Below, piece after piece: positions 1 through 64,000 of a stretch of DNA of 64,000 nucleotides. This DNA comes from Candidatus Saccharimonadia bacterium (GTDB lineage: Bacteria > Patescibacteriota > Saccharimonadia > UBA4664), in NCBI GenBank assembly GCA_035544015.1, contig DATKIP010000076.1:192299-256298 (forward strand). The letters run 5' to 3'. The position numbers and the translations under genes are program-made. Within the stretch, counting starts at the first letter, position 1. The number at the start of each line of letters is the position of its first letter. Under the pieces are notes generated by a model that searched no databases, had not been told where the DNA came from, and saw nothing but the letters and a program-made list of their open reading frames with translations.

Positions 1-1673
1 TCTACCTAGAGGTAGACGAAGACATCACGTCAGCCATTGATAAGCTGAGTAAATCGGCCGAGCACTCGGTTCAAATCGTCGTACCCAAACGCTCGACGAT
101 GCTGCAGAGCATTATCAACCTCAAACTGCTCAAGAAAGCCGCTGAGCAGGGCGGCAAAGAGCTCGTGCTCGTCACAAACGACCGTATCGCTACCGATCTG
201 GCGGCACGGGTGGGTTTGGCCGTGGCGCCGTCGCTGGGAGCCAAGCCGGTAATTGCCGAAGCCCACATTCCCGATGCGCTCAAGTCGCACGAAGAAGTCA
301 TCGAGGCTGACGATCCCGAACCCCCGCCGCTGCCGGAGTCTACGCCCGAGCCTCCGCCCAAAGCCGCCAAAAAGCCCTTCCTCAAGCGATTAAACGTCAG
401 CGACGGCCCGCCCGCAGCACCGGCCGCCCTAGCCGCCTCGGCGGGAGATGCGGCCCCCGAGCCCGCCGCCAGTGCCAAAAAAACACCCAAAATCCCCAAC
501 TTCCACCGCCTCCAGCGCCGCGTCATGTGGGTAGCCGGTGCCGCGCTGCTCGTGGGCGGGTACGTGCTGGGCATGTACCTCTTTACCACCGCCAAGGTCA
601 CCCTCTACGCCGCCGGGACCAAGGTCAGCATCGACACCACCTTTAGCGTCGACCCCAACCTCAAAACCACCGACCAACCCAAAGCCACCCTGGCCGGCCA
701 GCTCGTCACCGTCACCAAGGACCTCAGCGGGCCATTGACGCCCACGGGCAAAAAAGACGCCGGCACCAAAGCTTCCGGCACTATCGTCGTGTCAAATGAA
801 TACGACACCAGCCCCCACGCCCTCGTGGCCGGCACCCGCTTCCAGGCGCCCGACGGCAAGATCTTCCACAGCCAAGCCGATAGCTCTGTGCCGGGCGCCA
901 CCGTTGGCCTTTCGGGCGGCCAAATCGTGCTCACCCCCGGCAAATCCGACCCCATCGCCGTGGAGGCCGAAACCTCCGGCGACACCTACAATGAAGCGCC
1001 CGCGCGCTACACAATCCCCGGCTACAGCGCGGCCATGCAGGCCAAAATTTACGGCCAGGGCGCGCAAATGAACGGCGGCACCACCAAAACCGTCACCATC
1101 GTAGCCCAATCCGATGTCGATACCGAGAAGGCCGCCCTGCTCGACAAAGACAAAGACAACGCCACCCGCGATCTGGGCGGCAAAGTCCCCAGCGGCTACG
1201 TCGCATTGCCGTCGTCGCAGGCCACCGCGACCACCACTGTGACTCCCTCGCCGGCCGTCGGCGCCGAAGGCGACACCGGCACCCTCGCGATCAAAGTTAG
1301 CTACACCGTACTGGCCGTCAAAAAATCCGAATACGAGGCCCTCATCCATGCCCAGGAGCAAAAGCAGGTCGGCGACAAAAACCAAATTTACGACGACGGC
1401 CTCAGCGCCGCCCAGGTGACCGTCACGGGCGACAAAGATGCTACCGGGCGCCAAAGTTTCCACCTCACCACTGAGGCCTATGGCGGCGCCAAGCTCGACA
1501 AAACCGCCATCGCCGCCAAGCTCAAAGGCCAGCGTTACGGCGACGCCTCCAATATCGCCAGCGGCCTGCCGGGCGTCACCCGCGCCGAGATCAGCCTTTG
1601 GCCGGCGTGGGTCGCGAGCTTGCCCTCCCGACCTGATAAAATAACTATCACGATCCAGGTCGCTTCCAAATAA
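1..1673 (+). CDS. Hypothetical membrane-anchored protein, 5' partial. The frame is open from the window edge. It has a Pro-rich linker, one TM helix and a large extracytoplasmic domain.
   Basis: The frame-3 ORF has no stop back to nt 3. A TM segment VMWVAGAALLVGGYVLGMYLF is followed by a roughly 350 aa Thr/Gly-rich domain. No recognisable family. Confidence 0.5.
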   Translation, partial: YLEVDEDITSAIDKLSKSAEHSVQIVVPKRSTMLQSIINLKLLKKAAEQGGKELVLVTNDRIATDLAARVGLAVAPSLGAKPVIAEAHIPDALKSHEEVIEADDPEPPPLPESTPEPPPKAAKKPFLKRLNVSDGPPAAPAALAASAGDAAPEPAASAKKTPKIPNFHRLQRRVMWVAGAALLVGGYVLGMYLFTTAKVTLYAAGTKVSIDTTFSVDPNLKTTDQPKATLAGQLVTVTKDLSGPLTPTGKKDAGTKASGTIVVSNEYDTSPHALVAGTRFQAPDGKIFHSQADSSVPGATVGLSGGQIVLTPGKSDPIAVEAETSGDTYNEAPARYTIPGYSAAMQAKIYGQGAQMNGGTTKTVTIVAQSDVDTEKAALLDKDKDNATRDLGGKVPSGYVALPSSQATATTTVTPSPAVGAEGDTGTLAIKVSYTVLAVKKSEYEALIHAQEQKQVGDKNQIYDDGLSAAQVTVTGDKDATGRQSFHLTTEAYGGAKLDKTAIAAKLKGQRYGDASNIASGLPGVTRAEISLWPAWVASLPSRPDKITITIQVASK

Positions 1674-1692
1674 CCTCAGGGGAATCATCACC

Positions 1693-2082
1693 GTGGCCAA
1701 ATATCTCGGCATCGATTACGGCACCAAGCGCGTCGGTCTCGCCACGGCCGACGCCGACGCCAAGGTAGCCACCCCGCTCACGGCCGTGGCGCCCCACGAG
1801 CTGGCCGTGGCCATTGAGCGCGAGGGGCCGTTTGAGGCCGTGGTGGTGGGCCTGCCGCGCGGCCTCGACGGCCAAGACACGCCCCAGACCCTGGCCGTGC
1901 GGCGCTTCAGCGACGACGTGCTATGGCGCCGGCTCCATCTGGAGCCAGTGTTCCAAGACGAAGCCGGCACCTCGGCCCTAGCCGAGGACCGTCTCAAAGA
2001 ATCCGGTAAGCCGTACAACAAAGGCGACATCGATTCCGCCGCCGCCGCCCTCATTTTGCAAGATTACCTCGACACCCTATGA
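1693..2082 (+). CDS. ruvX: Holliday-junction resolvase-like putative pre-16S rRNA nuclease RuvX/YqgF
   Basis: N-terminal LGIDYGTKRVGLA, the hallmark of the YqgF/RuvX family. GTG start. 4-nt overlap with the downstream mltG, the conserved yqgF-yceG arrangement. Confidence 0.85.
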   Translation: MAKYLGIDYGTKRVGLATADADAKVATPLTAVAPHELAVAIEREGPFEAVVVGLPRGLDGQDTPQTLAVRRFSDDVLWRRLHLEPVFQDEAGTSALAEDRLKESGKPYNKGDIDSAAAALILQDYLDTL

Positions 2083-3077
2083 TCAAGCGCCGTTCACATC
2101 GCCGTTCTATCATTACGGCCGTAGCCGTGGTCGGCATGATTCTAACCTGCGGCCTCTATCTGGGCTACCGGCTGCAGCTGCGCCCCGTAGCCGCCACTGG
2201 TCCCGCCAAAGAATTCGCCGTGGCGGCCGGCGACAATGCGCCCCGCATTGCCCAGCACCTCCTCGACGCCGGCCTCATCCGGGATCGCACGGCCTTCGTC
2301 ACCTACGTCAATTTCCATGGTCTCCGGCCGCGGCTCAAGGTCGGCCGGTACCTTCTCGCCCCCACCCAGTCCGCCGATCAAATCGCCGACACCCTCGCCA
2401 GCGGCCACACTCTCACCAAGCGCCTTACCGTCCCCGAGGGCTACCGCCTAACCCAAATCGAAACCGCGGCCGCCGCTGTCGGCATCAGCCAGGCCGATTT
2501 TAAGGCCGCCCTCAGCGCCCCCCACGCGCAGAGCTTCCTGACCGGCAAACCCGCCTCGGTCGACCTCGAAGGCTATCTCTTTCCCGATTCGTACCAAATC
2601 GACAGTACCACCACTGCCACCACACTCGTAAACGACATGCTCGACACCTTCGGCAAACGGGTCGGCCCCGAATATGTGCAAACGTTTACCGCCGAAGGTC
2701 TCACCCTCCACCAGGGCCTCACGCTAGCCTCCATGGTGGAACGCGAGGTCAACATTCCGGCCGACCGCCCCATCGTCGCCCAAATTTTCCTCAAACGCCT
2801 GCGCCTGGGCCAAACTCTCGGCTCCGACGTCACCGCCCATTACGCCGCCGAACTCCTCGGGGTGCCATTTAGCGTGGACATCGACTCGCACTACAACACC
2901 CGCCGCTACCCCGGCCTGCCACCAGGCCCCATTTGCAGCCCCGGCCTCAGCGCGCTCGACGCCGCCGCTCACCCCGCCGCCACCGATTACCTCTTCTTTC
3001 TCAGCGGCAAGGACGGCAAAACCTACTTTGCCAAAACCCTCGCCGAGCACAACCAAAACATCGCCAAGCATTTGTAA
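2079..3077 (+). CDS. mltG: Endolytic murein transglycosylase MltG (YceG-like)
   Basis: N-terminal TM anchor, then the YceG-like domain (GLRPRLKVGRYLL, TIPEGY, catalytic-region similarity). Lies downstream of ruvX. Confidence 0.85.
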   Translation: MIKRRSHRRSIITAVAVVGMILTCGLYLGYRLQLRPVAATGPAKEFAVAAGDNAPRIAQHLLDAGLIRDRTAFVTYVNFHGLRPRLKVGRYLLAPTQSADQIADTLASGHTLTKRLTVPEGYRLTQIETAAAAVGISQADFKAALSAPHAQSFLTGKPASVDLEGYLFPDSYQIDSTTTATTLVNDMLDTFGKRVGPEYVQTFTAEGLTLHQGLTLASMVEREVNIPADRPIVAQIFLKRLRLGQTLGSDVTAHYAAELLGVPFSVDIDSHYNTRRYPGLPPGPICSPGLSALDAAAHPAATDYLFFLSGKDGKTYFAKTLAEHNQNIAKHL

Positions 3078-3090
3078 TCTTGAATCTCAG

Positions 3091-3117
3091 ACCCCAGCCA
3101 TTCAGTCTGGGGTTTAT
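3091..3117 (+). terminator. Rho-independent terminator after mltG
   Basis: Hairpin ACCCCAG-N9-CTGGGGT followed by TTTAT. Confidence 0.5.
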
Positions 3118-3334
3118 CCTCCTCGCTCTGCGTATCGGTGATTTTTGACACAAAGTGTCATTTTTTACCGATGCACTTAATCTAAGGTACAAGGCGTGAG
3201 CTTCCGAGATCCTGGCTTTACGGCTATTGACGTTATGAGTAGTTTATTGTTATATATAACACGTTCCGTCTGACCCAGCACGCCCACCCAGGGCATCGCC
3301 AGACGGACACCGTACCCCGAACCTGGAGGTTCGC

Positions 3335-3886
3335 ATGACATCCAGCTCCCCGACCGACCCGGCTGGCGGCCCCCACGCACCCGGCGACGCCAGTATGCCC
3401 ACCGGTATCGGCGCCCTCCTCGGGGGCTTCATCGACCACGCGCTTCAGACGGTCGCCACCGTGGCCGGCCTGCCGACTCCGACCCCAACCTCGGCCGGTC
3501 CGCCAACCCCGCCCGCACCGCCGAGCCCGAGGGACCTGTTCCTCGATGTGGTCATGGCCGCGGCCGTGGTCGTCATCGCCCCCGGCCAGGCCGTCTGCGG
3601 CAACTGCTACGAGCTAGTGCCCCAGCCGCCCGACATTCCACGCGACGTGGGCACAGTGACCTGTGACCACTGCGGCATCCACTTCTGGGCCATCCTCGTC
3701 CTCGAAGGGCAAGACGTCACGGCCACGCAGGTGGTGGCATTGTCGAGAGCCTGGAACTTGCTGTTCCTCGGGGCCGCGCGTCTGTTGCCGCCCAGTACTG
3801 GCCGGCGCTACCGGCTCGCTCGGGCCTGGATAGGCGACAGGCCGGTCGGCATCGTGACGCCCGACCCGAACAACCCCACCTCCTGA
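3335..3886 (+). CDS. Hypothetical Pro-rich protein with a putative CxxC...CxxC zinc ribbon
   Basis: ORF following an AT-rich intergenic region. CGNCYELV and CDHCGIHF motifs. Low-complexity N-terminus. Could be spurious in high-GC DNA. Confidence 0.3.
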   Translation: MTSSSPTDPAGGPHAPGDASMPTGIGALLGGFIDHALQTVATVAGLPTPTPTSAGPPTPPAPPSPRDLFLDVVMAAAVVVIAPGQAVCGNCYELVPQPPDIPRDVGTVTCDHCGIHFWAILVLEGQDVTATQVVALSRAWNLLFLGAARLLPPSTGRRYRLARAWIGDRPVGIVTPDPNNPTS

Positions 3887-3896
3887 GTCCGGGACC

Positions 3897-3928
3897 CTCG
3901 CCCCGCGCCGCTGTGCGCGCGGGGCGAG
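3897..3928 (+). terminator. GC-rich 12-bp stem-loop (putative intrinsic terminator or structural element)
   Basis: CTCGCCCCGCGC-loop-GCGCGGGGCGAG perfect inverted repeat immediately after the 3335-3886 ORF. No strong U-tract. Confidence 0.35.
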
Positions 3929-4121
3929 GCCCATCCCAAGTTTTCAAGTTAATTGAAGATTTAGGACGGGCAAATTTCCCGGCCAAAAGCCACAAAACTA
4001 CTAAGCCAAGCACTATCAGGCTCGGATTTGACATATAGCAAACCTGTGCTAGTGGTCGAAGCCCCGAAAAATCAGCCGTTTTTCACCTCATTTTTTGGGC
4101 CTTATCACGCCTGGGGCTCGG

Positions 4122-4150
4122 TTGACACTCATATGGACCCGAATTAGACT
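4122..4150 (+). promoter_or_regulatory. Putative sigma70-type promoter for the LysM-CHAP hydrolase gene (TTGACA-17-TAGACT)
   Basis: -35 TTGACA at 4122-4127, 17-nt spacer, -10 TAGACT at 4145-4150. Leaves an approximately 190-nt leader. Confidence 0.3.
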
Positions 4151-4346
4151 ACGAAAGTAAATTGATAAGCGTGAGCACTATCGGTTTACTACTCGCACCG
4201 TCGACACGAAGCATTAACCAGGTCGAAATACTTCTGCCCTCAAATCTGAGGGGAAGGACGGACTGCCAGTAGTTCCTCGCGCACTCGCGAGATGGAGAAA
4301 CATTATTAGTAGAGATGCCCTTAGCGTCTCCCTCGATCAATTCCCT

Positions 4347-5519
4347 ATGGGCCAAATCGCCCCGGGAGTCGGAGACACGTCAGAGCCATTTTCGAACATA
4401 AAAACTCCCGCAGCCCCAAAGACACGCCGAGCTGCCTCTAAATTCGAAATTACCACCGCTATCGCTAAAAATTCGCTAGCGGCGGCCCACCTGCTGCGCC
4501 AGGGCTATCGCCCGCGCTATCTCGCCCACCTCGGTTTTCTCGGTGCCGCGGCGTTTCTCGTGATCGGCAATAGCCCCGACCGAGCTCATTCAGTATCGGT
4601 GCGCCTCATGTCGGCCCAGGCCGGCGCGAGCTCCACGCTCGACGCCGCCGCGACCGCCAGCATGGCCGCCGACATCGCCGCCAAAAGCCAGCTGATGGTC
4701 GCCGAAGATGCTACCAAAACCGCCACCACCAAGAGCCAGCAAGTAGCCCTGCTCACCGCCGACGACAATGCACTGGCCAAACGCCAGGTCGTTTCCACGG
4801 CCGGCAACGCCACGCGCGACATCATCACCTACGCCGTCCAGCCGGGCGACACGCTTTCGGACGTGGCCGGTAAATTTGGCATCACCAGCGCCACCATCAA
4901 ATGGGCCAACAACCTCGACGACGCCGACATGATCAAGCCCGGCCAGGTGCTCACCATTCTGCCCGTCAGCGGCCTCGAGTATACCGTGCAGGCCGGCGAC
5001 ACCCCCGACAGCATCGCCGCAGCCTACAGTGCCAACGCTGCCCAAATCTTGTCGTTTAACAACGCCGAGGTCAAAGGTCTCGCCGCCGGCTTGAAGATTA
5101 TCGTGCCCGACGGCGTCAAACAAGAGGCGCCCAAAGCCGCCCCGGCCGTCACCAACAAATACAGCCGCGTCGCCGGTGCCGCTACCGTCTCGCCCACGCT
5201 CACCCGCTTCGCTTTCAGCGGCAACGGCTACTCTGTTGGCTACTGCACCTACTACGTGGCCTCCCGCCGCGCCGTGCCCTCAAACTGGGGCAACGCCGTC
5301 AGCTGGTACTACAACGCCCAGGCCTCCGGCTTCGGCGTCGGCTCCACGCCCGTGCCCGGCGCCATCGCTTGGAGCGGCGCCGGCTACTACGGCCACGTCG
5401 CCTATGTGGAATCCGTCTCCGGCGGCATGGTCACCGTCAGCGAAATGAACTACAACGGTGGCTGGAACCGGGTCAGCACCCGCACGGTATCTGCCGGCAC
5501 CTTCCGCTACATCTTCTAG
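4347..5519 (+). CDS. Membrane-anchored peptidoglycan hydrolase with 2x LysM and a C-terminal CHAP domain
   Basis: TM helix LAHLGFLGAAAFLVIG. Two LysM repeats (YAVQPGDTLSDVAGKFG..., YTVQAGDTPDSIAAAY...). C-terminal CHAP with the Cys (GYCTYYV) and His (GHVAYVESV) motifs. Confidence 0.8.
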   Translation: MGQIAPGVGDTSEPFSNIKTPAAPKTRRAASKFEITTAIAKNSLAAAHLLRQGYRPRYLAHLGFLGAAAFLVIGNSPDRAHSVSVRLMSAQAGASSTLDAAATASMAADIAAKSQLMVAEDATKTATTKSQQVALLTADDNALAKRQVVSTAGNATRDIITYAVQPGDTLSDVAGKFGITSATIKWANNLDDADMIKPGQVLTILPVSGLEYTVQAGDTPDSIAAAYSANAAQILSFNNAEVKGLAAGLKIIVPDGVKQEAPKAAPAVTNKYSRVAGAATVSPTLTRFAFSGNGYSVGYCTYYVASRRAVPSNWGNAVSWYYNAQASGFGVGSTPVPGAIAWSGAGYYGHVAYVESVSGGMVTVSEMNYNGGWNRVSTRTVSAGTFRYIF

Positions 5520-5834
5520 TACCGCAAACCCAGCCGCTCCTTGGCGAGCCGCCTGTTCGTGTGCGCGTGCCGTCCCGGCCAGAGCCCGCCGTCCGGCCTC
5601 TGTGATACGATACAATTTGCGCCCGGCGTGAATCTCTGACTCACCCCACCGCTCAATCAAACCATCCCGCTCCAGGATTTTAAGAGTAGCGTATAAGCTG
5701 CTGGGGCGCAGATATACTCCGCCGACACTATCGCCAATTAACCTACCGGCCACCGCATAGCCATGCCCCGGTTCCTCCGCCAATGCCAACAGTACGAAAT
5801 ATTGAGCAGTCTCAAGCACGCCCGGTTTACTCAT
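5280..5834 (-). CDS. PadR-family transcriptional regulator. The N-terminal approximately 105 aa are the real domain. The open frame runs on through the antisense of the CHAP gene to the first stop.
   Basis: N-terminal winged-helix PadR signature (YFVLLALAEEPGHGYAV...LYATLKILERDGLIE). The C-terminal 80 aa are G/A/V-rich low complexity, antisense to 4347-5519. Confidence 0.65.
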   Translation of the reverse strand: MSKPGVLETAQYFVLLALAEEPGHGYAVAGRLIGDSVGGVYLRPSSLYATLKILERDGLIERWGESEIHAGRKLYRITEAGRRALAGTARAHEQAARQGAAGFAVLEDVAEGAGRYRAGADPVPATVVVHFADGDHAAGDGFHIGDVAVVAGAAPSDGAGHGRGADAEAGGLGVVVPADGVAPV

Positions 5835-6191
5835 GCGGCCGCACTATTCCATTTTTTGGACTAATAAAAGCTCAGCCGCAATCAGCGCTTGTTTTAGCCA
5901 TAATTCTGGAGAATCTTGAAAATTTTACTAACTCACTGGCCGGTCAGGCTCACACTCCAGCCAGCTGCGCTCTCGCTGCCCCCTCCAACCCCGGCAGAGA
6001 AAACTACTCTCATCGACTACTCCAAAAACTGGAATAGTGCCACCATGCATGCCCCCGCATCAATGAGCCCCACAAAAAAATCGCCCGAAATGAGCGATCA
6101 AAAATAATAATTCAGTGGTGGCCGCGGCCAGGTTGCGACGAATCGCTTCCTGACCGCGGCGCACCCGCATCTCGCCGTCCCGGCCTTGCCC

Positions 6192-6545
6192 CTACAGGGG
6201 CGGCAGGGCTTCCAAGCGCGGCTGGGACGCAGCGTTGCGTGCCCGGCGACGGGTTGCCCACACGGGGCGACGGTGGTGGTTGAGGATGACAAGCCCGCGA
6301 AAGGCGAGGGCCGCAAGTGCGGCCCACAGCAGGCCATGCCCGATTGAGTCGCCAAATTGAATCGGCGGCATGCCGTCATGCGTTGTCCACCACGCCTGAG
6401 CGTGGAAAGAAACGCGGACAGCGATCGCGAAGGGCAGGCAGATGAATGTGGCGGTGTACCACCGCACCAGCTGGGCTGCCAGCCAGCTCGCCCACCCCGG
6501 TATGGATTTGGCGGCTAACTTGGCTTCGTGAACGGTCTGGCTCAT
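6192..6545 (-). CDS. Hypothetical small membrane protein
   Basis: 117 aa with two predicted TM segments. Lies upstream of the PadR gene on the same strand. Confidence 0.35.
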   Translation of the reverse strand: MSQTVHEAKLAAKSIPGWASWLAAQLVRWYTATFICLPFAIAVRVSFHAQAWWTTHDGMPPIQFGDSIGHGLLWAALAALAFRGLVILNHHRRPVWATRRRARNAASQPRLEALPPL

Positions 6546-6705
6546 TGCTTCCCCCCGGAACCAACGTTGTTTGCAGCGCGCTGGGTGCGCGTGCAGAGGT
6601 GCGAGTGCTCTGAAGCCGGCAAAACCGACCGCAGAGCCATATTATAGCACATTAAAGCAAAAAATGCTAGATTTATCCCCAGACTTCTGCTATGGTAAGG
6701 GCACA

Positions 6706-7974
6706 ATGTTTGTAGATACCGCCACAATTGAAGTCAAAGCGGGCAAGGGCGGCGATGGCCGTTCGAGCTTTCGGCACGAAAAATACCGTGCTATGGGCGG
6801 CCCCGACGGCGGCGACGGCGGCCGCGGCGGCAATATCATCGTGCGCGTCGATCACAATCTCAACACCCTCGTCGCCTACCGCAACGCCAAAACCTTGCGC
6901 GCCGAGAGCGGCCAGCCCGGGGGCGGCAACCGCATGCACGGCAAAAACGGCGAAGACCAGATCGTGCCCGTCCCGCAAGGCACCCAGCTGTGGGAGGGCG
7001 AGCAACTCCTGGCCGACCTCACCGGCCCCGCCGATGAACTCATCATCGCCAAAGGCGGCCGCGGTGGCTTTGGCAACGCGCACTTCAAATCCAGCACCCG
7101 CCAGGCGCCACGCAACGCCGAGCTCGGCGACCCCGGCGAGGCCCACAACCTCCGCCTCGAGCTCAAAATGGTCGCCGACGTCGGCCTTGTAGGCCTGCCC
7201 AACGCCGGCAAATCCACGCTGCTGTCGGTCATCTCCAACGCCAAGCCCGAAATCGCCGATTATCCCTTCACCACCCTCGTGCCCAACCTCGGCGTGGTCG
7301 ACGTCGACGACTTCGGCTTCCTCGTCGCCGACATCCCCGGCCTCATCGAAGGCGCCAGCGAGGGCAAAGGCCTCGGCGACGAATTCCTGCGCCACATCGA
7401 GCGCACTGCCGTGCTACTGCACCTCGTGGATGCCGGCACCGCCGATCCCGTCGCCGACTACCGCGTGATTCAGTCTGAACTGGCGCAGTATCAGGTCGAC
7501 CTCTCGCTCAAGCCCCAGCTCGTCGTCATCACCAAGGTCGAAACCGTCGACCAGCCCACGCTCACAGCCGTCACCAAGGCCATCAAAAAAGTTGCCAAAT
7601 CTACCCCCCTCTTCGCCATTTCTGCCCAGGCGCATCAAGGCCTGCTCGAGGTTTTGCGCGCCGCTGCCGAGCTCGTGAAGGCCGCCCGCACGCAGCGCGC
7701 CGCCGAGCTCGCCGAGGCCGTCGTGCCCATCATCGACACTGTCGATTCGCCCGACTTTTGGCGCGTGGCGGCCGACGGCCCGGGCGCCTGGCGCGTCACC
7801 GGCGAGCGCATCGAGGGCTTCGCCCGCCGCACCAACTTCGATCAAGACGACGGCATCCGCCGCCTGCGCGACATCCTCGCCAAAATGGGCATCGCCGCCG
7901 CGCTCCGCCGCCAAGGCGCCCAGGACGGCGACACCATTCGCATCGGCGACACCGAACTCGCCTGGCTCGATTAG
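6706..7974 (+). CDS. obg: GTPase Obg/CgtA
   Basis: MFVDTATIEVKAGKGGDG Gly-rich Obg fold, G1 GLPNAGKST, DIPGLIEGA, NKVE-like TKVE, C-terminal OCT/TGS-like domain. ATG at 6706 preferred over the upstream in-frame ATG at 6571 (N-terminal region unconserved). Confidence 0.9.
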   Translation: MFVDTATIEVKAGKGGDGRSSFRHEKYRAMGGPDGGDGGRGGNIIVRVDHNLNTLVAYRNAKTLRAESGQPGGGNRMHGKNGEDQIVPVPQGTQLWEGEQLLADLTGPADELIIAKGGRGGFGNAHFKSSTRQAPRNAELGDPGEAHNLRLELKMVADVGLVGLPNAGKSTLLSVISNAKPEIADYPFTTLVPNLGVVDVDDFGFLVADIPGLIEGASEGKGLGDEFLRHIERTAVLLHLVDAGTADPVADYRVIQSELAQYQVDLSLKPQLVVITKVETVDQPTLTAVTKAIKKVAKSTPLFAISAQAHQGLLEVLRAAAELVKAARTQRAAELAEAVVPIIDTVDSPDFWRVAADGPGAWRVTGERIEGFARRTNFDQDDGIRRLRDILAKMGIAAALRRQGAQDGDTIRIGDTELAWLD

Positions 7975-7982
7975 AGCATTAA

Positions 7983-7991
7983 TGGTATAAT
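7983..7991 (+). promoter_or_regulatory. Extended -10 promoter element TGgTATAAT upstream of the ABC exporter gene
   Basis: TGGTATAAT at 7983-7991, about 30 nt upstream of the 8021 start codon. Confidence 0.35.
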
Positions 7992-8020
7992 CCCCCGGTT
8001 GTAAAGCAACCGTTAGAAGT

Positions 8021-9850
8021 ATGCCCAGATCCAAACTCAAAACCTACCATACCAAGCAGACCATTAGCCTGTTCTGGCGCCATGTTCGGCGTTACCCAGG
8101 CTATTTGTGGCCTCTCCTTGCGATCATCCCGTTCAACATTATGATCGCTGACTTTGCCATGCCCTACATCACCTCCGTCATCTTGGGCCGCCTCAGTACC
8201 GGGCATTACGACCCCGTCAATTTGTGGGGCAGCTTCGGCCCGCTGCTGCTGCTCTACGCCGCCGGTAGCCTCGCCACCGGGATCATTGGCTGGCGCGTGG
8301 CCATCTGGCTCATCTGGAATCTCGAGCTCAACGCCGCGCGCGACATCACCCAGCGCGTGTTCAACCACCTTATGAACCAAAGCGCCGGCTTCCACTCCAA
8401 CCGGTTCGGCGGCTCGCTCGTGTCGCAGGCCGGCAAGCTCACCGGTTCGTATGTGCGCGTCGCCGACGCCACCGCCTTTAGTCTCATTCCGCTGATCGTG
8501 AGCATCATTGCGACGGCCGTCATTTTGACGCCGCGCGCACCGATGTTTGTGGCCGTGCTGCTGCTGTTTTCGGCGCTCTACATCGGCGGCACCCTCATCT
8601 ATTCGCGGGCCGTGCGCGTCGCCAATGCCGAAGAATCCACGCTCCAAAGCACCCAAACCGGCTACCTAGCCGACAGCATCACCAACGTGTTCGCTGTCAA
8701 AACCTTTGCCCGCGCAACCCACGAACAGCGCCGCTACGCCGAAATCACCGAGCGCGTGCGCCAGGCCGGCCGCCGCTCGATGCGCGCCACGCTGCTGCGC
8801 GAAAATTACGCCGCCATCATCACCCAGACCATCAGTGTATTAGCCTTATTCGTGGCCGTCATTGGCGTGGGGGTGCTGCGCGCCGACGTCGCCACCATCT
8901 TCCTCATGGTCAGCTACACCACCTCGCTTAGTAGTCGTCTCTGGGAGTTCCAAAACGTGCTACGCCAATACAACCGTGCCCTCGGCGACGCCAGCGACAT
9001 GGTGGGCATTTTGCAAATCGAGCCGAGCATCAAAGACCCCGCCCGGCCCGAGCCCTCGCGCCTGCACGCCGGCGAAATCGTCTTCCGCAATATGACCTTC
9101 ACCCACGGCGAATCCGATGACCCCCTGTTTGAAAACCTCAACCTGCACATCGCGCCGGGTGAAAAAATCGGCCTCGTGGGTCGTTCCGGCTCGGGCAAAA
9201 CCACCCTCACCCGGCTGCTGCTGCGTTTCTCCGACCTCGACTCCGGCAGCATCATTATCGACGGCCAAAACATCACGGCCGTCACCCAAGACAACCTGCG
9301 CCGCGCCATTAGCTACGTGCCGCAGGAGCCGCTGCTGTTCCACCGCTCCCTGCGCGAAAACATCGCCTACGGCAAGCCATCAGCCACCAAAGCCGAAATC
9401 GAGCGCGCCTCCGACCGCGCTCACGCCGCCGAGTTCATCCACAAGCTCCCCCAAGGCTACGACACCATGGTGGGGGAGCGCGGCGTCAAGCTCAGTGGCG
9501 GCCAGCGCCAACGCGTGGCCATCGCCCGCGCCATGCTCAAGGATGCGCCGATCCTGGTGCTCGACGAAGCCACCTCCGCGCTCGACAGCGAGTCCGAAAA
9601 GCTCATCCAAGACGCCTTGTGGCGGCTCATGGAAGGCCGCACCGCCATCGTCATCGCTCACCGCCTCAGCACCATCCAGCGCATGGACCGCATTGTGGTG
9701 CTCGAAGCCGGCCGCATCATCGAGCAAGGCTCGCACGCCGAGCTCATTGCCGCCGGCGGCCAGTATGCCGCGCTCTGGAGCCACCAATCCGGCGGCTTTA
9801 TCGACGAAGAGACCGACGCCGATGCCGCCGCAGCGCCACCAGCCCACTAA
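8021..9850 (+). CDS. ABC transporter, fused permease/ATPase (type I exporter, MsbA/lipid-A-exporter-like)
   Basis: Six-TM N-terminal domain. Walker A GRSGSGKTT, signature LSGGQRQRVAIARA, Walker B ILVLDEATSALD, H-loop AHRLST. Confidence 0.9.
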   Translation: MPRSKLKTYHTKQTISLFWRHVRRYPGYLWPLLAIIPFNIMIADFAMPYITSVILGRLSTGHYDPVNLWGSFGPLLLLYAAGSLATGIIGWRVAIWLIWNLELNAARDITQRVFNHLMNQSAGFHSNRFGGSLVSQAGKLTGSYVRVADATAFSLIPLIVSIIATAVILTPRAPMFVAVLLLFSALYIGGTLIYSRAVRVANAEESTLQSTQTGYLADSITNVFAVKTFARATHEQRRYAEITERVRQAGRRSMRATLLRENYAAIITQTISVLALFVAVIGVGVLRADVATIFLMVSYTTSLSSRLWEFQNVLRQYNRALGDASDMVGILQIEPSIKDPARPEPSRLHAGEIVFRNMTFTHGESDDPLFENLNLHIAPGEKIGLVGRSGSGKTTLTRLLLRFSDLDSGSIIIDGQNITAVTQDNLRRAISYVPQEPLLFHRSLRENIAYGKPSATKAEIERASDRAHAAEFIHKLPQGYDTMVGERGVKLSGGQRQRVAIARAMLKDAPILVLDEATSALDSESEKLIQDALWRLMEGRTAIVIAHRLSTIQRMDRIVVLEAGRIIEQGSHAELIAAGGQYAALWSHQSGGFIDEETDADAAAAPPAH

Positions 9851-10271
9851 CGACCGCCGCCACCATCACCACCCCAAACGAATAAAACCACAGCACGCCC
9901 AGCACAAGCGGCAGGTACTCGGCGCCCGAACCACCCCGCGCCGCCACGCCGTACGCCGACCCCAGGAGGTACCCGCTAAACCCCGCCAGCGGCAAATAAT
10001 ACAGCCCCGGCCCCCAAATATCGTTCACGGGTAGGCGCCTGCGCCGCCGGCGAGCGGCCAGCGCCACTACCCCCTGCGCCAGCAGCAGCGGCACCACGCC
10101 GAGCAGCCCAAACAGCATCACCACATCAAACGTCCCCGGCAGCCATTGGGCCGGCCGGCCCGGCGCCGCCAGCACAAATCCCGCCAGCGCGCACAGAGGA
10201 GTACCGATCAAAACAATCTTACGCAGCATATCCCCCTGAGCATAAGCTTTATCCGGCCGGCCCGCAATCAC
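9798..10271 (-). CDS. Hypothetical integral membrane protein
   Basis: 157 aa with 4 hydrophobic helices. Overlaps the ABC-exporter stop by about 50 nt. Confidence 0.4.
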   Translation of the reverse strand: MIAGRPDKAYAQGDMLRKIVLIGTPLCALAGFVLAAPGRPAQWLPGTFDVVMLFGLLGVVPLLLAQGVVALAARRRRRRLPVNDIWGPGLYYLPLAGFSGYLLGSAYGVAARGGSGAEYLPLVLGVLWFYSFGVVMVAAVVSGLVALRRHRRRSLRR

Positions 10272-10328
10272 CCTCGTTCATTGACGCGGCGCTCCATACC
10301 AGGCACAATAAATCAGTCCAATTATCTC

Positions 10329-10405
10329 GGGGCTGTAGCTCAGTTGGCTAGAGCGCTGCATTCGCATTGCAGAGGTCAAGGGTTCGAATCCCTTCAGCTC
10401 CACCA
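10329..10405 (+). tRNA. tRNA-Ala (anticodon CGC), CCA encoded
   Basis: Cloverleaf: acceptor GGGGCTG/CAGCTCC with the G3:U70 Ala identity pair, D-loop AGTTGGCTA, anticodon loop TTCGCAT, T-loop GGTTCGAATCC. Confidence 0.9.
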
Positions 10406-10426
10406 GGAATTATCTATTCGAACAAG

Positions 10427-10446
10427 AGAGCCGCAAGGCTCTTTTT
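10427..10446 (+). terminator. Rho-independent terminator after tRNA-Ala
   Basis: AGAGCC-GCAA-GGCTCT followed by TTTTTGG. Confidence 0.55.
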
Positions 10447-10469
10447 GGTTGCTATGCTAAAATAGACTC

Positions 10470-10694
10470 ATGGAAACCCAAGTTTACACCGTCATCTATG
10501 AAGCCGATCCTGAGGGCGGGTTTGTGGCGTCCGTACCCGCTTTGCCCGGATGCTACAGCCAGGGTGACACGCTCGAAGAGGCCGAAACCAACATCACCGA
10601 AGCGATTGTGCTATATTTGGAGTCGCTGAAAGAAGAGCACAAGGAATTGCCCCAAGACCATATCTGGCAAGGCCGGGTTCAGGTCGCAGTCTAA
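10470..10694 (+). CDS. hicB: HicB-family antitoxin (UPF0150)
   Basis: YTVIYEADPEGGFVASVPALPGCYSQGDTLEEA, the characteristic HicB N-domain. In a low-GC patch. TGcTAAAAT extended -10 ends 8 nt before the ATG (possibly leaderless). Confidence 0.8.
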   Translation: METQVYTVIYEADPEGGFVASVPALPGCYSQGDTLEEAETNITEAIVLYLESLKEEHKELPQDHIWQGRVQVAV

Positions 10695-10930
10695 TGCCCG
10701 ATAGCTCGGTGCCCAGCCTCACGTCGGAAAAGGTCGTTAAGGCCCTCAAGAAATGCGGATTTGTAGAGCTCAGGCAAAAGGGCAGCCACTTGGTATTATT
10801 CAACGAAGTGACCAATAAACGCGTAGTCGTACCGATACACAAGGGCAAGGACATCAAGAAGGGGCTGCTTCGCAAGATCATTGAGCTAGAAGCACAGCTC
10901 ACTATAAATGAGTTTTTAAAGCTCTTGTAG
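10694..10930 (+). CDS. hicA: HicA-family mRNA interferase toxin
   Basis: KVVKALKKCGFVELRQKGSHLVLFNE... (YcfA/HicA dsRBD-like fold with a conserved His). Start overlaps the hicB stop (TAATG). Confidence 0.8.
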   Translation: MPDSSVPSLTSEKVVKALKKCGFVELRQKGSHLVLFNEVTNKRVVVPIHKGKDIKKGLLRKIIELEAQLTINEFLKLL

Positions 10931-11111
10931 TTATTAATCCCCGCTATCCCTAATTTGAGCCTCCGGGTGGTTCGTTCGTCCCCGCCTTCCCATTTTGACT
11001 AAACTAAGATATACAAATACTGAGCGCAGCCTCCGAAAGGAGCTTCAGCCGCATCCGTGGCCGCTCGCTCTTTCGTATCTGGGGCGCTCTCGTAGCCTGA
11101 AAGGGGCACAC

Positions 11112-13043
<1,932 letters not shown>

Positions 13044-13060
13044 CTGGCGTCAAGCGAGCC

Positions 13061-13091
13061 GGGCCGGGGAGCGTACCTTGCTCCCCGGCCC
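13061..13091 (+). terminator. 12-bp GC hairpin after the FG-GAP gene (putative terminator)
   Basis: GGGCCGGGGAGC-GTACCTT-GCTCCCCGGCCC. Confidence 0.45.
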
Positions 13092-13119
13092 CTCCCAACA
13101 AATAAGGTATTATCAAAGC

Positions 13120-13986
13120 ATGAAAGCCGCCGCCATCCTCGTCAAATCCTTCACCCAGGACCAGGCCGCCGGCAACCCGGCCGGGATTGTGCTCGACGCA
13201 GACAAGCTGACCGACCAACAAATGCAGCATATCGCCACAGAGCTTGGCTTTGCCGAAACCATGTTTGTGCTGCCCTCGAGCAAAGCCGATTTCCGTCTGC
13301 GCTTCTTTGCTCCCAATCATGAAGTCGACCTCTGCGGCCACGGCACAATCGCCAGCTTTCATGTGCTGCTCGAACAAGGCCGTCTAGACCTGGACGGCCA
13401 TGAAGCCAAGGACTTCACCCAAGAAACCCGCGCCGGCCTCCTAGGCGTCACGGTCCACGGGGATGGTCGGGTGGTCATGACTCAAAATAACCCCACCTTC
13501 ACCGAAATCGAAGAAGATAAAGCAAATATAGCCAGGCTCCTCGGCATTGCCCAAAACGATATATCGTCCGAATCGCCAATCCAGATCGTCTCCACCGGCA
13601 CACCCAAGCTCCTCATCCCACTCCGCACACTCCCGTCCCTCCGCTCGGTCAAGCCCGAACTGAAAGGCATAAAGGATTACTGTCGTACCACCCCCGCGCG
13701 CGGTTTCTATCCCTTCACTACCGAATCGCCCATAGCCGGCACCGACTTCTTCGCCCGCCAGTTCAACCCCCTAGCCGACGAAAACGAAGATCCCGTTACC
13801 GGCGTAGCGGCCGGCGCACTGGGTTGCTACGCCAAAAAATACCATGTCTATGACAAGCCAACCTTCGTCGTGGCTCAAGGTTACGATCTAGGTATGGGCG
13901 GCAATATGTTCGTTGACGTGAGCGACGGCGTAAAGGTTGGCGGGTATGCGATGACCTACGGGCGGAAAGAATTGGAGGTTGTATGA
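13120..13986 (+). CDS. PhzF-family phenazine-biosynthesis-like isomerase
   Basis: MKAAAILVKSF...AGNPAGIVLD...FAETMFVL...EVDLCGHGTIA, the PhzF/YddE family signature. ATG at 13120 with an AAGG RBS. Confidence 0.85.
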   Translation: MKAAAILVKSFTQDQAAGNPAGIVLDADKLTDQQMQHIATELGFAETMFVLPSSKADFRLRFFAPNHEVDLCGHGTIASFHVLLEQGRLDLDGHEAKDFTQETRAGLLGVTVHGDGRVVMTQNNPTFTEIEEDKANIARLLGIAQNDISSESPIQIVSTGTPKLLIPLRTLPSLRSVKPELKGIKDYCRTTPARGFYPFTTESPIAGTDFFARQFNPLADENEDPVTGVAAGALGCYAKKYHVYDKPTFVVAQGYDLGMGGNMFVDVSDGVKVGGYAMTYGRKELEVV

Positions 13987-14075
13987 AATTCCCTATACAA
14001 CAGTTTGAGCCCTCAGTAAGGGTGAGGACCCAAACTGAAGGCTCATACGAGACTTCCCATTAAGCACTAGACCTT

Positions 14076-15206
14076 TTACGGCCGCGGCCCCCATTGGAAG
14101 CTATCGTGGGCTAGTTCTGCCAGCTTTAGTACCTCCACATCGGCGGTCGCTTGAGCGAGGTGCATGACGTCGTCCCTCTGCCCTTCGAGATTTGGAGTGA
14201 GCGGCCGGGCCAGGACATTGAGAATCTTGGTCGACCCGTCCGGTCCGATGATGTAGTCGATCGCCGGATAGCCCAGCGCTCCGTACCGCGACGCGAGAAT
14301 CGCATGGAGGTCTCCATGCAGCTTGCGCAGCGAGGGGAACGAATCGAACACCTGCTCCGGCTCGAGCAGATGCAGCTCGGTTGCAAACCGTTCTCCTACA
14401 TCTTCCGGGTTACTCAGCCGTAGTTCGGCCGCCGGTGCTTGATCGGACGGCAGCCACAGCGGCTGATAGATCCGCAGCGCATGCAGGCAACCGGCTCCGA
14501 GCCGGTCGCTCGGCGCCAGACCGAGAGCACCCAGCAAGTCCTGGTCGCCCATTCCTGGCTCCACCGCCTGCAGGACCGGAGCATCGCCAAACCGAGCCAC
14601 GAAGGCCGGCGTGAGCTCGTCTCGCCGCACCAGCTGAGCGCGGCTTGATGGGTCGGCACCCACATCCATCACGACGTTTGGCTTGAGGAAGAAATGTGTT
14701 TCTTCCGGCCACCGGCCCGGCTTCCGGCCGTCAAAAGCTACGCTTTCAACGCTCTGGCCGCTAAACCCCAGCTCGTCCAGCACTCGCCCGAGGCCGAGCC
14801 GCGTCTTTAGGTCTTGCCGCAGACGGGCAAAGTTGTAACCCCGCCCAGGCAGGAACGCCAGCTTGTTTCCTCCCTCCCGCCAGATAACATCACGCAGGCG
14901 CCACGCCGGCGCGTAAATACCCTCTTCTAGTGTCCACGGCCCTCCCCCATACACCGTAAACGTACGAATAAGCCCGTCCTCGTCGTAGGTTGTGGGGTCT
15001 TGTGCTTGGATGAGGAGCACCTGTACGCCATATTTACGTCCGAGAGCATTCGATAGGTATTCCTGGCGGGGAAAACGTTGGTTGTGTAAAGGAGCGCGGC
15101 CCTCAATGACCGCCACCGGTTCCCCTGGGTTAAAGCCGAAGACACCCATGTTTTGTGGCATAAAAATAAGTATACTAGCTAGCGCCGTATAGCCGTTTAA
15201 GAACAT
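14076..15206 (-). CDS. Hypothetical protein, 376 aa, no confident family assignment
   Basis: Long ORF with coding-like composition. Divergent from a putative 2H-phosphoesterase-like gene. Confidence 0.4.
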   Translation of the reverse strand: MFLNGYTALASILIFMPQNMGVFGFNPGEPVAVIEGRAPLHNQRFPRQEYLSNALGRKYGVQVLLIQAQDPTTYDEDGLIRTFTVYGGGPWTLEEGIYAPAWRLRDVIWREGGNKLAFLPGRGYNFARLRQDLKTRLGLGRVLDELGFSGQSVESVAFDGRKPGRWPEETHFFLKPNVVMDVGADPSSRAQLVRRDELTPAFVARFGDAPVLQAVEPGMGDQDLLGALGLAPSDRLGAGCLHALRIYQPLWLPSDQAPAAELRLSNPEDVGERFATELHLLEPEQVFDSFPSLRKLHGDLHAILASRYGALGYPAIDYIIGPDGSTKILNVLARPLTPNLEGQRDDVMHLAQATADVEVLKLAELAHDSFQWGPRP

Positions 15207-15208
15207 CT

Positions 15209-15652
15209 ATGGGGGAACATATGTCGGAATCGGAAAAAGTAGTATATACAGGGCATTTTCTTCTCGATCCTCAGGAGTTGCTGTCGCAGCTGCCCCCTCA
15301 GATCAGCGGGGAGGGGACGACAACCTATGCCCATCATGTGACAAAAGAATTTGAACCAGCAGACGGGAAAGAAGGCGTAACCCCCGGTCGTGAACGCACA
15401 CTTCACGTTACCGGCCACGTTGTAGCCGATGGAGTGCACGCCGCGATAGTTGAGTCACCGGATGGAGACGCAATATCGACGAAAAAGCACCCGCATATCA
15501 CCATCGCTACAATTCAAGGTATCCCACCCGTTAGGAGTAACGACGTCATTGCTCGAGCCAGCGAGACGGGAACCATCATGCCCGTTGAGCCCCCGATCGA
15601 AATCAAAACAGTCGAAGGCTATTTTGATGGCGAGACCGTGCATACGAGCTAA
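15209..15652 (+). CDS. Hypothetical protein, possibly 2H-phosphoesterase-like (two H-x-T-x motifs)
   Basis: HHVTK and HPHITIAT motifs about 55 aa apart. Weak. A hairpin terminator (AGAGCC-TCGC-GGCTCT-GTTT) follows. Confidence 0.3.
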   Translation: MGEHMSESEKVVYTGHFLLDPQELLSQLPPQISGEGTTTYAHHVTKEFEPADGKEGVTPGRERTLHVTGHVVADGVHAAIVESPDGDAISTKKHPHITIATIQGIPPVRSNDVIARASETGTIMPVEPPIEIKTVEGYFDGETVHTS

Positions 15653-15704
15653 TAAAGCACGACATTCTCCAGAGCCTCGCGGCTCTGTTTGGTATAGTAA
15701 AACC

Positions 15705-16283
15705 ATGTCGAAAACCGCTCCCAAAATTCTCGCCTGGATCAATTGCTACGGGGGCTGGACGCCCGAGCTGCGCCACCCGGTTGAAACTATCGGCTACGAT
15801 CAATATCTCGAAAGCATAGCCAATGCCCTCGCCGCCCTCGAAGGCCGAATCGAGGCCGTGTATGTTTCGGGCGGCATGCGCGACCCGGCCGGCCGCACCG
15901 AGTGTGAGACCACAATCCCCGAGATTTCCCGCCGGCTTCAGCGCCGGGGCGTTTCCGGCTTGAGCATGAATGCCGACGAGCAGAGCCTCACGAGCATTAC
16001 GATAGCCAGGAAATTTTTGGAACTCTGGCAAGCCAAATACGCCGGCTGCATCCCGCTCCTGTTTTGCGATCAAGCTCGGTACGAAACCAACGCCTACGTC
16101 CTGAAGCAGTTTGCCGAAACATCCAGGCGCGATCTACCACCCATCCATGAAGTATTAATCCCCATACCCAGGCTCGACAACCACCCCAACAGCACGCCCG
16201 AAAAGCAGGCCGAAAAATTACGGCACCTGAAAGAAAAGGGGATCGAGGCGGTGGAAAAACTTGAGATTGAGGCGCGCCGGTAG
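15705..16283 (+). CDS. Hypothetical protein (possible DUF218/YdcF-like fold)
   Basis: Internal ATG at 15705 chosen because the upstream part of the ORF overlaps the preceding gene. Contains CYGGW...YVSGG. Confidence 0.4.
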   Translation: MSKTAPKILAWINCYGGWTPELRHPVETIGYDQYLESIANALAALEGRIEAVYVSGGMRDPAGRTECETTIPEISRRLQRRGVSGLSMNADEQSLTSITIARKFLELWQAKYAGCIPLLFCDQARYETNAYVLKQFAETSRRDLPPIHEVLIPIPRLDNHPNSTPEKQAEKLRHLKEKGIEAVEKLEIEARR

Positions 16284-16288
16284 CTGCT

Positions 16289-16915
16289 ATGATCAAAGCC
16301 ATCATCTTCGACATCGACGGCGTATTGGTAGACTCTAAAAACGCCAATGTGGCCTTGTTTCAGACCATCTTGAGCAAGGCCGGCTATCCCACGCCCAGCC
16401 GTTCCGCGGTACTCAGGCATTTTCATCAGCCCCTGTGGCAGGCGCTCGAAAAACTCACGGGTTCCACCGATCAAGACGAAATACGGCGTATCTGGGAGCT
16501 AGCCAAGGACCCCGCCATGCGAAATCCGGACCTGTTTGAGTTTCCCGATAGACTCGAAGACACACTCGAACAGATTCATAAACGCTATAAGCTGGCAATC
16601 GTCACCAGCCGCATCCAAGCCGGAGTCGACGAAATTTTCAACGCGCGCCAAATCAAACATCTCTTTGACGTAGTCGTAACATTCGAAGATTATGAGAACC
16701 CCAAGCCTCATCCAGAGCCGCTTTTGGTCGCACTAAAGCGATTAAATATCCAGACGGAAGAAGCCATATATGTGGGCGACAGCCATTCAGATATTGATGC
16801 CGCTACGGCCGCCGGTATGAAAAGCATTCATCTCGCAATCGAAAAGCACGATGACGCCTCCGCCGGCATCGCTCATTTCGATGAAATAGTCGGGGCCATC
16901 GAGCAGATTGCGTAA
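16289..16915 (+). CDS. HAD-superfamily hydrolase (beta-phosphoglucomutase/phosphatase-like, subfamily IA)
   Basis: Motif I IIFDIDGVLVDS, motif II VTS, motif IV GDSHSDIDAA. Confidence 0.8.
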   Translation: MIKAIIFDIDGVLVDSKNANVALFQTILSKAGYPTPSRSAVLRHFHQPLWQALEKLTGSTDQDEIRRIWELAKDPAMRNPDLFEFPDRLEDTLEQIHKRYKLAIVTSRIQAGVDEIFNARQIKHLFDVVVTFEDYENPKPHPEPLLVALKRLNIQTEEAIYVGDSHSDIDAATAAGMKSIHLAIEKHDDASAGIAHFDEIVGAIEQIA

Positions 16916-16927
16916 AGCCATGATCTC

Positions 16928-17722
16928 ATGACCCCCGCCGAAGCCATCGTCCAAACCCTGCTGGCCGAAATCACCAACGTGCTGGGCGACCGGCTGGTCG
17001 GCCTGTACATCTACGGCTCGCTCGCCCAGGGCGACTTCGACCCCCAAGCCAGCGACATCGATCTGGTGGCCGTCACTACCACGCCGCTCTCGTGGCTGTA
17101 CCTGCGCCGGCTCCAAACGATGCATGCGGCTCTCGACGCCGTCCACCCGGAGTGGCCGGAGCTCATCGACATCCAGTACCTACCGCTCGAGGCCTTGCAG
17201 CAGCCCACCCGACCCACCGGCCTCATAGCCATGCAGCGTCCCGGCACCAATTTCCACTCCGCCACCCGGGTCGACCGGCTGCTCGTGGCGTACCATGTGC
17301 GCGACGCCGGCCGCGCCGTCACCGGCCCCGCCCCGACCACCATTGTCGCGCCCATCACGCCCGCGCAGGTGCAATTTCACAGCGGGGCCGAGCTTGTCAC
17401 CTGGCCGGAATACATGCAGACCACCCACGATCTCGCGTTTCAGACCTTCCTCATTCTCACAATCTGTCATAAGCTCTATACCGCCCACCATGGCCGGCTC
17501 ACGAGCAAGCCCCAGGCCGCCGTCTGGGCCGCCGACTTGTATCCCCGTAAGGCACCGATCATCCACGCGGCGCTCGAGTGGCGGCAGGGCCACACCGAGG
17601 GCGTTGATCCCGAATCCACCTACCCCGGCACCGTTGCGTTCATTAATTTTATGATCGACGAAATTAGGGCCGTGCCGACATTGCCAACCTCACCCCAAAA
17701 GAGGTATAACCAGCAGGTATGA
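16928..17722 (+). CDS. Nucleotidyltransferase-domain protein, aminoglycoside adenylyltransferase (ANT/AadA)-like architecture
   Basis: NTase motif GLYIYGSLAQGDFDPQASDIDLVAV followed by a DUF4111-like C-terminal domain. Confidence 0.6.
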   Translation: MTPAEAIVQTLLAEITNVLGDRLVGLYIYGSLAQGDFDPQASDIDLVAVTTTPLSWLYLRRLQTMHAALDAVHPEWPELIDIQYLPLEALQQPTRPTGLIAMQRPGTNFHSATRVDRLLVAYHVRDAGRAVTGPAPTTIVAPITPAQVQFHSGAELVTWPEYMQTTHDLAFQTFLILTICHKLYTAHHGRLTSKPQAAVWAADLYPRKAPIIHAALEWRQGHTEGVDPESTYPGTVAFINFMIDEIRAVPTLPTSPQKRYNQQV

Positions 17723-18918
17723 AAACCGTAAAAGCTCTCACCTTCGACACCGCCCAAGACTCCTGGGAAGGCTCCACGGGCTTCGTGCTGCGCGACATCC
17801 CCATGCCCACCCTGGATGAAGCCGCCGATCCCGCCGACGCCACCTCGGTGATCCTCAAAATCCGCTACGCCGGCTTCTGCGGCACCGACCGCGGCATCTG
17901 GTACCGCAACGTCTTTCACGACCTCATCCATGATAGCCTCAAAGCCCAGGGCCAGACCCAGCGCGTGCTCGGTCACGAATTCGTCGGCGAGATCATCGAG
18001 GCCGGCTCCATGGTGCACACGCTCTACTACGACCCCGACCCCGCCAACCCGGTCAAAATTGAGGTCGGCAGCCTCGTCTCCGGCGACTCGCATGTCACCT
18101 GCGGCAAGTGCTACCAGTGCCGCATCGGCGAGGCCAACGTCTGCATGAACGAATCAATTCTCGGCATCTCCATCAACGGCATTTTCGCCGAATACGTGAA
18201 AGTACCGGCCAAAAACCTCTGGGCCATCGACGAGTCGCGTATCCGGCCCGAAATCGCCGCCGTCATGGACCCTTTTGGCAACGCAGTGCACGCCGTCACC
18301 AAGGTCGACGTGCGCGGCCAGCGCGTGGCCGTGATGGGCTGCGGCCCCATCGGCCTGTTCGCCATCTTGCTGCTCAAAAACTTCGGCGCGGCCAAAATCA
18401 TCGCGGTCGACATCAATCCCGACAACCTCGCTATGGCCAAAGAGCTCGGCGCACACGAGACCATCCAAATCGAGAAGAAGTCCAAAGAACACGATTACGA
18501 CCACGATCCCGAAGTCATCGACCGCATCCATGAGCTCACCTACGGCAAAGGCGTCGACGTCGCCATGGAAATGGCCGGCCCGCCGTCGAGCCTCAACAAT
18601 GCGCTCGAAGCCACCCGCCGCGGCGGCCAGGTAGTGCTTTTTGGCCTTAAGGACGGTGATTTCACTATCCCCAAATTCTCGCGCTTCATCGTGAAAGGCC
18701 TCACCGTGCACGGCATCATCGGCCGCCGCATCTTCGAAACCTGGCAAATCTCGCAGCGCATCCTCTCGGACCGGTCAAACGGCATCCAAGACAAAATGTG
18801 GGATGTCATCCTCAAAGGCGGGCAGGGGACCATCGTCCCACTCGCCCAATACAACCCCAAAGACTTCGAACAATCGCTCAATGCCCACCCCAAAATTGTC
18901 ATCAAAATCGGCGGCTAA
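17719..18918 (+). CDS. tdh: Zn-dependent medium-chain dehydrogenase, L-threonine 3-dehydrogenase-like
   Basis: GHEFVGEIIEAGS Zn site, structural-Zn Cys cluster CGKCYQC, Rossmann GCGPIGL. Adjacent to kbl. Confidence 0.7.
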   Translation: MKTVKALTFDTAQDSWEGSTGFVLRDIPMPTLDEAADPADATSVILKIRYAGFCGTDRGIWYRNVFHDLIHDSLKAQGQTQRVLGHEFVGEIIEAGSMVHTLYYDPDPANPVKIEVGSLVSGDSHVTCGKCYQCRIGEANVCMNESILGISINGIFAEYVKVPAKNLWAIDESRIRPEIAAVMDPFGNAVHAVTKVDVRGQRVAVMGCGPIGLFAILLLKNFGAAKIIAVDINPDNLAMAKELGAHETIQIEKKSKEHDYDHDPEVIDRIHELTYGKGVDVAMEMAGPPSSLNNALEATRRGGQVVLFGLKDGDFTIPKFSRFIVKGLTVHGIIGRRIFETWQISQRILSDRSNGIQDKMWDVILKGGQGTIVPLAQYNPKDFEQSLNAHPKIVIKIGG

Positions 18919-19289
18919 CCAACCGGAAACTTGTCGCCGGGTAAACTAGGGGCCTTTATGCAGATTAATTCCGCATCTTCACTAGTCGAGATGTCGGCAA
19001 CCACAGACCCTGGCCAAATGATATAGAAGTCCCCCCTGTGCAGTTCGTGCCCCTGGCCGTCGATAGTCAGCTTGATCCAGCCCTGGATAACGATGTTGAT
19101 TTCTATCGCGACCTTATGCATATGCGCCTGCTCGGGCGAAGGCGACTGGCTCGGAAGTTTGTTCCAGGCCACTTCTACATCATCCGAACGCAGCAGAGGC
19201 TCGGGCATAAAAGCCCCAAAGAACCACCCCTTGCCTTGAATATGGTCGTCGACGCGCCCGACAAACGACTTCCCGAAGTTCTGCGCCAT
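18915..19289 (-). CDS. Cupin-domain protein
   Basis: Small beta-barrel cupin-like sequence (HMHKVAIEINIVIQG...GDFYIIWPG). Co-oriented downstream of kbl. Confidence 0.55.
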   Translation of the reverse strand: MAQNFGKSFVGRVDDHIQGKGWFFGAFMPEPLLRSDDVEVAWNKLPSQSPSPEQAHMHKVAIEINIVIQGWIKLTIDGQGHELHRGDFYIIWPGSVVADISTSEDAELICIKAPSLPGDKFPVG

Positions 19290-19295
19290 GATTAT

Positions 19296-20483
19296 TTAGC
19301 GCCCCGTGGCGCGCTTAAACGCCGCCAGCCCCTTGTCGCAATCTTCGCGGCTAAAGCTCGCCGATACAATCACTCGTATCCGCGCCGTACCCTTGGGCAC
19401 CATCGGAAACACAATGGGGGTCGCGAACACGCCGTCGTCAAACAACTTTGCGCTCACCTCGCGCGCCGTGTCTTCGTCGCCGAGCATCACCGGAATAATC
19501 GGCGTTTCCGAGTGTCCAATATCAAACCCAAGCTCCGTAAAGCCTTTGCGCAGGTAGTCTACGTTGTCCCACAGCTTCTGTACCAGGTCCTGCGACTCGT
19601 CCAAAATCCGCACCGCCTCCAGCGCTGCCGCCGTATCCGGGATCGTCAGCGCAATCGAAAACAGCCGCTGTCGCGCCTTTGCGTTGTAAAAATTAATCAG
19701 TTCATGACGGCCCGCAATGAACCCGCCCATCACCGAAAACGCCTTGGACAAGCTGCCCACCTCGATGTCCACCTGGCCCACGAGCCCAAAATGGTCCACC
19801 ACGCCGCGTCCGCCTTTGCCCATCACGCCCTCGCCGTGGGCATCGTCCACCATCGTTATGGCGTCGTACTGCTTCGCCAGCTCCACAATCCGCGGCAACG
19901 GCGCCAGGTCGCCATCCATCGAAAACACCCCGTCGGTCACGATCAGCACGAGCAGCGCGCTGCCATCGGCTTTGGGCGTGGCCCGCAACTCCGCCGCCTC
20001 CTGTAGCTTAGCCTCCAGGTCGGCCATATCGGCATGCGCATACACCAATTTCTGCTTCACCCCGCTCAGTCGCACCGCATCGATAATCGACGCATGGTTG
20101 AGCGCATCCGAAATCACGATATCTTCCTTGCCCAAAATCGTCTGAATCGCCGCCGCATTGGCCGCGTAGGCACTCGAAAGCACCATGGCGCCTTGCGTGC
20201 CCTTAAACTTCGCAATGCTCCGCTCCAGCTCCAGATGCAGCTCATGCGTCCCCGCTAGCGTGCGGTACCCCGTGCCGATGCCGTATTTCGCCATTGCTTC
20301 AGTCGCCGCCTGCCTCAAGCGCGCGTCCACCGCGAAGCCCAGATAATGGCTCGAGCAAAAGTTGAGCCGCGGCTGCCCGTCAATCGTGAGGTACGCTCCC
20401 TGCCCGCTCGTAATCACGCGCGGCGGCTTATAGCCTTTTTCGGCCTCAGATAGTTTTTGGTAGAATTCGTCAGTAGTCTTCAT
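19296..20483 (-). CDS. kbl: 2-amino-3-ketobutyrate CoA ligase (glycine C-acetyltransferase) / AONS-family PLP enzyme
   Basis: Class-II aminotransferase fold, Kbl/BioF family (NFCSSHYLGF, PLP-Lys region SLSKAF). Start taken at MKTTDEFY; an in-frame ATG 11 codons upstream is also possible. Confidence 0.8.
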   Translation of the reverse strand: MKTTDEFYQKLSEAEKGYKPPRVITSGQGAYLTIDGQPRLNFCSSHYLGFAVDARLRQAATEAMAKYGIGTGYRTLAGTHELHLELERSIAKFKGTQGAMVLSSAYAANAAAIQTILGKEDIVISDALNHASIIDAVRLSGVKQKLVYAHADMADLEAKLQEAAELRATPKADGSALLVLIVTDGVFSMDGDLAPLPRIVELAKQYDAITMVDDAHGEGVMGKGGRGVVDHFGLVGQVDIEVGSLSKAFSVMGGFIAGRHELINFYNAKARQRLFSIALTIPDTAAALEAVRILDESQDLVQKLWDNVDYLRKGFTELGFDIGHSETPIIPVMLGDEDTAREVSAKLFDDGVFATPIVFPMVPKGTARIRVIVSASFSREDCDKGLAAFKRATGR

Positions 20484-20484
20484 A

Positions 20485-20976
20485 ATGGCACTTAGTCTAC
20501 GCCTCCGCAGCGTCATCTGCCAGTGGTATAATCCGCTTATGCTAAAACTTCAACGTCTCTTCCGCATCCTCCTCATCCCCATGGCTGTAGTACTGCCCGC
20601 CTGGGTAACGCTATCACACAGCGGGTGGCTGTCGATTATTTATATATTCACCTTCGGTCCCGCGGTGTTCGTCGCCCTCTTGGTCATCGGCTTCATCATC
20701 AGCGGCCGCCCCGACGTCAAAAAATCCGGACTCGTCAGCCGCCCCGACGTGTGGCTGCTCGGCGCGCTCTACCTATCGCTGCTCCTATTCGGCTTCTTCG
20801 TGGTCGACGGCGGCGACACCAGCGAGAGCCTCAATTCCGTCTCCATGACCGTCTTCGGCCGCGGCTTTGAGCCCGCCACCGAATTACTCCAGGCATGGCT
20901 CGGCATCAGCTCAATCCTACTCGCGATCATCACCTTTATTTTTGCAATATTCGAAAGATTTAAGCGCCACTCCTAA
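20485..20976 (+). CDS. Hypothetical integral membrane protein
   Basis: 4 TM helices. Followed by an 11-bp hairpin (AATTACCTCCC...GGGAGGTAATT) at 21000-21040. Confidence 0.4.
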   Translation: MALSLRLRSVICQWYNPLMLKLQRLFRILLIPMAVVLPAWVTLSHSGWLSIIYIFTFGPAVFVALLVIGFIISGRPDVKKSGLVSRPDVWLLGALYLSLLLFGFFVVDGGDTSESLNSVSMTVFGRGFEPATELLQAWLGISSILLAIITFIFAIFERFKRHS

Positions 20977-21099
20977 TTGAGGCGGACCACTCATCGGTAA
21001 ATTACCTCCCTTTTGGGTACTACCCATTTGGGAGGTAATTCCGATGCAACAACCCAAACCGGTTCCGTGCCCAGCTCCGGCGAATGGTAGAGTAAAACA

Positions 21100-21441
21100 A
21101 TGCCAATACTAAACGCCTATTACACGAGCCCCGAGCAGCTTCGCATCATGGAGGAAATGACGCCCGCCATAAAGCAGTTCGTAGCCGCTCAGCTGACGTG
21201 TGGCGAGCTGAGCCTCAGTCCTGGCGAGGTCACGGTCCGCCTAATGCAAGTAGAAGGTAGCGGCATGATCGGCGATGTCGAGATCGACATGGTCGCGCAT
21301 GAGTTTCAAGAAAGGGTGGAAGACCAAGACGGAATCTGTCAGCGCGTGAAAGCGTACCTCGAACAAGCTTCGCCAGGCCTCGGGGAGGTCCGCGTCTGGC
21401 TCAACCTGGGGCAGCTTGGCCACAGCTGGAAGGCGCAATAG
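21100..21441 (+). CDS. Putative tautomerase-superfamily protein (N-terminal Met-Pro)
   Basis: Begins MPILNAYYT; Pro1 is the catalytic residue of 4-OT/MIF tautomerases. Size 113 aa. Confidence 0.35.
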   Translation: MPILNAYYTSPEQLRIMEEMTPAIKQFVAAQLTCGELSLSPGEVTVRLMQVEGSGMIGDVEIDMVAHEFQERVEDQDGICQRVKAYLEQASPGLGEVRVWLNLGQLGHSWKAQ

Positions 21442-21504
21442 CGCCTAAATCGATCCCCTCCTCATAGCCCCTGGCGGGGGAGCGCCGCCTTCTCGCCAGG
21501 GGCT

Positions 21505-22917
21505 CTAAAACCGGTTCCAAAGCCACTGATTCGTCACCTCGTGGTGATACAAAATCTCCGAATCCTTAATGGCTGTCCCCAGCTCGCGCGGATTGCGGTC
21601 GGCCGATTGCCGTTTGTAGTCCAAGTATTTCTCCTTCGAGTCCTCGCCCATAATCACGCCCGTGAGGTCGCTGGCCTTAAACAGCCGCATCGCATCCTTA
21701 ACGGTACCCGGCAAAAACCGCAGCCGTGAGCGCTTTTCGGCCGATTCCGCCTCCGGTTTCTTGTCTTCCATGCCCACCTTCAGGAGCGTAAACAGCAGCA
21801 GGTACGGATTCGTGTCCGGCGCCACCGACCGCACCTCGATGCGGGCCGTTTTCTCGTTGCCAAACGGAATCCGAATCATCGACCCGCGATCATTGGCGCT
21901 CACCTTGATCTGATTCGGCGCCTCAAAGTTCGGGTCGAGCCGCCGGTAGGCATTCACGCTCGAGTTGAGCACCAGGCAAATTTCCGGCGCCCGCGCCAGC
22001 AATTTTTCAATAAACCCCCACGCCAGCGGCGACAAGCCATCTGGACCCTTCGGATCGTGGAAGACATTTCGGCCGTCCTTGGCCAGCGAAAAATTCGTGT
22101 GCATGCCCGAGCCATTAATCCCCTGGATCGGTTTGGGCAAAAATGTCGCCGTCATGTCCATCCGCCGCGCAATCTGCCGGCACACCAGCTTGTACAGCTG
22201 CACCTGGTCGCAGGCCCGCACCACATCCGTGTACGAAAAGTTAATCTCAAACTGGCTGGGCGCCACCTCCGGGTGATCCTTCTCATTGCGAAATCCCAGC
22301 GCCCGCTGCGCTTCGGCCGCCGCATCAATGAATTGCCGCAGCCGGTCGAGCGGCAGCGAGTGGAAGTAGCCGCCGGTCGAGATCAGCTCAAACCCCTCAG
22401 TGCCGGCGTAGTGCTGCTCCGCATCAATGCCGTCGAGCAAAAAGCCCTCCAGCTCCGGCGCCATAAACGCTTCCAACCCATCCCCGGCCTTCATCTCACG
22501 GGTATAGGCTTGCAACCGCCCGCGAAAATCCGCCTCATAAGGCTTAAGCTCCCGGTCTGCCACATTGGCCCACACGATCACCTTGCCCGGACCAAACACA
22601 TCAGCCGGCAGGTGCGTGAGGCTCGTCCAATCCACGAGCAGCCGCAGATCGCTCTCGTGCAGCTGGCTAAACCCCCGGATCGACGACCCATCAAACGTCA
22701 GGTTCTCCAGCGACGCCAGCAAAAACTTTTTGTCGTAATCCAACATATGCAGCCGGCCCTCAATGTCCGAAAAACACACGGTGACCGCCTTAATCCGCGC
22801 TTCCTTTTCCAGGTAGCCCACATGCTCAGCCTTCGCTGCCTCTGGGTCGGTGAGGCGCCGCGCCGCTAGGTTCATTTGCTCAAGTTCGTCGTATGGCAGG
22901 TCGAGAAACATCTTCAT
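21505..22917 (-). CDS. glnA: Glutamine synthetase family protein (GlnA-like catalytic domain)
   Basis: 470 aa with a GS beta-grasp N-domain and a catalytic domain carrying conserved Glu/His/Arg clusters (FGNEKTARIEVRS...). Confidence 0.8.
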   Translation of the reverse strand: MKMFLDLPYDELEQMNLAARRLTDPEAAKAEHVGYLEKEARIKAVTVCFSDIEGRLHMLDYDKKFLLASLENLTFDGSSIRGFSQLHESDLRLLVDWTSLTHLPADVFGPGKVIVWANVADRELKPYEADFRGRLQAYTREMKAGDGLEAFMAPELEGFLLDGIDAEQHYAGTEGFELISTGGYFHSLPLDRLRQFIDAAAEAQRALGFRNEKDHPEVAPSQFEINFSYTDVVRACDQVQLYKLVCRQIARRMDMTATFLPKPIQGINGSGMHTNFSLAKDGRNVFHDPKGPDGLSPLAWGFIEKLLARAPEICLVLNSSVNAYRRLDPNFEAPNQIKVSANDRGSMIRIPFGNEKTARIEVRSVAPDTNPYLLLFTLLKVGMEDKKPEAESAEKRSRLRFLPGTVKDAMRLFKASDLTGVIMGEDSKEKYLDYKRQSADRNPRELGTAIKDSEILYHHEVTNQWLWNRF

Positions 22918-23003
22918 ATCTCCGTAATTAGTCTTACCATATTGATAATTAATACTATTGTCAAAGCAATAAACTTAAAATCGCCCGTATTCACATAACG
23001 CTT

Positions 23004-23243
23004 GTGGCTACGCCCAAATCGACGTACAGTAAACCCATGCAAGACCTCCCCAAAACCCCTGCCCGCACTACACGCACCCGCGACAATTTCCTAGCCGAAG
23101 CCGTCCGGCCCCGAGGCCCGCGCCTCACCTACGGCGACGGGTTCCGCCTTGGTATTGGCATCATCACCGCCCAACTCCTCATCGGCCTCCTCGTTGGCGG
23201 CCTCACGTGGGCGCTGATGGTTGCCTTTAAGCTTCATATATAG
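23004..23243 (+). CDS. Hypothetical small membrane protein
   Basis: 79 aa with a C-terminal TM helix. Confidence 0.3.
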   Translation: MATPKSTYSKPMQDLPKTPARTTRTRDNFLAEAVRPRGPRLTYGDGFRLGIGIITAQLLIGLLVGGLTWALMVAFKLHI

Positions 23244-23284
23244 TAATCTTTGCTCTTGTTGACCCTACGGGTGGTCAAACATAT

Positions 23285-23361
23285 GGGGCTATAGCTCAGT
23301 TGGCTAGAGCGTCTGCATGGCATGCAGAAGGTCCAGGGTTCGAGTCCCTGTAGCTCCACCA
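23285..23361 (+). tRNA. tRNA-Ala (anticodon GGC), CCA encoded
   Basis: Acceptor GGGGCTA/TAGCTCC with G3:U70, anticodon loop ATGGCAT, T-loop GGTTCGAGTCC. Confidence 0.9.
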
Positions 23362-23453
23362 GGAATTATTTATTTGAACCCCGACCCCAGTTTGACACCT
23401 CAAGCATAAGTGCGATAATAAACCCACATAAAGGGTAAAAACAAAACAACATC

Positions 23454-23774
23454 ATGAATAATCATCTGCACGATCAGCGTGGCGTGGCCATGGTTCTCGA
23501 GTTGGTGCTGGTGGCGGCTGTGCTCGGGCTCGTGGGCGTGGCGCTCTACCAGTCGTCGCACCGCGGCGGCCCCGCCGCCTCGGTCACGAGCACCCCCACG
23601 CCGGCCGCTAAGGCCGCCGTGAGCGTGGCCAATGCCGCAGCCGCCATTAGCGAGACCGAATCGGCCTCCGATGCCAACCTCAGTGCCACCGCCGAAGATT
23701 CAGCCGGCATCGCCGCCGAGCCCGATGTAGACATCACTAATCTAGGAGGCAGCGCCAGTGAAAACGCTTACTAG
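23454..23774 (+). CDS. Hypothetical small membrane/secreted protein
   Basis: N-terminal hydrophobic segment, Ala/Ser-rich. Confidence 0.3.
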   Translation: MNNHLHDQRGVAMVLELVLVAAVLGLVGVALYQSSHRGGPAASVTSTPTPAAKAAVSVANAAAAISETESASDANLSATAEDSAGIAAEPDVDITNLGGSASENAY

Positions 23775-24543
23775 ATTATTGCTAGCAGCCACCTTGACCA
23801 GCGTGCTCCTGCCCGGCATCGCCGCCGCCAAAGACAGCGCTAGCCCCACCCGCCAGGGGGACGCCCAGGCTAAAGTCAAAATCGACGGCAGCCAGTTTTG
23901 CTCGCGCTATGCCGACGCCACCACCACCGTTACTACCGAAACCGCCGACCGCTTCGGCAAACTCAGCGATAATTTTGCCGCCCGCAGCCAAAAGGTAAAC
24001 GACCAATTTGCCGATGTGGCAGCCAAAATAGCCGCCAACCGGGCCGACGTCGACGCCAAACTCACTGCCAAACTGGCCGAACTCGACACCAAGGCCACTA
24101 CCGAGGCCCAAAAAGCCGCCGTGGCCGAATACAAAGCCAGCGTGCTCACCGCCCGCGCCGCCCGCCGCGCCACCGTAGACGCTGCCGATGCCGCCTTCAA
24201 GGCCGCGGTGGCCGGCTCCGTCACCGCTCGGCAAAATCAGCTGCGGGCCGCCGCGACCGCCTACAAAACCGCCGTCGCCAAGGCCCTAGCCGACGCCAAA
24301 GCCAGCTGCGCGGCCGGTGCCAGTGCCGCCACCGTGCGCGCCAGCCTCAAAACCGCCCTGGACACCGCTCGCGCCAACCTCGAAACCGCCCGCCAGGCCG
24401 CCGACAAAGTCGGACCCAACCTCGACGCCGCCAAGACCGCCCGCAAAGCCGCGGTCGATCAGGCCAACACCACCTTCAGGGCCGCCATCAAAGCCGCTCT
24501 CGCCAAACTCCGGGCCGCCCTCGGCGTGACACCCGCTCCCTAG
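23758..24543 (+). CDS. Secreted Ala-rich coiled-coil protein (apolipoprotein-like), hypothetical
   Basis: Signal peptide MKTLTRLLLAATLTSVLLPGIAAA, then Ala/Lys/Thr-rich heptad-like repeats. Confidence 0.45.
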   Translation: MKTLTRLLLAATLTSVLLPGIAAAKDSASPTRQGDAQAKVKIDGSQFCSRYADATTTVTTETADRFGKLSDNFAARSQKVNDQFADVAAKIAANRADVDAKLTAKLAELDTKATTEAQKAAVAEYKASVLTARAARRATVDAADAAFKAAVAGSVTARQNQLRAAATAYKTAVAKALADAKASCAAGASAATVRASLKTALDTARANLETARQAADKVGPNLDAAKTARKAAVDQANTTFRAAIKAALAKLRAALGVTPAP

Positions 24544-24634
24544 CCACGCCTACGTATCGCGAGCTCGGATCACACTCACCACGGAATTACTACCATCTGG
24601 AGTATGTACCCAGAAGGTAGTAAAATGCCGACCC

Positions 24635-25042
24635 ATGGACCCCTACTCACAAGCTCCCAAGCCGCTGCGCCCGGCAGAATTCTACGCCCTCCTGGCCCTT
24701 GCGCGTCGAGAGCTCCACGGCTATGCCCTGCGGAGCCAGATCATCAAAGACTCGCTGGGCGGCGTCATACTCCCGCCCAACAAGCAATACCCGCTACTCA
24801 CCAGACTCCAAGATGAGGGATTTGTCGATCTCATTGGCAAGCGCCCAGTCGGCACACAGGCCAAAGAGCGTCACGTTTACGGCCTCTCGCCGCACGGCGC
24901 CCTTCGCCTCCGCGAAGAATTAACCCGTCTGCATCACGCCGTCGAAATCGCCCAAAACGCCCATCTCCTCGAGCCCCCCAAGCTCTCCCCGGACATCCAG
25001 CGCCTGCTACTTGACCTCGAAATCAGCGCCGAGCGCCGCTAA
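24635..25042 (+). CDS. PadR-family transcriptional regulator
   Basis: FYALLALARRELHGYALRSQI...YPLLTRLQDEGFV winged HTH. Confidence 0.75.
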   Translation: MDPYSQAPKPLRPAEFYALLALARRELHGYALRSQIIKDSLGGVILPPNKQYPLLTRLQDEGFVDLIGKRPVGTQAKERHVYGLSPHGALRLREELTRLHHAVEIAQNAHLLEPPKLSPDIQRLLLDLEISAERR

Positions 25043-26311
25043 TTTGTCCCACAATTTCTCATAACCGCGATCCAAGTGATGCACCCCCGTGAGCGTGCTC
25101 TCGCCGGTCGCCACCAGCGCTGCGATCACCTGCGCCATCCCCGCGCGAATGTCAGGAATATCAATCGTCGTAGCGTGTAAGGGCGTGGGGCCTTTGATGA
25201 CCGCCGAATGTCGTTCCGAATGGTGTTGAAACCGGCACGGCAGCTCGCCCAGGCACTTCGCGAACACCCCGATGTCGGCCCCCATGCGCCGCAAATCTTC
25301 GGTGTAACCAAAGCGGTCCTCATACACCGTCTCGTGCACTACCGAAATTCCTTTGGCTTGGGTGAGCGTCACCACGGTCGGCTGCTGCCAATCCGTCGCA
25401 AATCCCGGGTAGGTGTCGGTCTCGAGCTCGACTCCCACGAGCCCTCCCGGCCCCCGCCGAAAGCGAATCCCCTCGGGCAGCACCTCATAGTCGCCGCCAA
25501 TCCGCCGCACGGTGTTCAAGAACGTCACCATGTCACTCTGCCGCGCATCTTCGACGATAATCTCCCCATCAGTAGCCAGCGCCAGGTTCGCAAACGACGC
25601 TGCCTCCAAGCGATCCGGCAATACGCGAAATTTGGCTCCGTGAAGCTTTTCTACGCCATCAATCGTGAGCACCCGGTTGGCGCCCAGCTCAATAATCGCC
25701 CCCATTTGCTGCAAAAATTTCACAATCTCAGTAATTTCCGGCTCCACCGCCGCGTTTTCGATCCGCGTACGGCCCTTCGCCAGCACCCCGGCCAGCATCA
25801 CCGATTCAGTGGCGCCTACGCTCGGGAAGGGGAGTGTAACCGTGGTGCCGTGCAGACCCCCCTTGGGTGCCCGCGCGCGGTAATACTCTTCGTGCTCCTC
25901 GATCACCGCGCCCATCTGCTCCAGCGCCCGCAGGTGGAAATTCACCGGCCGCGGGCCGATCGCATCCCCGCCCACACGTGGCACCTCCGCCTCGCCGGAC
26001 CGATGGAGTAGCGGCGCCAGGGCCAAAATCGAAATCCGGTTGGCGCGGCTCATCTTGGCCACGCGCGTACTCGTCACGCTCGGGGTATGCAGCGTCACGT
26101 GCCCGCCGTCGCGCCGCACATGGGCTCCCACCGCCGCGCAAATCTCGGCCGTGATCGATAATTCCTCAATCTGGGGACAATTTTCGAGCTCAACCTCCTC
26201 GTCAGTCAAAAGACTGGCGATCATCATTTTCGAAGCTGCGTTTTTGGCACCGGCCACGCGCACACGGCCGGATAGGGCACGGCCACCCCGTATCGTGAGA
26301 ATTTTAATCAT
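25007..26311 (-). CDS. murA: UDP-N-acetylglucosamine 1-carboxyvinyltransferase
   Basis: ILTIRGGRALSGRVRVAGAKNAA N-terminal signature. EPSP-synthase fold length 434 aa. Confidence 0.9.
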   Translation of the reverse strand: MIKILTIRGGRALSGRVRVAGAKNAASKMMIASLLTDEEVELENCPQIEELSITAEICAAVGAHVRRDGGHVTLHTPSVTSTRVAKMSRANRISILALAPLLHRSGEAEVPRVGGDAIGPRPVNFHLRALEQMGAVIEEHEEYYRARAPKGGLHGTTVTLPFPSVGATESVMLAGVLAKGRTRIENAAVEPEITEIVKFLQQMGAIIELGANRVLTIDGVEKLHGAKFRVLPDRLEAASFANLALATDGEIIVEDARQSDMVTFLNTVRRIGGDYEVLPEGIRFRRGPGGLVGVELETDTYPGFATDWQQPTVVTLTQAKGISVVHETVYEDRFGYTEDLRRMGADIGVFAKCLGELPCRFQHHSERHSAVIKGPTPLHATTIDIPDIRAGMAQVIAALVATGESTLTGVHHLDRGYEKLWDKLAALGADFEVK

Positions 26312-26352
26312 AAGGAAATTCTAGCACGCGCCGGCGGTGTTATCATGCCTAT

Positions 26353-27579
26353 ATGAAACCCCTTCTGCGGCGCATTATCGCCAGCCTGTTTGAGCGCCAG
26401 GTCCGCCGCGTCATCGCGCGCCATCATCTCACCGTCGTGGCGGTGGCCGGCAGCGTTGGCAAAACCACCACCAAACAAGCCATAGCCACCGTTCTGAGCG
26501 AAAAATATCAAGTTTTGGTACATCCCGGCAATTACAATTCAGAGCTGGGGCTGCCATTATCGGTCTTTGAGCTCACTGTACCGGCCTCGCTGCTCAACCC
26601 CTTCGCCTGGATCTGGCGGCTCGTGCAGGCCGGGCGCCGCGTGCGTAATTACCCCTACCAAGTCCTCGTACTCGAGCTCGCCACCGACCATCCCGGCGAA
26701 ATCCCCCGCTATCTGCGCTATCTCACGCCCGATATCGGCGTGCTCACCGCGCTCACTCCCGAGCACATGGAAAACTTCCCCGGCGGCCTGGATGAGGTAG
26801 CGGCCGAAGAAATGGCCCTCGCCGGAGCATCCAAAATACTGGTGCTCAACGACGACGCGGTCCCCCAGAAATACCAAGACCAATATCTGGGCGACCATCC
26901 CAGCGTGCTCAAATACGGCCACAAAATCGGCGGAAACCATCCCTCAAACCCTCAGATTCTCGGCGATCACATGCGCCTGGCGCTGGACGCCGCCGCTCTG
27001 GTCGCTCGACAGCTCAAACTCACTCCTCACCAGATTCAAGCCGGCATTGAGCGCGTTCGGCCCGTCTCGGGGCGCATGAACCCGCTACCGGGTATAAATG
27101 GCACCGTCATCATCGATGATACCTATAATTCCAGCCCCGAAGCCATCGTAGCGGCCTTGACCGCGCTGGCCTCGTATCCTGCGAGCGGCCGCCGCATCGC
27201 CATCCTCGGCTCTATGAATGAGATGGGGTCGGCGTCGCCTCGCTACCACGAAGAGGCGGGGGTGGCCGCGGCCGGTGTAGACCTGCTCGTCACCATCGGC
27301 GCCCTAGCCAATACCTATCTGGGCCCAGCCGCCGTAAACGCCGGCCTCGACCCCACGCGCTGGAAGCCGGCCGATTCGCCGTACGTCGCCGGGGCGTTCC
27401 TCGGGCTCCTGCTTCAGCCCGGCGACGTAGTGCTCGCCAAAGGCTCCCAAAACGGCGTTTTCGCCGAAGAGGCCGTCAAGCTGCTGCTCGCCGACCCGGC
27501 CGATGCCGCTCATCTCGTGCGCCAATCACCCGCCTGGCTGCGCACCAAACGCGCCCAGTTTCCGGATGCGCAGGGGTAA
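26353..27579 (+). CDS. Mur ligase family protein (MurF-like)
   Basis: ATP-binding loop VAVAGSVGKTTTK. Mur ligase middle and C-terminal domains. Confidence 0.8.
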   Translation: MKPLLRRIIASLFERQVRRVIARHHLTVVAVAGSVGKTTTKQAIATVLSEKYQVLVHPGNYNSELGLPLSVFELTVPASLLNPFAWIWRLVQAGRRVRNYPYQVLVLELATDHPGEIPRYLRYLTPDIGVLTALTPEHMENFPGGLDEVAAEEMALAGASKILVLNDDAVPQKYQDQYLGDHPSVLKYGHKIGGNHPSNPQILGDHMRLALDAAALVARQLKLTPHQIQAGIERVRPVSGRMNPLPGINGTVIIDDTYNSSPEAIVAALTALASYPASGRRIAILGSMNEMGSASPRYHEEAGVAAAGVDLLVTIGALANTYLGPAAVNAGLDPTRWKPADSPYVAGAFLGLLLQPGDVVLAKGSQNGVFAEEAVKLLLADPADAAHLVRQSPAWLRTKRAQFPDAQG

Positions 27580-27587
27580 CCATTCTC

Positions 27588-27624
27588 GCTCTGCGCCACC
27601 CACACAGCGTGAGTGGCGCAGAGC
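27588..27624 (+). terminator. 12-bp hairpin after the Mur ligase gene
   Basis: GCTCTGCGCCAC-N13-GTGGCGCAGAGC. Confidence 0.45.
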
Positions 27625-27657
27625 TGCCGCCCCGTAACGGCGATGTTCAGCGGGACC

Positions 27658-28304
27658 CTACGCCTCCGGCCAACCGCTACTCAGCAGGTCGAGCGCCGCT
27701 AGAGTCTGCAGCACGCGCTGCACATAGCTCACCTCCGCCGACAGGTCGGCCGTGCCCGCCTGCTCCAGGAGCCGGTAGATCACGCGGCCGTCTCGATACC
27801 ACACACGCATGGCTCCCAGGCTCACGCCGTAGCCCGGCCCGGCTCGTTGACCCCACACGTCGACGTCGCATGGACGCAGCTCAATGCCCAGAGTCTGGAG
27901 CTTCGCCCGGTTCACGAGCACCACTGTTTCGCCCGTTTGCCCTCCCAGGAAGATCCGACTGAAGACTTCGCCGTGCCATCGTGGCCACAGCGCCGAGGGG
28001 TCGCCGGGGAAGGGCTCACTACGCGCAGCATCTGCACGCCCGTCTCCACTAGTGCCCTAACCGGCTCGATATAGGGCCGCTTGGCTATTGACCCCTCCAG
28101 CACCGCCACGCTAGCCTGCGCGGCCACCGTTTCGGCCTCAGGGAGCCCGACCCCATCATTGAGCGCCGCTTCGCGCGTGTGCAGCCAGGCCAGAAAGGCC
28201 GGGTGCTCCTGCCAGACGGCCCGGTTGTCGCCGCAGGCCAGAACGCGTAGGGCTTGCTCCTGCTCCGGCGTTTGCGTTGGCTCTTTGAGCCTTGTCACGA
28301 TCAC
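27658..28304 (-). CDS. Two abutting minus-strand ORFs (130 aa and 88 aa), hypothetical; possibly one frameshifted gene
   Basis: ORFs 27912-28304 and 27658-27924 overlap by 13 nt in different frames. No family recognised. Confidence 0.25.
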
Positions 28305-28362
28305 ATCCCCGTTCGTTCGGATTTTCGGACGCCATCACCATAGCCAGACAGTATCCGGGTCG

Positions 28363-29436
28363 TCAATGCCCGTGCAACACCAAATACTGCGTCATCATGC
28401 CCGCCTCCATGTGATCCGCCACGTGGCAGTGGAACATCCATAATCCCGCCGCATCCGGTATCATATCCACCGAGCGCATACTTGCTGGCAGTAGCTCCAC
28501 CACGTCGGTCGTGAGGCCGGTTTCCGTTTTTACCACGTTGCCATGCCAATGCGGCGTGTGCACATCGGGCTCGTTGCCCAGATCGAGCAAATGCCACCGC
28601 ACTCGGTCGCCCTGGTTCATGATGAACCCCGTGAGGTTGCTAAATATTCGGCCATTCATGGCGTGCTTTTGCGCGCCTTCATGTTCGTCGTCGGTCATGC
28701 CCGGCTTCGATTCATCAAAAATCATAAACAGCGCCACAAATTCGTGATCCACATCATCGGGCGAGCCGTCAGCCCGGGCATGCTGCGGCGAGGTGATGAT
28801 AATCGGCCCGATCACGCCGTCGTAAATATCGTCGGGCGTCACATGCGAGTGGTACAGCCACACCCGCGAGCTGCCCTGGCCGGGTTGCGGGCCGGCATCG
28901 GGCCGCACGTGCCAGGTGTAGGTGAACGACCCTCCGGGCGCCACCATCCCTCCGGCCGCCCCGGCGCTATCCCTCATCGCCTGCTGCATGGTCGCGGCGT
29001 CCAGCGGCCCTCCCGCGCCATCGTCGCCATCCATCATCATGGCGCCCTCATTCTCTTTGGTGTACTCCACCCCGTGCGGATGAATACTATAGGGCTTGGC
29101 AGCGCGATTTTTGAACACTACCTTAATGGTATCGCCCGGCACACCTCGGATAATCGGCCCCAAAATCCCCAGCCACTCCGCCTGCGGCTTTTTAGCAGTG
29201 AAGCTAGCATCGGTATATTCAATGTAGCGGGTTTTGCTATAGACCAGCTGATCGCTATAGGGCTGCGGCACCGGCCCGTGTGAGGCCAAATCGTGCCCAC
29301 CCGGCGCATAATTCCACTCCCCATCCTCGGCCGCAATATAATACGTGCGCGTGTGTGGATGGTAGGTCGAGCCATTCGTCAGAGCCGTCACCACCGCCAA
29401 TACCACCAATAAACCCACCGCGAAAAAGCGCCACAC
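28363..29436 (-). CDS. Multicopper oxidase (cupredoxin-domain), secreted/membrane-anchored
   Basis: Cu-binding motifs HSHV, HWHG and HCHVADHMEAGM. GTG start at 29436 with an AAGAGGA RBS and an N-terminal hydrophobic signal; the ORF stays open up to 29589. Confidence 0.75.
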   Translation of the reverse strand: MWRFFAVGLLVVLAVVTALTNGSTYHPHTRTYYIAAEDGEWNYAPGGHDLASHGPVPQPYSDQLVYSKTRYIEYTDASFTAKKPQAEWLGILGPIIRGVPGDTIKVVFKNRAAKPYSIHPHGVEYTKENEGAMMMDGDDGAGGPLDAATMQQAMRDSAGAAGGMVAPGGSFTYTWHVRPDAGPQPGQGSSRVWLYHSHVTPDDIYDGVIGPIIITSPQHARADGSPDDVDHEFVALFMIFDESKPGMTDDEHEGAQKHAMNGRIFSNLTGFIMNQGDRVRWHLLDLGNEPDVHTPHWHGNVVKTETGLTTDVVELLPASMRSVDMIPDAAGLWMFHCHVADHMEAGMMTQYLVLHGH

Positions 29437-29790
29437 AGGCCGGTTCCTCTTACTGTATAGTTTAGTATACCTTTCCCCGAAATATAAAGCCCCCAGCCAT
29501 GACCAAACCGCTCCCCATCCCCACCCATCTCGGCCTCGCCCGAGCCCAAACGCTACCTCGAATTCGCTACCACCCACGCCTACAAGCACGACCCCGACAT
29601 GCTAGAGCGCATTAACGCCGCGACAATCGAGTTCTTTAAAAGCTACCTCTAAGGGGCGCCCCACATCCCGTGCATGCATAGCGTTTTTTAGCTCATATAT
29701 GAGATGCGGGGGATACCATACATGATATAAAAACGGCCAGCCCACGGGAGGATAGTTAGCCCCAGCATGAATCCATGTATACTTAAGGCC

Positions 29791-32268
29791 ATGAAAAAGT
29801 ACGATCCCCAGCAGATAGAGCCCAAATGGCAAAAAACCTGGGCCGACACTAGGCTCTACGCTGCCGTCACGGGCGATACCACCCGCGACAAATACTACAT
29901 GCTCACCGAGTTCCCGTACCCCTCCGGCGCCGGCCTCCATGCCGGCCACACCCGCGAATACACCCTCGGCGACGTCATCGCCCGCCACAAGCGCATGCAG
30001 GGCTACAACGTGCTCTACCCCATGGGCTACGACGCCTTCGGCCTGCCCACCGAAAATTACGCCATCAAGCACAAAATCGCTCCCCAAAAGGCCACGGCCG
30101 ACAACATTGCCACCTTCCGCCAGCAATTCGACGCCATGGGCTTTAGCTTCGATTGGGACCGTGAGGTCAACACCACCGACCCCAAGTTTTACAAATGGAC
30201 TCAGTGGCTCTTCCTCAAATTCCTCGAAGCCGGCCTCGCCTACCAGGCCGAAATGGCCATCAATTGGTGTCCCAAGGAAAAAACCGGCCTGGCCAACGAA
30301 GAAGTCGTCAATGGTGTCCACGAGCGCTGCGGCACCCCGGTCGAAAAGAAACTCCTCAAACAGTGGATGTTCCGCATCACCGACTACGCCGACCGCCTCA
30401 TCGACGGCCTCAAAACCGTGGATTACCCAAGTCGCATCGCCGACCAGCAGGTCAATTGGATCGGCCGCTCCGAAGGCGCCGAGATCACCTTCAAGCTCCG
30501 CGGCATCGCCGGCCAAGACGACGACAAACACAGCGTCACCGTCTACACCACCCGGCCCGACACACTCTTCGGCGCCACGTTCCTGGTGGTTTCTCCGGAA
30601 GTCGCCGACAGCTGGCTCAAAATCGGCTGGAAAGCCTCAGATAAGGTCAAAGTCTACATTGAAAAATCCCTGCGCGAGTCCGAACTTTCCCGCCAAGAAG
30701 TGGCCAAAACTAAAACCGGCGTCGATGCCGGCATCCAAGCTGTGCACCCCATCACGGGCGAGCTCATGCCCGTTTGGGTGGCCGACTACGTGCTCGGCGG
30801 CTACGGCACCGGCGCCATCATGGCCGTCCCCGTCCACGACGAGCGTGACAACGAGTTCGCGCGCCAGTTCAGTCTGCCCATCAAGCCAGTGGTCTCAGGT
30901 GAATCCGGCTTCACTGGCTACGCCCCCCTTATCAACTCCGGCCAGTTCGACGGCCTCGAAGGCGCCGAAGCCAAGCGGGCCATCGTTAAAACTCTCGAAG
31001 AAAAAGGCGTCGGCAAACTCGCCGTCAAATACAAGCTCCGCGATTGGATCTTCTCCCGCCAGCACTACTGGGGCGAACCCATCCCCATCATCCACTGCCC
31101 CAAAGACGGCGTTGTGCCCGTGCCCGAGGATCAGCTCCCCGTCACGCTGCCGGTGGTCGAAAACTACGAGCCCACCGACACCGGCGAGTCGCCGCTGGCC
31201 GCCGTCACCGATTGGGTCAACGTCAAATGCCCCATTTGTGGCGGCCCGGCCAAGCGCGAAACCGACACCATGCCCAATTGGGCCGGGTCAAACTGGTACT
31301 ACCTGCGCTACATGGATGCCCGCAACGACCAAGCCTTCGCCTCCCGCGAGGCCCTCGAATATTGGCGCATGGTCGACCTATATCTGGGCGGCATGGAGCA
31401 CACCACGCTCCACCTGCTCTACTCGCGCTTCGTCCACCAATTCCTCTACGACCAAGGCCTCGTGCCCACCCCCGAGCCCTACGCCGCCCGCCGCGGCCAA
31501 GGCATCGTGCTGGCCGCCGACAACCGCAAAATGAGCAAATCCATCGGCAATGTCATCAACCCCACGGACATCATCGCCACCCACGGCGCCGACACCCTGC
31601 GGCTCTACATCCTCTTCATGGCGCCCTACGACGAAACCACCCCCTGGAGCGAAGAACGCTTAAATGGCGCGTCGCGCTTCGTGTACAAAGTGTGGAACCT
31701 CGCCCAAGAACTCATGGCCGCTCACCAATTCACCCGCCCCATGCAGCCCGGCCCCGGCGACGCTTTCGAAACCGCCGTCGACCGCGCCACGCACAAAGCC
31801 ATTAAAAAAATCCACGATGACCTGCACGAGATGCATTTCAATACCGCCGTCAGCGCCCTTATGGAGTACGTAAATTTCCTCAGCGACGCCAAAACCAAAG
31901 CCAAATTACTTAAACCCACCTCGGCCGCCCTGGCCTGGCGATCGCTCAATACGCTCGTTCAGCTCCTCGCTCCCATCACCCCGCATCTCTCAGAAGAACT
32001 TTGGCGCGAGCTCGGCTGGGAGGGGAGTGTACACGTGGCCGGCTGGCCCCAATACGACCCCGAGCTCATCAAAGACGACATCATCACCGTCGTGGTACAG
32101 GTAAACGGCCGCGTCCGCGCCAACCTCGCCCTGGCCGCCTCCGCCTCCGACGATGAGCTCACCGCCGCCGCCCAGGCCGACCCCAAAGTGGCCAAATTCC
32201 TCAGCGAAGGCAAGGTCGTGAAAACCATCGTAGTGCCGCGAAAGCTCGTAAACTTCGTCGTGAAGTAA
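29791..32268 (+). CDS. leuS: Leucine--tRNA ligase
   Basis: MKKYDPQQIEPKWQKTW N-terminus, HMGH-like HAGH, and KMSKS (KMSKSIGN) motifs. 825 aa. Confidence 0.9.
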   Translation: MKKYDPQQIEPKWQKTWADTRLYAAVTGDTTRDKYYMLTEFPYPSGAGLHAGHTREYTLGDVIARHKRMQGYNVLYPMGYDAFGLPTENYAIKHKIAPQKATADNIATFRQQFDAMGFSFDWDREVNTTDPKFYKWTQWLFLKFLEAGLAYQAEMAINWCPKEKTGLANEEVVNGVHERCGTPVEKKLLKQWMFRITDYADRLIDGLKTVDYPSRIADQQVNWIGRSEGAEITFKLRGIAGQDDDKHSVTVYTTRPDTLFGATFLVVSPEVADSWLKIGWKASDKVKVYIEKSLRESELSRQEVAKTKTGVDAGIQAVHPITGELMPVWVADYVLGGYGTGAIMAVPVHDERDNEFARQFSLPIKPVVSGESGFTGYAPLINSGQFDGLEGAEAKRAIVKTLEEKGVGKLAVKYKLRDWIFSRQHYWGEPIPIIHCPKDGVVPVPEDQLPVTLPVVENYEPTDTGESPLAAVTDWVNVKCPICGGPAKRETDTMPNWAGSNWYYLRYMDARNDQAFASREALEYWRMVDLYLGGMEHTTLHLLYSRFVHQFLYDQGLVPTPEPYAARRGQGIVLAADNRKMSKSIGNVINPTDIIATHGADTLRLYILFMAPYDETTPWSEERLNGASRFVYKVWNLAQELMAAHQFTRPMQPGPGDAFETAVDRATHKAIKKIHDDLHEMHFNTAVSALMEYVNFLSDAKTKAKLLKPTSAALAWRSLNTLVQLLAPITPHLSEELWRELGWEGSVHVAGWPQYDPELIKDDIITVVVQVNGRVRANLALAASASDDELTAAAQADPKVAKFLSEGKVVKTIVVPRKLVNFVVK

Positions 32269-32284
32269 CGGAAGACGGGCGCCA

Positions 32285-32944
32285 GTGGCTTCAATCCCCG
32301 TCGTAGACCCCGAAGTCGATCCCTACGCCGTACTTGGCGTGTCGCGCGGTGCCACCACCGATGAAATCAAACGCGCCTACCGCACGCGCGCCAAATCCGC
32401 CCACCCCGACGCCGGCGGCAGTCCCGAGGCCATGGATCGCGTCAATCGCGCCTACCACCTGCTGAGCGACGCCGCCGCCAAGCGCGAATTTGACCGCCAT
32501 CGCGACGTCCAGGCCGACGCCACCGCTGCCACTGCGCGCACCAGCACCCGCCGCGCGTCCGAGCCCGCCGCCGCGCCCGAAACCGGCCAGGGCGTTACGC
32601 CCACCAAGCGCCGCATGCAGGCCCGCAGCTATGTTTGGTCGCAGCTAGAGGAATTCGGCTGGGCGGCCGCCCTGGCCGGCCTCGCCCTGAGCTTTCTCGC
32701 CACCCGCGCTATCGGTCCCGCAGCCTGGCTGCTCGGGCTCGGCGGCTTTGCCCTCATCTATTGGCTGGTCCTGCAGCTCGTCTACATTGCCGTACCCGAG
32801 CTCAAGCTCATCACCTTCGATACTGTGCGCTCGCTGCGTCGCTCGAGCCCCCGCCATCGCCGCATCCTGCTCATCGTGAGTGCGCTATGGATTCCGCTCG
32901 GTCTCATCTGGGCAGCACTGTGCGCGTGGTTCGGGGGCAAATAG
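32285..32944 (+). CDS. DnaJ (J-domain) protein with C-terminal transmembrane segments
   Basis: J-domain DPYAVLGVSRGATTDEIKRAYRTRAKSAHPD (HPD motif), then 2-3 TM helices. Confidence 0.7.
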   Translation: MASIPVVDPEVDPYAVLGVSRGATTDEIKRAYRTRAKSAHPDAGGSPEAMDRVNRAYHLLSDAAAKREFDRHRDVQADATAATARTSTRRASEPAAAPETGQGVTPTKRRMQARSYVWSQLEEFGWAAALAGLALSFLATRAIGPAAWLLGLGGFALIYWLVLQLVYIAVPELKLITFDTVRSLRRSSPRHRRILLIVSALWIPLGLIWAALCAWFGGK

Positions 32945-33002
32945 GAGGCCCGACAGGTTGCACCTAACCACAAAATAAGATATACTCCTGCGCAAGAGTG
33001 CT

Positions 33003-33479
33003 ATGCACATCAACGTACGCGACATTCTAGTTGAATCGGTCGGGTACAGCCGGGCCTACAAGATTTCGGGCGAACGCCCAGAAATCGACGGGCTCACGCT
33101 GACCCGAGACATCGAGGGGGAGATCACCATCTCACGCCTCGATTCAAGCCTGCTCGTCCGCGGGCGCGTCATGACCGAGATTGAACTCGAATGCCACCGT
33201 TGTTTAAGCACTTTTAGCCGCCCCACCCACGTCAACCTGGCCCAAGAATACGCAGAGAGTCCCATGGACGATCAGCTGCCCATTGAAGACGACGAGATTG
33301 ATCTCGCGCCCGTCATTGGTCAGGAGCTCATTCTGGATATTCCCCTGCAGATCCTGTGTCGGCCCGATTGTCCGGGTATCCAAGACGCGGCAGAGCAGTA
33401 TACTAAAGAAGCAGATACCAGCACGCGCGTAGCACAACGCGCGCGCATCACGAAAGGAACCAAGCGTGGCCGTACCTAA
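33003..33479 (+). CDS. yceD: YceD/DUF177-family protein (23S rRNA accumulation protein)
   Basis: CHRCL...CRPDCPG Cys motifs. Conserved position immediately upstream of rpmF. Confidence 0.75.
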   Translation: MHINVRDILVESVGYSRAYKISGERPEIDGLTLTRDIEGEITISRLDSSLLVRGRVMTEIELECHRCLSTFSRPTHVNLAQEYAESPMDDQLPIEDDEIDLAPVIGQELILDIPLQILCRPDCPGIQDAAEQYTKEADTSTRVAQRARITKGTKRGRT

Positions 33480-33633
33480 GAAACGCACTACTAGAACCGC
33501 CCAGGGCCAGCGTCGCTCGCACCTGGCGCTCGTCCCCACCCAGCTTATTCGCACCGCTGCCGGTGCACTCATTCCTCGCCGCCTCAAAAAGGCTGCCGAG
33601 CTCGGCTTACTCAAGAATCCCAAGAAGGCCTAG
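33466..33633 (+). CDS. rpmF: 50S ribosomal protein L32
   Basis: GTG start with an [33 protein letters not shown] matches the L32 consensus. 55 aa. Overlaps the yceD stop; not in the ORF track (<60 aa). Confidence 0.75.
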
Positions 33634-33644
33634 GGGCGCCCGCG

Positions 33645-34121
33645 ATGGCCTCCAACCGTCACCTCGGCCGCATCGTTGCGATGCAGACGCTCTATGAGCA
33701 TGATTTTCGCGCCGGCGATGAGACCTCGCTCGAGCTTTCGCCGATTTTGCAGCGCAACCTCGATGAATTCCGCTCCAGCATCGACGACACCAATTTCGTC
33801 GAAGATGTCGTAGACGGTGTGCATAGCCATCAGACCGAAATCGACGGCATGATCGCCCCGGCCGCGCCCGAATGGCCGGTCGACCAGATCGCCAAAATCG
33901 ACAAAATCGTCCTGCGCATCGGGGTGTACGAACTCATGATCAAGCGCGATGTTCCCCCCAAGGTGGCCATCAACGAAGCCGTCGAGCTCGCCAAAACGTT
34001 TGGCGGCGAAAACTCCAGCAAATTCATCAACGGTGTGCTGGGAACCATTTACCGAAACAGTGATTTCTATGAACCAGAAGAAGAACCGGCGGCCAAACCG
34101 CTCGACAAAGCCGAAAACTAA
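33645..34121 (+). CDS. nusB: Transcription antitermination factor NusB
   Basis: [17 protein letters not shown]...[24 protein letters not shown]. Confidence 0.85.
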
Positions 34122-34605
34122 TCGCGCCACCAAGGCCGTTCGCGAATACACCGCCGGCGGTGTGGTGTACCGCCGCGCCGGTAGCCACGTCGACATCCTG
34201 ATGATCCAGGACCGGCTGGGCCGCTGGACCATCCCCAAGGGCCACGTGGAGGCCGGCGAAAGTCTCGAACAAACCGCCCTGCGCGAAGTAGCCGAAGAAA
34301 CCGGCCTACAAGAATTTCGCTTGGGCGACAAGCTCGATAAGCTCCATTTTTTCTATCGTAAAGAGGGCAAGCTGATCTTCATGACCACGCACGTCTATCT
34401 GATGGAGGCACTCGGCGACACCGACGCGGTAGTAGCCGAAGACTCCGAAGGCATTGTCGACGCCAAATGGTTTCCGGCCGACAAAGCCCTGGGCCTCATC
34501 GAATACCGCGACACCGAGCGGCTCTTCCGGCTCGGGCTGTCCAAGCTCGGCATCGCTGCCAACCTTCCGGCTGTCAAAACTCCTAAACTCATCCCATCAT
34601 CATGA
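34069..34605 (+). CDS. NUDIX hydrolase
   Basis: Nudix box [26 protein letters not shown] at 34069 overlaps the nusB 3' end by 53 nt. Confidence 0.75.
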
Positions 34606-35297
34606 ACCCACTCGACGAATTCCAAGACCGCATCGGCATCAAATTTAACGACGTATCTCTGCTCGAGCGCGCGTTTACTCACCGCTCGTATCTCAACGAG
34701 CACCCCAAGCTCGGCCTCGAGCACAATGAGCGCATTGAGTTTCTCGGCGACGCCGTTCTCGAGCTCGTAGTCACCGACCACCTGTATCGCAATTATCCCA
34801 ATCCCGAGGGCGATCTCACCAACTGGCGCAGCGCACTCGTGAAAACCGAATCGCTCGCCGCCGTGGCCGAAAAGCTCCAGATCGCCGAATACTTCAAGCT
34901 CAGCCGCGGCGAAGCCAAGGGCAACGCCCGCTCGCACGCCCTCATTTCGGCCAACGCCGTCGAGGCCATCATCGGCGCCACCTACCTGGACCAAGGCTAC
35001 GATACCGCCAAGCGCTTCATCGCCGACCATATCATTTCCCGCCTCGAGCATATCCTCGAATCCGGCGCCTGGATGGACCCCAAGAGCAAATTCCAGGAAC
35101 TCGCCCAGGAACGCTTCGGCCTCACACCCGCTTATCGTGTCATGGAAGAAGCCGGCCCCGATCACGACAAAGTCTTCACCATCGGTGTGTATGTAGGCGA
35201 CACCCTCTACGGCCAGGGTTCCGGTTCGAGCAAGCAGGCCGGCCAGCAAGAAGCCGCCGCCGCCGCACTCGCCAAGCTCGCCCAGCCCAAAGCCTAG
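34602..35297 (+). CDS. rnc: Ribonuclease III
   Basis: RNase III signature ERIEFLGDAVLELVV plus a C-terminal dsRBD. 4-nt overlap with the NUDIX gene. Confidence 0.9.
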   Translation: MNPLDEFQDRIGIKFNDVSLLERAFTHRSYLNEHPKLGLEHNERIEFLGDAVLELVVTDHLYRNYPNPEGDLTNWRSALVKTESLAAVAEKLQIAEYFKLSRGEAKGNARSHALISANAVEAIIGATYLDQGYDTAKRFIADHIISRLEHILESGAWMDPKSKFQELAQERFGLTPAYRVMEEAGPDHDKVFTIGVYVGDTLYGQGSGSSKQAGQQEAAAAALAKLAQPKA

Positions 35298-35390
35298 ATA
35301 GCATTCCTCGAGTATTTACGGTATAACCATACCGGACACCGTCCGGAATCCGGCATGGTGCCGGTTCCTTCGTTTTGGGGGTGATGGCCC

Positions 35391-36284
35391 ATGCGGCCGT
35401 CAAAGCATCGCACTCCAGCGCGCACCCGCGTGCCGATCGAAGCCTGCGTGGCGAAAAACTTGCTGGGAGGCCGGTACGTTCGCTACCTGCGCATCGGCAC
35501 CGGCGACCAGCTGGTCGTGCACCTGCACGGCCTGGGCGGCATACCGGGTCTCGATCTGGGGTGGCTGGCGTGGTTGAGCCAGGAGCTCAACCTCACCGTC
35601 TTGGCCCCGTTCCTGCCCAATCACGCCCGCTCCTGCCGGGTCGACACCTACGACGAGCTCATCGACTGCCTGGGCGACTGGGCTGAGTCCTGCGGAATCG
35701 AGCGTGCTCTATGGATTGGCCACTCGCTTGGCGGCTACCTGGTCTACGGCGTGGCGCTCAAGCGGCCGCAGTACGTCGGCGGGGTCGTCAACCTGGCCGG
35801 ACCGGTCAACGCAGTGTTCGACCGCCGGCCCATCCCGCTGCTGATGCCCAAGCTGGCCTACCTGGCCGTCGAAGGGCTGATCGCCTTCTGGGTCTCGCTG
35901 GGGACGCAACTGCTGGGCCCCTACCGCCGCGACGTGCTGCGGCACACCGTCGACAGTGTGCTGCACGGCCCGCGGGCTCGCACCATCCTCCGCCTCATCC
36001 GGAATACGCCCCAGCTCCTGGGCCCGATGCAGCGGCTCCCCATCCCCGCCTTCAACCTAGGGGCCGGCCTAGACCCCACCATCCGCTACCGTTACCCCTG
36101 GCCCGGTCCGGGCGGCCCTGGCGACATGGTGACGCTCTTCGGGGCGCCGCACAACTTCCCGTCGCTGCTGCCGCTGGTGCCACACTTCCGCGCCGCCATC
36201 ATCGCCGCCGTCAGCACCGTGCTGACCGGCATGGTTAACGCGAATGACCCCGCCCCCTCCACAACCCGTCCGCCCGTCGCCTGA
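35391..36284 (+). CDS. Alpha/beta-fold hydrolase
   Basis: Nucleophile elbow GHSLGG, HG oxyanion region VVHLHGLGG. Confidence 0.7.
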   Translation: MRPSKHRTPARTRVPIEACVAKNLLGGRYVRYLRIGTGDQLVVHLHGLGGIPGLDLGWLAWLSQELNLTVLAPFLPNHARSCRVDTYDELIDCLGDWAESCGIERALWIGHSLGGYLVYGVALKRPQYVGGVVNLAGPVNAVFDRRPIPLLMPKLAYLAVEGLIAFWVSLGTQLLGPYRRDVLRHTVDSVLHGPRARTILRLIRNTPQLLGPMQRLPIPAFNLGAGLDPTIRYRYPWPGPGGPGDMVTLFGAPHNFPSLLPLVPHFRAAIIAAVSTVLTGMVNANDPAPSTTRPPVA

Positions 36285-36409
36285 TGCTCGCTTCGCGGTC
36301 CCGTCAGGCGACCGCCGCCGCTCCCCTAGTGTTGTGGGAGCGGCGGCGAGTCATTTCGGCGCCCGTTTATTTGCTACAATAAAGCTAATGGTGTTGCGAG
36401 ATAAACTAC

Positions 36410-38911
36410 ATGCTGCTTAGGCGCGTAACGGTCACCGGGTTCAAGTCGTTTGCCAATAAAACGGTGATCGATCTCGAGCCCGGCATCACGGCCGTGGTGG
36501 GACCAAATGGCTCTGGCAAGAGCAACTTGGCCGACGCTATCCGTTGGGCGCTGGGCGAACAGGGCAAGAATCGGCTAAGGCTCGAGGGGCGCGACGAACT
36601 GGTGTTTGCCGGCAATGACCACCGTGCCCGCGCCAGTTTTGCCGAGGTTACGCTGCTGTTTGATAACGAAGACGGCGCCTTTGCGCTCGACCTCACCGAG
36701 GTCGAAATTTCGCGGCGCATGTACCGCAGCGGCGAAACCGATTACCGCTTGGCCGGGCGCAGTGTGCGGCTGGCCGACCTCCAGGCGCTGCTGGCCCAGG
36801 CCGGGGTGGGCGCCGGCACCTACGCCGTCATCGGCCAAGGCATGATCGATACCATGCTCACCAGCTCGCCGGCCGAGCGCAAGCTCCTGTTTGATGAGGC
36901 CGCCGGCATCCGCGGCCCCGAGCTCGGCCGCGAAGCCGCGCTGCGCAAACTCACCGCCACCGCCGCCAACCTCACGCGCCTGCGCGACATCGCGGCCGAG
37001 CTGGCGCCGCGCCTGGGCTCGCTGCAGACGGCGGTGGATGCGGCCAGCGAGCGCGAGCAGCTGGCGGGCCGCGTGGCCGACCTGCGCGCCGCGGTGGTGG
37101 CGGCCGGCCGCGCTCAATGGGCCGCCGCTCACGCCGCCGCGGCGAGCCGTCTCGCCGACCTGGCCGCCGCCGCTCACCGCCTGCGCCACCAGCACCACGC
37201 GTTGAGCCACGCCGCCGCCCGTCGCCGCCAGGCCGAAGTCGCCGCCGCCCGCCGCCGCGAGCAGCTCCAGGCCGAAGTCGCCGCCCTGGAGCGCGCCCGC
37301 GACGAGGCGGCCACCGAGCTCACCACGGCCGGTGCCGCCATGGCCATCGCCGAGCGCGATGCCGGCGCCGCCACCGAGCTCACGGTGCGGCTCAAGACCT
37401 CCATCGCCGACCTGCGCGCCGCTACCAACCGCCTGGCCGCCACCCACACCGCACTGGCCTCAAACGCCGAGTCCGCCGCTCGTGCCGCCAAGGCCGCCAC
37501 TCGCGCCAACCGCGCCGTCACTGCCGCGCAGGCAGCGTTGATCACCATTCGCGAAGACACCGGCGACGGCGCCCGCGATCAATACCTCGAACACGCACTG
37601 CAAATTCTCAAAACCTTAGCCCAGGGTCTCGGCACGCCGCAATTCACCGCCGAGCAAATCCGCTTACTTATCCACAAGGCCGGACGGTTGCTCAGCCATG
37701 CCACCCGCACCGGGGCCGCCGAGCTCCTCGCCGATCTGAAAGTCTCCCAAAAACAGCTCGAAGCCGCCATGACCGCGCGCGATACCGCCATTGAGCACCA
37801 AACCAATCTCTCGATCGCCGGCCGTTCACTCGAGATCGACCTTGCCCATCAGCAGACGGAGGTCGAACGCCTCAACGCCCGGCGCGAGGAACTCGAGCTG
37901 GAGCTCGACCCACTCGAACGCAGCGCCCGCGCGCTCGCCAAGCTCACAGTGGCCGAACACCGGGCCACTACCGCGCTCGCCGCCGCCACCGCCCAGCTCG
38001 AATCCGGCCGCGCCGAGCTCGCTCGGCTGAGCTCCGGCTCCGCCGTTACTCTGGCCGTCGCCGATCAGCTCGGCCGGCTCGAGCGCACGCGCGCCGAGCT
38101 CACCGCCCTCGCCGCCGAGCAGGCCCGCCTGCGCGACGACCGCGAGGCCGCCGCCGCGCGTCTCGCCGAGCTCAACCAGCTCGCCGCCGATTGGGCCGTT
38201 CCCGCCGCCCCCACCACAGCCGCCGTCTCGCCGCCCTTCGATTCCTTCGCCACCCTCAGCGACCAGCTCGCCCGGGCCGAAACACTGCTCGAGGCCCGCA
38301 CCCAGGTCTACCAAGACCATCTCGCCGAGTACCACGAAGTCACCGCCCGCCAATCCGACCTCACCACCCAAATCGCCGACCTCGAGCAAGCCGAGGCCGA
38401 CCTGCGCAAGCTCGTCGCCGAGCTCGAAACTCTCATTAAATCCCGTTTCAAAGACAATTTCGACGCTCTGGCCGAGCAATTTAGCCATTATTTCACCCGC
38501 CTGTTCGAGGGCGGCTCGGCCTCGCTTGAACTCACCCAGTCAGACGACGCGGGCTACGGCATCACCATTAAAGCCAGCCCCAAAGGCAAACGCCTCGCCA
38601 CTATCGCGGCGCTCTCCGGTGGCGAACGCGCGCTGGCCGGCGTCGCGCTGGTGGCCGCCATCCTGCGCGTCAACCCCAGCCCCTTCGTCGTGCTCGACGA
38701 AATCGACGCCGCTCTCGACGAAGCCAACTCCGGCCGCCTCGCCACCATCCTCGCCGAGCTCGAGCAATACTCGCAGCTCATCGTCATCACCCACAACCGC
38801 CAAACCATGAAAGCCGCCAAAGTCCTCTTCGGCGTCACCATGGGCGACCACCACATTTCCAGCCTCATCTCCATGCGCCTCGAGCAAGCCACCCAACTCG
38901 CCGCCCGCTAG
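36410..38911 (+). CDS. smc: SMC-family chromosome segregation ATPase (short, 833 aa, Ala-rich coiled coil)
   Basis: N-terminal Walker A VVGPNGSGKSN. C-terminal signature LSGGERALAGVAL and Walker B VVLDEIDAALD. Central Ala/Arg/Glu-rich coiled coil. Confidence 0.8.
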   Translation: MLLRRVTVTGFKSFANKTVIDLEPGITAVVGPNGSGKSNLADAIRWALGEQGKNRLRLEGRDELVFAGNDHRARASFAEVTLLFDNEDGAFALDLTEVEISRRMYRSGETDYRLAGRSVRLADLQALLAQAGVGAGTYAVIGQGMIDTMLTSSPAERKLLFDEAAGIRGPELGREAALRKLTATAANLTRLRDIAAELAPRLGSLQTAVDAASEREQLAGRVADLRAAVVAAGRAQWAAAHAAAASRLADLAAAAHRLRHQHHALSHAAARRRQAEVAAARRREQLQAEVAALERARDEAATELTTAGAAMAIAERDAGAATELTVRLKTSIADLRAATNRLAATHTALASNAESAARAAKAATRANRAVTAAQAALITIREDTGDGARDQYLEHALQILKTLAQGLGTPQFTAEQIRLLIHKAGRLLSHATRTGAAELLADLKVSQKQLEAAMTARDTAIEHQTNLSIAGRSLEIDLAHQQTEVERLNARREELELELDPLERSARALAKLTVAEHRATTALAAATAQLESGRAELARLSSGSAVTLAVADQLGRLERTRAELTALAAEQARLRDDREAAAARLAELNQLAADWAVPAAPTTAAVSPPFDSFATLSDQLARAETLLEARTQVYQDHLAEYHEVTARQSDLTTQIADLEQAEADLRKLVAELETLIKSRFKDNFDALAEQFSHYFTRLFEGGSASLELTQSDDAGYGITIKASPKGKRLATIAALSGGERALAGVALVAAILRVNPSPFVVLDEIDAALDEANSGRLATILAELEQYSQLIVITHNRQTMKAAKVLFGVTMGDHHISSLISMRLEQATQLAAR

Positions 38912-38919
38912 CCAATCTG

Positions 38920-38948
38920 TTGACTTATACCGCAAAAATCGTTAAACT
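38920..38948 (+). promoter_or_regulatory. Putative sigma70 promoter of the rpsP operon (TTGACT-17-TAAACT)
   Basis: -35 at 38920-38925, -10 at 38943-38948. Confidence 0.4.
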
Positions 38949-38995
38949 CAACTTCGTTGTAACCACATATCAGGAATAATCCAGGAACACTTCAT

Positions 38996-39361
38996 TTGTT
39001 AGTTATTCGCTTGGCCCGCACCGGCCGTAACAAATACCCGACCTACCGCGTTGTTGCGGCCGAATCGGCTCGTACCGCTACGGGTAAATTTGTCGCCATC
39101 CTTGGTCACTACAATCCTCACACCAAGGAAATCGTGCTCAAAACCGACGAAATCGTCAAGCACATGGCCAATGGCGCCCAGCCGTCGAATACCGTCGTGA
39201 AACTCCTGATGCGCGAAAAAGTTGAGCTGCCCAAGTGGGTGAAACTCAAAACCAAAGCTCCCAAGGTAGTCGAGGCTCCGGCCGAGGAAGCCGCCACCGA
39301 AGTTTCGCCCGCTGAGGCCGAAGCCGACGCGCTCCCGGATGATAGCACCGAAACTACGTAG
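38996..39361 (+). CDS. rpsP: 30S ribosomal protein S16 with C-terminal extension
   Basis: TTG start. LVIRLARTGRNKYPTYRVVAAESARTATGKFVAILGHYNP matches the S16 consensus. An approximately 40-aa acidic/Ala-rich tail. Confidence 0.9.
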   Translation: MLVIRLARTGRNKYPTYRVVAAESARTATGKFVAILGHYNPHTKEIVLKTDEIVKHMANGAQPSNTVVKLLMREKVELPKWVKLKTKAPKVVEAPAEEAATEVSPAEAEADALPDDSTETT

Positions 39362-39432
39362 ATCGTAGGTCCCTGATCGCTATAAAAATGATATGATATC
39401 TCCAACATCCATAATTCTGTAAGGAGTGGTGT

Positions 39433-39822
39433 ATGCCGGACATGGATAAGGAATTTGTAGAGTACGTCGTTAGGGCCTTAGTGAGTCACCCCGACGACGT
39501 GGTGGTGAAGCGCTCTGTCGATGACATGGGCGTCCTGCTTGAGTTATCAGTAAACCCCGAAGACATGGGCAAGGTGATCGGCAAGGCCGGCGCCACCGCC
39601 AAGAGCATCCGCACGCTGCTGCGGGTACTCGGCTCGCGCAACGACGCCCGCGTCAACCTTAAGATCATCGAGCCCGAAGGCAGCGAACATCACGCCGCCG
39701 CCGCCGATGAGTTGCCGCTCGAAGAAGTCCCCGCCGCCGCCGCTCCCGTTGAGGATGCCGAAGCTGAAATGCTGGCTCGCACCAAGCGCGAATTTGCTGA
39801 TCTCGACGACCTCGACCTGTAA
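39433..39822 (+). CDS. KH-domain RNA-binding protein (KhpA/YlqC-like) with an acidic C-terminal tail
   Basis: KH GXXG region GKVIGKAGATAKSIRTLL. Conserved position between rpsP and trmD. Confidence 0.8.
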   Translation: MPDMDKEFVEYVVRALVSHPDDVVVKRSVDDMGVLLELSVNPEDMGKVIGKAGATAKSIRTLLRVLGSRNDARVNLKIIEPEGSEHHAAAADELPLEEVPAAAAPVEDAEAEMLARTKREFADLDDLDL

Positions 39823-39836
39823 ATAAACGACGCCCC

Positions 39837-40511
39837 ATGAAAATCGATATTATCACGCTCTTCCCGGACATGTTCAAAGGTCCGTTCGACATGAGCATGC
39901 TGTGGAAAGCCCAGGAGAGGGGACTGGCGCAGATCAATTTGATCGACCTGCGCGATTTTGGCCTGGGTTCGCGCCGCACCGTCGACGATACGCCCTACGG
40001 CGGCGGCGACGGGATGGTGCTGCGGGTCGAGCCGGTAGTGGCGGCGATTGAGGCTGCCCGCGCCGCCAGCCCCGGTGCTCGTGTCATTGCGCTCACGCCT
40101 GGCGGCCACCGCTACGACCAAGCCACCGCCGCCGCACTGGCCCGTCTCCCCGGACTCATTTTGCTGGCCGGCCACTACGAGGGCTTCGACGAGCGCATTT
40201 ATAGCTACGTCGACGATCAAATTTCCATCGGCGACTACGTGCTAACTGGCGGCGAACTCCCCGCCATGGTGATCGCCGACAGCGTCATCCGCCTCATTCC
40301 CGGGGTGCTGGGAGGCGAACAATCCGCCCACGACGAATCATTCAGCGATCCCACCCTCCTCGAATACCCCCACTACACCCGCCCGGCCGAATTCCGCGGC
40401 GCCGAGGTGCCGGAGGTGCTCCAAAACGGCCACCACGCCGAAATCGCCGCTTGGCGCCGCACCCAGGCCGAGGCCAAAACTCGCCAGTTTCGGCCCGATC
40501 TGCGACCATAA
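39837..40511 (+). CDS. trmD: tRNA (guanine37-N1)-methyltransferase
   Basis: MKIDIITLFPDMF..., SPOUT knot motifs (GHYEGFDER, LTGGELPAMV). Confidence 0.9.
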   Translation: MKIDIITLFPDMFKGPFDMSMLWKAQERGLAQINLIDLRDFGLGSRRTVDDTPYGGGDGMVLRVEPVVAAIEAARAASPGARVIALTPGGHRYDQATAAALARLPGLILLAGHYEGFDERIYSYVDDQISIGDYVLTGGELPAMVIADSVIRLIPGVLGGEQSAHDESFSDPTLLEYPHYTRPAEFRGAEVPEVLQNGHHAEIAAWRRTQAEAKTRQFRPDLRP

Positions 40512-40595
40512 CCCCGCCGCGCGCCGGAACCCCACCCCCGCCGACACACACAACACAGCACTTACCGCCAAACTGACACAAATCACGCTCACAAT

Positions 40596-40973
40596 ATGTC
40601 AATTTGGCGGTATACTACACGATGTATGCGTTGCCGTCACGTACACTCTTCCCGAAAGAACGAAAATTCCGGAGTACCATCCATCGTGCCACCCAAACCA
40701 TTCTCACTCAGCGTCCTCGCAGCTCTCGCCACCGGCGAGGCGCATGTCTACGCCATTGAACAACAAATGATCGCCGATGTCCGGGGCGCTATTCTCATAA
40801 GCAGCCGATCAGTGTATCGCGAAATGCCGCGCTTAATCGCAGCTGGTCTCGTAGCGGCCACCGCCGATACTCGCCCACAAAAATACCGTCTCACGCCCCA
40901 TGGCCGCCGCACGCTCCATACTGAACGTGAGCGCGCCCTCCAGACCTATCGGCTGCTCCAGAAACGCCTCTAA
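40596..40973 (+). CDS. PadR-like winged-helix transcriptional regulator
   Basis: FSLSVLAALATGEAHVYAI...YREMPRLIAAGLV resembles PadR. Start likely internal to the listed ORF. Confidence 0.5.
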   Translation: MSIWRYTTRCMRCRHVHSSRKNENSGVPSIVPPKPFSLSVLAALATGEAHVYAIEQQMIADVRGAILISSRSVYREMPRLIAAGLVAATADTRPQKYRLTPHGRRTLHTERERALQTYRLLQKRL

Positions 40974-42130
40974 AGTTCGAAATAATTCCACAATTTAGAC
41001 GACAAATCCCCAAACAGCGCGGGTGCGCCACCCGGTGTATTCCACGGACCCGAGGTCACTACCACCAAATAATTAGTCTTGGGGCCGTACACCACGCCCG
41101 CGTCATGCACGAATCCATCCAGATCGCCGGTTTTGTGGGCGATCACCGTTCCCGCCGGCAAACCTTGCGGCAGGCGGTTGTTCACCCGCTGATCCTTGAG
41201 CAGCCCCATGAAGTTATTAGTCGAATTCGACGACACCAGCGTGCCGCTGTAGAGTCGCGTCAACAACGTTGATACATCCTGAGCCGAGGTTTTTTGCGGG
41301 GTAGCCAAATTCGTTTGCGTGTAACCTTCTATCTGCAGCGCCTGGTTTTGCTGGCCCCAACCGAGAATATCGCCCAAAGCACGCCCGCAGGCGTTGTCCG
41401 AAACATTAATCATCACGCGCAAACAGTCGCTGATATTGCGCCCTGTGCCGCCGCCGGCCGCTTGTCCGTAATCGAGCTTACCGAGGTCGATCTGCTGGTA
41501 GATGCGCTGAGCCACAAACAGCTTATAGAGGCTGGCACTTTCCATTTGCTGATCAGGATTGATGCTGGCGGTGGCGCCGCTGGACAGATCTTTGACCACA
41601 ATCCCAAATTTACCCGGATTGGCGGCCGAAAAATCATCCAAAATCTGCTGCAAGCCGGCTTTTTGCGGCGTCGGCGCCGGAGTTGCCGCCGCCACGGCCG
41701 GCGCTGGGGTCGCAGCCGGGCTCGGCGCCGGCTTCTCGGCCGCCCGGGCCGTCGAAGTCGCCGGCGTCGACAGCCGGCTCACCGTGAGCGTGGAAACCAC
41801 CAGCGCCGTCGCCACCAGCCCAAAGGCGATGGCCGGCCGCCGCCAACCAATGTGCGGCAGTCGCAGCGACGGCAGCTGCCAGGCCGGAGTGAGCGTCGCA
41901 GCCGGCGCTTGCATCGCCGCCACCACTTCGCGCGGCGTCGTGCGCGGCACCGGCCGGCGAATGCCGTCCATGCCCACCGTGTAGCCGCGCGCCTCCGGCG
42001 CCGCCGTCAGGGGGCGTGCCATCATCGGCTGTTGCAAAACAGTCGCCCGAGGACGCATTGGCGTCGGCCGCACTCCATCCATCACACGAATCATAGATTT
42101 ACTATAAACGTAAGCATCATCTCCACACAA
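40970..42130 (-). CDS. Membrane-anchored class A beta-lactamase-like serine hydrolase
   Basis: N-terminal TM anchor and an Ala/Pro-rich linker. SxxK (SLYK), SDN (VSDNACG) and KTG (HKTGDLDG) motifs. Confidence 0.65.
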   Translation of the reverse strand: MCGDDAYVYSKSMIRVMDGVRPTPMRPRATVLQQPMMARPLTAAPEARGYTVGMDGIRRPVPRTTPREVVAAMQAPAATLTPAWQLPSLRLPHIGWRRPAIAFGLVATALVVSTLTVSRLSTPATSTARAAEKPAPSPAATPAPAVAAATPAPTPQKAGLQQILDDFSAANPGKFGIVVKDLSSGATASINPDQQMESASLYKLFVAQRIYQQIDLGKLDYGQAAGGGTGRNISDCLRVMINVSDNACGRALGDILGWGQQNQALQIEGYTQTNLATPQKTSAQDVSTLLTRLYSGTLVSSNSTNNFMGLLKDQRVNNRLPQGLPAGTVIAHKTGDLDGFVHDAGVVYGPKTNYLVVVTSGPWNTPGGAPALFGDLSSKLWNYFEL

Positions 42131-42169
42131 GCCACCCTTTCATTCTCGGCGTATAATGAGGGACAGAAT

Positions 42170-42583
42170 ATGGAGAAAATGATGAGACTTATCGACGTAT
42201 TGCCCACCACCACTGTGTATGCGCACTGCGACCTGCCGTGCGGCGTTTACGACCCAGCCCAGGCCCGCATAGAGGCCGAGTCGGTTCACAAAATTATGCA
42301 AAAATATGCCGACAACACCGACCAAGTCTTTCGTACCCGCGCCATTATTATCAAAGAAGAGCGTACCGAACTAGTGAAGCGCCATTTGTGGGTGCTCTGG
42401 ACCGATTATTTCAAGCCTGAGCATCTCGAAAAACATCCCAACCTCCACGACCTCTTTTGGCGAGCCACGAAGCAGGCGGGGGAGTGCAAGCACCACGTCG
42501 AACCCGAAGAAGGTCAGAAATTACTCGATCTCATTGCCGAAATTACCGAAATATTTAACGCCACGAAAGCCGCGGCCAAGTAG
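42170..42583 (+). CDS. sodN: Nickel-containing superoxide dismutase precursor
   Basis: Propeptide MEKMMRLIDVLPTTTVYA followed by the Ni-hook HCDLPCGVYDPA. 4-helix-bundle size (137 aa). GAGGGA RBS. Confidence 0.85.
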   Translation: MEKMMRLIDVLPTTTVYAHCDLPCGVYDPAQARIEAESVHKIMQKYADNTDQVFRTRAIIIKEERTELVKRHLWVLWTDYFKPEHLEKHPNLHDLFWRATKQAGECKHHVEPEEGQKLLDLIAEITEIFNATKAAAK

Positions 42584-42586
42584 CGC

Positions 42587-44086
42587 ATGCGCAAACTCTG
42601 GCCCCTGGGGCTCTACCGCGTGGCGGGTCACAGCATGCAGCCGACGCACCGGCCGGGCGACGTCGTGTTGGGCTGCCGCTGGTTTGTGCCCCGCCCCGGC
42701 CAAACCGTGGTGGCGCGCGCCGGCGGCGACCCGCTGCTCAAGCGCATCGAACGCATCGACGGCCGCCAGGTGTGGCTGGCCGGCGACAACCCCGCCGACT
42801 CGCACGATAGCCGCCACTTTGGCGCCGTCGACCGCTCGCAGCTCGAGGCCGTGATCGTGCCGTGGCGCCGGGCCGGCTTGGTAGCCGCCGCGCTCGTGGC
42901 GGTGGCCGGCGCCGCCGTCTTCGCCGCCGCGGCCATCCGGCCGCCAGGGCGCGGGGTCTATCGCGCCCCCGCGCCGACGCCCACGGCGACGGCCGCCCAG
43001 CCCAGCCCCGCCGCCACGCCGCCGTACGCCATGTCGGCGGGGCCCGCCCCCAAGGCGCCGCTCACCGTGCCGGCCGGCTATGCCATCCATGTGTTCGCCG
43101 ACCGCCAAGGCACCGCGCGCGATCTGCAATTTTCGCCCGGCGGCACCTTGCTCGTGTCCGATCCCAAGGCGCGCACCATCACCGCCCTGCCCGACAGCAA
43201 CCACGACGGCGCCGCCGATTCCGCCAAAATCATTCTCACCGGCGGCGACAACCCCCATGGCCTGGCTTTCCGCGGCGGCTACTTGTATGTGGCCGAAACC
43301 GGCCGCGTGATGCGCTACGCCTGGGACGAAACTACGCTCGCCGCCACCACCGGCCAAGAATTATTCAAACTCCCCACCCCCAACCCCGACCACAACAAAC
43401 GCACCATCACCTTCGGCGCCGACGACCAGCTGTACATCTCGGTCGGCTCCACCTGCAATGTCTGCCGCGAATCCGACCCGCACTCCGCCACCATCCTCAC
43501 GGCCGACGCCGACGGCCACAATCTGCGCACGTTCGCCTCCGGCCTGCGCAACGCCCCGTTCATGGCCATCAACCCCGCCACCAAGGAGCTCTGGTCCACC
43601 GAAATGGGCCGCGACAACCTCGGCGATACCACCCCGCCCGACGAAATCGACATCATCCACGACGGCTCCAACTACGGCTGGCCGATCTGTTACGGCGCCA
43701 AAATCCACGACACCGCCTTCGATCACGCCGCCTACCTCGCCGACCCCTGCGCCTCCACCGTTGGGCCCATCTACGGCGTCCCCGCCCACAATGCGCCGCT
43801 CGGCCTCGCCTTCATCGCCTCCCCGCAATGGCCCACCGACCAGCAAGGCGACCTGCTCGTGGCCTACCACGGCTCCTGGAACCGCAGCGTACCCGACGGC
43901 TACAAAGTGGTGCGCCTCACCGTCCGTGGCAACACCATCACCGGCACCACCGATATCGTCACCGGCTTCATCGCCGGCCGCAGCGTCTCCGCCCGCCCGG
44001 TCGACCTCACCTTCGACGCGCTGGGCAACCTCTACCTCTCCGACGATTACTCCGGCACCATTTATCTAATCCAAAAGCAGCTCTAA
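42587..44086 (+). CDS. sodX: SodX-like S26 signal-peptidase-family protease fused to a TM segment and a PQQ-type glucose/sorbosone dehydrogenase (GSDH) beta-propeller
   Basis: S26 boxes GHSMQPT, PGDVVLG and GDNPADSHDSRHFG. TM LVAAALVAVAGAAVFAAAAI. C-terminal GSDH-like repeats (YAIHVFADRQGTARDLQFSPGGTLLV..., GWPICYG). A single uninterrupted ORF. Confidence 0.7.
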   Translation: MRKLWPLGLYRVAGHSMQPTHRPGDVVLGCRWFVPRPGQTVVARAGGDPLLKRIERIDGRQVWLAGDNPADSHDSRHFGAVDRSQLEAVIVPWRRAGLVAAALVAVAGAAVFAAAAIRPPGRGVYRAPAPTPTATAAQPSPAATPPYAMSAGPAPKAPLTVPAGYAIHVFADRQGTARDLQFSPGGTLLVSDPKARTITALPDSNHDGAADSAKIILTGGDNPHGLAFRGGYLYVAETGRVMRYAWDETTLAATTGQELFKLPTPNPDHNKRTITFGADDQLYISVGSTCNVCRESDPHSATILTADADGHNLRTFASGLRNAPFMAINPATKELWSTEMGRDNLGDTTPPDEIDIIHDGSNYGWPICYGAKIHDTAFDHAAYLADPCASTVGPIYGVPAHNAPLGLAFIASPQWPTDQQGDLLVAYHGSWNRSVPDGYKVVRLTVRGNTITGTTDIVTGFIAGRSVSARPVDLTFDALGNLYLSDDYSGTIYLIQKQL

Positions 44087-44089
44087 CCC

Positions 44090-44548
44090 ATGCTCCTCCT
44101 CAGGCCTTTTCTCAAACCCTTCCGCTACGCCTTCCGCGAGCTCATCCTGCACCGCCGCAAACAAATCCCATTTTGGATCTTGGTCGGCTTTCTGCCCACC
44201 TTCTTCCTGGCGCGGTTTACCGTGCAGCACTTCCCGTATCTGTTCGTCCACGTCCACGGCACGCACGTCCATCATTTCATTTACGGCTTCTTCGTGCTCG
44301 CTACCATGGGCTTCATCGCCCTCATCACCGACCGCGCCCGCCGCGTGCAGGCCTTTTTCTACGGCGCCGGCCTCGCCCTCGCCTTCGATGAATTCGGTAT
44401 GTGGGTCCGCCTCACCGACCACTACAACATCGACGCCTCCGAGGACGCCATCGCCATCATCGCCGCCATCCTCGTGTTTCTGGTGTACGGTATCGGCATC
44501 GTCCGCCGCGCCCTCCCTCAGCTCAAAAAACTCCGCCCCCGCCGCTAG
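44090..44548 (+). CDS. Hypothetical integral membrane protein
   Basis: 152 aa, 4 TM helices. Immediately downstream of the sodX fusion. Confidence 0.45.
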   Translation: MLLLRPFLKPFRYAFRELILHRRKQIPFWILVGFLPTFFLARFTVQHFPYLFVHVHGTHVHHFIYGFFVLATMGFIALITDRARRVQAFFYGAGLALAFDEFGMWVRLTDHYNIDASEDAIAIIAAILVFLVYGIGIVRRALPQLKKLRPRR

Positions 44549-44614
44549 CGCATTGTCATTCGCCCCAAAATCTTGTACCATATGACGGTTCATCCCAGCC
44601 AAATATTCATCCAA

Positions 44615-44689
44615 TGGGGCGTGGCCAAGTGGTAAGGCGCTTGATTCTGGCTCAAGAGATCCTAGGTTCGAATCCTAGCGCCCCAGCCA
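44615..44689 (+). tRNA. tRNA-Gln (anticodon CTG), CCA encoded
   Basis: Acceptor TGGGGCG/CGCCCCA, anticodon stem-loop CTTGA-TTCTGGC-TCAAG, T-loop GGTTCGAATCC. Confidence 0.9.
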
Positions 44690-44791
44690 GTTATTATTTG
44701 TCATTTTGTATCTGTAACTTAGTTCGGTCATCGGGCGAGGGAGATAGTACGACCGAACTTTGGCCCATCGTCTATCTGTTAGAATTTACTC

Positions 44792-45541
44792 ATGCAATAT
44801 CAAGCGTTCATCTTCGACCTCGACGGCACGGCAATTCCCAACATTCCAAACGGCCTTCCTTCGGATCGATTGGTTAAGGCTATAGCTAAGGCAAAAGGAA
44901 GGCTGAGATTCTGTGCGGCCACTGGTAGGCCTATTACGAATGCAAAACCCATTTTGGACAGACTTAACTTGACCGATCCGTGCATTATCTCGGCGGGGAC
45001 ACAAATTGTTAATCCGCAAACCGGTCAAATCTTGTGGGAAGCCGCGCTTGATAACAAAGATGTCGCCGCTGTTCTGGATATTTGTAAGCCCCATCATTAC
45101 GAAGTCCTCATCCGTAATGAGCTGATGGGACAGGGTGCACCTGCCGCACGGCGCATCATTACCGAAAGCGTGAATGTCATATACATCATGCAATGCTCGG
45201 AAGCTGACGGCCAAGCAATTCTCAAAGAACTTGCCGAGGTTCCTAACATTACTGCCGCTGGCGTGTTGTCCTGGACAGGCGAAGGCCTTGATATCCATGT
45301 AACACACCGTGAAGCGACCAAGGAACATGCAATTGCCGAACTGCTAAAAATGCTGGACATCACCAAGGTACAAACTATTGGCGTAGGCGATGGCAATAAC
45401 GACGTCCATCTGTTTCGTGGGGTCGGCAAAAAAGTGGCGATGGGAAACGCGACCGAATTACTGAAGTCGCAGGCGGACGTTGTCTGTGATTCTGTCGACC
45501 ACGATGGACTTGCAAAGTTTATAGAAGAATTCATGTCGTAG
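44792..45541 (+). CDS. Cof-type HAD-IIB hydrolase
   Basis: Motif I FIFDLDGTAIP, C-terminal GDGNNDVHLF. Low-GC region. Confidence 0.75.
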   Translation: MQYQAFIFDLDGTAIPNIPNGLPSDRLVKAIAKAKGRLRFCAATGRPITNAKPILDRLNLTDPCIISAGTQIVNPQTGQILWEAALDNKDVAAVLDICKPHHYEVLIRNELMGQGAPAARRIITESVNVIYIMQCSEADGQAILKELAEVPNITAAGVLSWTGEGLDIHVTHREATKEHAIAELLKMLDITKVQTIGVGDGNNDVHLFRGVGKKVAMGNATELLKSQADVVCDSVDHDGLAKFIEEFMS

Positions 45542-45722
45542 CTCCTTCATCATCCTCATCGAGCAGTGCTCGCATCTGACCAATAGATCCCACAAGTTCA
45601 TCTAAACGAGTTGGGGTTCGATCCTCCAACATGATCCCCAGCCATTGCACTTATGCTTAAAATAACGGCTCGATGAGCCGTTATTTTGTTGTCCGCATAT
45701 ATCTCGTATAAAATTGTAAAGT

Positions 45723-46436
45723 ATGAATGAAGAGTTAAATACACCGGAGCATCGAAGCGATTTTAGTGGCGCACAATTGAGTCAAGAGCTTGAGCACCAA
45801 GCTGAGATTGGTAAATTGAGCGGAGATTTATTGCGGGACTTCTATCAAACTTTTCGTCTTTCACAAAAAGAGACAGCCATTCAACCGCCACTATTTAGTC
45901 TTCTGGCCGACCAGCATGTACAAGCCGGGCACCAAGACATATTGCCCACCGCCTTGAATGCAGCCGATAATAAGGTGGATGAATTACTGCCACCGCGCCG
46001 ACACGGCGATACTGATGAGGAATCCCGTAATAACTCCGAAACAGGCTTCCGGGCCATGTGGGCTGAATATTCAAAGGTGCTCCAGGTGCCAGATTCGGGC
46101 ATACGACGTACTCCCGAACTCATCTTGGAAGATATGCTAGCTCAAGACCTCTATTATCAGGAGAACGATCGCCCAAACCGGGGCGGTCAAGACGATGTCC
46201 ACGAAAGCATTGTCCGCGAGTATATACTTGGCAATCGACTTACTGGCTCAGATCAGCTCATGGCTGTTCGAAATCAATTGCGAGAGGCTCTAGTATCGCC
46301 ATCTGTTGACGATGACAGTGGCGGCGATTGGATGCTAAGACGCCGAGCAGAGTTGATAGAGGAGTGGGAAGCCAATCACTCCAGCCAGTCGTTTATGTCG
46401 CAAGACCGGCAGGACCCATCGCTAAAAGGGTTCTAA
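45723..46436 (+). CDS. Hypothetical protein
   Basis: 237-aa ORF in a low-GC island. No family recognised. Confidence 0.35.
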   Translation: MNEELNTPEHRSDFSGAQLSQELEHQAEIGKLSGDLLRDFYQTFRLSQKETAIQPPLFSLLADQHVQAGHQDILPTALNAADNKVDELLPPRRHGDTDEESRNNSETGFRAMWAEYSKVLQVPDSGIRRTPELILEDMLAQDLYYQENDRPNRGGQDDVHESIVREYILGNRLTGSDQLMAVRNQLREALVSPSVDDDSGGDWMLRRRAELIEEWEANHSSQSFMSQDRQDPSLKGF

Positions 46437-46610
46437 CTTCGTTAACTAGCCCCAGCCAAGGAATTTTACAGATAAGAAGCCGACCAATTTAGATCGCATC
46501 AGTCGTTTCCGTTATTCCACAAATGCAAATCGCCCCCACAAGGAGGGCGGCTGCCAACTTCGTGGGGGCGTATGGTGGATAAGGAAGAGGCTTCCTTATC
46601 CCATGTTCAT

Positions 46611-47018
46611 CTACTCATAGAATGGGTAGACTACTTCGTGTAGCATGAGGCAAAATATCTTGCCCCGTTTCGTCAGCGCAAGCCCCATATTCGTGCCGGT
46701 AACCAGCCCCAGCCTCAACATCTCTGCTATGGCGGCCGCAGGGTAAAACTCGGGTATTATGAGCGTCAGGTGCATCGCGTGCCAGACCTTGTACTTCTTC
46801 GCGCGCCTCACCCCATTGGCCAGGTCTACGCGAAACCCGAACGTGAAGTTGCCACCGGTAGCGTTGAAGTCTTCATCGGAGAAGACTTCAGACCATGCTT
46901 TAGGGCCTCCCATGTAGAAGTCCCTTTCTTGCCTATCCAACTCCTCGTCCCGCCGTATTTCTGCGCGCGAGCGGGTATCAACCGGTGGAGGTGTTGGGTG
47001 TCGGCCCCGTCCGAACAT
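46611..47018 (-). CDS. Hypothetical protein
   Basis: 135-aa ORF in a low-GC island. Confidence 0.3.
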   Translation of the reverse strand: MFGRGRHPTPPPVDTRSRAEIRRDEELDRQERDFYMGGPKAWSEVFSDEDFNATGGNFTFGFRVDLANGVRRAKKYKVWHAMHLTLIIPEFYPAAAIAEMLRLGLVTGTNMGLALTKRGKIFCLMLHEVVYPFYE

Positions 47019-47311
47019 GCTTGCTCCTTTAGGTCTTGGTCACCGCTATGCTCCATTCTCTAAGTCCAAAGAGGGAAGTTGGTCAAAGGATGAGCTTTAC
47101 ATGGCTACTCCAATCTCGAGGAGGCAAAACTTATTATAGCATACTTTCTCGTATAATCAAATCTAGCTTCTCTTCGAGAACACTGCTAAGGGGCGAAAGG
47201 CAAAAGTTTTAGGCTGGGTAGGTAGAACGACCAAAATTTAGTTCTCGCTCTTCAGACCCCATGCCCGTGATGCTAAAATAGTATCGTTGCGAATGCATAA
47301 GGAGGCAAGGC

Positions 47312-47686
47312 ATGGACAAATATGTAGATGGCTTCGTACTAGTGGTACCGGCGGATAAAGCCGACGAATACAAAAAAATGGCTACTATGGGCCGTGATTC
47401 GTGGATGAAGCACGGCGCACTTTCGTATTACGAGTGTAAGGCGAACGACCTCGCGCAGCAAAAAATGGGCGACCAAGCTACGCGCTCATTTAACGAAATG
47501 GCGGGAGCGAAAGATGGCGAAGATGTCTGGTTTTCGTTCATTGTCTTTAAATCCAAAGAACATCGCGATGAGGTTAACGCTAAAGTCATGGCAGAAATGA
47601 GCGAAATGGAGCACCCAGCCGAGCCTATGCCTGCCGATATGACACGTATGGCTTATGGTGGTTTTACGGTTGAGGTCGAGGGCTAA
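47312..47686 (+). CDS. DUF1428-family protein
   Basis: MDKYVDGFVLVVP N-terminus typical of DUF1428 (YbaA-like). AGGAGG RBS. Confidence 0.5.
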   Translation: MDKYVDGFVLVVPADKADEYKKMATMGRDSWMKHGALSYYECKANDLAQQKMGDQATRSFNEMAGAKDGEDVWFSFIVFKSKEHRDEVNAKVMAEMSEMEHPAEPMPADMTRMAYGGFTVEVEG

Positions 47687-47751
47687 CTTTAAAGTTTGGA
47701 CTATCTTTCTCCTCCCCAGCCAATGCACCTGTTTCTGATATAATCGTCTGC

Positions 47752-48132
47752 ATGAAGCAAATCGAACAAACCTATGTCATCAAGGCTCCTTTAGAAAAAG
47801 TCTGGCAGGCACTCACGACAGCCGAAGGCGCCGAACAATGGGGGGCTGGCCCCGCAAAATTTGATGCTACCGAAGACGGCGAATTCAGCTACTGGAACGG
47901 AGATATCCACGGTATTAATACGAAGGTCGTTTCAGAGAAGCTACTTGAGCAGGATTGGTACGGCCATGATCATCCAGAAGAAAAATACCGTGCCGTATTC
48001 TCGTTTGAGATGAAGGGTAACACTACTCTCGTTCACCTGGCTTATTCGGGTCACATCTACGATGAGCAAAGAGACATCGACGACTGGCGCGAATATTATT
48101 TTGATCCGATCAAGAGGCTGCTTGAGTCATAA
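47752..48132 (+). CDS. SRPBCC-superfamily protein (AHSA1/polyketide-cyclase-like)
   Basis: IKAPLEKVWQALTTAEGAEQW START-domain-like N-terminus. Confidence 0.6.
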   Translation: MKQIEQTYVIKAPLEKVWQALTTAEGAEQWGAGPAKFDATEDGEFSYWNGDIHGINTKVVSEKLLEQDWYGHDHPEEKYRAVFSFEMKGNTTLVHLAYSGHIYDEQRDIDDWREYYFDPIKRLLES

Positions 48133-48149
48133 TCAGGGCGCTGACACTT

Positions 48150-48683
48150 ATGAACATCCTCATCCGTCCAGAAACCACCACCGACTTCGACAGGATAGCC
48201 GACGTAGTCACCCGCGCCTTCAAGCGGCCGGGCGTGGCCGAGCTAATCAGGCATATCCGGGCCTCGGACAATTACGTGCCGGGGCTCTCGCTCGTGGCCG
48301 AACGCGACGGCCAAATCATTGGGCATATCATGCAGAGCTATGTCACGCTCGAAGATGGCAGCCGGCGGCACAAAATTCTGACGTTGTCGCCCCTAGCAGT
48401 CGACCCCCAGTTTCACAAACAAGGTATTGGCTCACAACTGGTCCGGGAAGCGATTCGCCGAGCTGACGAGCGGGGTGAATCCTTGATCGTCCTCGAAGGC
48501 CGCCCCGAGTACTACACCCGGTTCGGTTTCCGGCCTTCCTATCAGCTAGACATCGAATACCCACTACCCGACTGGGCGCCGGCGGAAGCGGGCCAGGCCC
48601 TACCGCTTTCGGGCAACAGCCCCGCACTAGCACCCAAGGGCAAGGTTGTCTACCCCGAATACTTCAAACTTGCCGAGCACTAG
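48150..48683 (+). CDS. GNAT-family N-acetyltransferase
   Basis: Acetyl-CoA motif A QGIGSQLVREAI. Confidence 0.75.
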   Translation: MNILIRPETTTDFDRIADVVTRAFKRPGVAELIRHIRASDNYVPGLSLVAERDGQIIGHIMQSYVTLEDGSRRHKILTLSPLAVDPQFHKQGIGSQLVREAIRRADERGESLIVLEGRPEYYTRFGFRPSYQLDIEYPLPDWAPAEAGQALPLSGNSPALAPKGKVVYPEYFKLAEH

Positions 48684-48773
48684 TCGCCAGGATTAAGCAA
48701 CAATGCCACACGTTTTCTCTGGCTCGCCGTGCTACGCTATAGCCGTTAAAAAACTAAAACAAAAGGAGTTCCT

Positions 48774-48983
48774 ATGTCCAACGTAAATGCCACACAAGAG
48801 GTCATCATTGTAATCGGTGATGCGAGCGGGGATGGTGGCCATTTTGTCGTGACCCCGCACGGCGTAAAACGCGTGCCCGACAATAACCCGGGGCTACGCG
48901 AAGCCTACAAAGCCATAGCCAAGAACTACGCCATCCTACAAAAGGCCGCATTGGACCAAAAGCTACCCGAACAAAACCGCTAG
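48774..48983 (+). CDS. Hypothetical small protein
   Basis: 69 aa with a GGAG RBS. Confidence 0.3.
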   Translation: MSNVNATQEVIIVIGDASGDGGHFVVTPHGVKRVPDNNPGLREAYKAIAKNYAILQKAALDQKLPEQNR

Positions 48984-49076
48984 AGTTCTGCCGCAAAAAG
49001 TTCCAGAAAATATCTTCTGGAACTTTTTATTTTGCCCACCAAGCCAGCACAATCTTCCTTTTGTTATGATAGTCGC

Positions 49077-49862
49077 ATGCACACCGAGCAAAGATTTCTG
49101 GATGACAAAGGTCGCTTGCGGCAATGGCCGTCTAGGCGTTCCGACAAATTACTGGCGGTGGCTTATTTGGCGACCAAGTTCGACTTCAAGGCCAGCTACA
49201 CTGAATCCGAAGTTAACGAGCTGCTCAAGCAATGGCATACATTCAATGATTGGCCACTTCTTAGGCGCGAGCTTTACGAACAAGGCTTCCTTGATCGCAA
49301 TACCGACGGCTCAAATTATCGCATCAAACGCCTCCAAACCTCGATGCCCGATCTCAGTCTCACAAATCCTAACATCAAAAGCGACCCAGCCATCAGCGTC
49401 GAGTGGCTTGCGGGCGAACCCGGCAAAGAGACCCTTCGGCTCATGGGTAGCACCGAGACAAACAACAAACCGTCAACCCTAAAGGCTGAAGAGCAACGTA
49501 TCCGAGAGTTTATCACATCCACGAATCAGCGAACGTGGAACCTGCACTACAGGACCAAAACAGTCGGGGCAACCTGGATTGACCTTGAGTCGAGTAAATA
49601 CCTTAAGTCTCCATCAATCCACATTATGATCGGCGATCCAAATGTGCGCGGAAAAGGCCTCGCCCAAGCCACCCTGCAGGCGGTTATCGAGCTATTGGAG
49701 AAAGAAGGCGAATACCAACATCTTCACTCAAGACACTTGGTCGAAAATACCGCTTCCGCCAAACTACTCGCAAGGGTCGGCTTCGCCAATGATGGCGACG
49801 AGTACACGGATGCCGATGGACTAGTATTCCAAAATGTTAAGCGGTCACTGCGCCATCAATAA
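49077..49862 (+). CDS. DUF2087-like N-domain fused to a GNAT acetyltransferase
   Basis: C-terminal GNAT motif RGKGLAQATLQAVIELL. ATG at 49077. Confidence 0.5.
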   Translation: MHTEQRFLDDKGRLRQWPSRRSDKLLAVAYLATKFDFKASYTESEVNELLKQWHTFNDWPLLRRELYEQGFLDRNTDGSNYRIKRLQTSMPDLSLTNPNIKSDPAISVEWLAGEPGKETLRLMGSTETNNKPSTLKAEEQRIREFITSTNQRTWNLHYRTKTVGATWIDLESSKYLKSPSIHIMIGDPNVRGKGLAQATLQAVIELLEKEGEYQHLHSRHLVENTASAKLLARVGFANDGDEYTDADGLVFQNVKRSLRHQ

Positions 49863-49993
49863 GGTCTAACATCCATTCCTAAATCTGTACTCACGGGGCC
49901 TCTTTGCCCAGCCATAAAAAAGACTGACCTAACGTCAGTCTTTTTTATTTCCGCTCCACCTCATCGGTAGATGCAAGTCGTTAAAGCCCAAGC

Positions 49994-50602
49994 CTAGTTC
50001 GCTGCCGCCGTAGCCTTGCGGAAATAGCCCCGTGTCGAAGGAATCGCGAGAAGAATGAGGATGAGTATCGAACCCAAGATCACCACAACGTTGCGCGCAT
50101 TCACCAGAGAAGATACCCAGCTAGGGTAGGCGTTAAAGGCCGCATCGACCAGCTTTTGCACATTTAGGCTCTGCAGAGCCGCATCCCCTGTGCTCTTGAA
50201 TACAGACTCCAGCGTCGAAACAACAGCTGCTTGGCTGGCCATGATCAGGAAGTTGCCAGCCAGGACGAGCGGTTGAAGGACCCAAGACAGGATCAGGCCA
50301 GCTCGCTTTCCAGCGAGGTTAAGCCAGGCCAGAGTTATCATGATCAGGGCGACGATGGTAGGGACGATGGTGGCAGCGCCGTTCTCGGTGAAACTGATAT
50401 GGTTCTGGGTCAAAAGAGCAGTCGAATGCCCCTGTCGCACCATCTCGGCGTCCACCGCCGTCTGGACTTGAGCGCCGTACATGAGGCCAATGATGGGTAT
50501 GCTCAAGAAAGCTAACCCAATCAGAGCCTGTACTATCGCCACGACAGTTACGGCTTGAGGACGGCTCCTAGAAGTTTGACGTGAATTGGTTTGTTTGCTC
50601 AT
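49994..50602 (-). CDS. Hypothetical integral membrane protein
   Basis: 202 aa, about 5 TM helices. At the edge of the low-GC island. Confidence 0.45.
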   Translation of the reverse strand: MSKQTNSRQTSRSRPQAVTVVAIVQALIGLAFLSIPIIGLMYGAQVQTAVDAEMVRQGHSTALLTQNHISFTENGAATIVPTIVALIMITLAWLNLAGKRAGLILSWVLQPLVLAGNFLIMASQAAVVSTLESVFKSTGDAALQSLNVQKLVDAAFNAYPSWVSSLVNARNVVVILGSILILILLAIPSTRGYFRKATAAAN

Positions 50603-50772
50603 GATATTTCCTTTTAGTTAGATCGTTATAAAAATAGAATCCCGCGTTTACATTAAATACCGCTTAAATAAAGCACCATTCCCCCCCCAATAACAATATA
50701 AGTCATAATACTATGACTGTCAAGGTAATCTAATGAAAACTATTCTTTTCAAGGAGATGATCGCCCACGCCG

Positions 50773-52188
50773 CTACAGCAACTCAAGCAAGTCCGTCTGG
50801 TCATAATAAGGAATCGGCCGGGCGTCATCGAAGCCAATAAACAGATTAGAAAACAGGGTATTCCGGTCTATAGTATCGCTCGTTAAATTATGAGCTTTCG
50901 ACAAGAACGTTATCGCTTTGCCATTCTGGCTAATAGAGGGATCTAGGCTGTGATTATCACTCGGTACCCCATTGTGCGATGCCCGGCTAATGAGGCGCGT
51001 GGCACCAAAGTTGGTGTAGTACAAAAAGACATCAATATTGGTGGTGTCGGCCCGAACCAAGTTGGGTGCGTAGGACGCGTAAACCACATATTGGCCATCA
51101 CCACTAATATCGGCGGCAAAGCTGTTGTCGGTACCGAGCGCCCCCTTGGTCGATTTGCTAACGAGCGTAGTAGTGCCTTTCGCGCGGTTATAGAGAAATA
51201 CATCCACTTTGTGATTGTTGTCACCGGGCACCAGGTTCGGGGCGGTCGATTCGTAGACGATGAAGTTTCCATCCGTGCTTATGACCGGTTGGGTAGAATT
51301 GCTAGCGCCAAAACCGTATAGGCCACTAGTCACGAAGATAAGATTGTTGTCCCAAAGATCGTATAAATAAATATCGGGCTGACCATTATAATCAAAGCGC
51401 GTGAGCCGTTCGTCGGTTGAAAACGCAATAAAACGACCAGTATCGTTTATGGTCGCGTCCCAAAAACCACTCTCACTAATCTGATCATCCGCATTGGTGA
51501 GCTCAATCACTCGTGTCGTCCGTCCTTCGAGGTTTCGTATAACGAGGCGGTAGCCATCCGTATTGTTTACCGTGCGATGGTAGGTCAGAAATGTCACATA
51601 CCTGCCGTCGCGGGTAATAACCGGCGCCTGGCCGCCGACGCCCGTCTGGATGGCCGGAAGCCGCCGCTTACCGTCTGAGTCAACGTTTACGGCTTGAGTA
51701 TATTTTGTTATCAGGTCATGCACGATTATGTTGGTGCAGGGGTCGGCTGACCCCAGGCAAAATTTGTCCAGGCCAGGCGCCACATCGCGCGCGGTCGTGG
51801 CATAGGCTACGAAGCGACCATCGGCCGAGATCGTCGGCACATAGCTACCGCCCGAGGCCGGCTCGCCCGCCGCATTACGACTAACGAGGATGGTTTTTTG
51901 AGTGATGCGATCGTAAGCGTATACCTGTTCCATGGCGTTATGGGGGCCACTCGTTAGGTTGCTCGACGGTGACGAGAATACCGTTACGCGGCCATCGGCA
52001 CTTACGGTGCGCGCCCGAGCTTTGTGGATGTCTTCATTGGCGCCCGCGCCAGTTTGCCCCTTGGTGGCGAGCGTTGTGGTGCTTAAGCTACTGGCACCGG
52101 CGCTCGCGAGCGGGATCGCAGCTAGGATGCCTCCTGTCATTACGGTTACGATTGCTTGCCATACCCTGGTTTTTAGTAATTTTTCCAT
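50773..52188 (-). CDS. Secreted TolB-like (PD40/WD40-like) beta-propeller protein
   Basis: Signal peptide, then at least 6 PD40-like repeats (ISADGRFVAYAT, ITRDGRYVTFLT, INDTGRFIAFST, ISTDGNFIVYES, ISGDGQYVVYAS, ISQNGKAITFLS). Confidence 0.65.
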   Translation of the reverse strand: MEKLLKTRVWQAIVTVMTGGILAAIPLASAGASSLSTTTLATKGQTGAGANEDIHKARARTVSADGRVTVFSSPSSNLTSGPHNAMEQVYAYDRITQKTILVSRNAAGEPASGGSYVPTISADGRFVAYATTARDVAPGLDKFCLGSADPCTNIIVHDLITKYTQAVNVDSDGKRRLPAIQTGVGGQAPVITRDGRYVTFLTYHRTVNNTDGYRLVIRNLEGRTTRVIELTNADDQISESGFWDATINDTGRFIAFSTDERLTRFDYNGQPDIYLYDLWDNNLIFVTSGLYGFGASNSTQPVISTDGNFIVYESTAPNLVPGDNNHKVDVFLYNRAKGTTTLVSKSTKGALGTDNSFAADISGDGQYVVYASYAPNLVRADTTNIDVFLYYTNFGATRLISRASHNGVPSDNHSLDPSISQNGKAITFLSKAHNLTSDTIDRNTLFSNLFIGFDDARPIPYYDQTDLLELL

Positions 52189-52346
52189 ACGACCCTTTGC
52201 ACATTACTTGCATGCTACTTATAAGCCAACGAGATGAATTTATGATGATACCCGGGGCAAGCATTGCTGGCACCCTCCGTCCCCACTTCATATTTCTTTA
52301 AATTTCTTATGGTATAGTCACCCCAATTAACTTTGTGAGGTTACGG

Positions 52347-52526
52347 ATGCCCAACCTTGGCGTCGGAGAACTATTAGTAATTTTGGCGATCATCTTGCTG
52401 TTGTTCGGGGGCAAGAAACTACCCGAGCTGTCGAGGAGTCTGGGCGAGGGGGTGCGTGAACTGCGCCTGGGTCTCAAGGGAGGATCAGATAAGCCTGATG
52501 AGGCAGCCAAGCGTAAGGCGAAGTAG
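52347..52526 (+). CDS. tatA: Sec-independent protein translocase TatA/E
   Basis: MPNLGVGELLVILAIILLLFGGKKLPELSRSLGEGVRELR, the canonical TatA TM plus amphipathic helix. Confidence 0.8.
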   Translation: MPNLGVGELLVILAIILLLFGGKKLPELSRSLGEGVRELRLGLKGGSDKPDEAAKRKAK

Positions 52527-52533
52527 GGACACC

Positions 52534-53439
52534 ATGCCTGCAAGTTTATCCGGGCGGCAGCCCTTCATCGAGCACCTGCATGAGCTCCGTCGACGGTTAT
52601 TCTGGTCGCTGGGGACGGTGGCGATTGGCGCGGCCGCGGGCTACCAGTTGCATCAGCAGCTGATGGATATCCTGCTTCGGCCCTATGGCCAAAAGTTGTA
52701 CTACTCATCGTTGACCGGCGGTCTCGATTTTCTGATTCGGATTTGCCTATTTTTTGGCATTCTCGTAGCCATTCCAGTGGTGACCTATAATCTGCTGCGT
52801 TTCATCGAGCCGGTCATGAAGCACGGCTTTCATGCCCGCATCCTGAAGCTTTTGGGCTGCTCCGTGGCGTTGGCAGTGGCTGGGATTATGTTTGCGTATT
52901 TTGTCTGCCTGCCGGCCGCCGTTCAGTTTTTGTCCAATTTCGGCGGAGGTCGAATCCAGGCCCTCGTATCGACCGATCAATATCTCAACTTTGTCATGAT
53001 TTACCTGGCTGGTTTCGCGGCCATCTTCCAGCTCCCGCTGATACTCCTGTTTATTAATCACGTCACGCCCTTGCCGCCGAGGACCCTCATGAAGCAACAG
53101 CGCATCTTCATCGTGGCTAGTTTTGTAGCGGCGGCGATCATCACGCCCACGCCGGATGCCGTTAATATGGCCATTATGGCGCTGCCGATGATCCTGCTTT
53201 ACCAGGGCACCATTCTCGTGATCTGGCTGCGCAACCGGGCGAGGAAGGGCCCAGTCGAGCTCGCGCCTGAGCCCGCGCCAGTGGCGGCCTCCCGCGCAGT
53301 GGGCGTACTGGATCTCACGCGGCAGGTACCAGCGCCAAGGCCGCGCCCACCCGCCAACCTGCTCGACCTACGCGCCCCCAGCTGGCCAACCTCGCCCCCA
53401 CCTTCTCATCAGCTAAATTTAAGGACAAAAGACCAATGA
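52534..53439 (+). CDS. tatC: Sec-independent protein translocase TatC
   Basis: HLHELRRRLFWSL N-terminus, 6 TM helices. ATG 8 nt after the tatA stop. Confidence 0.85.
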   Translation: MPASLSGRQPFIEHLHELRRRLFWSLGTVAIGAAAGYQLHQQLMDILLRPYGQKLYYSSLTGGLDFLIRICLFFGILVAIPVVTYNLLRFIEPVMKHGFHARILKLLGCSVALAVAGIMFAYFVCLPAAVQFLSNFGGGRIQALVSTDQYLNFVMIYLAGFAAIFQLPLILLFINHVTPLPPRTLMKQQRIFIVASFVAAAIITPTPDAVNMAIMALPMILLYQGTILVIWLRNRARKGPVELAPEPAPVAASRAVGVLDLTRQVPAPRPRPPANLLDLRAPSWPTSPPPSHQLNLRTKDQ

Positions 53440-53663
53440 CGAACATCAGCCAATCCGTTCGCGAATTATTAAAAAAGGATGTCGACCGCAAGGAATTTCT
53501 GGCTCACATCGGAGCAGCGGTCGTGGCCGTCTCGGGCATTGCGGGCATCATAAAGGCCGTGGCAGAAGCAGACGGCAAAGCCAAGCCGATCTCGGGAGGC
53601 TACGGCGCTAGTGCCTACGGGGGAGCGGCCAAACCGGCCAACGTTCAAAGGCGGTTTCTATAA
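53436..53663 (+). CDS. Hypothetical small protein with a hydrophobic core
   Basis: 75 aa. Overlaps the tatC stop. Confidence 0.3.
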   Translation: MTNISQSVRELLKKDVDRKEFLAHIGAAVVAVSGIAGIIKAVAEADGKAKPISGGYGASAYGGAAKPANVQRRFL

Positions 53664-55016
53664 CGGCTCCGGCTTATGCCTGAACGGGAGCTTCACGATA
53701 AACTCCGTACGATCGCTGCGCGGACTGAGTCTAAGGCTACCCGAAAAACTTGTTTCCACCGTCTGCTTTGCAATAAATAAGCCCAGACCCAGACCGGTTT
53801 TCTTGCTGCTATGGAATGGTTTGAACAATTGCTTTCGCTCAAGCTTGGGAATGCCCCGTCCCCAATCGCTTATGTGAATGCTCATATGCGTATCATCCCA
53901 CCGAGCCGATATATCGACGCGCCGATCATGAGAGGAGATCGCCCCTGCACCGGGATCGGGGTAGGCGTCAATCGCGTTACTCACAAGGGTTGCGATAACC
54001 TGGCCGAAACAGCTGGAGTCACCCAAGTACTCCCGCGAACCAGCCGGAGGCCGCCAGTCGATAGCAACCCCAGCATCCTTGGCTTTGTAATGCAAAAACG
54101 TCACGACTTCGGTCATCTTCCGAACCATGTCGAAGGCTTGCTCCTTGGGCTTTCCCTGCAGCCGTTCGCGCGTGCTATCCACGATGCCCTCGAGGTAAAG
54201 CAGTATTTCCTTGGCCCGGGCGAGTGTTCTCATGTGCTCTTTGTCTTGCAGATCCTCAATCTCAAGATTGAGGGCAGTCAAATGGTTGGCCAGATCGTGC
54301 AGCAAGGCAACTCCTAGCTGGCCCAGTTCGGCAAAACGATACATATGTCGCATTTCTTCTACTTGCATATGGCGCAACTGAGACGTGCGTTTTTTGACTT
54401 GCCGCTCGAGAGTATTCTTTTGAAGCAACAAAGCCGACTCCGCCCGCTTCGCCTGGTCCAGGGAGCGTTCCATGTCTCGGTTGTAGAGCCAACATACGAG
54501 CGCCAGCATGCCAAACACCACGCAGTATGTCAGGACGTCGCCAAAAGTTGATTGGTGCCGCGTCCAAGAAATATCGGGCGAGTGCCAGCCAAAGACAATC
54601 GCCACTTGCGCCCCCATGAGGACCGCACCGGCTGCAAGCGCCGCAAACAGCGAATGACGCGAGGTCAGCAAGACGCCGGCAAGCACAATAACGAGCGCAA
54701 AAATAAGTTCCCCAATCGGGGCATTTAAGCCCCAGGTCCAGATGATCCCGGTGGCTATCAAGATATAGAACGAAATGATCAAGCAGGCCGCCGCATAATG
54801 ATAATTGCGACGTGCCAGCAGCTGGGCCACGGCAATATAGAGCAGTGCCAGACAACAAACACCCATTCCCACGAGCACCTTGGGGCTGGTGAAGACTTCG
54901 TGCCCCGCCCGCACAGCCAGCCAAATCCACACCACCCCTATCCCGAAGTAGCTACCAGCCACCATGGTTTTACAAATCACTTGGATATTACGAAGCGTGT
55001 AATTCAGTGGGTACAT
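53658..55016 (-). CDS. Sensor histidine kinase
   Basis: N-terminal multi-TM sensor. H-box HDLANHLTAL. HATPase N/G boxes at the C-terminus. Confidence 0.8.
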   Translation of the reverse strand: MYPLNYTLRNIQVICKTMVAGSYFGIGVVWIWLAVRAGHEVFTSPKVLVGMGVCCLALLYIAVAQLLARRNYHYAAACLIISFYILIATGIIWTWGLNAPIGELIFALVIVLAGVLLTSRHSLFAALAAGAVLMGAQVAIVFGWHSPDISWTRHQSTFGDVLTYCVVFGMLALVCWLYNRDMERSLDQAKRAESALLLQKNTLERQVKKRTSQLRHMQVEEMRHMYRFAELGQLGVALLHDLANHLTALNLEIEDLQDKEHMRTLARAKEILLYLEGIVDSTRERLQGKPKEQAFDMVRKMTEVVTFLHYKAKDAGVAIDWRPPAGSREYLGDSSCFGQVIATLVSNAIDAYPDPGAGAISSHDRRVDISARWDDTHMSIHISDWGRGIPKLERKQLFKPFHSSKKTGLGLGLFIAKQTVETSFSGSLRLSPRSDRTEFIVKLPFRHKPEPL

Positions 55017-55067
55017 GCTTTCCTAGTAGCCATGAATGACCATATTGCAACGTAAACGCTCCGTTTA

Positions 55068-55745
55068 CTATTTGTCATCAACCATATAGCCAATACCGTA
55101 GGCGGTTTTAATGAGCGATCCCCCAAAAGGACGGTCCACCTTGTCGCGAAGGTTCTTGATATGAACATCGACAGTGTTGTTCCATCCCTCGGTGCCGGCT
55201 TCCCACACATGCTCCAGAATCATCGACCGGGTGAGCGCGCGGCCCTTATTCGCGACCAAGTACTCGAGCACATCAAACTCTTTGCGGCGCAGCGGAATGG
55301 TTACACCCGAGCGCGATACATGGCGGCGGGTAATATTAACGGTGAGATCACTCACGCCGACAATTTTCTCCTCATGTAGTTCGGTGCCTCGGCGCAACAA
55401 CGCGGCAATGTGCGCCTTTAAAACCCCTCCGTTAAATGGCTTTGTTAGGTAGTCGTCTGCACCACAATTAAGGAGTTGGATCGAAGTGAGGGGGTCCTTC
55501 TCGACCGTTAGGACGAGGATAGGAGCAGTAATTTTCAGGCTACGCAGTTCACGACAGACATCCACCCCGCTCATGTCCGGCAACCCAACATCGAGAAGAA
55601 TGAGGCTGTACTGGACTGCGCAGGCACTTTCAACGCCCTCACGACCCGTGTGTACGGAGTCAACTACGTAGTGAGCATAAAGAAGCTTTCTTACGCTGGC
55701 AACAAGCAACTGATTGTCATCAATATAGAGGATTTTCATTATCAA
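55068..55745 (-). CDS. OmpR-family response regulator
   Basis: Receiver (ILYIDDN...LILLDVGLPDMSG) plus a winged-helix DNA-binding domain (VHIKNLRDKV...GIGY). Confidence 0.85.
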   Translation of the reverse strand: MIMKILYIDDNQLLVASVRKLLYAHYVVDSVHTGREGVESACAVQYSLILLDVGLPDMSGVDVCRELRSLKITAPILVLTVEKDPLTSIQLLNCGADDYLTKPFNGGVLKAHIAALLRRGTELHEEKIVGVSDLTVNITRRHVSRSGVTIPLRRKEFDVLEYLVANKGRALTRSMILEHVWEAGTEGWNNTVDVHIKNLRDKVDRPFGGSLIKTAYGIGYMVDDK

Positions 55746-55941
55746 AAATAATTAATTATCTATAAAAGAAAAATACTGAGAACTTATTAAGATGCTATGA
55801 ACTTTTGCGCAAAAACGTGGGGCCGGAATCAACGGTCCCACGGGGCCCAAAAGTGATTTTGGCGATATGTCCAGGAATTCAGACTGAGTTAATCACTAGT
55901 CCATACACTACCGCTATTAGAACTTAAACAAGGATCGTAGA

Positions 55942-56391
55942 ATGAAAAAAATAATGGCTGGATTATTAGCGGCCGTAATCGTGTCGGTAGGTGCAGCATC
56001 GGGCGGCGCCCATGCAGCTGGTACCCCGCCTCAAACCGACGTCACCGGAGTAATCACCGAAAATAGCATAGCGGTGGCCGGTGCGACAGTTACCGTGACC
56101 TGTAACGGTAACGCACAGGTCGACACCACCACGGACGCCCATGGCTCGTATCTCGTAGTTTTCCCCGTGGCTGACTGCGCTTTCGGTGATACCGTCAAGG
56201 TTGTAGCCAAGAAGGGCGGCAAGAGCGGTGTCTCGAGCGGCACGGTTACCGGAATCACCACGAAGCTCAATCTCGCTATTGTGAACGTCTCAATCCCTGA
56301 GTTTGGCCTACTGGGATCGCTCATGGCCGGTACTGCCGGGATCGGCATGCTCGCCTACATGCGCCGCCGCCAACAAGACTTTGAAGCGTAG
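55942..56391 (+). CDS. Small secreted protein with a transthyretin/CarboxypepD_reg-like core and a C-terminal PEFG-hydrophobic-RRR sorting signal (putative exosortase substrate, paralog 1)
   Basis: Signal peptide. Core GVITENSIAVAGATVTVTCNG...TDAHGSYLVVF...DCAFG. C-terminus IPEFGLLGSLMAGTAGIGMLAYMRRRQ. Confidence 0.6.
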   Translation: MKKIMAGLLAAVIVSVGAASGGAHAAGTPPQTDVTGVITENSIAVAGATVTVTCNGNAQVDTTTDAHGSYLVVFPVADCAFGDTVKVVAKKGGKSGVSSGTVTGITTKLNLAIVNVSIPEFGLLGSLMAGTAGIGMLAYMRRRQQDFEA

Positions 56392-56414
56392 CCATCGCTA
56401 GGGTTTTAGAGCCA

Positions 56415-57377
56415 GTGCGCCGACTAAAAACTATCAACCCGCTGCTTCAGCGGGTGATAGTTTTTTCGGTGCTATTCGTTGCCATCTCGGGAGCCATCGG
56501 GCCACGCATTATTAGCGGCGGGATTCTCTTCAGCGGCGGCTTTGCCGTGTATGGCGGAGCCGGCAAGACACTGCTCTTTAGTCTCATCAGCTTCGGGTTG
56601 CTCGTGCGCCGCCGCCGCCTCCTCGTTGCGTTGCAGCCATGGCGCCCCGCCGATCTTGGTTGGATCGTGGCCTCAGCGGCGGCATTGGCCTTGGCATGGG
56701 CAAACATTGCCCGCTTGCTGGCTGGCCAACATCAAGTCCAGGCGATTGCGCTCGCCCACGCCGGCCTCATCTTGGGCATCGCCTTGCTGGCCGTTGGCTG
56801 TCTGGGGGCAAAAAATCTCCGGTCGCTAGGGTCCATATACCGGCGCGAGATCGTGGCCTCGCTGGCTCTCGGCGCCTTATTTTACCTATTTTTGCTGGCG
56901 GTCTACGCCCTCTGGCGTCCGCTGGCCTCCGTGGTGCTCCTTTGTGTCCGAGGTCTGCTCGCCCTAGGCGGCCTTCACGCCGTCATGGTACCGCCCAACA
57001 GCCTCATCTTCGACAAATTCGGCATCACCGTCGCCGAATATTGCTCCGGTATAGAATCCATTGCACTCTTTACGGGCCTCTACGCCATCGTGGGGCTGCT
57101 CGATTGGGCCCGCCTCAATCGCTTCCGCTATTTCGCCATCTTTCCGTTCGCGCTGCTGGCGCTGTTTGGGCTCAACATCCTGCGCGTTTACGGGCTCATC
57201 TTGGCAGGCTACTACATCAATCCCGAGCTTGCTTTCAGCCTGTTCCACACCTACGCCGGCATGGTGTTCTTCATGCTCTATAGCGCCGTTTTTTGGGCCG
57301 TAGCCTACAAATATTTGATTACGACATCGGCGCCTCTTGACCATAAACACGTAATCGCGAAAGGTAACCCATTATGA
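56415..57377 (+). CDS. Exosortase/archaeosortase-family polytopic membrane protein (putative transpeptidase)
   Basis: About 8 TM helices. Conserved AEYCSGIES (Cys) and a LNILR Arg motif 47 residues later, as in EpsH/ArtA-family sortases. Translationally coupled to the paralog genes. Confidence 0.6.
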   Translation: MRRLKTINPLLQRVIVFSVLFVAISGAIGPRIISGGILFSGGFAVYGGAGKTLLFSLISFGLLVRRRRLLVALQPWRPADLGWIVASAAALALAWANIARLLAGQHQVQAIALAHAGLILGIALLAVGCLGAKNLRSLGSIYRREIVASLALGALFYLFLLAVYALWRPLASVVLLCVRGLLALGGLHAVMVPPNSLIFDKFGITVAEYCSGIESIALFTGLYAIVGLLDWARLNRFRYFAIFPFALLALFGLNILRVYGLILAGYYINPELAFSLFHTYAGMVFFMLYSAVFWAVAYKYLITTSAPLDHKHVIAKGNPL

Positions 57378-57757
57378 AAAAGCCCATCATAATCATCAGC
57401 CTAGCCGCCGCAGCCCTGGCCGTCACGGGGGTAACGGCCGCCCGAGCCGCCACTGCTCCGGCCGGCGAAACCGACATCACCGGCATCGTGACGGAGTTTG
57501 GTGTCCCGAGGCAGCGAAACGCGACCTTTGTCGAGTGCAAAGGGCTCCAAAAGTTCGACGATTCCGACGCCAAGGGGGCCTATCTCGTTACCTTTACGGC
57601 CGCGGAATGCCCAGCCGGATCGTCGGTTACGGTCGTAGCCGCCAACGGCAGCCGCCCCGGCCGCGCCTCGGGTACCGTGCGGGGCATTACCACCAAGCTC
57701 AAGACGGCCGCCGTGAACGTGCAAATACCCGGTCCCGAACCGGCGCAGAACCATTAA
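57374..57757 (+). pseudogene. Paralog 2 of the sorting-signal protein family, C-terminal signal disrupted (frameshift/decay)
   Basis: Signal peptide and core conserved (FVECKG...AAECPAGS) but ends ...VQIPGPEPAQNH*. The hydrophobic + YTRRR tail is encoded out of frame at 57791-57906. Confidence 0.45.
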
Positions 57758-57906
57758 GCATGGAAGGCTCGGATGATGATAACGAAAGTAATAAAAACCA
57801 CGTTCTTCGCAGCCGGACTACTAGCCGTCAGTTTGACGCCCTGTCTGGCAAACGCCACCTACACTCGCCGCCGCACCGCCCAAACAGCCCCTCTCGGAGG
57901 TCAATC

Positions 57907-58383
57907 ATGAAACGATTCATCGCGAGCTTGAGTCTGCTGGCTGCCGCGGCGGCAGTTGGTCTGGCGCCGAGCCCAGCCCGGGCTGCCACTCCGGCCGAGG
58001 TGAAAATATCCGGGGTCGTCACCGAGCACGGCCAGCCTGCCGCCGGAGTACAGGTCCTCGGAGATTGCGGGCATTTCGCGAAGTATGGCCAACATCTTAC
58101 CGGTGTCGACGGCGCCTATCAGATTACCTTCACCGTCGATCAATGCCCCATTGGCACTCGTATCAGAGTTTTTGGGTTTACCTCCGACTACCAAAAACGA
58201 GCCGAGGGGGAGGCCGCCGCGCAGCCGGAGGTCGTCATCGACATGGTTCTCACGAGCGTCATCTCCGTGCCCGAATACGGCTGGTTGGGCGGCATTCTAG
58301 TGGGTGGGACTGGATTGGGCGCCCTTGCCTACACCCGCCGCCGGGCCCAATACAGCCCACGAAAGGCAGCCCCACATGCCTAA
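57907..58383 (+). CDS. Sorting-signal family paralog 3 (VPEYG-TM-RRR C-terminus)
   Basis: MKRFIASLSLLAAAAAVGLAPSPARA signal. Core with Cys pair (GDCGH...DQCPIG). C-terminus VPEYGWLGGILVGGTGLGALAYTRRRAQ. Confidence 0.6.
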   Translation: MKRFIASLSLLAAAAAVGLAPSPARAATPAEVKISGVVTEHGQPAAGVQVLGDCGHFAKYGQHLTGVDGAYQITFTVDQCPIGTRIRVFGFTSDYQKRAEGEAAAQPEVVIDMVLTSVISVPEYGWLGGILVGGTGLGALAYTRRRAQYSPRKAAPHA

Positions 58384-58819
58384 AAGCATATTGGGCGTTT
58401 TCATAACCCTCGGCTTAACCGCAGCCGTATTTGCGCCGCAGCCGGCCCACGCCACGTTTGATCCCGTTTACGACGTGCAGGGCTTCGTGCACGACGAGAC
58501 CGGTAAGCCCGTTGAGGGCGCGGACGTTTACATCGTTTGCGGTGGCGTAGAAGTAGAACTCACCAGATCGGACGTGGACGGTTCGTACCATTCCAATATG
58601 GACCAATGCCAGGTTGACTGGACCATCCAGGTAGACGTCCGCGCCCCCGGCGCCCGCCTTGGTAGTGCCTCCAGCATCGGGAGCCCGCACATGCACCTCG
58701 ATGTTGTCGTCAGAGCAAACACTTCCATCCCCGAGTACGGCTGGCTCGGCGGCCTCATGGCCGGGGGTGCCGGCGCTGGCGCCATCGCCTACGCCCGTCG
58801 CCAGTGCGCGCGTCCTTAA
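58376..58819 (+). CDS. Sorting-signal family paralog 4
   Basis: Signal peptide. Cys pair (IVCGG...DQCQVD). C-terminus IPEYGWLGGLMAGGAGAGAIAYARRQ. 8-nt overlap with paralog 3. Confidence 0.6.
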   Translation: MPKSILGVFITLGLTAAVFAPQPAHATFDPVYDVQGFVHDETGKPVEGADVYIVCGGVEVELTRSDVDGSYHSNMDQCQVDWTIQVDVRAPGARLGSASSIGSPHMHLDVVVRANTSIPEYGWLGGLMAGGAGAGAIAYARRQCARP

Positions 58820-58865
58820 CCCCGTCTGCTCGGAATATCATTATTTTTACGAAAGGTAGGACCAA

Positions 58866-59342
58866 ATGAAGCGACGAACAATAATAAAATCAAACATAAT
58901 AACCAGTACCCTTTTGGCGGCAGCGGTGGCAATAGCCAGCTTCGCGCCGCGGCCGGCCGACGCCGCCGTCAACGATTCAGTTCAGCTTACCGGGCTCGTC
59001 ACGATTCAGGGCCACCCCATGCCCGGGCTCGAAGTTGACATCGAATGCTGGAGCACGGGGTTCCAGGCTCACGCCGTCACCAACGGCAGCGGCATCTATT
59101 CCCACTTCGCGACCGAAGCGTTCTGCCCCCTTGGCTCGCAGCTGAAAGTACGGTTTGAGTCAGTCGGCTTGAGCGGGTATGTCGGCTTCAACTACAACAC
59201 GATTCAGAAGGTGACGGTGACAGATATTAGTCTGGTGCGCAAAAATGTTGTCCCGGAGTACGGTTGGCTGGGCGGGTTGCTAGCTGGTAGCGCCGGGATT
59301 GGTGCGATGGCCATAATGCGCCGCCGGTACGTCAGCTTATGA
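58866..59342 (+). CDS. Sorting-signal family paralog 5
   Basis: Signal peptide. Cys pair (IECWS...EAFCPLG). C-terminus VPEYGWLGGLLAGSAGIGAMAIMRRRY. Confidence 0.6.
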   Translation: MKRRTIIKSNIITSTLLAAAVAIASFAPRPADAAVNDSVQLTGLVTIQGHPMPGLEVDIECWSTGFQAHAVTNGSGIYSHFATEAFCPLGSQLKVRFESVGLSGYVGFNYNTIQKVTVTDISLVRKNVVPEYGWLGGLLAGSAGIGAMAIMRRRYVSL

Positions 59343-59803
59343 AAAAGCCACTGTCAATAGTATCTCTGGCCGCTGTTTCCGCCGCAGCCCTCTTGGCCGC
59401 CCAGCCAACCCAAGCCGCCGGTACCAGCACCATCGCTGGCCCGGTCATCAAGCAGCGCCAGCCGGTAGTTGGCGTCGTGGTCTCAGTGTACTGCGGCCGG
59501 ATGGAAGAGCACCACCATGTGGCCGATAGCGCACCCACCGACGCTACCGGCCACTATCGTGTCACCATCACCGAGGCCCAGTGCCCGCGCGGCCATTACG
59601 CGCAGGTATTCGCCGGCACGAGCTTCGAATGGGTCGGCCTATCCGCGGGCAATCTAGCCGAAAACAACCGTTTCGATATTTACCTCGAACATCGTACCTC
59701 AATACCCGAATACAGCTGGTTGGCCGGCTTGCTCGCCGACAGTGCAGGCTTTGGCGCAATTGCCATGATGCGCCGGCGCCAGGTGGCTCACCGAGAACAA
59801 TAA
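59339..59803 (+). CDS. Sorting-signal family paralog 6
   Basis: Signal peptide. Cys pair (VYCGR...AQCPRG). C-terminus IPEYSWLAGLLADSAGFGAIAMMRRRQ. ATGA overlap with paralog 5. Confidence 0.6.
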   Translation: MKKPLSIVSLAAVSAAALLAAQPTQAAGTSTIAGPVIKQRQPVVGVVVSVYCGRMEEHHHVADSAPTDATGHYRVTITEAQCPRGHYAQVFAGTSFEWVGLSAGNLAENNRFDIYLEHRTSIPEYSWLAGLLADSAGFGAIAMMRRRQVAHREQ

Positions 59804-59830
59804 GCATCACCACGAAAGGCAGGCCCCAGA

Positions 59831-60280
59831 ATGAACAAGATAGTAGCAGGAATATCCCTCATCGCAGCCGTAATCGCCGTAAGTTTGGCACCGCACGCCG
59901 CCCATGCCGCGGCCCAGTACCAATTCGAAGGCTACGTTTACGACTCCGACGGCCAACCCGTACCCCAGGCGCCGGTCACCGTAGACTGCTATACGCACGG
60001 GGGGATAACTCCCATCCTTGGCACCACCAATGTCTTCGGTCACTTCATCATAGACTACTCCACCGACGTGTGTCCCGATGGCTCGGGCATCACCGTGTCG
60101 GCCAAAACCGCCGATGAATTTGGCTCTACCGACGCGATGGCATTCGGCGGAACCTTCATCAATCTCGATCTCCACAAAGTCATCTCCGTGCCAGAGTACG
60201 GCGGCCTCGCCGGCGCACTGGCCGCCGGAGCCGGCATCGGCGCCCTTGCCTACACCCGTCGCCGCCACGCGCAGCTATGA
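59831..60280 (+). CDS. Sorting-signal family paralog 7
   Basis: Signal peptide. Cys pair (VDCYTHGG...DVCPDG). C-terminus VPEYGGLAGALAAGAGIGALAYTRRRH. Confidence 0.6.
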   Translation: MNKIVAGISLIAAVIAVSLAPHAAHAAAQYQFEGYVYDSDGQPVPQAPVTVDCYTHGGITPILGTTNVFGHFIIDYSTDVCPDGSGITVSAKTADEFGSTDAMAFGGTFINLDLHKVISVPEYGGLAGALAAGAGIGALAYTRRRHAQL

Positions 60281-61560
60281 CCGCCCAGCCCAAAACCATC
60301 CTCATCACCCACGTCTACTCCAGCGACAACAAGGGCGACGCCGCGCTCACCAGCGTCTTAATCCAAGACCTCAAGCGGAAATTCCCGAGCGCCACTCTTA
60401 CCATCCTCAAGCTTGAATCCGTCGAGCCGGGCGGGCGGTTTGAGGGCGTGCCCGAAAAACCCAGCTTCATGTATTACGTGGCCAATCGATACCGCCACCC
60501 GCTCCTCAAGCTCGCCTACGCCCTCGCCATGATGGCCGCCACTTTGGCGTGGGCGGCCTGGTATCGCCTCACGGGCTGGCACGGCTATTTGCCGCCGCAT
60601 CTGCGCCACATCGCTCGGCTCTACGAGCAGGCCGACCTCATCGTGCCGGTGGGCGGTGGCTACATCCGCAGCCGCCAGGGGCTCGTGATGCGCTTCAATG
60701 TCCCGCTGCTGCTCCATCCGTTGCTGTTTGGCTACCTGTTGCGCAAACCCACCGTGCTGTATTCGCAGTCCATCGGCCCATTTCACGGCCGGCTCGACGA
60801 GCGATTGGTGGCCTTTGTGCTCCGGCGCATGACGCTCATTCTCCTGCGCGAGGACACCTCCGCCGCCCTATTAAAAGATTTAGGCGTCACGCGCAACGTT
60901 AAACGCGCCATCGACTCCGGCTTTCTGCTCACAAGCTCGCACAAAGCAGATATTCGCAACCAATATCACATTCCAGCCGACCGGCTGTTGGTGGGCGTCA
61001 CGGTACGGTCGTGGCTAAAGGGGGAGGCCCAACGCACCTACGAAGCCGCCGTCGCGGCCGCCCTAGACGACCTCCTCGAAACCTCGGCCGCGCATGTCAT
61101 ATTCATCCCCCAGGTCACGGCCAACAAAGGCGACGACGATCGCGTGGTCAGCCATCGAGTGCGCGACCTCATGCATCATCCCGCGGCCACCACCGTCGTC
61201 GATGGCACACCCGATCACCACCGCATCAAAGCCCTGTACGACAACCTCGATATCCTCCTCGGCACGCGCTTCCACTCTGTGATCTTCTCGCTTACCTCCT
61301 ACGTACCCGTGCTAGCCATCGAGTACGAGCACAAAACCAGCGGCATTATGCACGACCTCAAACTCGATCGCTGGGTCATAAAGATCGAAGACGTCACGTC
61401 GGCCAAGCTTATCGAGCAGTTGCACAGGCTCGTGCGAGAACAGCCCCATTATCGCGCCCATCTGCGCAAATACCTGCCGCAATATATCTTGCGGGCCGAG
61501 AAAACCGTCGACATGCTCGCAGATAGCTACTTTGCCGCGGCTCAGTATCGCGCAAAATAA
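60277..61560 (+). CDS. Polysaccharide pyruvyl transferase family protein (CsaB/WcaK-like)
   Basis: N-terminal ILITHVYSSDNKGDAAL and C-terminal GTRFHSVIFSLTSYVPVLAIEYEHK regions typical of PS_pyruv_trans. ATGA overlap with paralog 7. Confidence 0.7.
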   Translation: MTAQPKTILITHVYSSDNKGDAALTSVLIQDLKRKFPSATLTILKLESVEPGGRFEGVPEKPSFMYYVANRYRHPLLKLAYALAMMAATLAWAAWYRLTGWHGYLPPHLRHIARLYEQADLIVPVGGGYIRSRQGLVMRFNVPLLLHPLLFGYLLRKPTVLYSQSIGPFHGRLDERLVAFVLRRMTLILLREDTSAALLKDLGVTRNVKRAIDSGFLLTSSHKADIRNQYHIPADRLLVGVTVRSWLKGEAQRTYEAAVAAALDDLLETSAAHVIFIPQVTANKGDDDRVVSHRVRDLMHHPAATTVVDGTPDHHRIKALYDNLDILLGTRFHSVIFSLTSYVPVLAIEYEHKTSGIMHDLKLDRWVIKIEDVTSAKLIEQLHRLVREQPHYRAHLRKYLPQYILRAEKTVDMLADSYFAAAQYRAK

Positions 61561-61578
61561 GCATAATGGAGATAAACC

Positions 61579-62091
61579 ATGACCCAGCCTATCCAAAATC
61601 GACTAGCAACCCATGTTGCCATCCTGCGCCTGGCGTTTGGCGCCATTTGGGCCGTCAACGCCGCCCTGAAATGGATGCCTTCGTTCGCGAGCAGCTTTCT
61701 CGATTCCGTTAACGGTGGCGCCCAAGGCCAGCCGGCTTGGTTGGGCCCATGGTTTCATTTTTGGAGCCAAGTTTTAGGCAGCCAGCCCCAGGCTTTTGCC
61801 AGCCTGGTGGCGGTCCTCGAGAGCGCGATAGCAATAGCGTTGATTACTGGCTTTGCCCGGCGAACCATCTATCTTGGCGCCGCCGCCATGAGCCTGCTTA
61901 TCTGGGCGATTCCTCAGGGATTTGGCGGCCCCTACACGAGCGCCTCGACCGACATCGGAGCCGGGATCGTCTACGCGATGGTCTTCTTTGCCCTTTATGG
62001 GCTAGAGAGGCTGGCAACACCCGCGCGCTGGGCGGTCGATAATCTCATCATCCGCAAGCTGCCATGGTGGAGCGTCGTCGCCAGCCCTTAG
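61579..62091 (+). CDS. DoxX-like integral membrane protein
   Basis: 170 aa, 4 TM helices. LRLAFGAIWAVNAALKW resembles DoxX. Confidence 0.4.
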   Translation: MTQPIQNRLATHVAILRLAFGAIWAVNAALKWMPSFASSFLDSVNGGAQGQPAWLGPWFHFWSQVLGSQPQAFASLVAVLESAIAIALITGFARRTIYLGAAAMSLLIWAIPQGFGGPYTSASTDIGAGIVYAMVFFALYGLERLATPARWAVDNLIIRKLPWWSVVASP

Positions 62092-63977
62092 CCGATCACC
62101 GAATAGTCAAAATTCAAAATCGACCCGCCCTGCAGCGCCGCGCGCGTAGAGATCGTAAACCCCGTAGTGCTGCGTGCCGACACGTACAGCGCCGCCGCCA
62201 CCGCCGAGTGATCGGTAATCATAATGCTCAGCGGCGTCGCCAGAAACGCGCGCGAAAACGCCACTGTGCAAATCACCCCCGCCGCGGTGGGGGAGGGCCG
62301 CACCGCGGCCGAAATATTGCCGGCGATGTCGCGCACCTGTATCCCGGGGTTGGCGTACGTCACTTGCGCGCCCGCCGTCACGCGCGCCGGCGTCCCCACC
62401 CCCAACGGCCGGCCGTTCGAATCAATCGCCAATCCCTGGATGTTGTACGTCTCATCCTGAAACTCCATCAGCCGATTCGTTGCTACGCTCGAGGGCCGCA
62501 CAATCGCCAGCCCCTTGTCCCCGTCGGCCGCCGCGCGGATCAGCATCGATATATTCGTGACCGGAGTAGAATTTATCCCCACATACCCCTTCGTGGCCTC
62601 GATCTGAAATTTCCCGGCCGCAAACCGTGCCGCCCCACTAGCCCCCACCACGCGCCACTTTTCGGTCGCATACGCATCGGAGAACCCGGCCGTATCCACG
62701 CCGTTGGGCACTATCAGCGCCGGCCGCGTGGAGTTGGCATCCACCTTCACTAAGTCTTTGCCCGTGACGTGATCCGTCACGCGAAACGACGCCGGTGCAT
62801 GAATCGGCAGCTCCAGCCCCATATGCGGGTCGCCTTCGAGCATCGTGGTGGCCTCGCCCATGATATCCTCGCCGCGGTTGATCCAAATGCACGCCACCAT
62901 CACCTCGGTGGCTGCCGGCTCAATGAAGAATGTGGCTTGTGCCGGGTCTTCGGTGGGGTAAAACGTACTGACCTCGTGATACATGTGTGGAGTGCCGCCC
63001 AGAACATGCGTCAGGCTGTTCGCCAGCCCCGTAGCGAAGCCCCATTGCACGTACACGTTTGTCATAAAGATTTGCGTGCCCGAATCCTCAATGGCGTTAA
63101 TGGGCGTGCTGTACCCAGTATCAAAGGCCATCATCGCCATATACAGTTGACTCACATAGACGACTGTGCAGCCGTCCGCTATCTGAAACGCCGCCCCGGC
63201 CAGCACCGACGATTCCATTTTGCACGCCACCATGAAAATGCCATTCAATTTGCTTGCCGATCCGTTGGCCGCACCATCGAGCCGCAACGCTCCGTTGCGA
63301 AAACCCTCCCAGCGACACGTTACAAAGTGGATCTGATTCGTATTATCAAGGCTATATCCAAAGCTTCCCACGGGTAGACTATTGCGCAGGAGCGTAGCCG
63401 GTGCGCTTGCGCTGCCACAATCCTCCCAGGCGCAGCTTTCAAAGCGCGTATCCCAGACCTCCGCCAGGTCCACTGCTGTACCCTGGCAGTGAATAAAATT
63501 AAGATCACGGAAAATAAAGTTATCAGCGTAGTACGAACGAACCAAGAGCCCCGGCAACCCGCCACCGTCGATCATCAAGTTGGTGAGCGAGCAATATCGC
63601 AAATGCCCAATCGTGGTCGCCGTGCCGCTGATATCAATGAGCGGCGCCGTGCCGCTCAAGCGTACCAGCCGCGTCCCAAACCGCGCCGCCCCCGACAGCG
63701 CCGTGCCTTTATTGCTAATCTTGAGCCCCCGGATCATAAACACCCCCCGCGGGAATTCCACCAGACCCCCGCCCACCGCCGCGTTTATCGCAGCCTGGAT
63801 GGCGTTGGTGTCGTCGGTCACCCCGTCGCCGACCGCGCCATAATCCGCCACGTTAATCGCCAGCTGCTGCGATGGCGGCAGCGCCACATCTCCCGCCGAC
63901 TTCCACACCAGGTCGTTGCCATTGTTGGATAGGACCAGATTGTTCAGGTTGGCTCCGGTTGGATTGGTGGTGCGCAT
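62088..63977 (-). CDS. Secreted right-handed beta-helix protein (pectate-lyase-superfamily / glycanase-like)
   Basis: ADYGAVGDGVTDDTNAIQAAINAA N-terminal motif of the Pectate_lyase_3/GH28-like beta-helix, then a long Gly/Asn-rich repeat region. ATG at 63977. Confidence 0.7.
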   Translation of the reverse strand: MRTTNPTGANLNNLVLSNNGNDLVWKSAGDVALPPSQQLAINVADYGAVGDGVTDDTNAIQAAINAAVGGGLVEFPRGVFMIRGLKISNKGTALSGAARFGTRLVRLSGTAPLIDISGTATTIGHLRYCSLTNLMIDGGGLPGLLVRSYYADNFIFRDLNFIHCQGTAVDLAEVWDTRFESCAWEDCGSASAPATLLRNSLPVGSFGYSLDNTNQIHFVTCRWEGFRNGALRLDGAANGSASKLNGIFMVACKMESSVLAGAAFQIADGCTVVYVSQLYMAMMAFDTGYSTPINAIEDSGTQIFMTNVYVQWGFATGLANSLTHVLGGTPHMYHEVSTFYPTEDPAQATFFIEPAATEVMVACIWINRGEDIMGEATTMLEGDPHMGLELPIHAPASFRVTDHVTGKDLVKVDANSTRPALIVPNGVDTAGFSDAYATEKWRVVGASGAARFAAGKFQIEATKGYVGINSTPVTNISMLIRAAADGDKGLAIVRPSSVATNRLMEFQDETYNIQGLAIDSNGRPLGVGTPARVTAGAQVTYANPGIQVRDIAGNISAAVRPSPTAAGVICTVAFSRAFLATPLSIMITDHSAVAAALYVSARSTTGFTISTRAALQGGSILNFDYSVIG

Positions 63978-64000
63978 ATGGCGAATCCCAATCGACCGAC

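Follow-up and report, generated by a model that had tools for sequence, protein, structure and literature searches.

A SodX-like protease fused to a membrane-anchored AA12-like PQQ propeller in a Candidatus Saccharimonadia genome

Relation to known SodX proteases and PQQ propellers

Maturation of nickel superoxide dismutase (NiSOD) has a known peptidase in S. coelicolor, where SCO5255 is SodX, the cognate peptidase of SodN (PMC3919588). At the locus described here, which lies in a 64-kb stretch of DNA (the window), the gene directly 3' of sodN encodes a domain that shares with SodX (TIGR02754) this position, the S24/S26 clan fold, the Ser/Lys dyad and the SMxPT, KR and GDN…DSR boxes. It differs in that it is not a free protein of ~95 residues but the N-terminus of a 499-residue membrane protein, and in that its score falls under the family cutoff. 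SodX has also been joined to membrane segments in other Patescibacteria (P0293, P0322, P0336, P0339, P0351, P0391; locus L093), where the gene immediately behind sodN, again in the KhpA-trmD neighbourhood, likewise encodes an N-terminal SodX-like domain. In those proteins, however, the C-terminal part is a polytopic domain of ~150 residues with no Pfam match, and there is no propeller. Homology between that extension and the 152-residue membrane protein encoded downstream in the window was considered and rejected (hhalign probability 0.4%).

The second half of the fusion protein most resembles the AA12 enzymes (CcPDH, 6JT5/6JWF; TrAA12, 6H7T), which give the best sequence and fold matches, have the same six blades and share nine PQQ/catalytic residues with it. 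In contrast to these enzymes, the window propeller is bacterial (CPR), is membrane-anchored rather than secreted, lacks an AA8 cytochrome or CBM, and has only 22-24% identity to them. AA12-like six-bladed PQQ propellers with one or two Cys pairs have been described in 247 CPR genomes, and PQQ biosynthesis genes in none (Voutsinos et al., bioRxiv 10.64898/2026.07.10.737718). The window family resembles these 'PQQ-6beta' propellers in its nine PQQ residues and four invariant cysteines, but has MGRD where their lanthanide signatures read NERD…D or NGRD…D. The word 'superoxide' does not occur in that paper, which mentions neither an SOD nor a SodX fusion, and the literature on NiSOD or sodN in Saccharibacteria and on GSDH in Patescibacteria yielded generic mentions only.

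Table 1. Features of the sodN locus; coordinates are positions in the window, and residue numbers are those of the 499-residue protein except in the sodN and 152-residue rows.
Feature	Position	Strand	Basis
sodN, nickel superoxide dismutase precursor	42170..42583	+	Sod_Ni and TIGR02753 matches
Ni-hook codons HCDLPCGVY	42224..42250	+	read directly from the sequence
SodX::TM::AA12-like propeller fusion, single 499-aa ORF	42587..44086	+	no internal stop
SodX-like S24/S26 serine protease domain, aa 1-95	42587..42871	+	Pfam, TIGR02754, AF2, Foldseek
Protease catalytic residues Ser16 and Lys52; GDN…DSR box	42632-42634 (Ser16); 42740-42742 (Lys52); aa 66-76 (box)	+	
In-frame GTG (Val91), possible internal start, product VPWRRAGLVAAAL…	42857..42859	+	SD scan (GAGG, 8-nt spacer); inference
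Single transmembrane helix, aa 96-117, AGLVAAALVAVAGAAVFAAAAI	42872..42937	+	hydrophobic-window scan
GG dinucleotide at the junction	42880..42881	+	in-silico edit, three-frame translation, DNA alignment with split relatives
Pro/Ala/Thr-rich disordered linker, aa 118-149	42938..43033	+	low predicted order
Six-bladed beta-propeller, AA12-like / PQQ-6beta (GSDH superfamily) dehydrogenase type, aa 150-499	43034..44083	+	HMM, phmmer, AF2, Foldseek
152-aa polytopic membrane protein	44090..44548	+	starts 3 nt past the fusion stop

The sodN product, the fusion protein and its neighbour

The sodN product matches both NiSOD models well above their cutoffs (Pfam Sod_Ni, PF09055, 150.3 bits against 25; TIGR02753, 152.7 bits against 90), has no signal peptide and carries the canonical Ni-hook that a preliminary description of this DNA had recognised. 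The 18-residue pro-peptide given there follows only from the longest ORF, starting at ATG 42170. A 14-residue pro-peptide starting at ATG 42182 is the likely form, because comparison of the sequences places a start codon at −14 in every relative and one at −18 in three only. Shine-Dalgarno-like sites lie before both starts (GGAG 6 nt 5' of 42182, GAGG 8 nt 5' of 42170). By analogy with known NiSOD, SodX is predicted to cut pro-SodN directly before the histidine, between …TVYA and HCD….

The fusion gene starts 3 nt past the sodN stop codon, and adjacency to sodN is kept for the sodX of all relatives. As an isolated domain of 98 residues, its N-terminal part scores above the cutoffs of PF00717 (Peptidase_S24, 38.4 bits against 23.3) and PF10502 (Peptidase_S26, 36.5 against 22.9); in the full 499-residue ORF the same models score 34.5 and 29.8 bits. 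TIGR02754 is the best NCBIfam match, yet remains below its cutoff of 63.25 (39.8 bits in the fusion, 44.3 as the isolated domain), as it does in all Patescibacterial relatives (31.7-61.1 bits). Ser16, Lys52, GDN66-68 and D74-S75-R76 are invariant when the domain is aligned with stand-alone SodX-like proteins, which bears out the earlier identification of S26-type boxes in this gene and supplies the catalytic Ser and Lys equivalents. The AF2 model of the domain has a pLDDT of 85, and Foldseek matches it to the LexA C-domain, SipA and SpsB. What does not hold is the 130-150 residues that had been taken as canonical for SodX: stand-alone sodX genes in the Saccharimonadia clade of the window encode 92-113 residues, the best 150 SodX-like representatives have mostly 78-140, and the TIGR02754 model itself has 90 positions.

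Between the two halves, AF2 predicts a helix at residues 83-116, and the transmembrane part of this region corresponds to the N-terminal signal anchor of the unfused homologs. The linker that follows has a pLDDT below 50 at residues 120-137 and aligns with equally variable linkers in those homologs. A SodN-like cleavage site in the linker, which would allow self-processing, was sought and rejected; only the dipeptide VY is shared, and it is missing from a second fused protein (P0002, below). The charge bias across the helix is weak in the fusion protein, with three K/R before it and three after, and the unfused homologs carry K/R-rich tails before theirs. These tails, together with four invariant propeller cysteines (C290, C293, C368, C388), are consistent with an external propeller. 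The predicted topology is a cytoplasmic protease, an N-in anchor and a propeller on the outside.

The 499-residue ORF reaches 59.9 bits against GSDH (PF07995, cutoff 25) and also matches DUF7133; the Pfam TrAA12 match, at 26.1 bits, lies below its cutoff of 30.9. A phmmer search of the PDB with the propeller finds 6JT5 at 1e-9, and its AF2 model (pLDDT above 90) is matched by Foldseek to 6jt5 (E 6e-24) and TrAA12 (~1e-21). Soluble glucose dehydrogenase and Asd-type enzymes (sGDH 1CQ1, Asd/YliI 2G8S, 3A9G, 2ISM) have the superfamily, the fold, the catalytic His and the RN pair in common with the window propeller, but their Foldseek E values are only ~1e-15 to 1e-17, and the window protein has the AA12-specific His560/Trp563/Asn564 loop. 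The initial assignment of a propeller of about 350 residues to the GSDH family therefore stands at the level of PF07995, with the qualification that classical sGDH is more distant from it than the AA12 PQQ pyranose dehydrogenases are. The predicted PQQ/catalytic residues R178, H269, R321, N322, H401, H428, W431, N432 and R470 are invariant in 66 of 66 homologs. They correspond to R273, H363, R430, N431, H539, H560, W563, N564 and R621 of CcPDH (PMC6881789), with R430/N431 placed by motif (GLRN) and the other seven by HMMER alignment. The metal-site region of the family comprises E339-M340-G341-R342-D343 and the invariant D347, D352 and E353. The first position of its MGRD motif is thus Met, not Asn, and the corresponding CcPDH motif is N-S-L-D…E as against E-M-G-R-D.

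The membrane protein encoded next has an invariant histidine cluster (H59, H61 and H62, in HGTHVHHF) and an FDEFGMW motif; it matches no Pfam or NCBIfam model, and none of its 188 homologs is named. Its gene follows the propeller gene also in L001/L002/L005, L004 and L087, and probably forms one operon with the fusion gene. A scan of the cluster for promoters and terminators found sites no more numerous than in shuffled sequence. The 64-kb window holds no further copy of sodX, sodN or the propeller gene.

The junction, split relatives and a second fused lineage

Protease, transmembrane helix and GSDH-family propeller are encoded in one stop-free ORF, as originally described, and each half is recognised by family models and retains its catalytic residues. 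Continuity across the junction hinges on a single base of the GG dinucleotide. When one G is removed in silico the sequence reads GGC TTG TAG, with an in-frame stop exactly at the position of the sodX stop in the split relative L003. The resulting SodX has 98 residues and ends …RRAGL, where its L003 counterpart ends …RRGL, and a separate propeller ORF of about 407 residues is freed from GTG 42862. Since removal of one base restores the split state, the fusion in the window is a +1-nt event. The 499-residue protein is identical to HVQ44290.1 and is called on four contigs, with records at NCBI, JGI/IMG, ENA (a 320-kb MEGAHIT k141 contig) and Logan. As a counterpoint, the extra G stands exactly where an indel error would give a false fusion.

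In L003, L004, L087 and L090/L091, sodN, a sodX of 92-97 codons and a propeller gene of 405-430 codons are three separate, closely packed genes that overlap by 4 nt or lie 3-8 nt apart. Within one Saccharimonadia clade, six or more lineages keep the order sodN-sodX-propeller, with or without the gene for the 152-residue protein. Adjacency of sodX and the propeller gene is broken in P0004, L006 and L088; in P0004, the closest complete relative, the propeller gene has its own ribosome-binding site and start codon and no sodX upstream. A gene fusion specific to this lineage had been raised as one option in the preliminary description, and the relatives support it: they carry separate, adjacent genes from which the window is one inserted G away.

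A second lineage, P0002 (63% identity), represented by two assemblies, is also fused. Its junction is a different one, without a frameshift trace and without an in-frame start codon nearby. In a neighbour-joining tree (numpy, 200 bootstraps) P0002 is never sister to the window, which groups with the unfused P0004 at 84%. The different junction and this branching imply two independent fusions, and both fused proteins retain the Ser/Lys dyad and all nine PQQ residues. A locus search with the full fusion protein as query found the fusion at one of 80 species-representative loci and at none of 80 metagenome loci, so that the earlier judgement of it as unusual was sound. The propeller has neither sodN nor sodX nearby at 78 of the former and all 80 of the latter. 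Outside the clade it thus stood alone at 158 of 160 loci sampled by similarity, which are spread over many Patescibacteria classes. The two independent fusions, the conserved operon and the other fusions of SodX to membrane segments could, as a counterpoint to neutrality, indicate selection.

Origin of the fusion and its meaning

How, then, did the fusion arise, and does it do anything new? We conclude from the assemblies that it is most probably genuine, and that it is rare and lineage-specific, with component parts that were already known. The reading we favour, with a probability of about 0.6, is a real lineage-specific fusion of neighbouring genes in an operon of sodN, sodX, an anchored PQQ propeller and the 152-residue membrane protein, in which the halves keep their own jobs and the joining is near-neutral. 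The ancestral state was a sodX of ~95 codons ending a few bases from the propeller start, or overlapping it, as still seen in relatives; one extra G then abolished the sodX TAG and shifted reading into the propeller frame. The product would be bitopic, with the Ser16/Lys52 protease in the cytoplasm, one transmembrane helix (formerly the N-in signal anchor of the propeller), a flexible linker and the propeller outside. The SodX half would clip the ~14-residue pro-peptide of cytoplasmic pro-SodN, exposing His1 of the Ni-hook, and the propeller would oxidise an extracellular sugar with the help of a bound metal ion and of PQQ that it scavenges. Since both parents were already located in this way, the two halves most likely go on with their former tasks. 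Membrane tethering of SodX is tolerated, since SodX::multi-TM proteins encoded directly after sodN exist elsewhere in Patescibacteria (L093). The fusion probably enforces co-expression and tethering of SodX, and probably brings no new coupled activity.

That the true genome has one G, with sodX (98 residues) and the propeller (~407 residues, GTG 42862) as separate genes, is quite unlikely. The fused and the perfectly split states do differ by exactly one base, at a site homologous to the L003 stop codon, and the JGI metagenome collection offered no contig with the window junction for variant comparison; an exact-pattern scan there, in which the GG site could be one base long or two, gave no match. 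A sequencing or assembly error is nevertheless improbable because the identical protein stands on four contigs from several assembly sources and assemblers, and because P0002, an independent lineage, is fused with no frameshift signature; moreover, short-read sequencing is not prone to homopolymer errors at a GG. It is very unlikely, too, that the fusion is merely nominal at the protein level, with separate SodX and propeller products made through an internal start at GTG 42857 or a signal-peptidase cut between …FAAAA and IRPP. An SD-like GAGG is optimally spaced before this GTG, its product would begin with a typical n-region and anchor as in the unfused homologs, and an AxA-like motif lies at the end of the transmembrane helix. 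The 22-residue hydrophobic stretch, however, looks closer to an anchor than to a signal that is cleaved, and in the lineage of P0002, with no in-frame start near its junction, the propeller can only be produced in fused form.

Selected functional coupling of the 'Rosetta stone' kind, in which SodX, the propeller anchor and perhaps the His-rich 152-residue protein work together, is unlikely. It could take the form of membrane-organised NiSOD maturation or Ni loading, or SOD capacity could be linked to a quinoprotein outside the cell, the reduced PQQ of which can give rise to superoxide. The gene order kept across the clade, the two independent SodX-propeller fusions, the separate recurrent SodX::multi-TM class directly after sodN and the intactness of both domains would all fit such coupling. 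Against it stand the 158 of 160 loci that have the propeller but neither sodN nor sodX, the broken adjacency in P0004, L006 and L088, and the ease with which overlapping stop and start codons can be fused by accident. In addition, the prediction puts the membrane between the two domains, and superoxide does not pass through membranes. The other option raised in the preliminary description, a link made by the fusion between NiSOD maturation and a periplasmic redox or sugar-binding module, is not supported. A broader and more speculative version, which we consider rather improbable, has the whole cluster functioning as one unit in a single Saccharimonadia clade. NiSOD maturation or Ni loading would be organised at the membrane, with the 152-residue protein as a possible partner in Ni handling; the quinoprotein would be a linked source or sensor of oxidative stress. 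On that reading SodX would work at the membrane, and this would be why it has become joined to an anchor on three or more separate occasions (twice to that of the propeller, at least once to a multi-TM domain).

The near-neutral fusion of neighbouring genes therefore remains our preferred account, and the fusion looks like an accident of densely packed genes that has been tolerated rather than a new machine. By itself it reveals no new mechanism. It is a clean, datable case in which tight packing in an ultra-small CPR genome and one base change have given a multidomain protein, and it shows that such fusions survive where the parental membrane topologies are compatible. Whether SodX must be free or can act when tethered to the membrane is a question for which it also offers a naturally occurring construct. 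Finally, it draws attention to a NiSOD-centred operon conserved in Saccharimonadia, which combines an AA12-like quinoprotein, in organisms incapable of PQQ synthesis, with an uncharacterised His-rich membrane protein.

The sodN gene cluster

The sodN product is recognised by Pfam Sod_Ni (150.3 bits) and by TIGR02753 (152.7 bits, cutoff 90). The 499-aa product that follows matches Peptidase_S24 and S26 at its N-terminus in a Pfam scan, and GSDH (59.9 bits against 25), TrAA12 and DUF7133 over its C-terminal 350 residues; the database entry HVQ44290.1, annotated as 'PQQ-dependent sugar dehydrogenase' in a MAG of Candidatus Saccharimonadia, is exactly the same protein. A start codon 14 codons ahead of the Ni-hook His1 of sodN is present in every relative, whereas an ATG 18 codons ahead is found in three only, making a pro-peptide of 14 aa more likely, on this comparison, than the 18 aa at first described. 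A length of 14 aa would also match the SodN pro-peptide of Streptomyces.

Features of the sodN cluster and its surroundings in the window (L-numbers are homologous loci)
Feature	Position	Strand	Remarks
PadR-family regulator ORF	40596..40973	+	between trmD and the beta-lactamase-like gene; not at that position in L001, L003, L004
Beta-lactamase2-family (PF13354) gene	40970..42130	-	divergent from sodN; long N-terminal extension with hydrophobic segment; class A beta-lactamase equivalog scores far under cutoff; position kept in all relatives examined (L001-L004, L087, L090)
TATAAT	42151-42156		upstream of the -18 ATG
sodN, -18 ATG	42170		gives longest ORF
sodN, -14 start	42182		
sodN	ends 42583	+	ORF listing and DNA reading
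SodX::propeller fusion	ATG 42587 to stop at 44086	+	single 499-aa ORF; ORF listing and DNA reading
152-aa ORF	44090..44548	+	begins 3 nt past fusion ORF
Low-GC stretch	44600..56000		GC drops from ~0.63 to ~0.48-0.55 over about 11 kb; may be an island integrated at tRNA-Gln(CTG)
tRNA-Gln(CTG)	44615..44689		directly downstream of cluster

Origin of the fusion

Genomic look-ups show the same neighbourhood for the nearest homologs (KhpA, trmD, the divergent Beta-lactamase2-family gene, then sodN), with sodX and the propeller as separate genes. Their products are of 97 and 405 aa in L003 (4-nt overlap), 94 and 430 aa in L004 (8-nt gap), 93 and 424 aa in L087 (4-nt overlap) and 92 and 406 aa in L090/L091 (3-nt gap). 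SodX ends …PWRRAGL in the window and …PTRRGL plus a stop in L003. The junction DNA of the window reads GGC TTG GTA GCC; removal in silico of one G from the GG at 42880-42881 gives GGC TTG TAG, ending a 98-aa SodX, and lets the whole propeller (VAPGRLVAAALV…, about 407 aa) be read in frame from GTG 42862. Since this single deletion restores both the SodX stop and the propeller frame, the fusion differs from the canonical split arrangement by exactly one inserted base, and the split genes of the relatives bear out the earlier proposal that it is specific to a lineage.

A sequence error in the window might also have made a fusion one base from the split state, but this is unlikely. The ORF does run without a stop between the domains, as had been read, and the identical protein is called on four contigs, one a 320-kb MEGAHIT contig, and recorded by NCBI, JGI/IMG, ENA and Logan. 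An exact-pattern scan of a metagenome collection for junction variants gave no match with which the window's junction could be compared. The search for the same fusion in relatives found P0002, another fused protein (496 aa, 63% identity, two assemblies), likewise encoded directly after sodN; its junction (…IISKLP/APWLAPAIL…) is unlike the window's and has no stop nearby in any frame. Neighbour-joining on the propeller domain made the two sisters in 0 of 200 bootstrap replicates and grouped the window's propeller at 84% with that of P0004, an unfused protein whose gene has an RBS and start of its own and is not preceded by sodX. Because the fused proteins are never sisters and their junctions differ, we conclude that SodX and propeller have probably been fused twice, independently.

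The two halves and their distribution

An alignment of the protease half with the clade's free-standing SodX-like proteins shows no variation at Ser16 (in the SMxPT box), at Lys52-Arg53 or in the GDN66-68/D74-S75-R76 box, in keeping with the S26-family protease expected after sodN. An AlphaFold model of residues 1-98 (pLDDT 85) has structural matches among LexA C-domains and in two signal peptidases, SipA and SpsB. TIGR02754, the NiSOD maturation protease, is the top NCBIfam match at 44.3 bits, under its cutoff of 63.25, as are all Patescibacterial relatives (31.7-61.1 bits); the name SodX-like therefore rests on context and the catalytic dyad rather than on model score. The length of about 130-150 aa earlier given for SodX does not hold here: the clade's stand-alone proteins have 92-113 aa, and the best 150 of 33,081 matches in an exhaustive profile search (E <= 0.001) mostly 78-140 aa.

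The GSDH-family assignment of the propeller was correct, and its nearest structural match is a fungal AA12 enzyme, CcPDH. In a phmmer search of PDB sequences CcPDH (6JT5, 1e-9) and TrAA12, another fungal AA12 enzyme, rank above Asd and sGDH, and Foldseek agrees (6jt5, E 6e-24). The full-length AlphaFold model (mean pLDDT 83.9, propeller >90) has one long helix at 83-116 and disorder at 120-137. The PQQ and catalytic residues of CcPDH, R273, H363, R430, N431, H539, H560, W563, N564 and R621 (PMC6881789), correspond in a HMMER alignment (R430 and N431 by the motif GLRN) to R178, H269, R321, N322, H401, H428, W431, N432 and R470; all nine, with four cysteines, are invariant in 66/66 family members. 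AA12-like 'PQQ-6beta' propellers with Cys pairs are already reported from 247 CPR genomes in a 2026 preprint that finds PQQ biosynthesis genes in no CPR genome and does not mention SOD or SodX (10.64898/2026.07.10.737718). As a lanthanide signature it gives NERD…D or NGRD…D; the window's family has MGRD.

NiSOD genes lie near the propeller in 2 of 80 species-representative loci and 0 of 80 metagenome loci; thus the propeller is a widespread Patescibacterial surface protein and its adjacency to sodX a trait of one Saccharimonadia clade. One of the two is the P0002 genome; the other, L006, has sodN, a MazG-like ORF (2970..3293), sodX and, after a gap of about 1.4 kb holding opposite-strand ORFs, the propeller, which shows that the cluster can be split apart. 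Many propeller-bearing species-representative MAG records (L008, L011, L012, L016 and others) are titled 'uncultured Gammaproteobacteria bacterium', a label that, in TPA assemblies like these, may be unspecific or mistaken.

Among the SodX-like matches, seven representatives (~230-260 aa) join SodX to a polytopic membrane domain that Pfam does not recognise. In P0293, P0322, P0336, P0339, P0351 and P0391 this multi-TM domain is of ~150 aa with the motif ALPFLLRMxLSPLAR, and in L093 such a gene (2575..3309) directly follows sodN in the same KhpA-trmD context; membrane-tethered SodX therefore recurs.

The 152-aa product, a polytopic membrane protein with an invariant His cluster (H59, H61, H62; HGTHVHHF) and an FDEFGMW motif, matches nothing in Pfam or NCBIfam. 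Its unnamed family (188 matches, ~145-155 aa, Saccharimonadia/Patescibacteria) reaches 79% identity, better conserved than the propeller. Adjoining NiSOD genes, it is a candidate metal-handling protein.

Proposed topology and function

Where the propeller is unfused, a K/R-rich N-terminal tail precedes a single hydrophobic helix, implying a probable N-in, propeller-out orientation, with which the invariant cysteines are consistent. As SodN lacks a signal peptide, NiSOD biology implies that SodX must act in the cytoplasm. In the fusion SodX would take the place of the propeller's short cytoplasmic tail, so that each half could keep its native compartment. We infer one polypeptide with two independent activities, processing pro-SodN at the inner membrane face and carrying out PQQ-dependent sugar oxidation outside the cell with scavenged cofactor. 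An in-frame GTG (42857, GAGG 8 nt upstream) could additionally yield a separate propeller; P0002 has no comparable start near its junction.

Of the two readings offered in the preliminary description, nothing tested demonstrates coupling of NiSOD maturation to a redox or sugar module, and the gene fusion stands, supported by the split relatives. Very probably genuine, it is a lineage-specific and mechanistically simple fusion that joins two known modules. In view of the conserved operon and the repeated fusions, functional coupling of SodX and propeller is possible.

Follow-up and report, generated by a model that had tools for sequence, protein, structure and literature searches.

C-terminal sorting signals described in the literature are tripartite, comprising a signature motif, a hydrophobic segment of transmembrane (TM) length and a cluster of Arg residues, and every other sorting class has been defined by the adjacency of such a tag to its enzyme. 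In the exosortase/archaeosortase family a set of conserved Cys, Arg and His residues is the suspected catalytic triad, and Haft has distinguished 'dedicated' one-to-one sorting systems that are encoded by consecutive genes. Within this family, experiments support removal of the C-terminal helix coupled to lipid attachment for archaeosortase A alone, which pairs with PGF-CTERM in the S-layer glycoprotein of Haloferax volcanii.

We have analyzed a window, meaning the entire 64-kb stretch of DNA under consideration, from a soil-dwelling member of the Saccharimonadia (TM7), a group of ultrasmall bacteria. Between positions 55942 and 62091 its plus strand carries six intact paralogs of 147-158 amino acids (aa), one decayed paralog and a polytopic protein of 320 aa that we refer to as the sortase. 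It is likely, in our assessment, that Candidatus Saccharimonadia have in these genes a dedicated protein-sorting system of the exosortase type, which operates by the mechanism proposed further on. The type of system is known, but the variant is genuine and uncatalogued, with enzyme and tag forming a subclass absent from current databases and from the searchable literature. The genes concerned are as follows.

55942-56391, plus strand: P1, the conserved cognate substrate (149 aa), with signal peptide, beta-sandwich, two invariant Cys residues and the tail IPEFG-TM-RRR
56415-57377, plus strand: exosortase/archaeosortase-family protein of an unnamed subfamily (PF09721, TIGR04178), with Cys210, Arg257 and His278
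57374-57910, plus strand: P2, a decayed paralog, in which the ORF at 57374-57757 (127 aa) lacks the PE-x-G motif and a remnant TM-YTRRR tail is left
57907-58383, plus strand: P3 (158 aa), tail VPEYGWLGG-TM-RRR
58376-58819, plus strand: P4 (147 aa), tail IPEYGWLGG-TM-RRQ, overlapping P3 by 8 nt
58866-59342, plus strand: P5 (158 aa), tail VPEYGWLGG-TM-RRR
59339-59803, plus strand: P6 (154 aa), tail IPEYSWLAG-TM-RRR, with an ATGA overlap with P5
59831-60280, plus strand: P7 (149 aa), tail VPEYGGLAG-TM-RRR

In profile searches the sortase scores above the cutoffs of both PF09721 (61.8 bits against 25.7) and TIGR04178 (56.9 bits against 23, with the match extending over residues 205-297), bearing out its earlier assignment as an exosortase. 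The preliminary description of this DNA had pointed to a CSG Cys and a downstream Arg; these residues, in the motifs AEYCSGIES (Cys210) and LNILR (Arg257), together with the His of SLFHTYAG (His278), all fall within the TIGR04178 match and are retained without exception in 19 aligned homologs of 54-67% identity. An AF2 model of the enzyme predicts nine long helices, with which the hydropathy peaks concur, in keeping with the approximately eight deeply embedded TM helices taken as the criterion, although hydropathy did not place Cys210 firmly on either side of the membrane. In total 338 homologs were found, and those with names derive from metagenome-assembled genomes of Saccharimonadia and Patescibacteria.

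The intact paralogs have the architecture originally ascribed to them, with a signal peptide preceding a beta-sandwich core and a C-terminal tail in which [IV]PE[YF][GS] is followed by a Gly/Ala-rich hydrophobic stretch and RRR, with PEYS in P6 and RRQ in P4 as exceptions to the motif and basic cluster first proposed; all three elements of a sorting signal are thus present. The count of seven tandem copies holds only if P2 is included, since its ORF reads ...NVQIPGPEPAQNH and then meets an in-frame TAA, beyond which the frame runs on to ...FFAAGLLAVSLTPCLANATYTRRR (57773-57910), the remnant of a tail, leaving six intact copies and one broken. For P1 the AF2 model, with pLDDT values above 90 over residues 31-115, contains a beta-sandwich of about 85 aa for which Foldseek returns CnaB2, transthyretin-like and CarboxypepD_reg-like folds. 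The suggestion of a transthyretin/CarboxypepD_reg-like core is therefore supported by the structure model, whereas the CarboxypepD_reg sequence match stays below threshold, reaching at most 27.9 bits (in P4) against 32.3.

Judged from these alignments, conservation of the tail is not due to chance, because pairwise identity among the six intact paralogs is 64% in the tail and 24% in the core, and because across 120 orthologs the motif never varies at P, E or G and RRR lies at a fixed +22 from the motif Pro. Within the helix A at +10 and G at +14 and +16 are nearly invariant. When small representatives from clusters at 50% identity are considered, 118 of 125 have [VIL]PE[FYLM][GS]-TM-basic tails. 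The PE[YF]G motif first reported is therefore conserved in type but too narrow for the family as a whole, for which we write [VIL]-P-E-[FYLM]-G; VPEFG is the commonest variant, and position 4 is F, Y, L or M, with W, I or H as rare alternatives, while Thr occurs there in none of some 240 sequences.

Each of the 21 genome loci that were selected via the enzyme has a substrate ortholog of the P1 type as the gene immediately before the sortase, and in each of the 40 assessable metagenome loci selected via the substrate the enzyme is found 25-90 nt downstream. The adjacency is hence strict in both directions, in agreement with the dedicated systems of Haft, and the tail HMM gave no other matches in the window or in related loci. 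All of the points on which the preliminary description had staked its reading (a match to exosortase models, conserved Cys and Arg residues on alignment and conservation of the motif in orthologous loci) have come out in its favor. The number of substrate copies per locus is mostly one or two, with three at most among the other loci, so that the sevenfold expansion to which attention had been drawn is the largest seen and is peculiar to this genome. The best explanation of these sequence comparisons is that P1 is the ancestral, family-wide partner of the sortase, with P2-P7 a lineage-specific tandem expansion in which P2 is decaying.

No CTERM model and no named Xrt or Art subfamily model of NCBIfam 20.0 or Pfam is reached at its cutoff, confirming that the signal class is uncatalogued. 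The best CTERM scores for the tails, given here as bits/cutoff, are VPEID 13.9/33, PEFG 10.8/25, PEP 10/16 and VPLPA 13.7/25.35, although HMMER filters may conceal still weaker matches, and the sortase is below cutoff for all of the named subfamilies compared (XrtA, XrtE, XrtO, XrtV, XrtX, ArtA and ArtC), including XrtV (26/313), XrtX (24.5/170) and XrtO (8.1/250). Orthologs are annotated as 'hypothetical protein', and the searchable literature contains no paper linking exosortases with Patescibacteria.

The PEP-CTERM/exosortase system (XrtA, EpsH) of Gram-negatives shares with the present one the enzyme family, the Cys/Arg/His triad, a tripartite tail starting with P-E and a location in polysaccharide biosynthesis loci. 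It differs in that the sortase scores only 23.7/208 against XrtA and 34.9/105.55 against the general EpsH model, in having Pro after P-E where an aromatic or aliphatic residue and then Gly are found here, and in being one-to-many rather than one-to-one. To our knowledge the Patescibacteria, unlike the Gram-negative PEP-CTERM hosts, are a lineage that lacks an outer membrane. XrtE, the partner of VPEID-CTERM, is the top-scoring named subfamily (72.6 bits, E 3e-20, cutoff 150), and both motifs contain V-P-E and a hydrophobic residue, but position 5 is Asp there and Gly here. Moreover, the match covers only positions 61-302 of the 516 in the XrtE profile, and hence the 320-aa sortase lacks the C-terminal part of XrtE, which forms the protease half of 'exosortase E/protease'.

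The letters P-E-F-G in P1 and in the commonest variant, as well as the tripartite tail, recall PEF-CTERM/archaeosortase C and the PEFG-CTERM class that already exists for Thaumarchaeota. These are archaeal classes, however, with ArtC at 30.2/100 and the PEFG-CTERM model matching the motif only, and the Saccharimonadia tails also accept Y, L and M after P-E and have a Gly/Ala-rich helix at a fixed 22-residue spacing. Archaeosortase A, the mechanistic template that we have used, is likewise distant (ArtA 15.6/75), with another motif, another host domain and a large S-layer glycoprotein in place of a beta-sandwich substrate of roughly 95 aa. Finally, LPXTG/sortase A is a functional analogue that resembles the present system in its tripartite tail, including the helix and Arg cluster, its Cys/Arg/His chemistry and its monoderm envelope, but its enzyme fold is unrelated and the motif found here has no Thr.

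In the mechanism that we propose, N-terminal Sec signal peptides would export the small substrate proteins, which would then be held in the membrane by the Gly/Ala-rich C-terminal helix, its RRR cluster facing the cytoplasm. The exosortase, through Cys210, Arg257 and His278, would recognize [VIL]-P-E-[FYLM]-G where the helix reaches the outer side and would then, as modeled on archaeosortase A, cut off the helix such that the beta-sandwich stays joined to an acceptor of the cell envelope, either a lipid or the product of the neighboring glycan pathway, giving putative display at the surface. In the P1 model the motif begins about 3 residues beyond the last beta-strand, and the enzyme would thus need to act beside a folded domain. 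A folded domain that abuts the motif in this way, as modeled, would also suit a simple tail-anchored surface protein, and we regard as unlikely the view that the tails are permanent, uncleaved anchors while the exosortase serves as a mere scaffold or has another target, for example a glycan-pathway component. Cleavage and attachment are argued by analogy here and in close relatives alike, and the Gly and Ala positions of the helix could form a helix-helix oligomerization motif. Nevertheless, simple anchors do not normally keep P-E-x-G unchanged next to the membrane while the cores of the paralogs fall to 24% identity, and a Cys/Arg/His exosortase that is strictly adjacent in both directions is the defining pattern of every other sorting class.

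It is decidedly improbable that the enzyme cleaves the tag but releases the domains, or links them into a fiber, with no anchoring to lipid or glycan. Pilins and stalks are typically built from beta-sandwiches of the CnaB type, multiple paralogs could represent major and minor subunits and, even for archaeosortase A, one-step transpeptidation is undecided in the literature; against this, the substrate gene is single in most genomes, a pilin-type motif containing Lys was not identified and published work on PEP-CTERM and PGF-CTERM favors surface retention. We give hardly any credence to the tails being variant LPXTG signals ([LVI]-P-x-x-G) that a classical sortase encoded elsewhere cleaves and links to peptidoglycan: such signals are expected for a Gram-positive-type envelope, L/V/I, P and G correspond in position to the L, P and G of LPXTG, and isolated tails score 17.5 bits against TIGR01167 (cutoff 15.9) and 25.9 against Microco_LAVTG (cutoff 27), but the matched part of the models is confined to positions 12-34, which take in the helix and the basic cluster but not the LPXTG motif, position 4 is not Thr, position 3 is an invariant Glu as in the PEP, PEF and VPEID classes, there is no ORF with the TLxTC sortase signature in the window or in the 21 loci, and the conserved neighbor is an exosortase.

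The acceptor proposed for exosortase-mediated anchoring brings in the genes that surround the pair, which in this window are the following.

53658-55016, minus strand: sensor histidine kinase (HATPase_c, Pfam), divergent from the operon
55068-55745, minus strand: OmpR-type response regulator (Response_reg and Trans_reg_C, Pfam), divergent, a candidate regulator
60277-61560, plus strand: polysaccharide pyruvyl transferase (PF04230), with an ATGA overlap with P7
61579-62091, plus strand: DoxX-like membrane protein (PF07681, 20.0 bits, under the cutoff of 23.6)
62088-63977, minus strand: pectate-lyase-fold (right-handed beta-helix) protein (PF12708, 59.8 bits), the first in a tandem array, oriented convergently to the operon

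The pyruvyl transferase assigned to the operon at the outset is upheld by PF04230 (112.2 bits, cutoff 25.3), while falling below the equivalog cutoffs of CsaB (106.3/213.1) and of two WcaK models (97.7/399 and 87.3/727.1). In 14 of the 21 genome loci it lies downstream of the sortase or the paralogs, in 10 as the very next gene, and most long metagenome loci likewise have it downstream. A pectate-lyase-fold gene is its conserved neighbor, with 1-4 copies in related loci and three in tandem in L001. Flanking the enzyme-substrate pair are also Wzx-type flippases, GT2, GT4, polysaccharide deacetylase, UDP-glucose dehydrogenase, epimerase and GH5 genes, and flanks of this type persist even where sortase identity has dropped to 45%. 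The neighborhoods are consistently glycan-biosynthesis clusters, and it is this conserved context that suggests the link to a glycan pathway, as was envisaged before. By contrast, the DoxX-like protein, once counted as part of the system, probably lies outside it, as no homolog is present in any of 62 related loci. Upstream, the kinase and response regulator are both kept in closer relatives, with the latter found upstream of P1 in 6 genome loci and in most metagenome loci with enough upstream sequence.

A feature absent from the preliminary description is a covarying hairpin in the start of the sortase gene, identified from a scan, folding energy and covariation.

56429-56466, plus strand: RNA hairpin followed by a U-run, terminator- or attenuator-like

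The overlaps from which a single translationally coupled operon had been proposed (ATGA at 57374, 59339 and 60277; 8 nt at 58376) are all present, but the picture is too simple in that this terminator-like element parts P1 from the remaining genes. Located just after P1 and spanning sortase codons 5-17, it probably causes most transcripts to end or be attenuated once P1 has been copied, setting high expression of substrate and low expression of enzyme. Because it lies within a translated region, however, its effect may be on translation or on the stability of the mRNA and not on termination; canonical terminators show no enrichment in this 20-kb region. The stem (56429-56443 paired with 56449-56462, loop GCTTC) has a folding energy of -38.1 kcal/mol (z -7.4), and the stable G+C-rich stem-loop, U-run and covariation are those of an intrinsic (rho-independent) terminator. 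In the alignment 13 pairs are 97.3% paired and 9 of them show compensatory changes, values matched by none of 500 shuffles, and the hairpin is found in 58 of 62 loci, with different stem sequences in the distant ones.

Ten closely packed genes occupy 55942-62091 on the + strand of the window, amid an otherwise ordinary chromosome (LeuRS, SMC, TrmD, MurA-like, glutamine synthetase, TatC). The start/stop overlaps quoted in the preliminary description, three of ATGA (57374, 59339 and 60277) and one of 8 nt (58376), are correct.

Features of the operon region (window positions)
55942-56391, + strand: P1, first of the seven small paralogous proteins
56415-57377, + strand: polytopic protein of 320 aa, the sortase
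56429-56466, + strand: RNA hairpin (15-bp stem and U-run) over sortase codons 5-17, 38 nt past the P1 stop
57374-57757, + strand: P2, same frame readable on to 57910
57907-58383, + strand: P3
58376-58819, + strand: P4
58866-59342, + strand: P5
59339-59803, + strand: P6
59831-60280, + strand: P7
60277-61560, + strand: pyruvyl transferase
61579-62091, + strand: small membrane protein (DoxX-like)
57350-57373, 58352-58375, 58842-58865 and 59807-59830: CGAAAGG[CT]AG repeat units before P2, P4, P5 and P7

The polytopic protein belongs to the exosortase family, as had been proposed from the sequence, with scores of 61.8 bits against Pfam Exosortase_EpsH (curated cutoff 25.7) and 56.9 bits against the NCBIfam exosortase/archaeosortase signature TIGR04178 (curated cutoff 23). 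The CSG Cys motif and downstream Arg motif reported earlier are borne out by an alignment with 18 homologs (54-67% identity), in which Cys210 (EYCSGIES), Arg257 (NILRV) and His278 (SLFHTYAG), the predicted triad, are invariant. The protein reaches the cutoff of no named subfamily model in NCBIfam; the best is XrtE, at 72.6 bits vs 150, whose 516-position model is matched in its N-terminal exosortase part only. Nine long helices are present in its AF2 model, and since the sortase profile found no match among PDB sequences and Foldseek of the model against the PDB gave nothing below E=4, the enzyme has no solved relative. We find 338 homologs in the database, the named ones annotated as 'archaeosortase/exosortase family protein' and derived from Candidatus Saccharimonadia or Patescibacteria MAGs. 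Three loci (L006, L009 and L020) place a Saccharimonadia-type sortase/substrate pair on contigs assigned to Verrucomicrobiia, Acidoferrum and Sulfotelmatobacter MAGs, most likely through binning errors rather than horizontal transfer.

Seven tandem substrates had been claimed, and for six of these the tail is intact: [IV]PE[YF][GS], a Gly/Ala-rich hydrophobic stretch and then RRR. The exception is P2, where the motif is replaced by IPGPEPAQNH followed by an in-frame TAA, beyond which a degenerate helix and YTRRR can still be read in the same frame to 57910. The lost motif, the stop and the remnant tail together identify P2 as a decaying copy: it is a pseudogene, or else it encodes a variant that is secreted without an anchor. 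Pairwise identity among the paralogs of the window is 64% for the tails but just 24% for the cores. A CGAAAGG[CT]AG ribosome-binding unit recurs 9-13 nt upstream of the P2, P4, P5 and P7 starts, apparently duplicated together with the gene, and fits a tandem duplication of the paralogs.

Conservation of the tail extends well beyond the window. The P, E and G never vary among 120 P1 orthologs; between PE and G stands Y in 102, F in 14, W in 2, M in 1 and L in 1, and the Arg cluster begins at +22 in 112. Close relatives have NVS-IPE[YF]G, and distant ones (45-50% sortase identity) VPEFG, VPELG, VPEMG or LPELG. Although N-V-S is right in form for an N-glycosylation sequon we have not adopted this assignment, as the Ser is replaced in 27 of the 120 orthologs. 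An exhaustive profile search returned 694 substrate cluster representatives at E <=1e-10, a count that includes unrelated large repeat proteins; these occur among the best 150 as well and have only the beta-sandwich in common. Of the 125 small representatives among those best 150, 118 carry [VIL]PE[FYLM][GS]-TM-basic, most commonly as VPEFG. Six database proteins of 230-260 aa (P0245, P0253, P0262, P0271, P0291 and P0324) give two profile matches, the second reaching the C-terminus, and appear from their sequences to be two-domain forms with the same kind of tail. A tail-only profile search of a 5.8-billion-protein database gave a single match, the 68-aa fragment P0241; it was too short and too biased in composition to be of use.

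The AF2 model of P1 is an all-beta sandwich with pLDDT >90 for residues 31-115, flanked by a helical signal peptide and by a C-terminal helix from residue 121. Foldseek matches at E ~1e-4 to CnaB2 domains, transthyretin-like HIU hydrolases, CueP and CarboxypepD_reg-like teneurin domains agree with sub-threshold Pfam matches and so support the transthyretin/carboxypeptidase-regulatory-like core that had been suggested. Because the last strand ends ∼3 residues ahead of the motif there is no linker before it.

We sampled loci from the side of the enzyme and from that of the substrate. GTDB species representatives scanned with the sortase alignment yielded 21 loci, and in all 21 a P1-like gene of ∼150 aa lies directly upstream of the sortase. 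Conversely, 41 metagenome loci were picked through P1, and in all 40 whose downstream sequence extends for 150 nt or more the sortase gene starts 25-90 nt past the P1 stop. An HMM built from the tails, as had been recommended, detects no further tail carrier, whether in the 64-kb window or in any of the loci. This two-way adjacency, together with the lack of further carriers, defines an enzyme-target pair that is 'dedicated' in Haft's sense and not a many-substrate system. Genome loci hold one to three substrate copies and long metagenome loci one (13/15) or two (2/15), so that the six-plus-one array is the largest expansion seen among the loci examined.

The enzyme models, the invariant triad, the conserved motif and the strict pairing uphold the core interpretation of an exosortase-type sorting system. 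We favour a pathway patterned on archaeosortase A in which the substrates would be exported by Sec and retained by the C-terminal helix; the adjacent exosortase would then recognise [VIL]PE[FYLM]G, remove the helix and re-anchor the protein to an envelope acceptor. A less probable variant is that cleavage leads to release or polymerisation instead of anchoring. Processing by a classical sortase is another improbable rival: the motif has the L, P and G positions of LPXTG, but it never contains Thr, its Glu is always present, and there is no convincing TLxTC sortase signature in the window or the loci. That the tails are simply uncleaved anchors is disfavoured by the invariance of the motif and by the strict pairing of enzyme and substrate.

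The signal had been described as uncatalogued, and a comparison with the CTERM models agrees: no CTERM model of NCBIfam 20.0 reaches cutoff on whole proteins or on isolated tails, including those of distant orthologs, the best scores being 13.9 vs 33 (VPEID-CTERM), 10.8 vs 25 (PEFG-CTERM), 10 vs 16 (PEP_CTERM) and 13.7 vs 25.35 (VPLPA-CTERM). Models of LPXTG type match the tails in the helix and basic part only. The letters P-E-F-G are not in themselves new, because a PEFG-CTERM class exists for Thaumarchaeota, but its model misses the bacterial class described here. The searchable literature does not link exosortase or archaeosortase with Saccharibacteria or Patescibacteria, and exosortase is mentioned together with the candidate phyla radiation only in one virus study (preprint and published version), each term once. 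Judged on its sequences, the system is real and conserved. It forms an uncatalogued subclass within a known type and introduces no new principle; what stands out is the host lineage, the one-to-one design, the seven-gene expansion in this genome and a putative terminator within coding sequence.

The hairpin has a folding energy of -38.1 kcal/mol (z -7.4). Across an alignment of 20 loci, pairing at its 13 consensus pairs amounts to 97.3%, with compensatory double changes at 9 of the 13; 0/500 shuffles attain these values, and the signal is lost when the pairing partners are shifted. A hairpin and T-run also occupy this position in distant loci, where the stem sequences differ greatly, and a hairpin of -17 kcal/mol or lower lies within 120 nt of the P1 stop in 58/62 loci vs 20/124 control segments. 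Its G-U pairs speak for a sense-strand RNA, and a palindromic protein-binding site is rejected because the stems covary instead of being conserved and G-U pairs serve only a sense RNA. An Rfam scan of 55000-63000 gave no family, making this an uncatalogued RNA. Coding also constrains these bases: codons in the loop are synonymous for Leu (CTN/TTG), there are no indels, and the peptide encoded across the hairpin, K-T-I-T-P-L-L-W-R-V-I-V-F, begins the first TM helix. It is a clean case of nucleotides that must satisfy an RNA structure and a protein sequence at once. Two NCBI gene models, P0023 and P0106, place the sortase start downstream of the hairpin, giving proteins of 291 and 297 aa with no first TM helix, so that start-site annotation in the family is inconsistent; the synonymous codons, the absence of indels and the loss of that helix make a downstream start unlikely.

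On the simplest reading the hairpin would be an intrinsic terminator/attenuator or a block to translation, the extended stem covering the GTG start of the sortase in the window. It is probably an attenuator setting the P1:sortase ratio, and on either reading P1 would exceed its processing enzyme. The earlier picture of a single coupled operon thus needs correction: overlaps do couple sortase and P2, P3 and P4, P5 and P6, and P7 and the pyruvyl transferase, but the hairpin sets P1 apart from them.

In closer relatives the module consists of a divergent histidine kinase and response regulator (HK/RR), P1, sortase, 0-5 extra paralogs, pyruvyl transferase and 1-4 convergent pectate-lyase-fold genes. 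In distant loci the pair adjoins Wzx-type flippases, GT2, GT4, pyruvyl transferase, polysaccharide deacetylase, UDP-glucose dehydrogenase, GalE-type epimerase and GH5. Exosortases were named from their exopolysaccharide association, and the Saccharimonadia pair is likewise surrounded by glycan genes. The DoxX-like protein had been placed in the system; we do not count it, as its score is below the Pfam cutoff and none of the 62 other loci has an equivalent gene.

A more far-reaching proposal, which as a whole we think rather unlikely, is that the exosortase covalently moves small beta-sandwich proteins to a pyruvylated surface polysaccharide or membrane lipid, forming the outer coat of cell-wall-bearing CPR/Patescibacteria, with stoichiometry set by a terminator in the enzyme's own coding sequence and the seven-gene array diversifying the coat for host or phage interactions. 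If true, Patescibacteria would gain their first described exosortase system, and the reaction a minimal one-enzyme, one-substrate model. Exosortases are widespread, yet a single archaeal enzyme and a handful of genetic studies in Gram-negatives supply nearly all that is known of them, and the attached moiety and the one-step question in their chemistry are still debated. One enzyme and one folded substrate of ∼95 residues from the adjacent gene is about the simplest enzyme-substrate pair for the bench. The cultured relatives of the ultrasmall Saccharimonadia grow attached to host bacteria; an exosortase system is now placed in the Saccharimonadia, whose surface proteins are largely uncharacterised. 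All named members of the substrate family are annotated as hypothetical (NCBI and JGI call P1 orthologs 'hypothetical protein'), and as the family is large, two HMMs, for the sortase subfamily and the tail, would improve the annotation of many MAGs.

Tandem pectate-lyase/beta-helix-fold paralogs of 630-690 aa, at 62088-63977 (- strand) and beyond, and in L001 at 15674-20963, are transcribed towards the operon and, in many loci, are conserved along with the pyruvyl transferase in 1-4 copies; there is a hint of endosialidase likeness at their N-terminus, and a signal peptide is not obvious. Upstream of the operon, G+C falls to ∼0.50-0.56 in 44000-56000, vs ∼0.58-0.69 elsewhere and 0.60 in the sortase operon itself; this segment contains GNAT acetyltransferases, small unknown genes, TatA/TatC and the HK/RR pair. 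A 75-aa ORF at 53436-53663 (+ strand) overlaps the TatC stop and reads ...DRKEFLAHIGAAVVAVSGIAG..., a degenerate twin-arginine-like signal. Its product may be a small Tat substrate or a Tat accessory protein, and a 42% identical copy adjoins TatC in the related locus L003.
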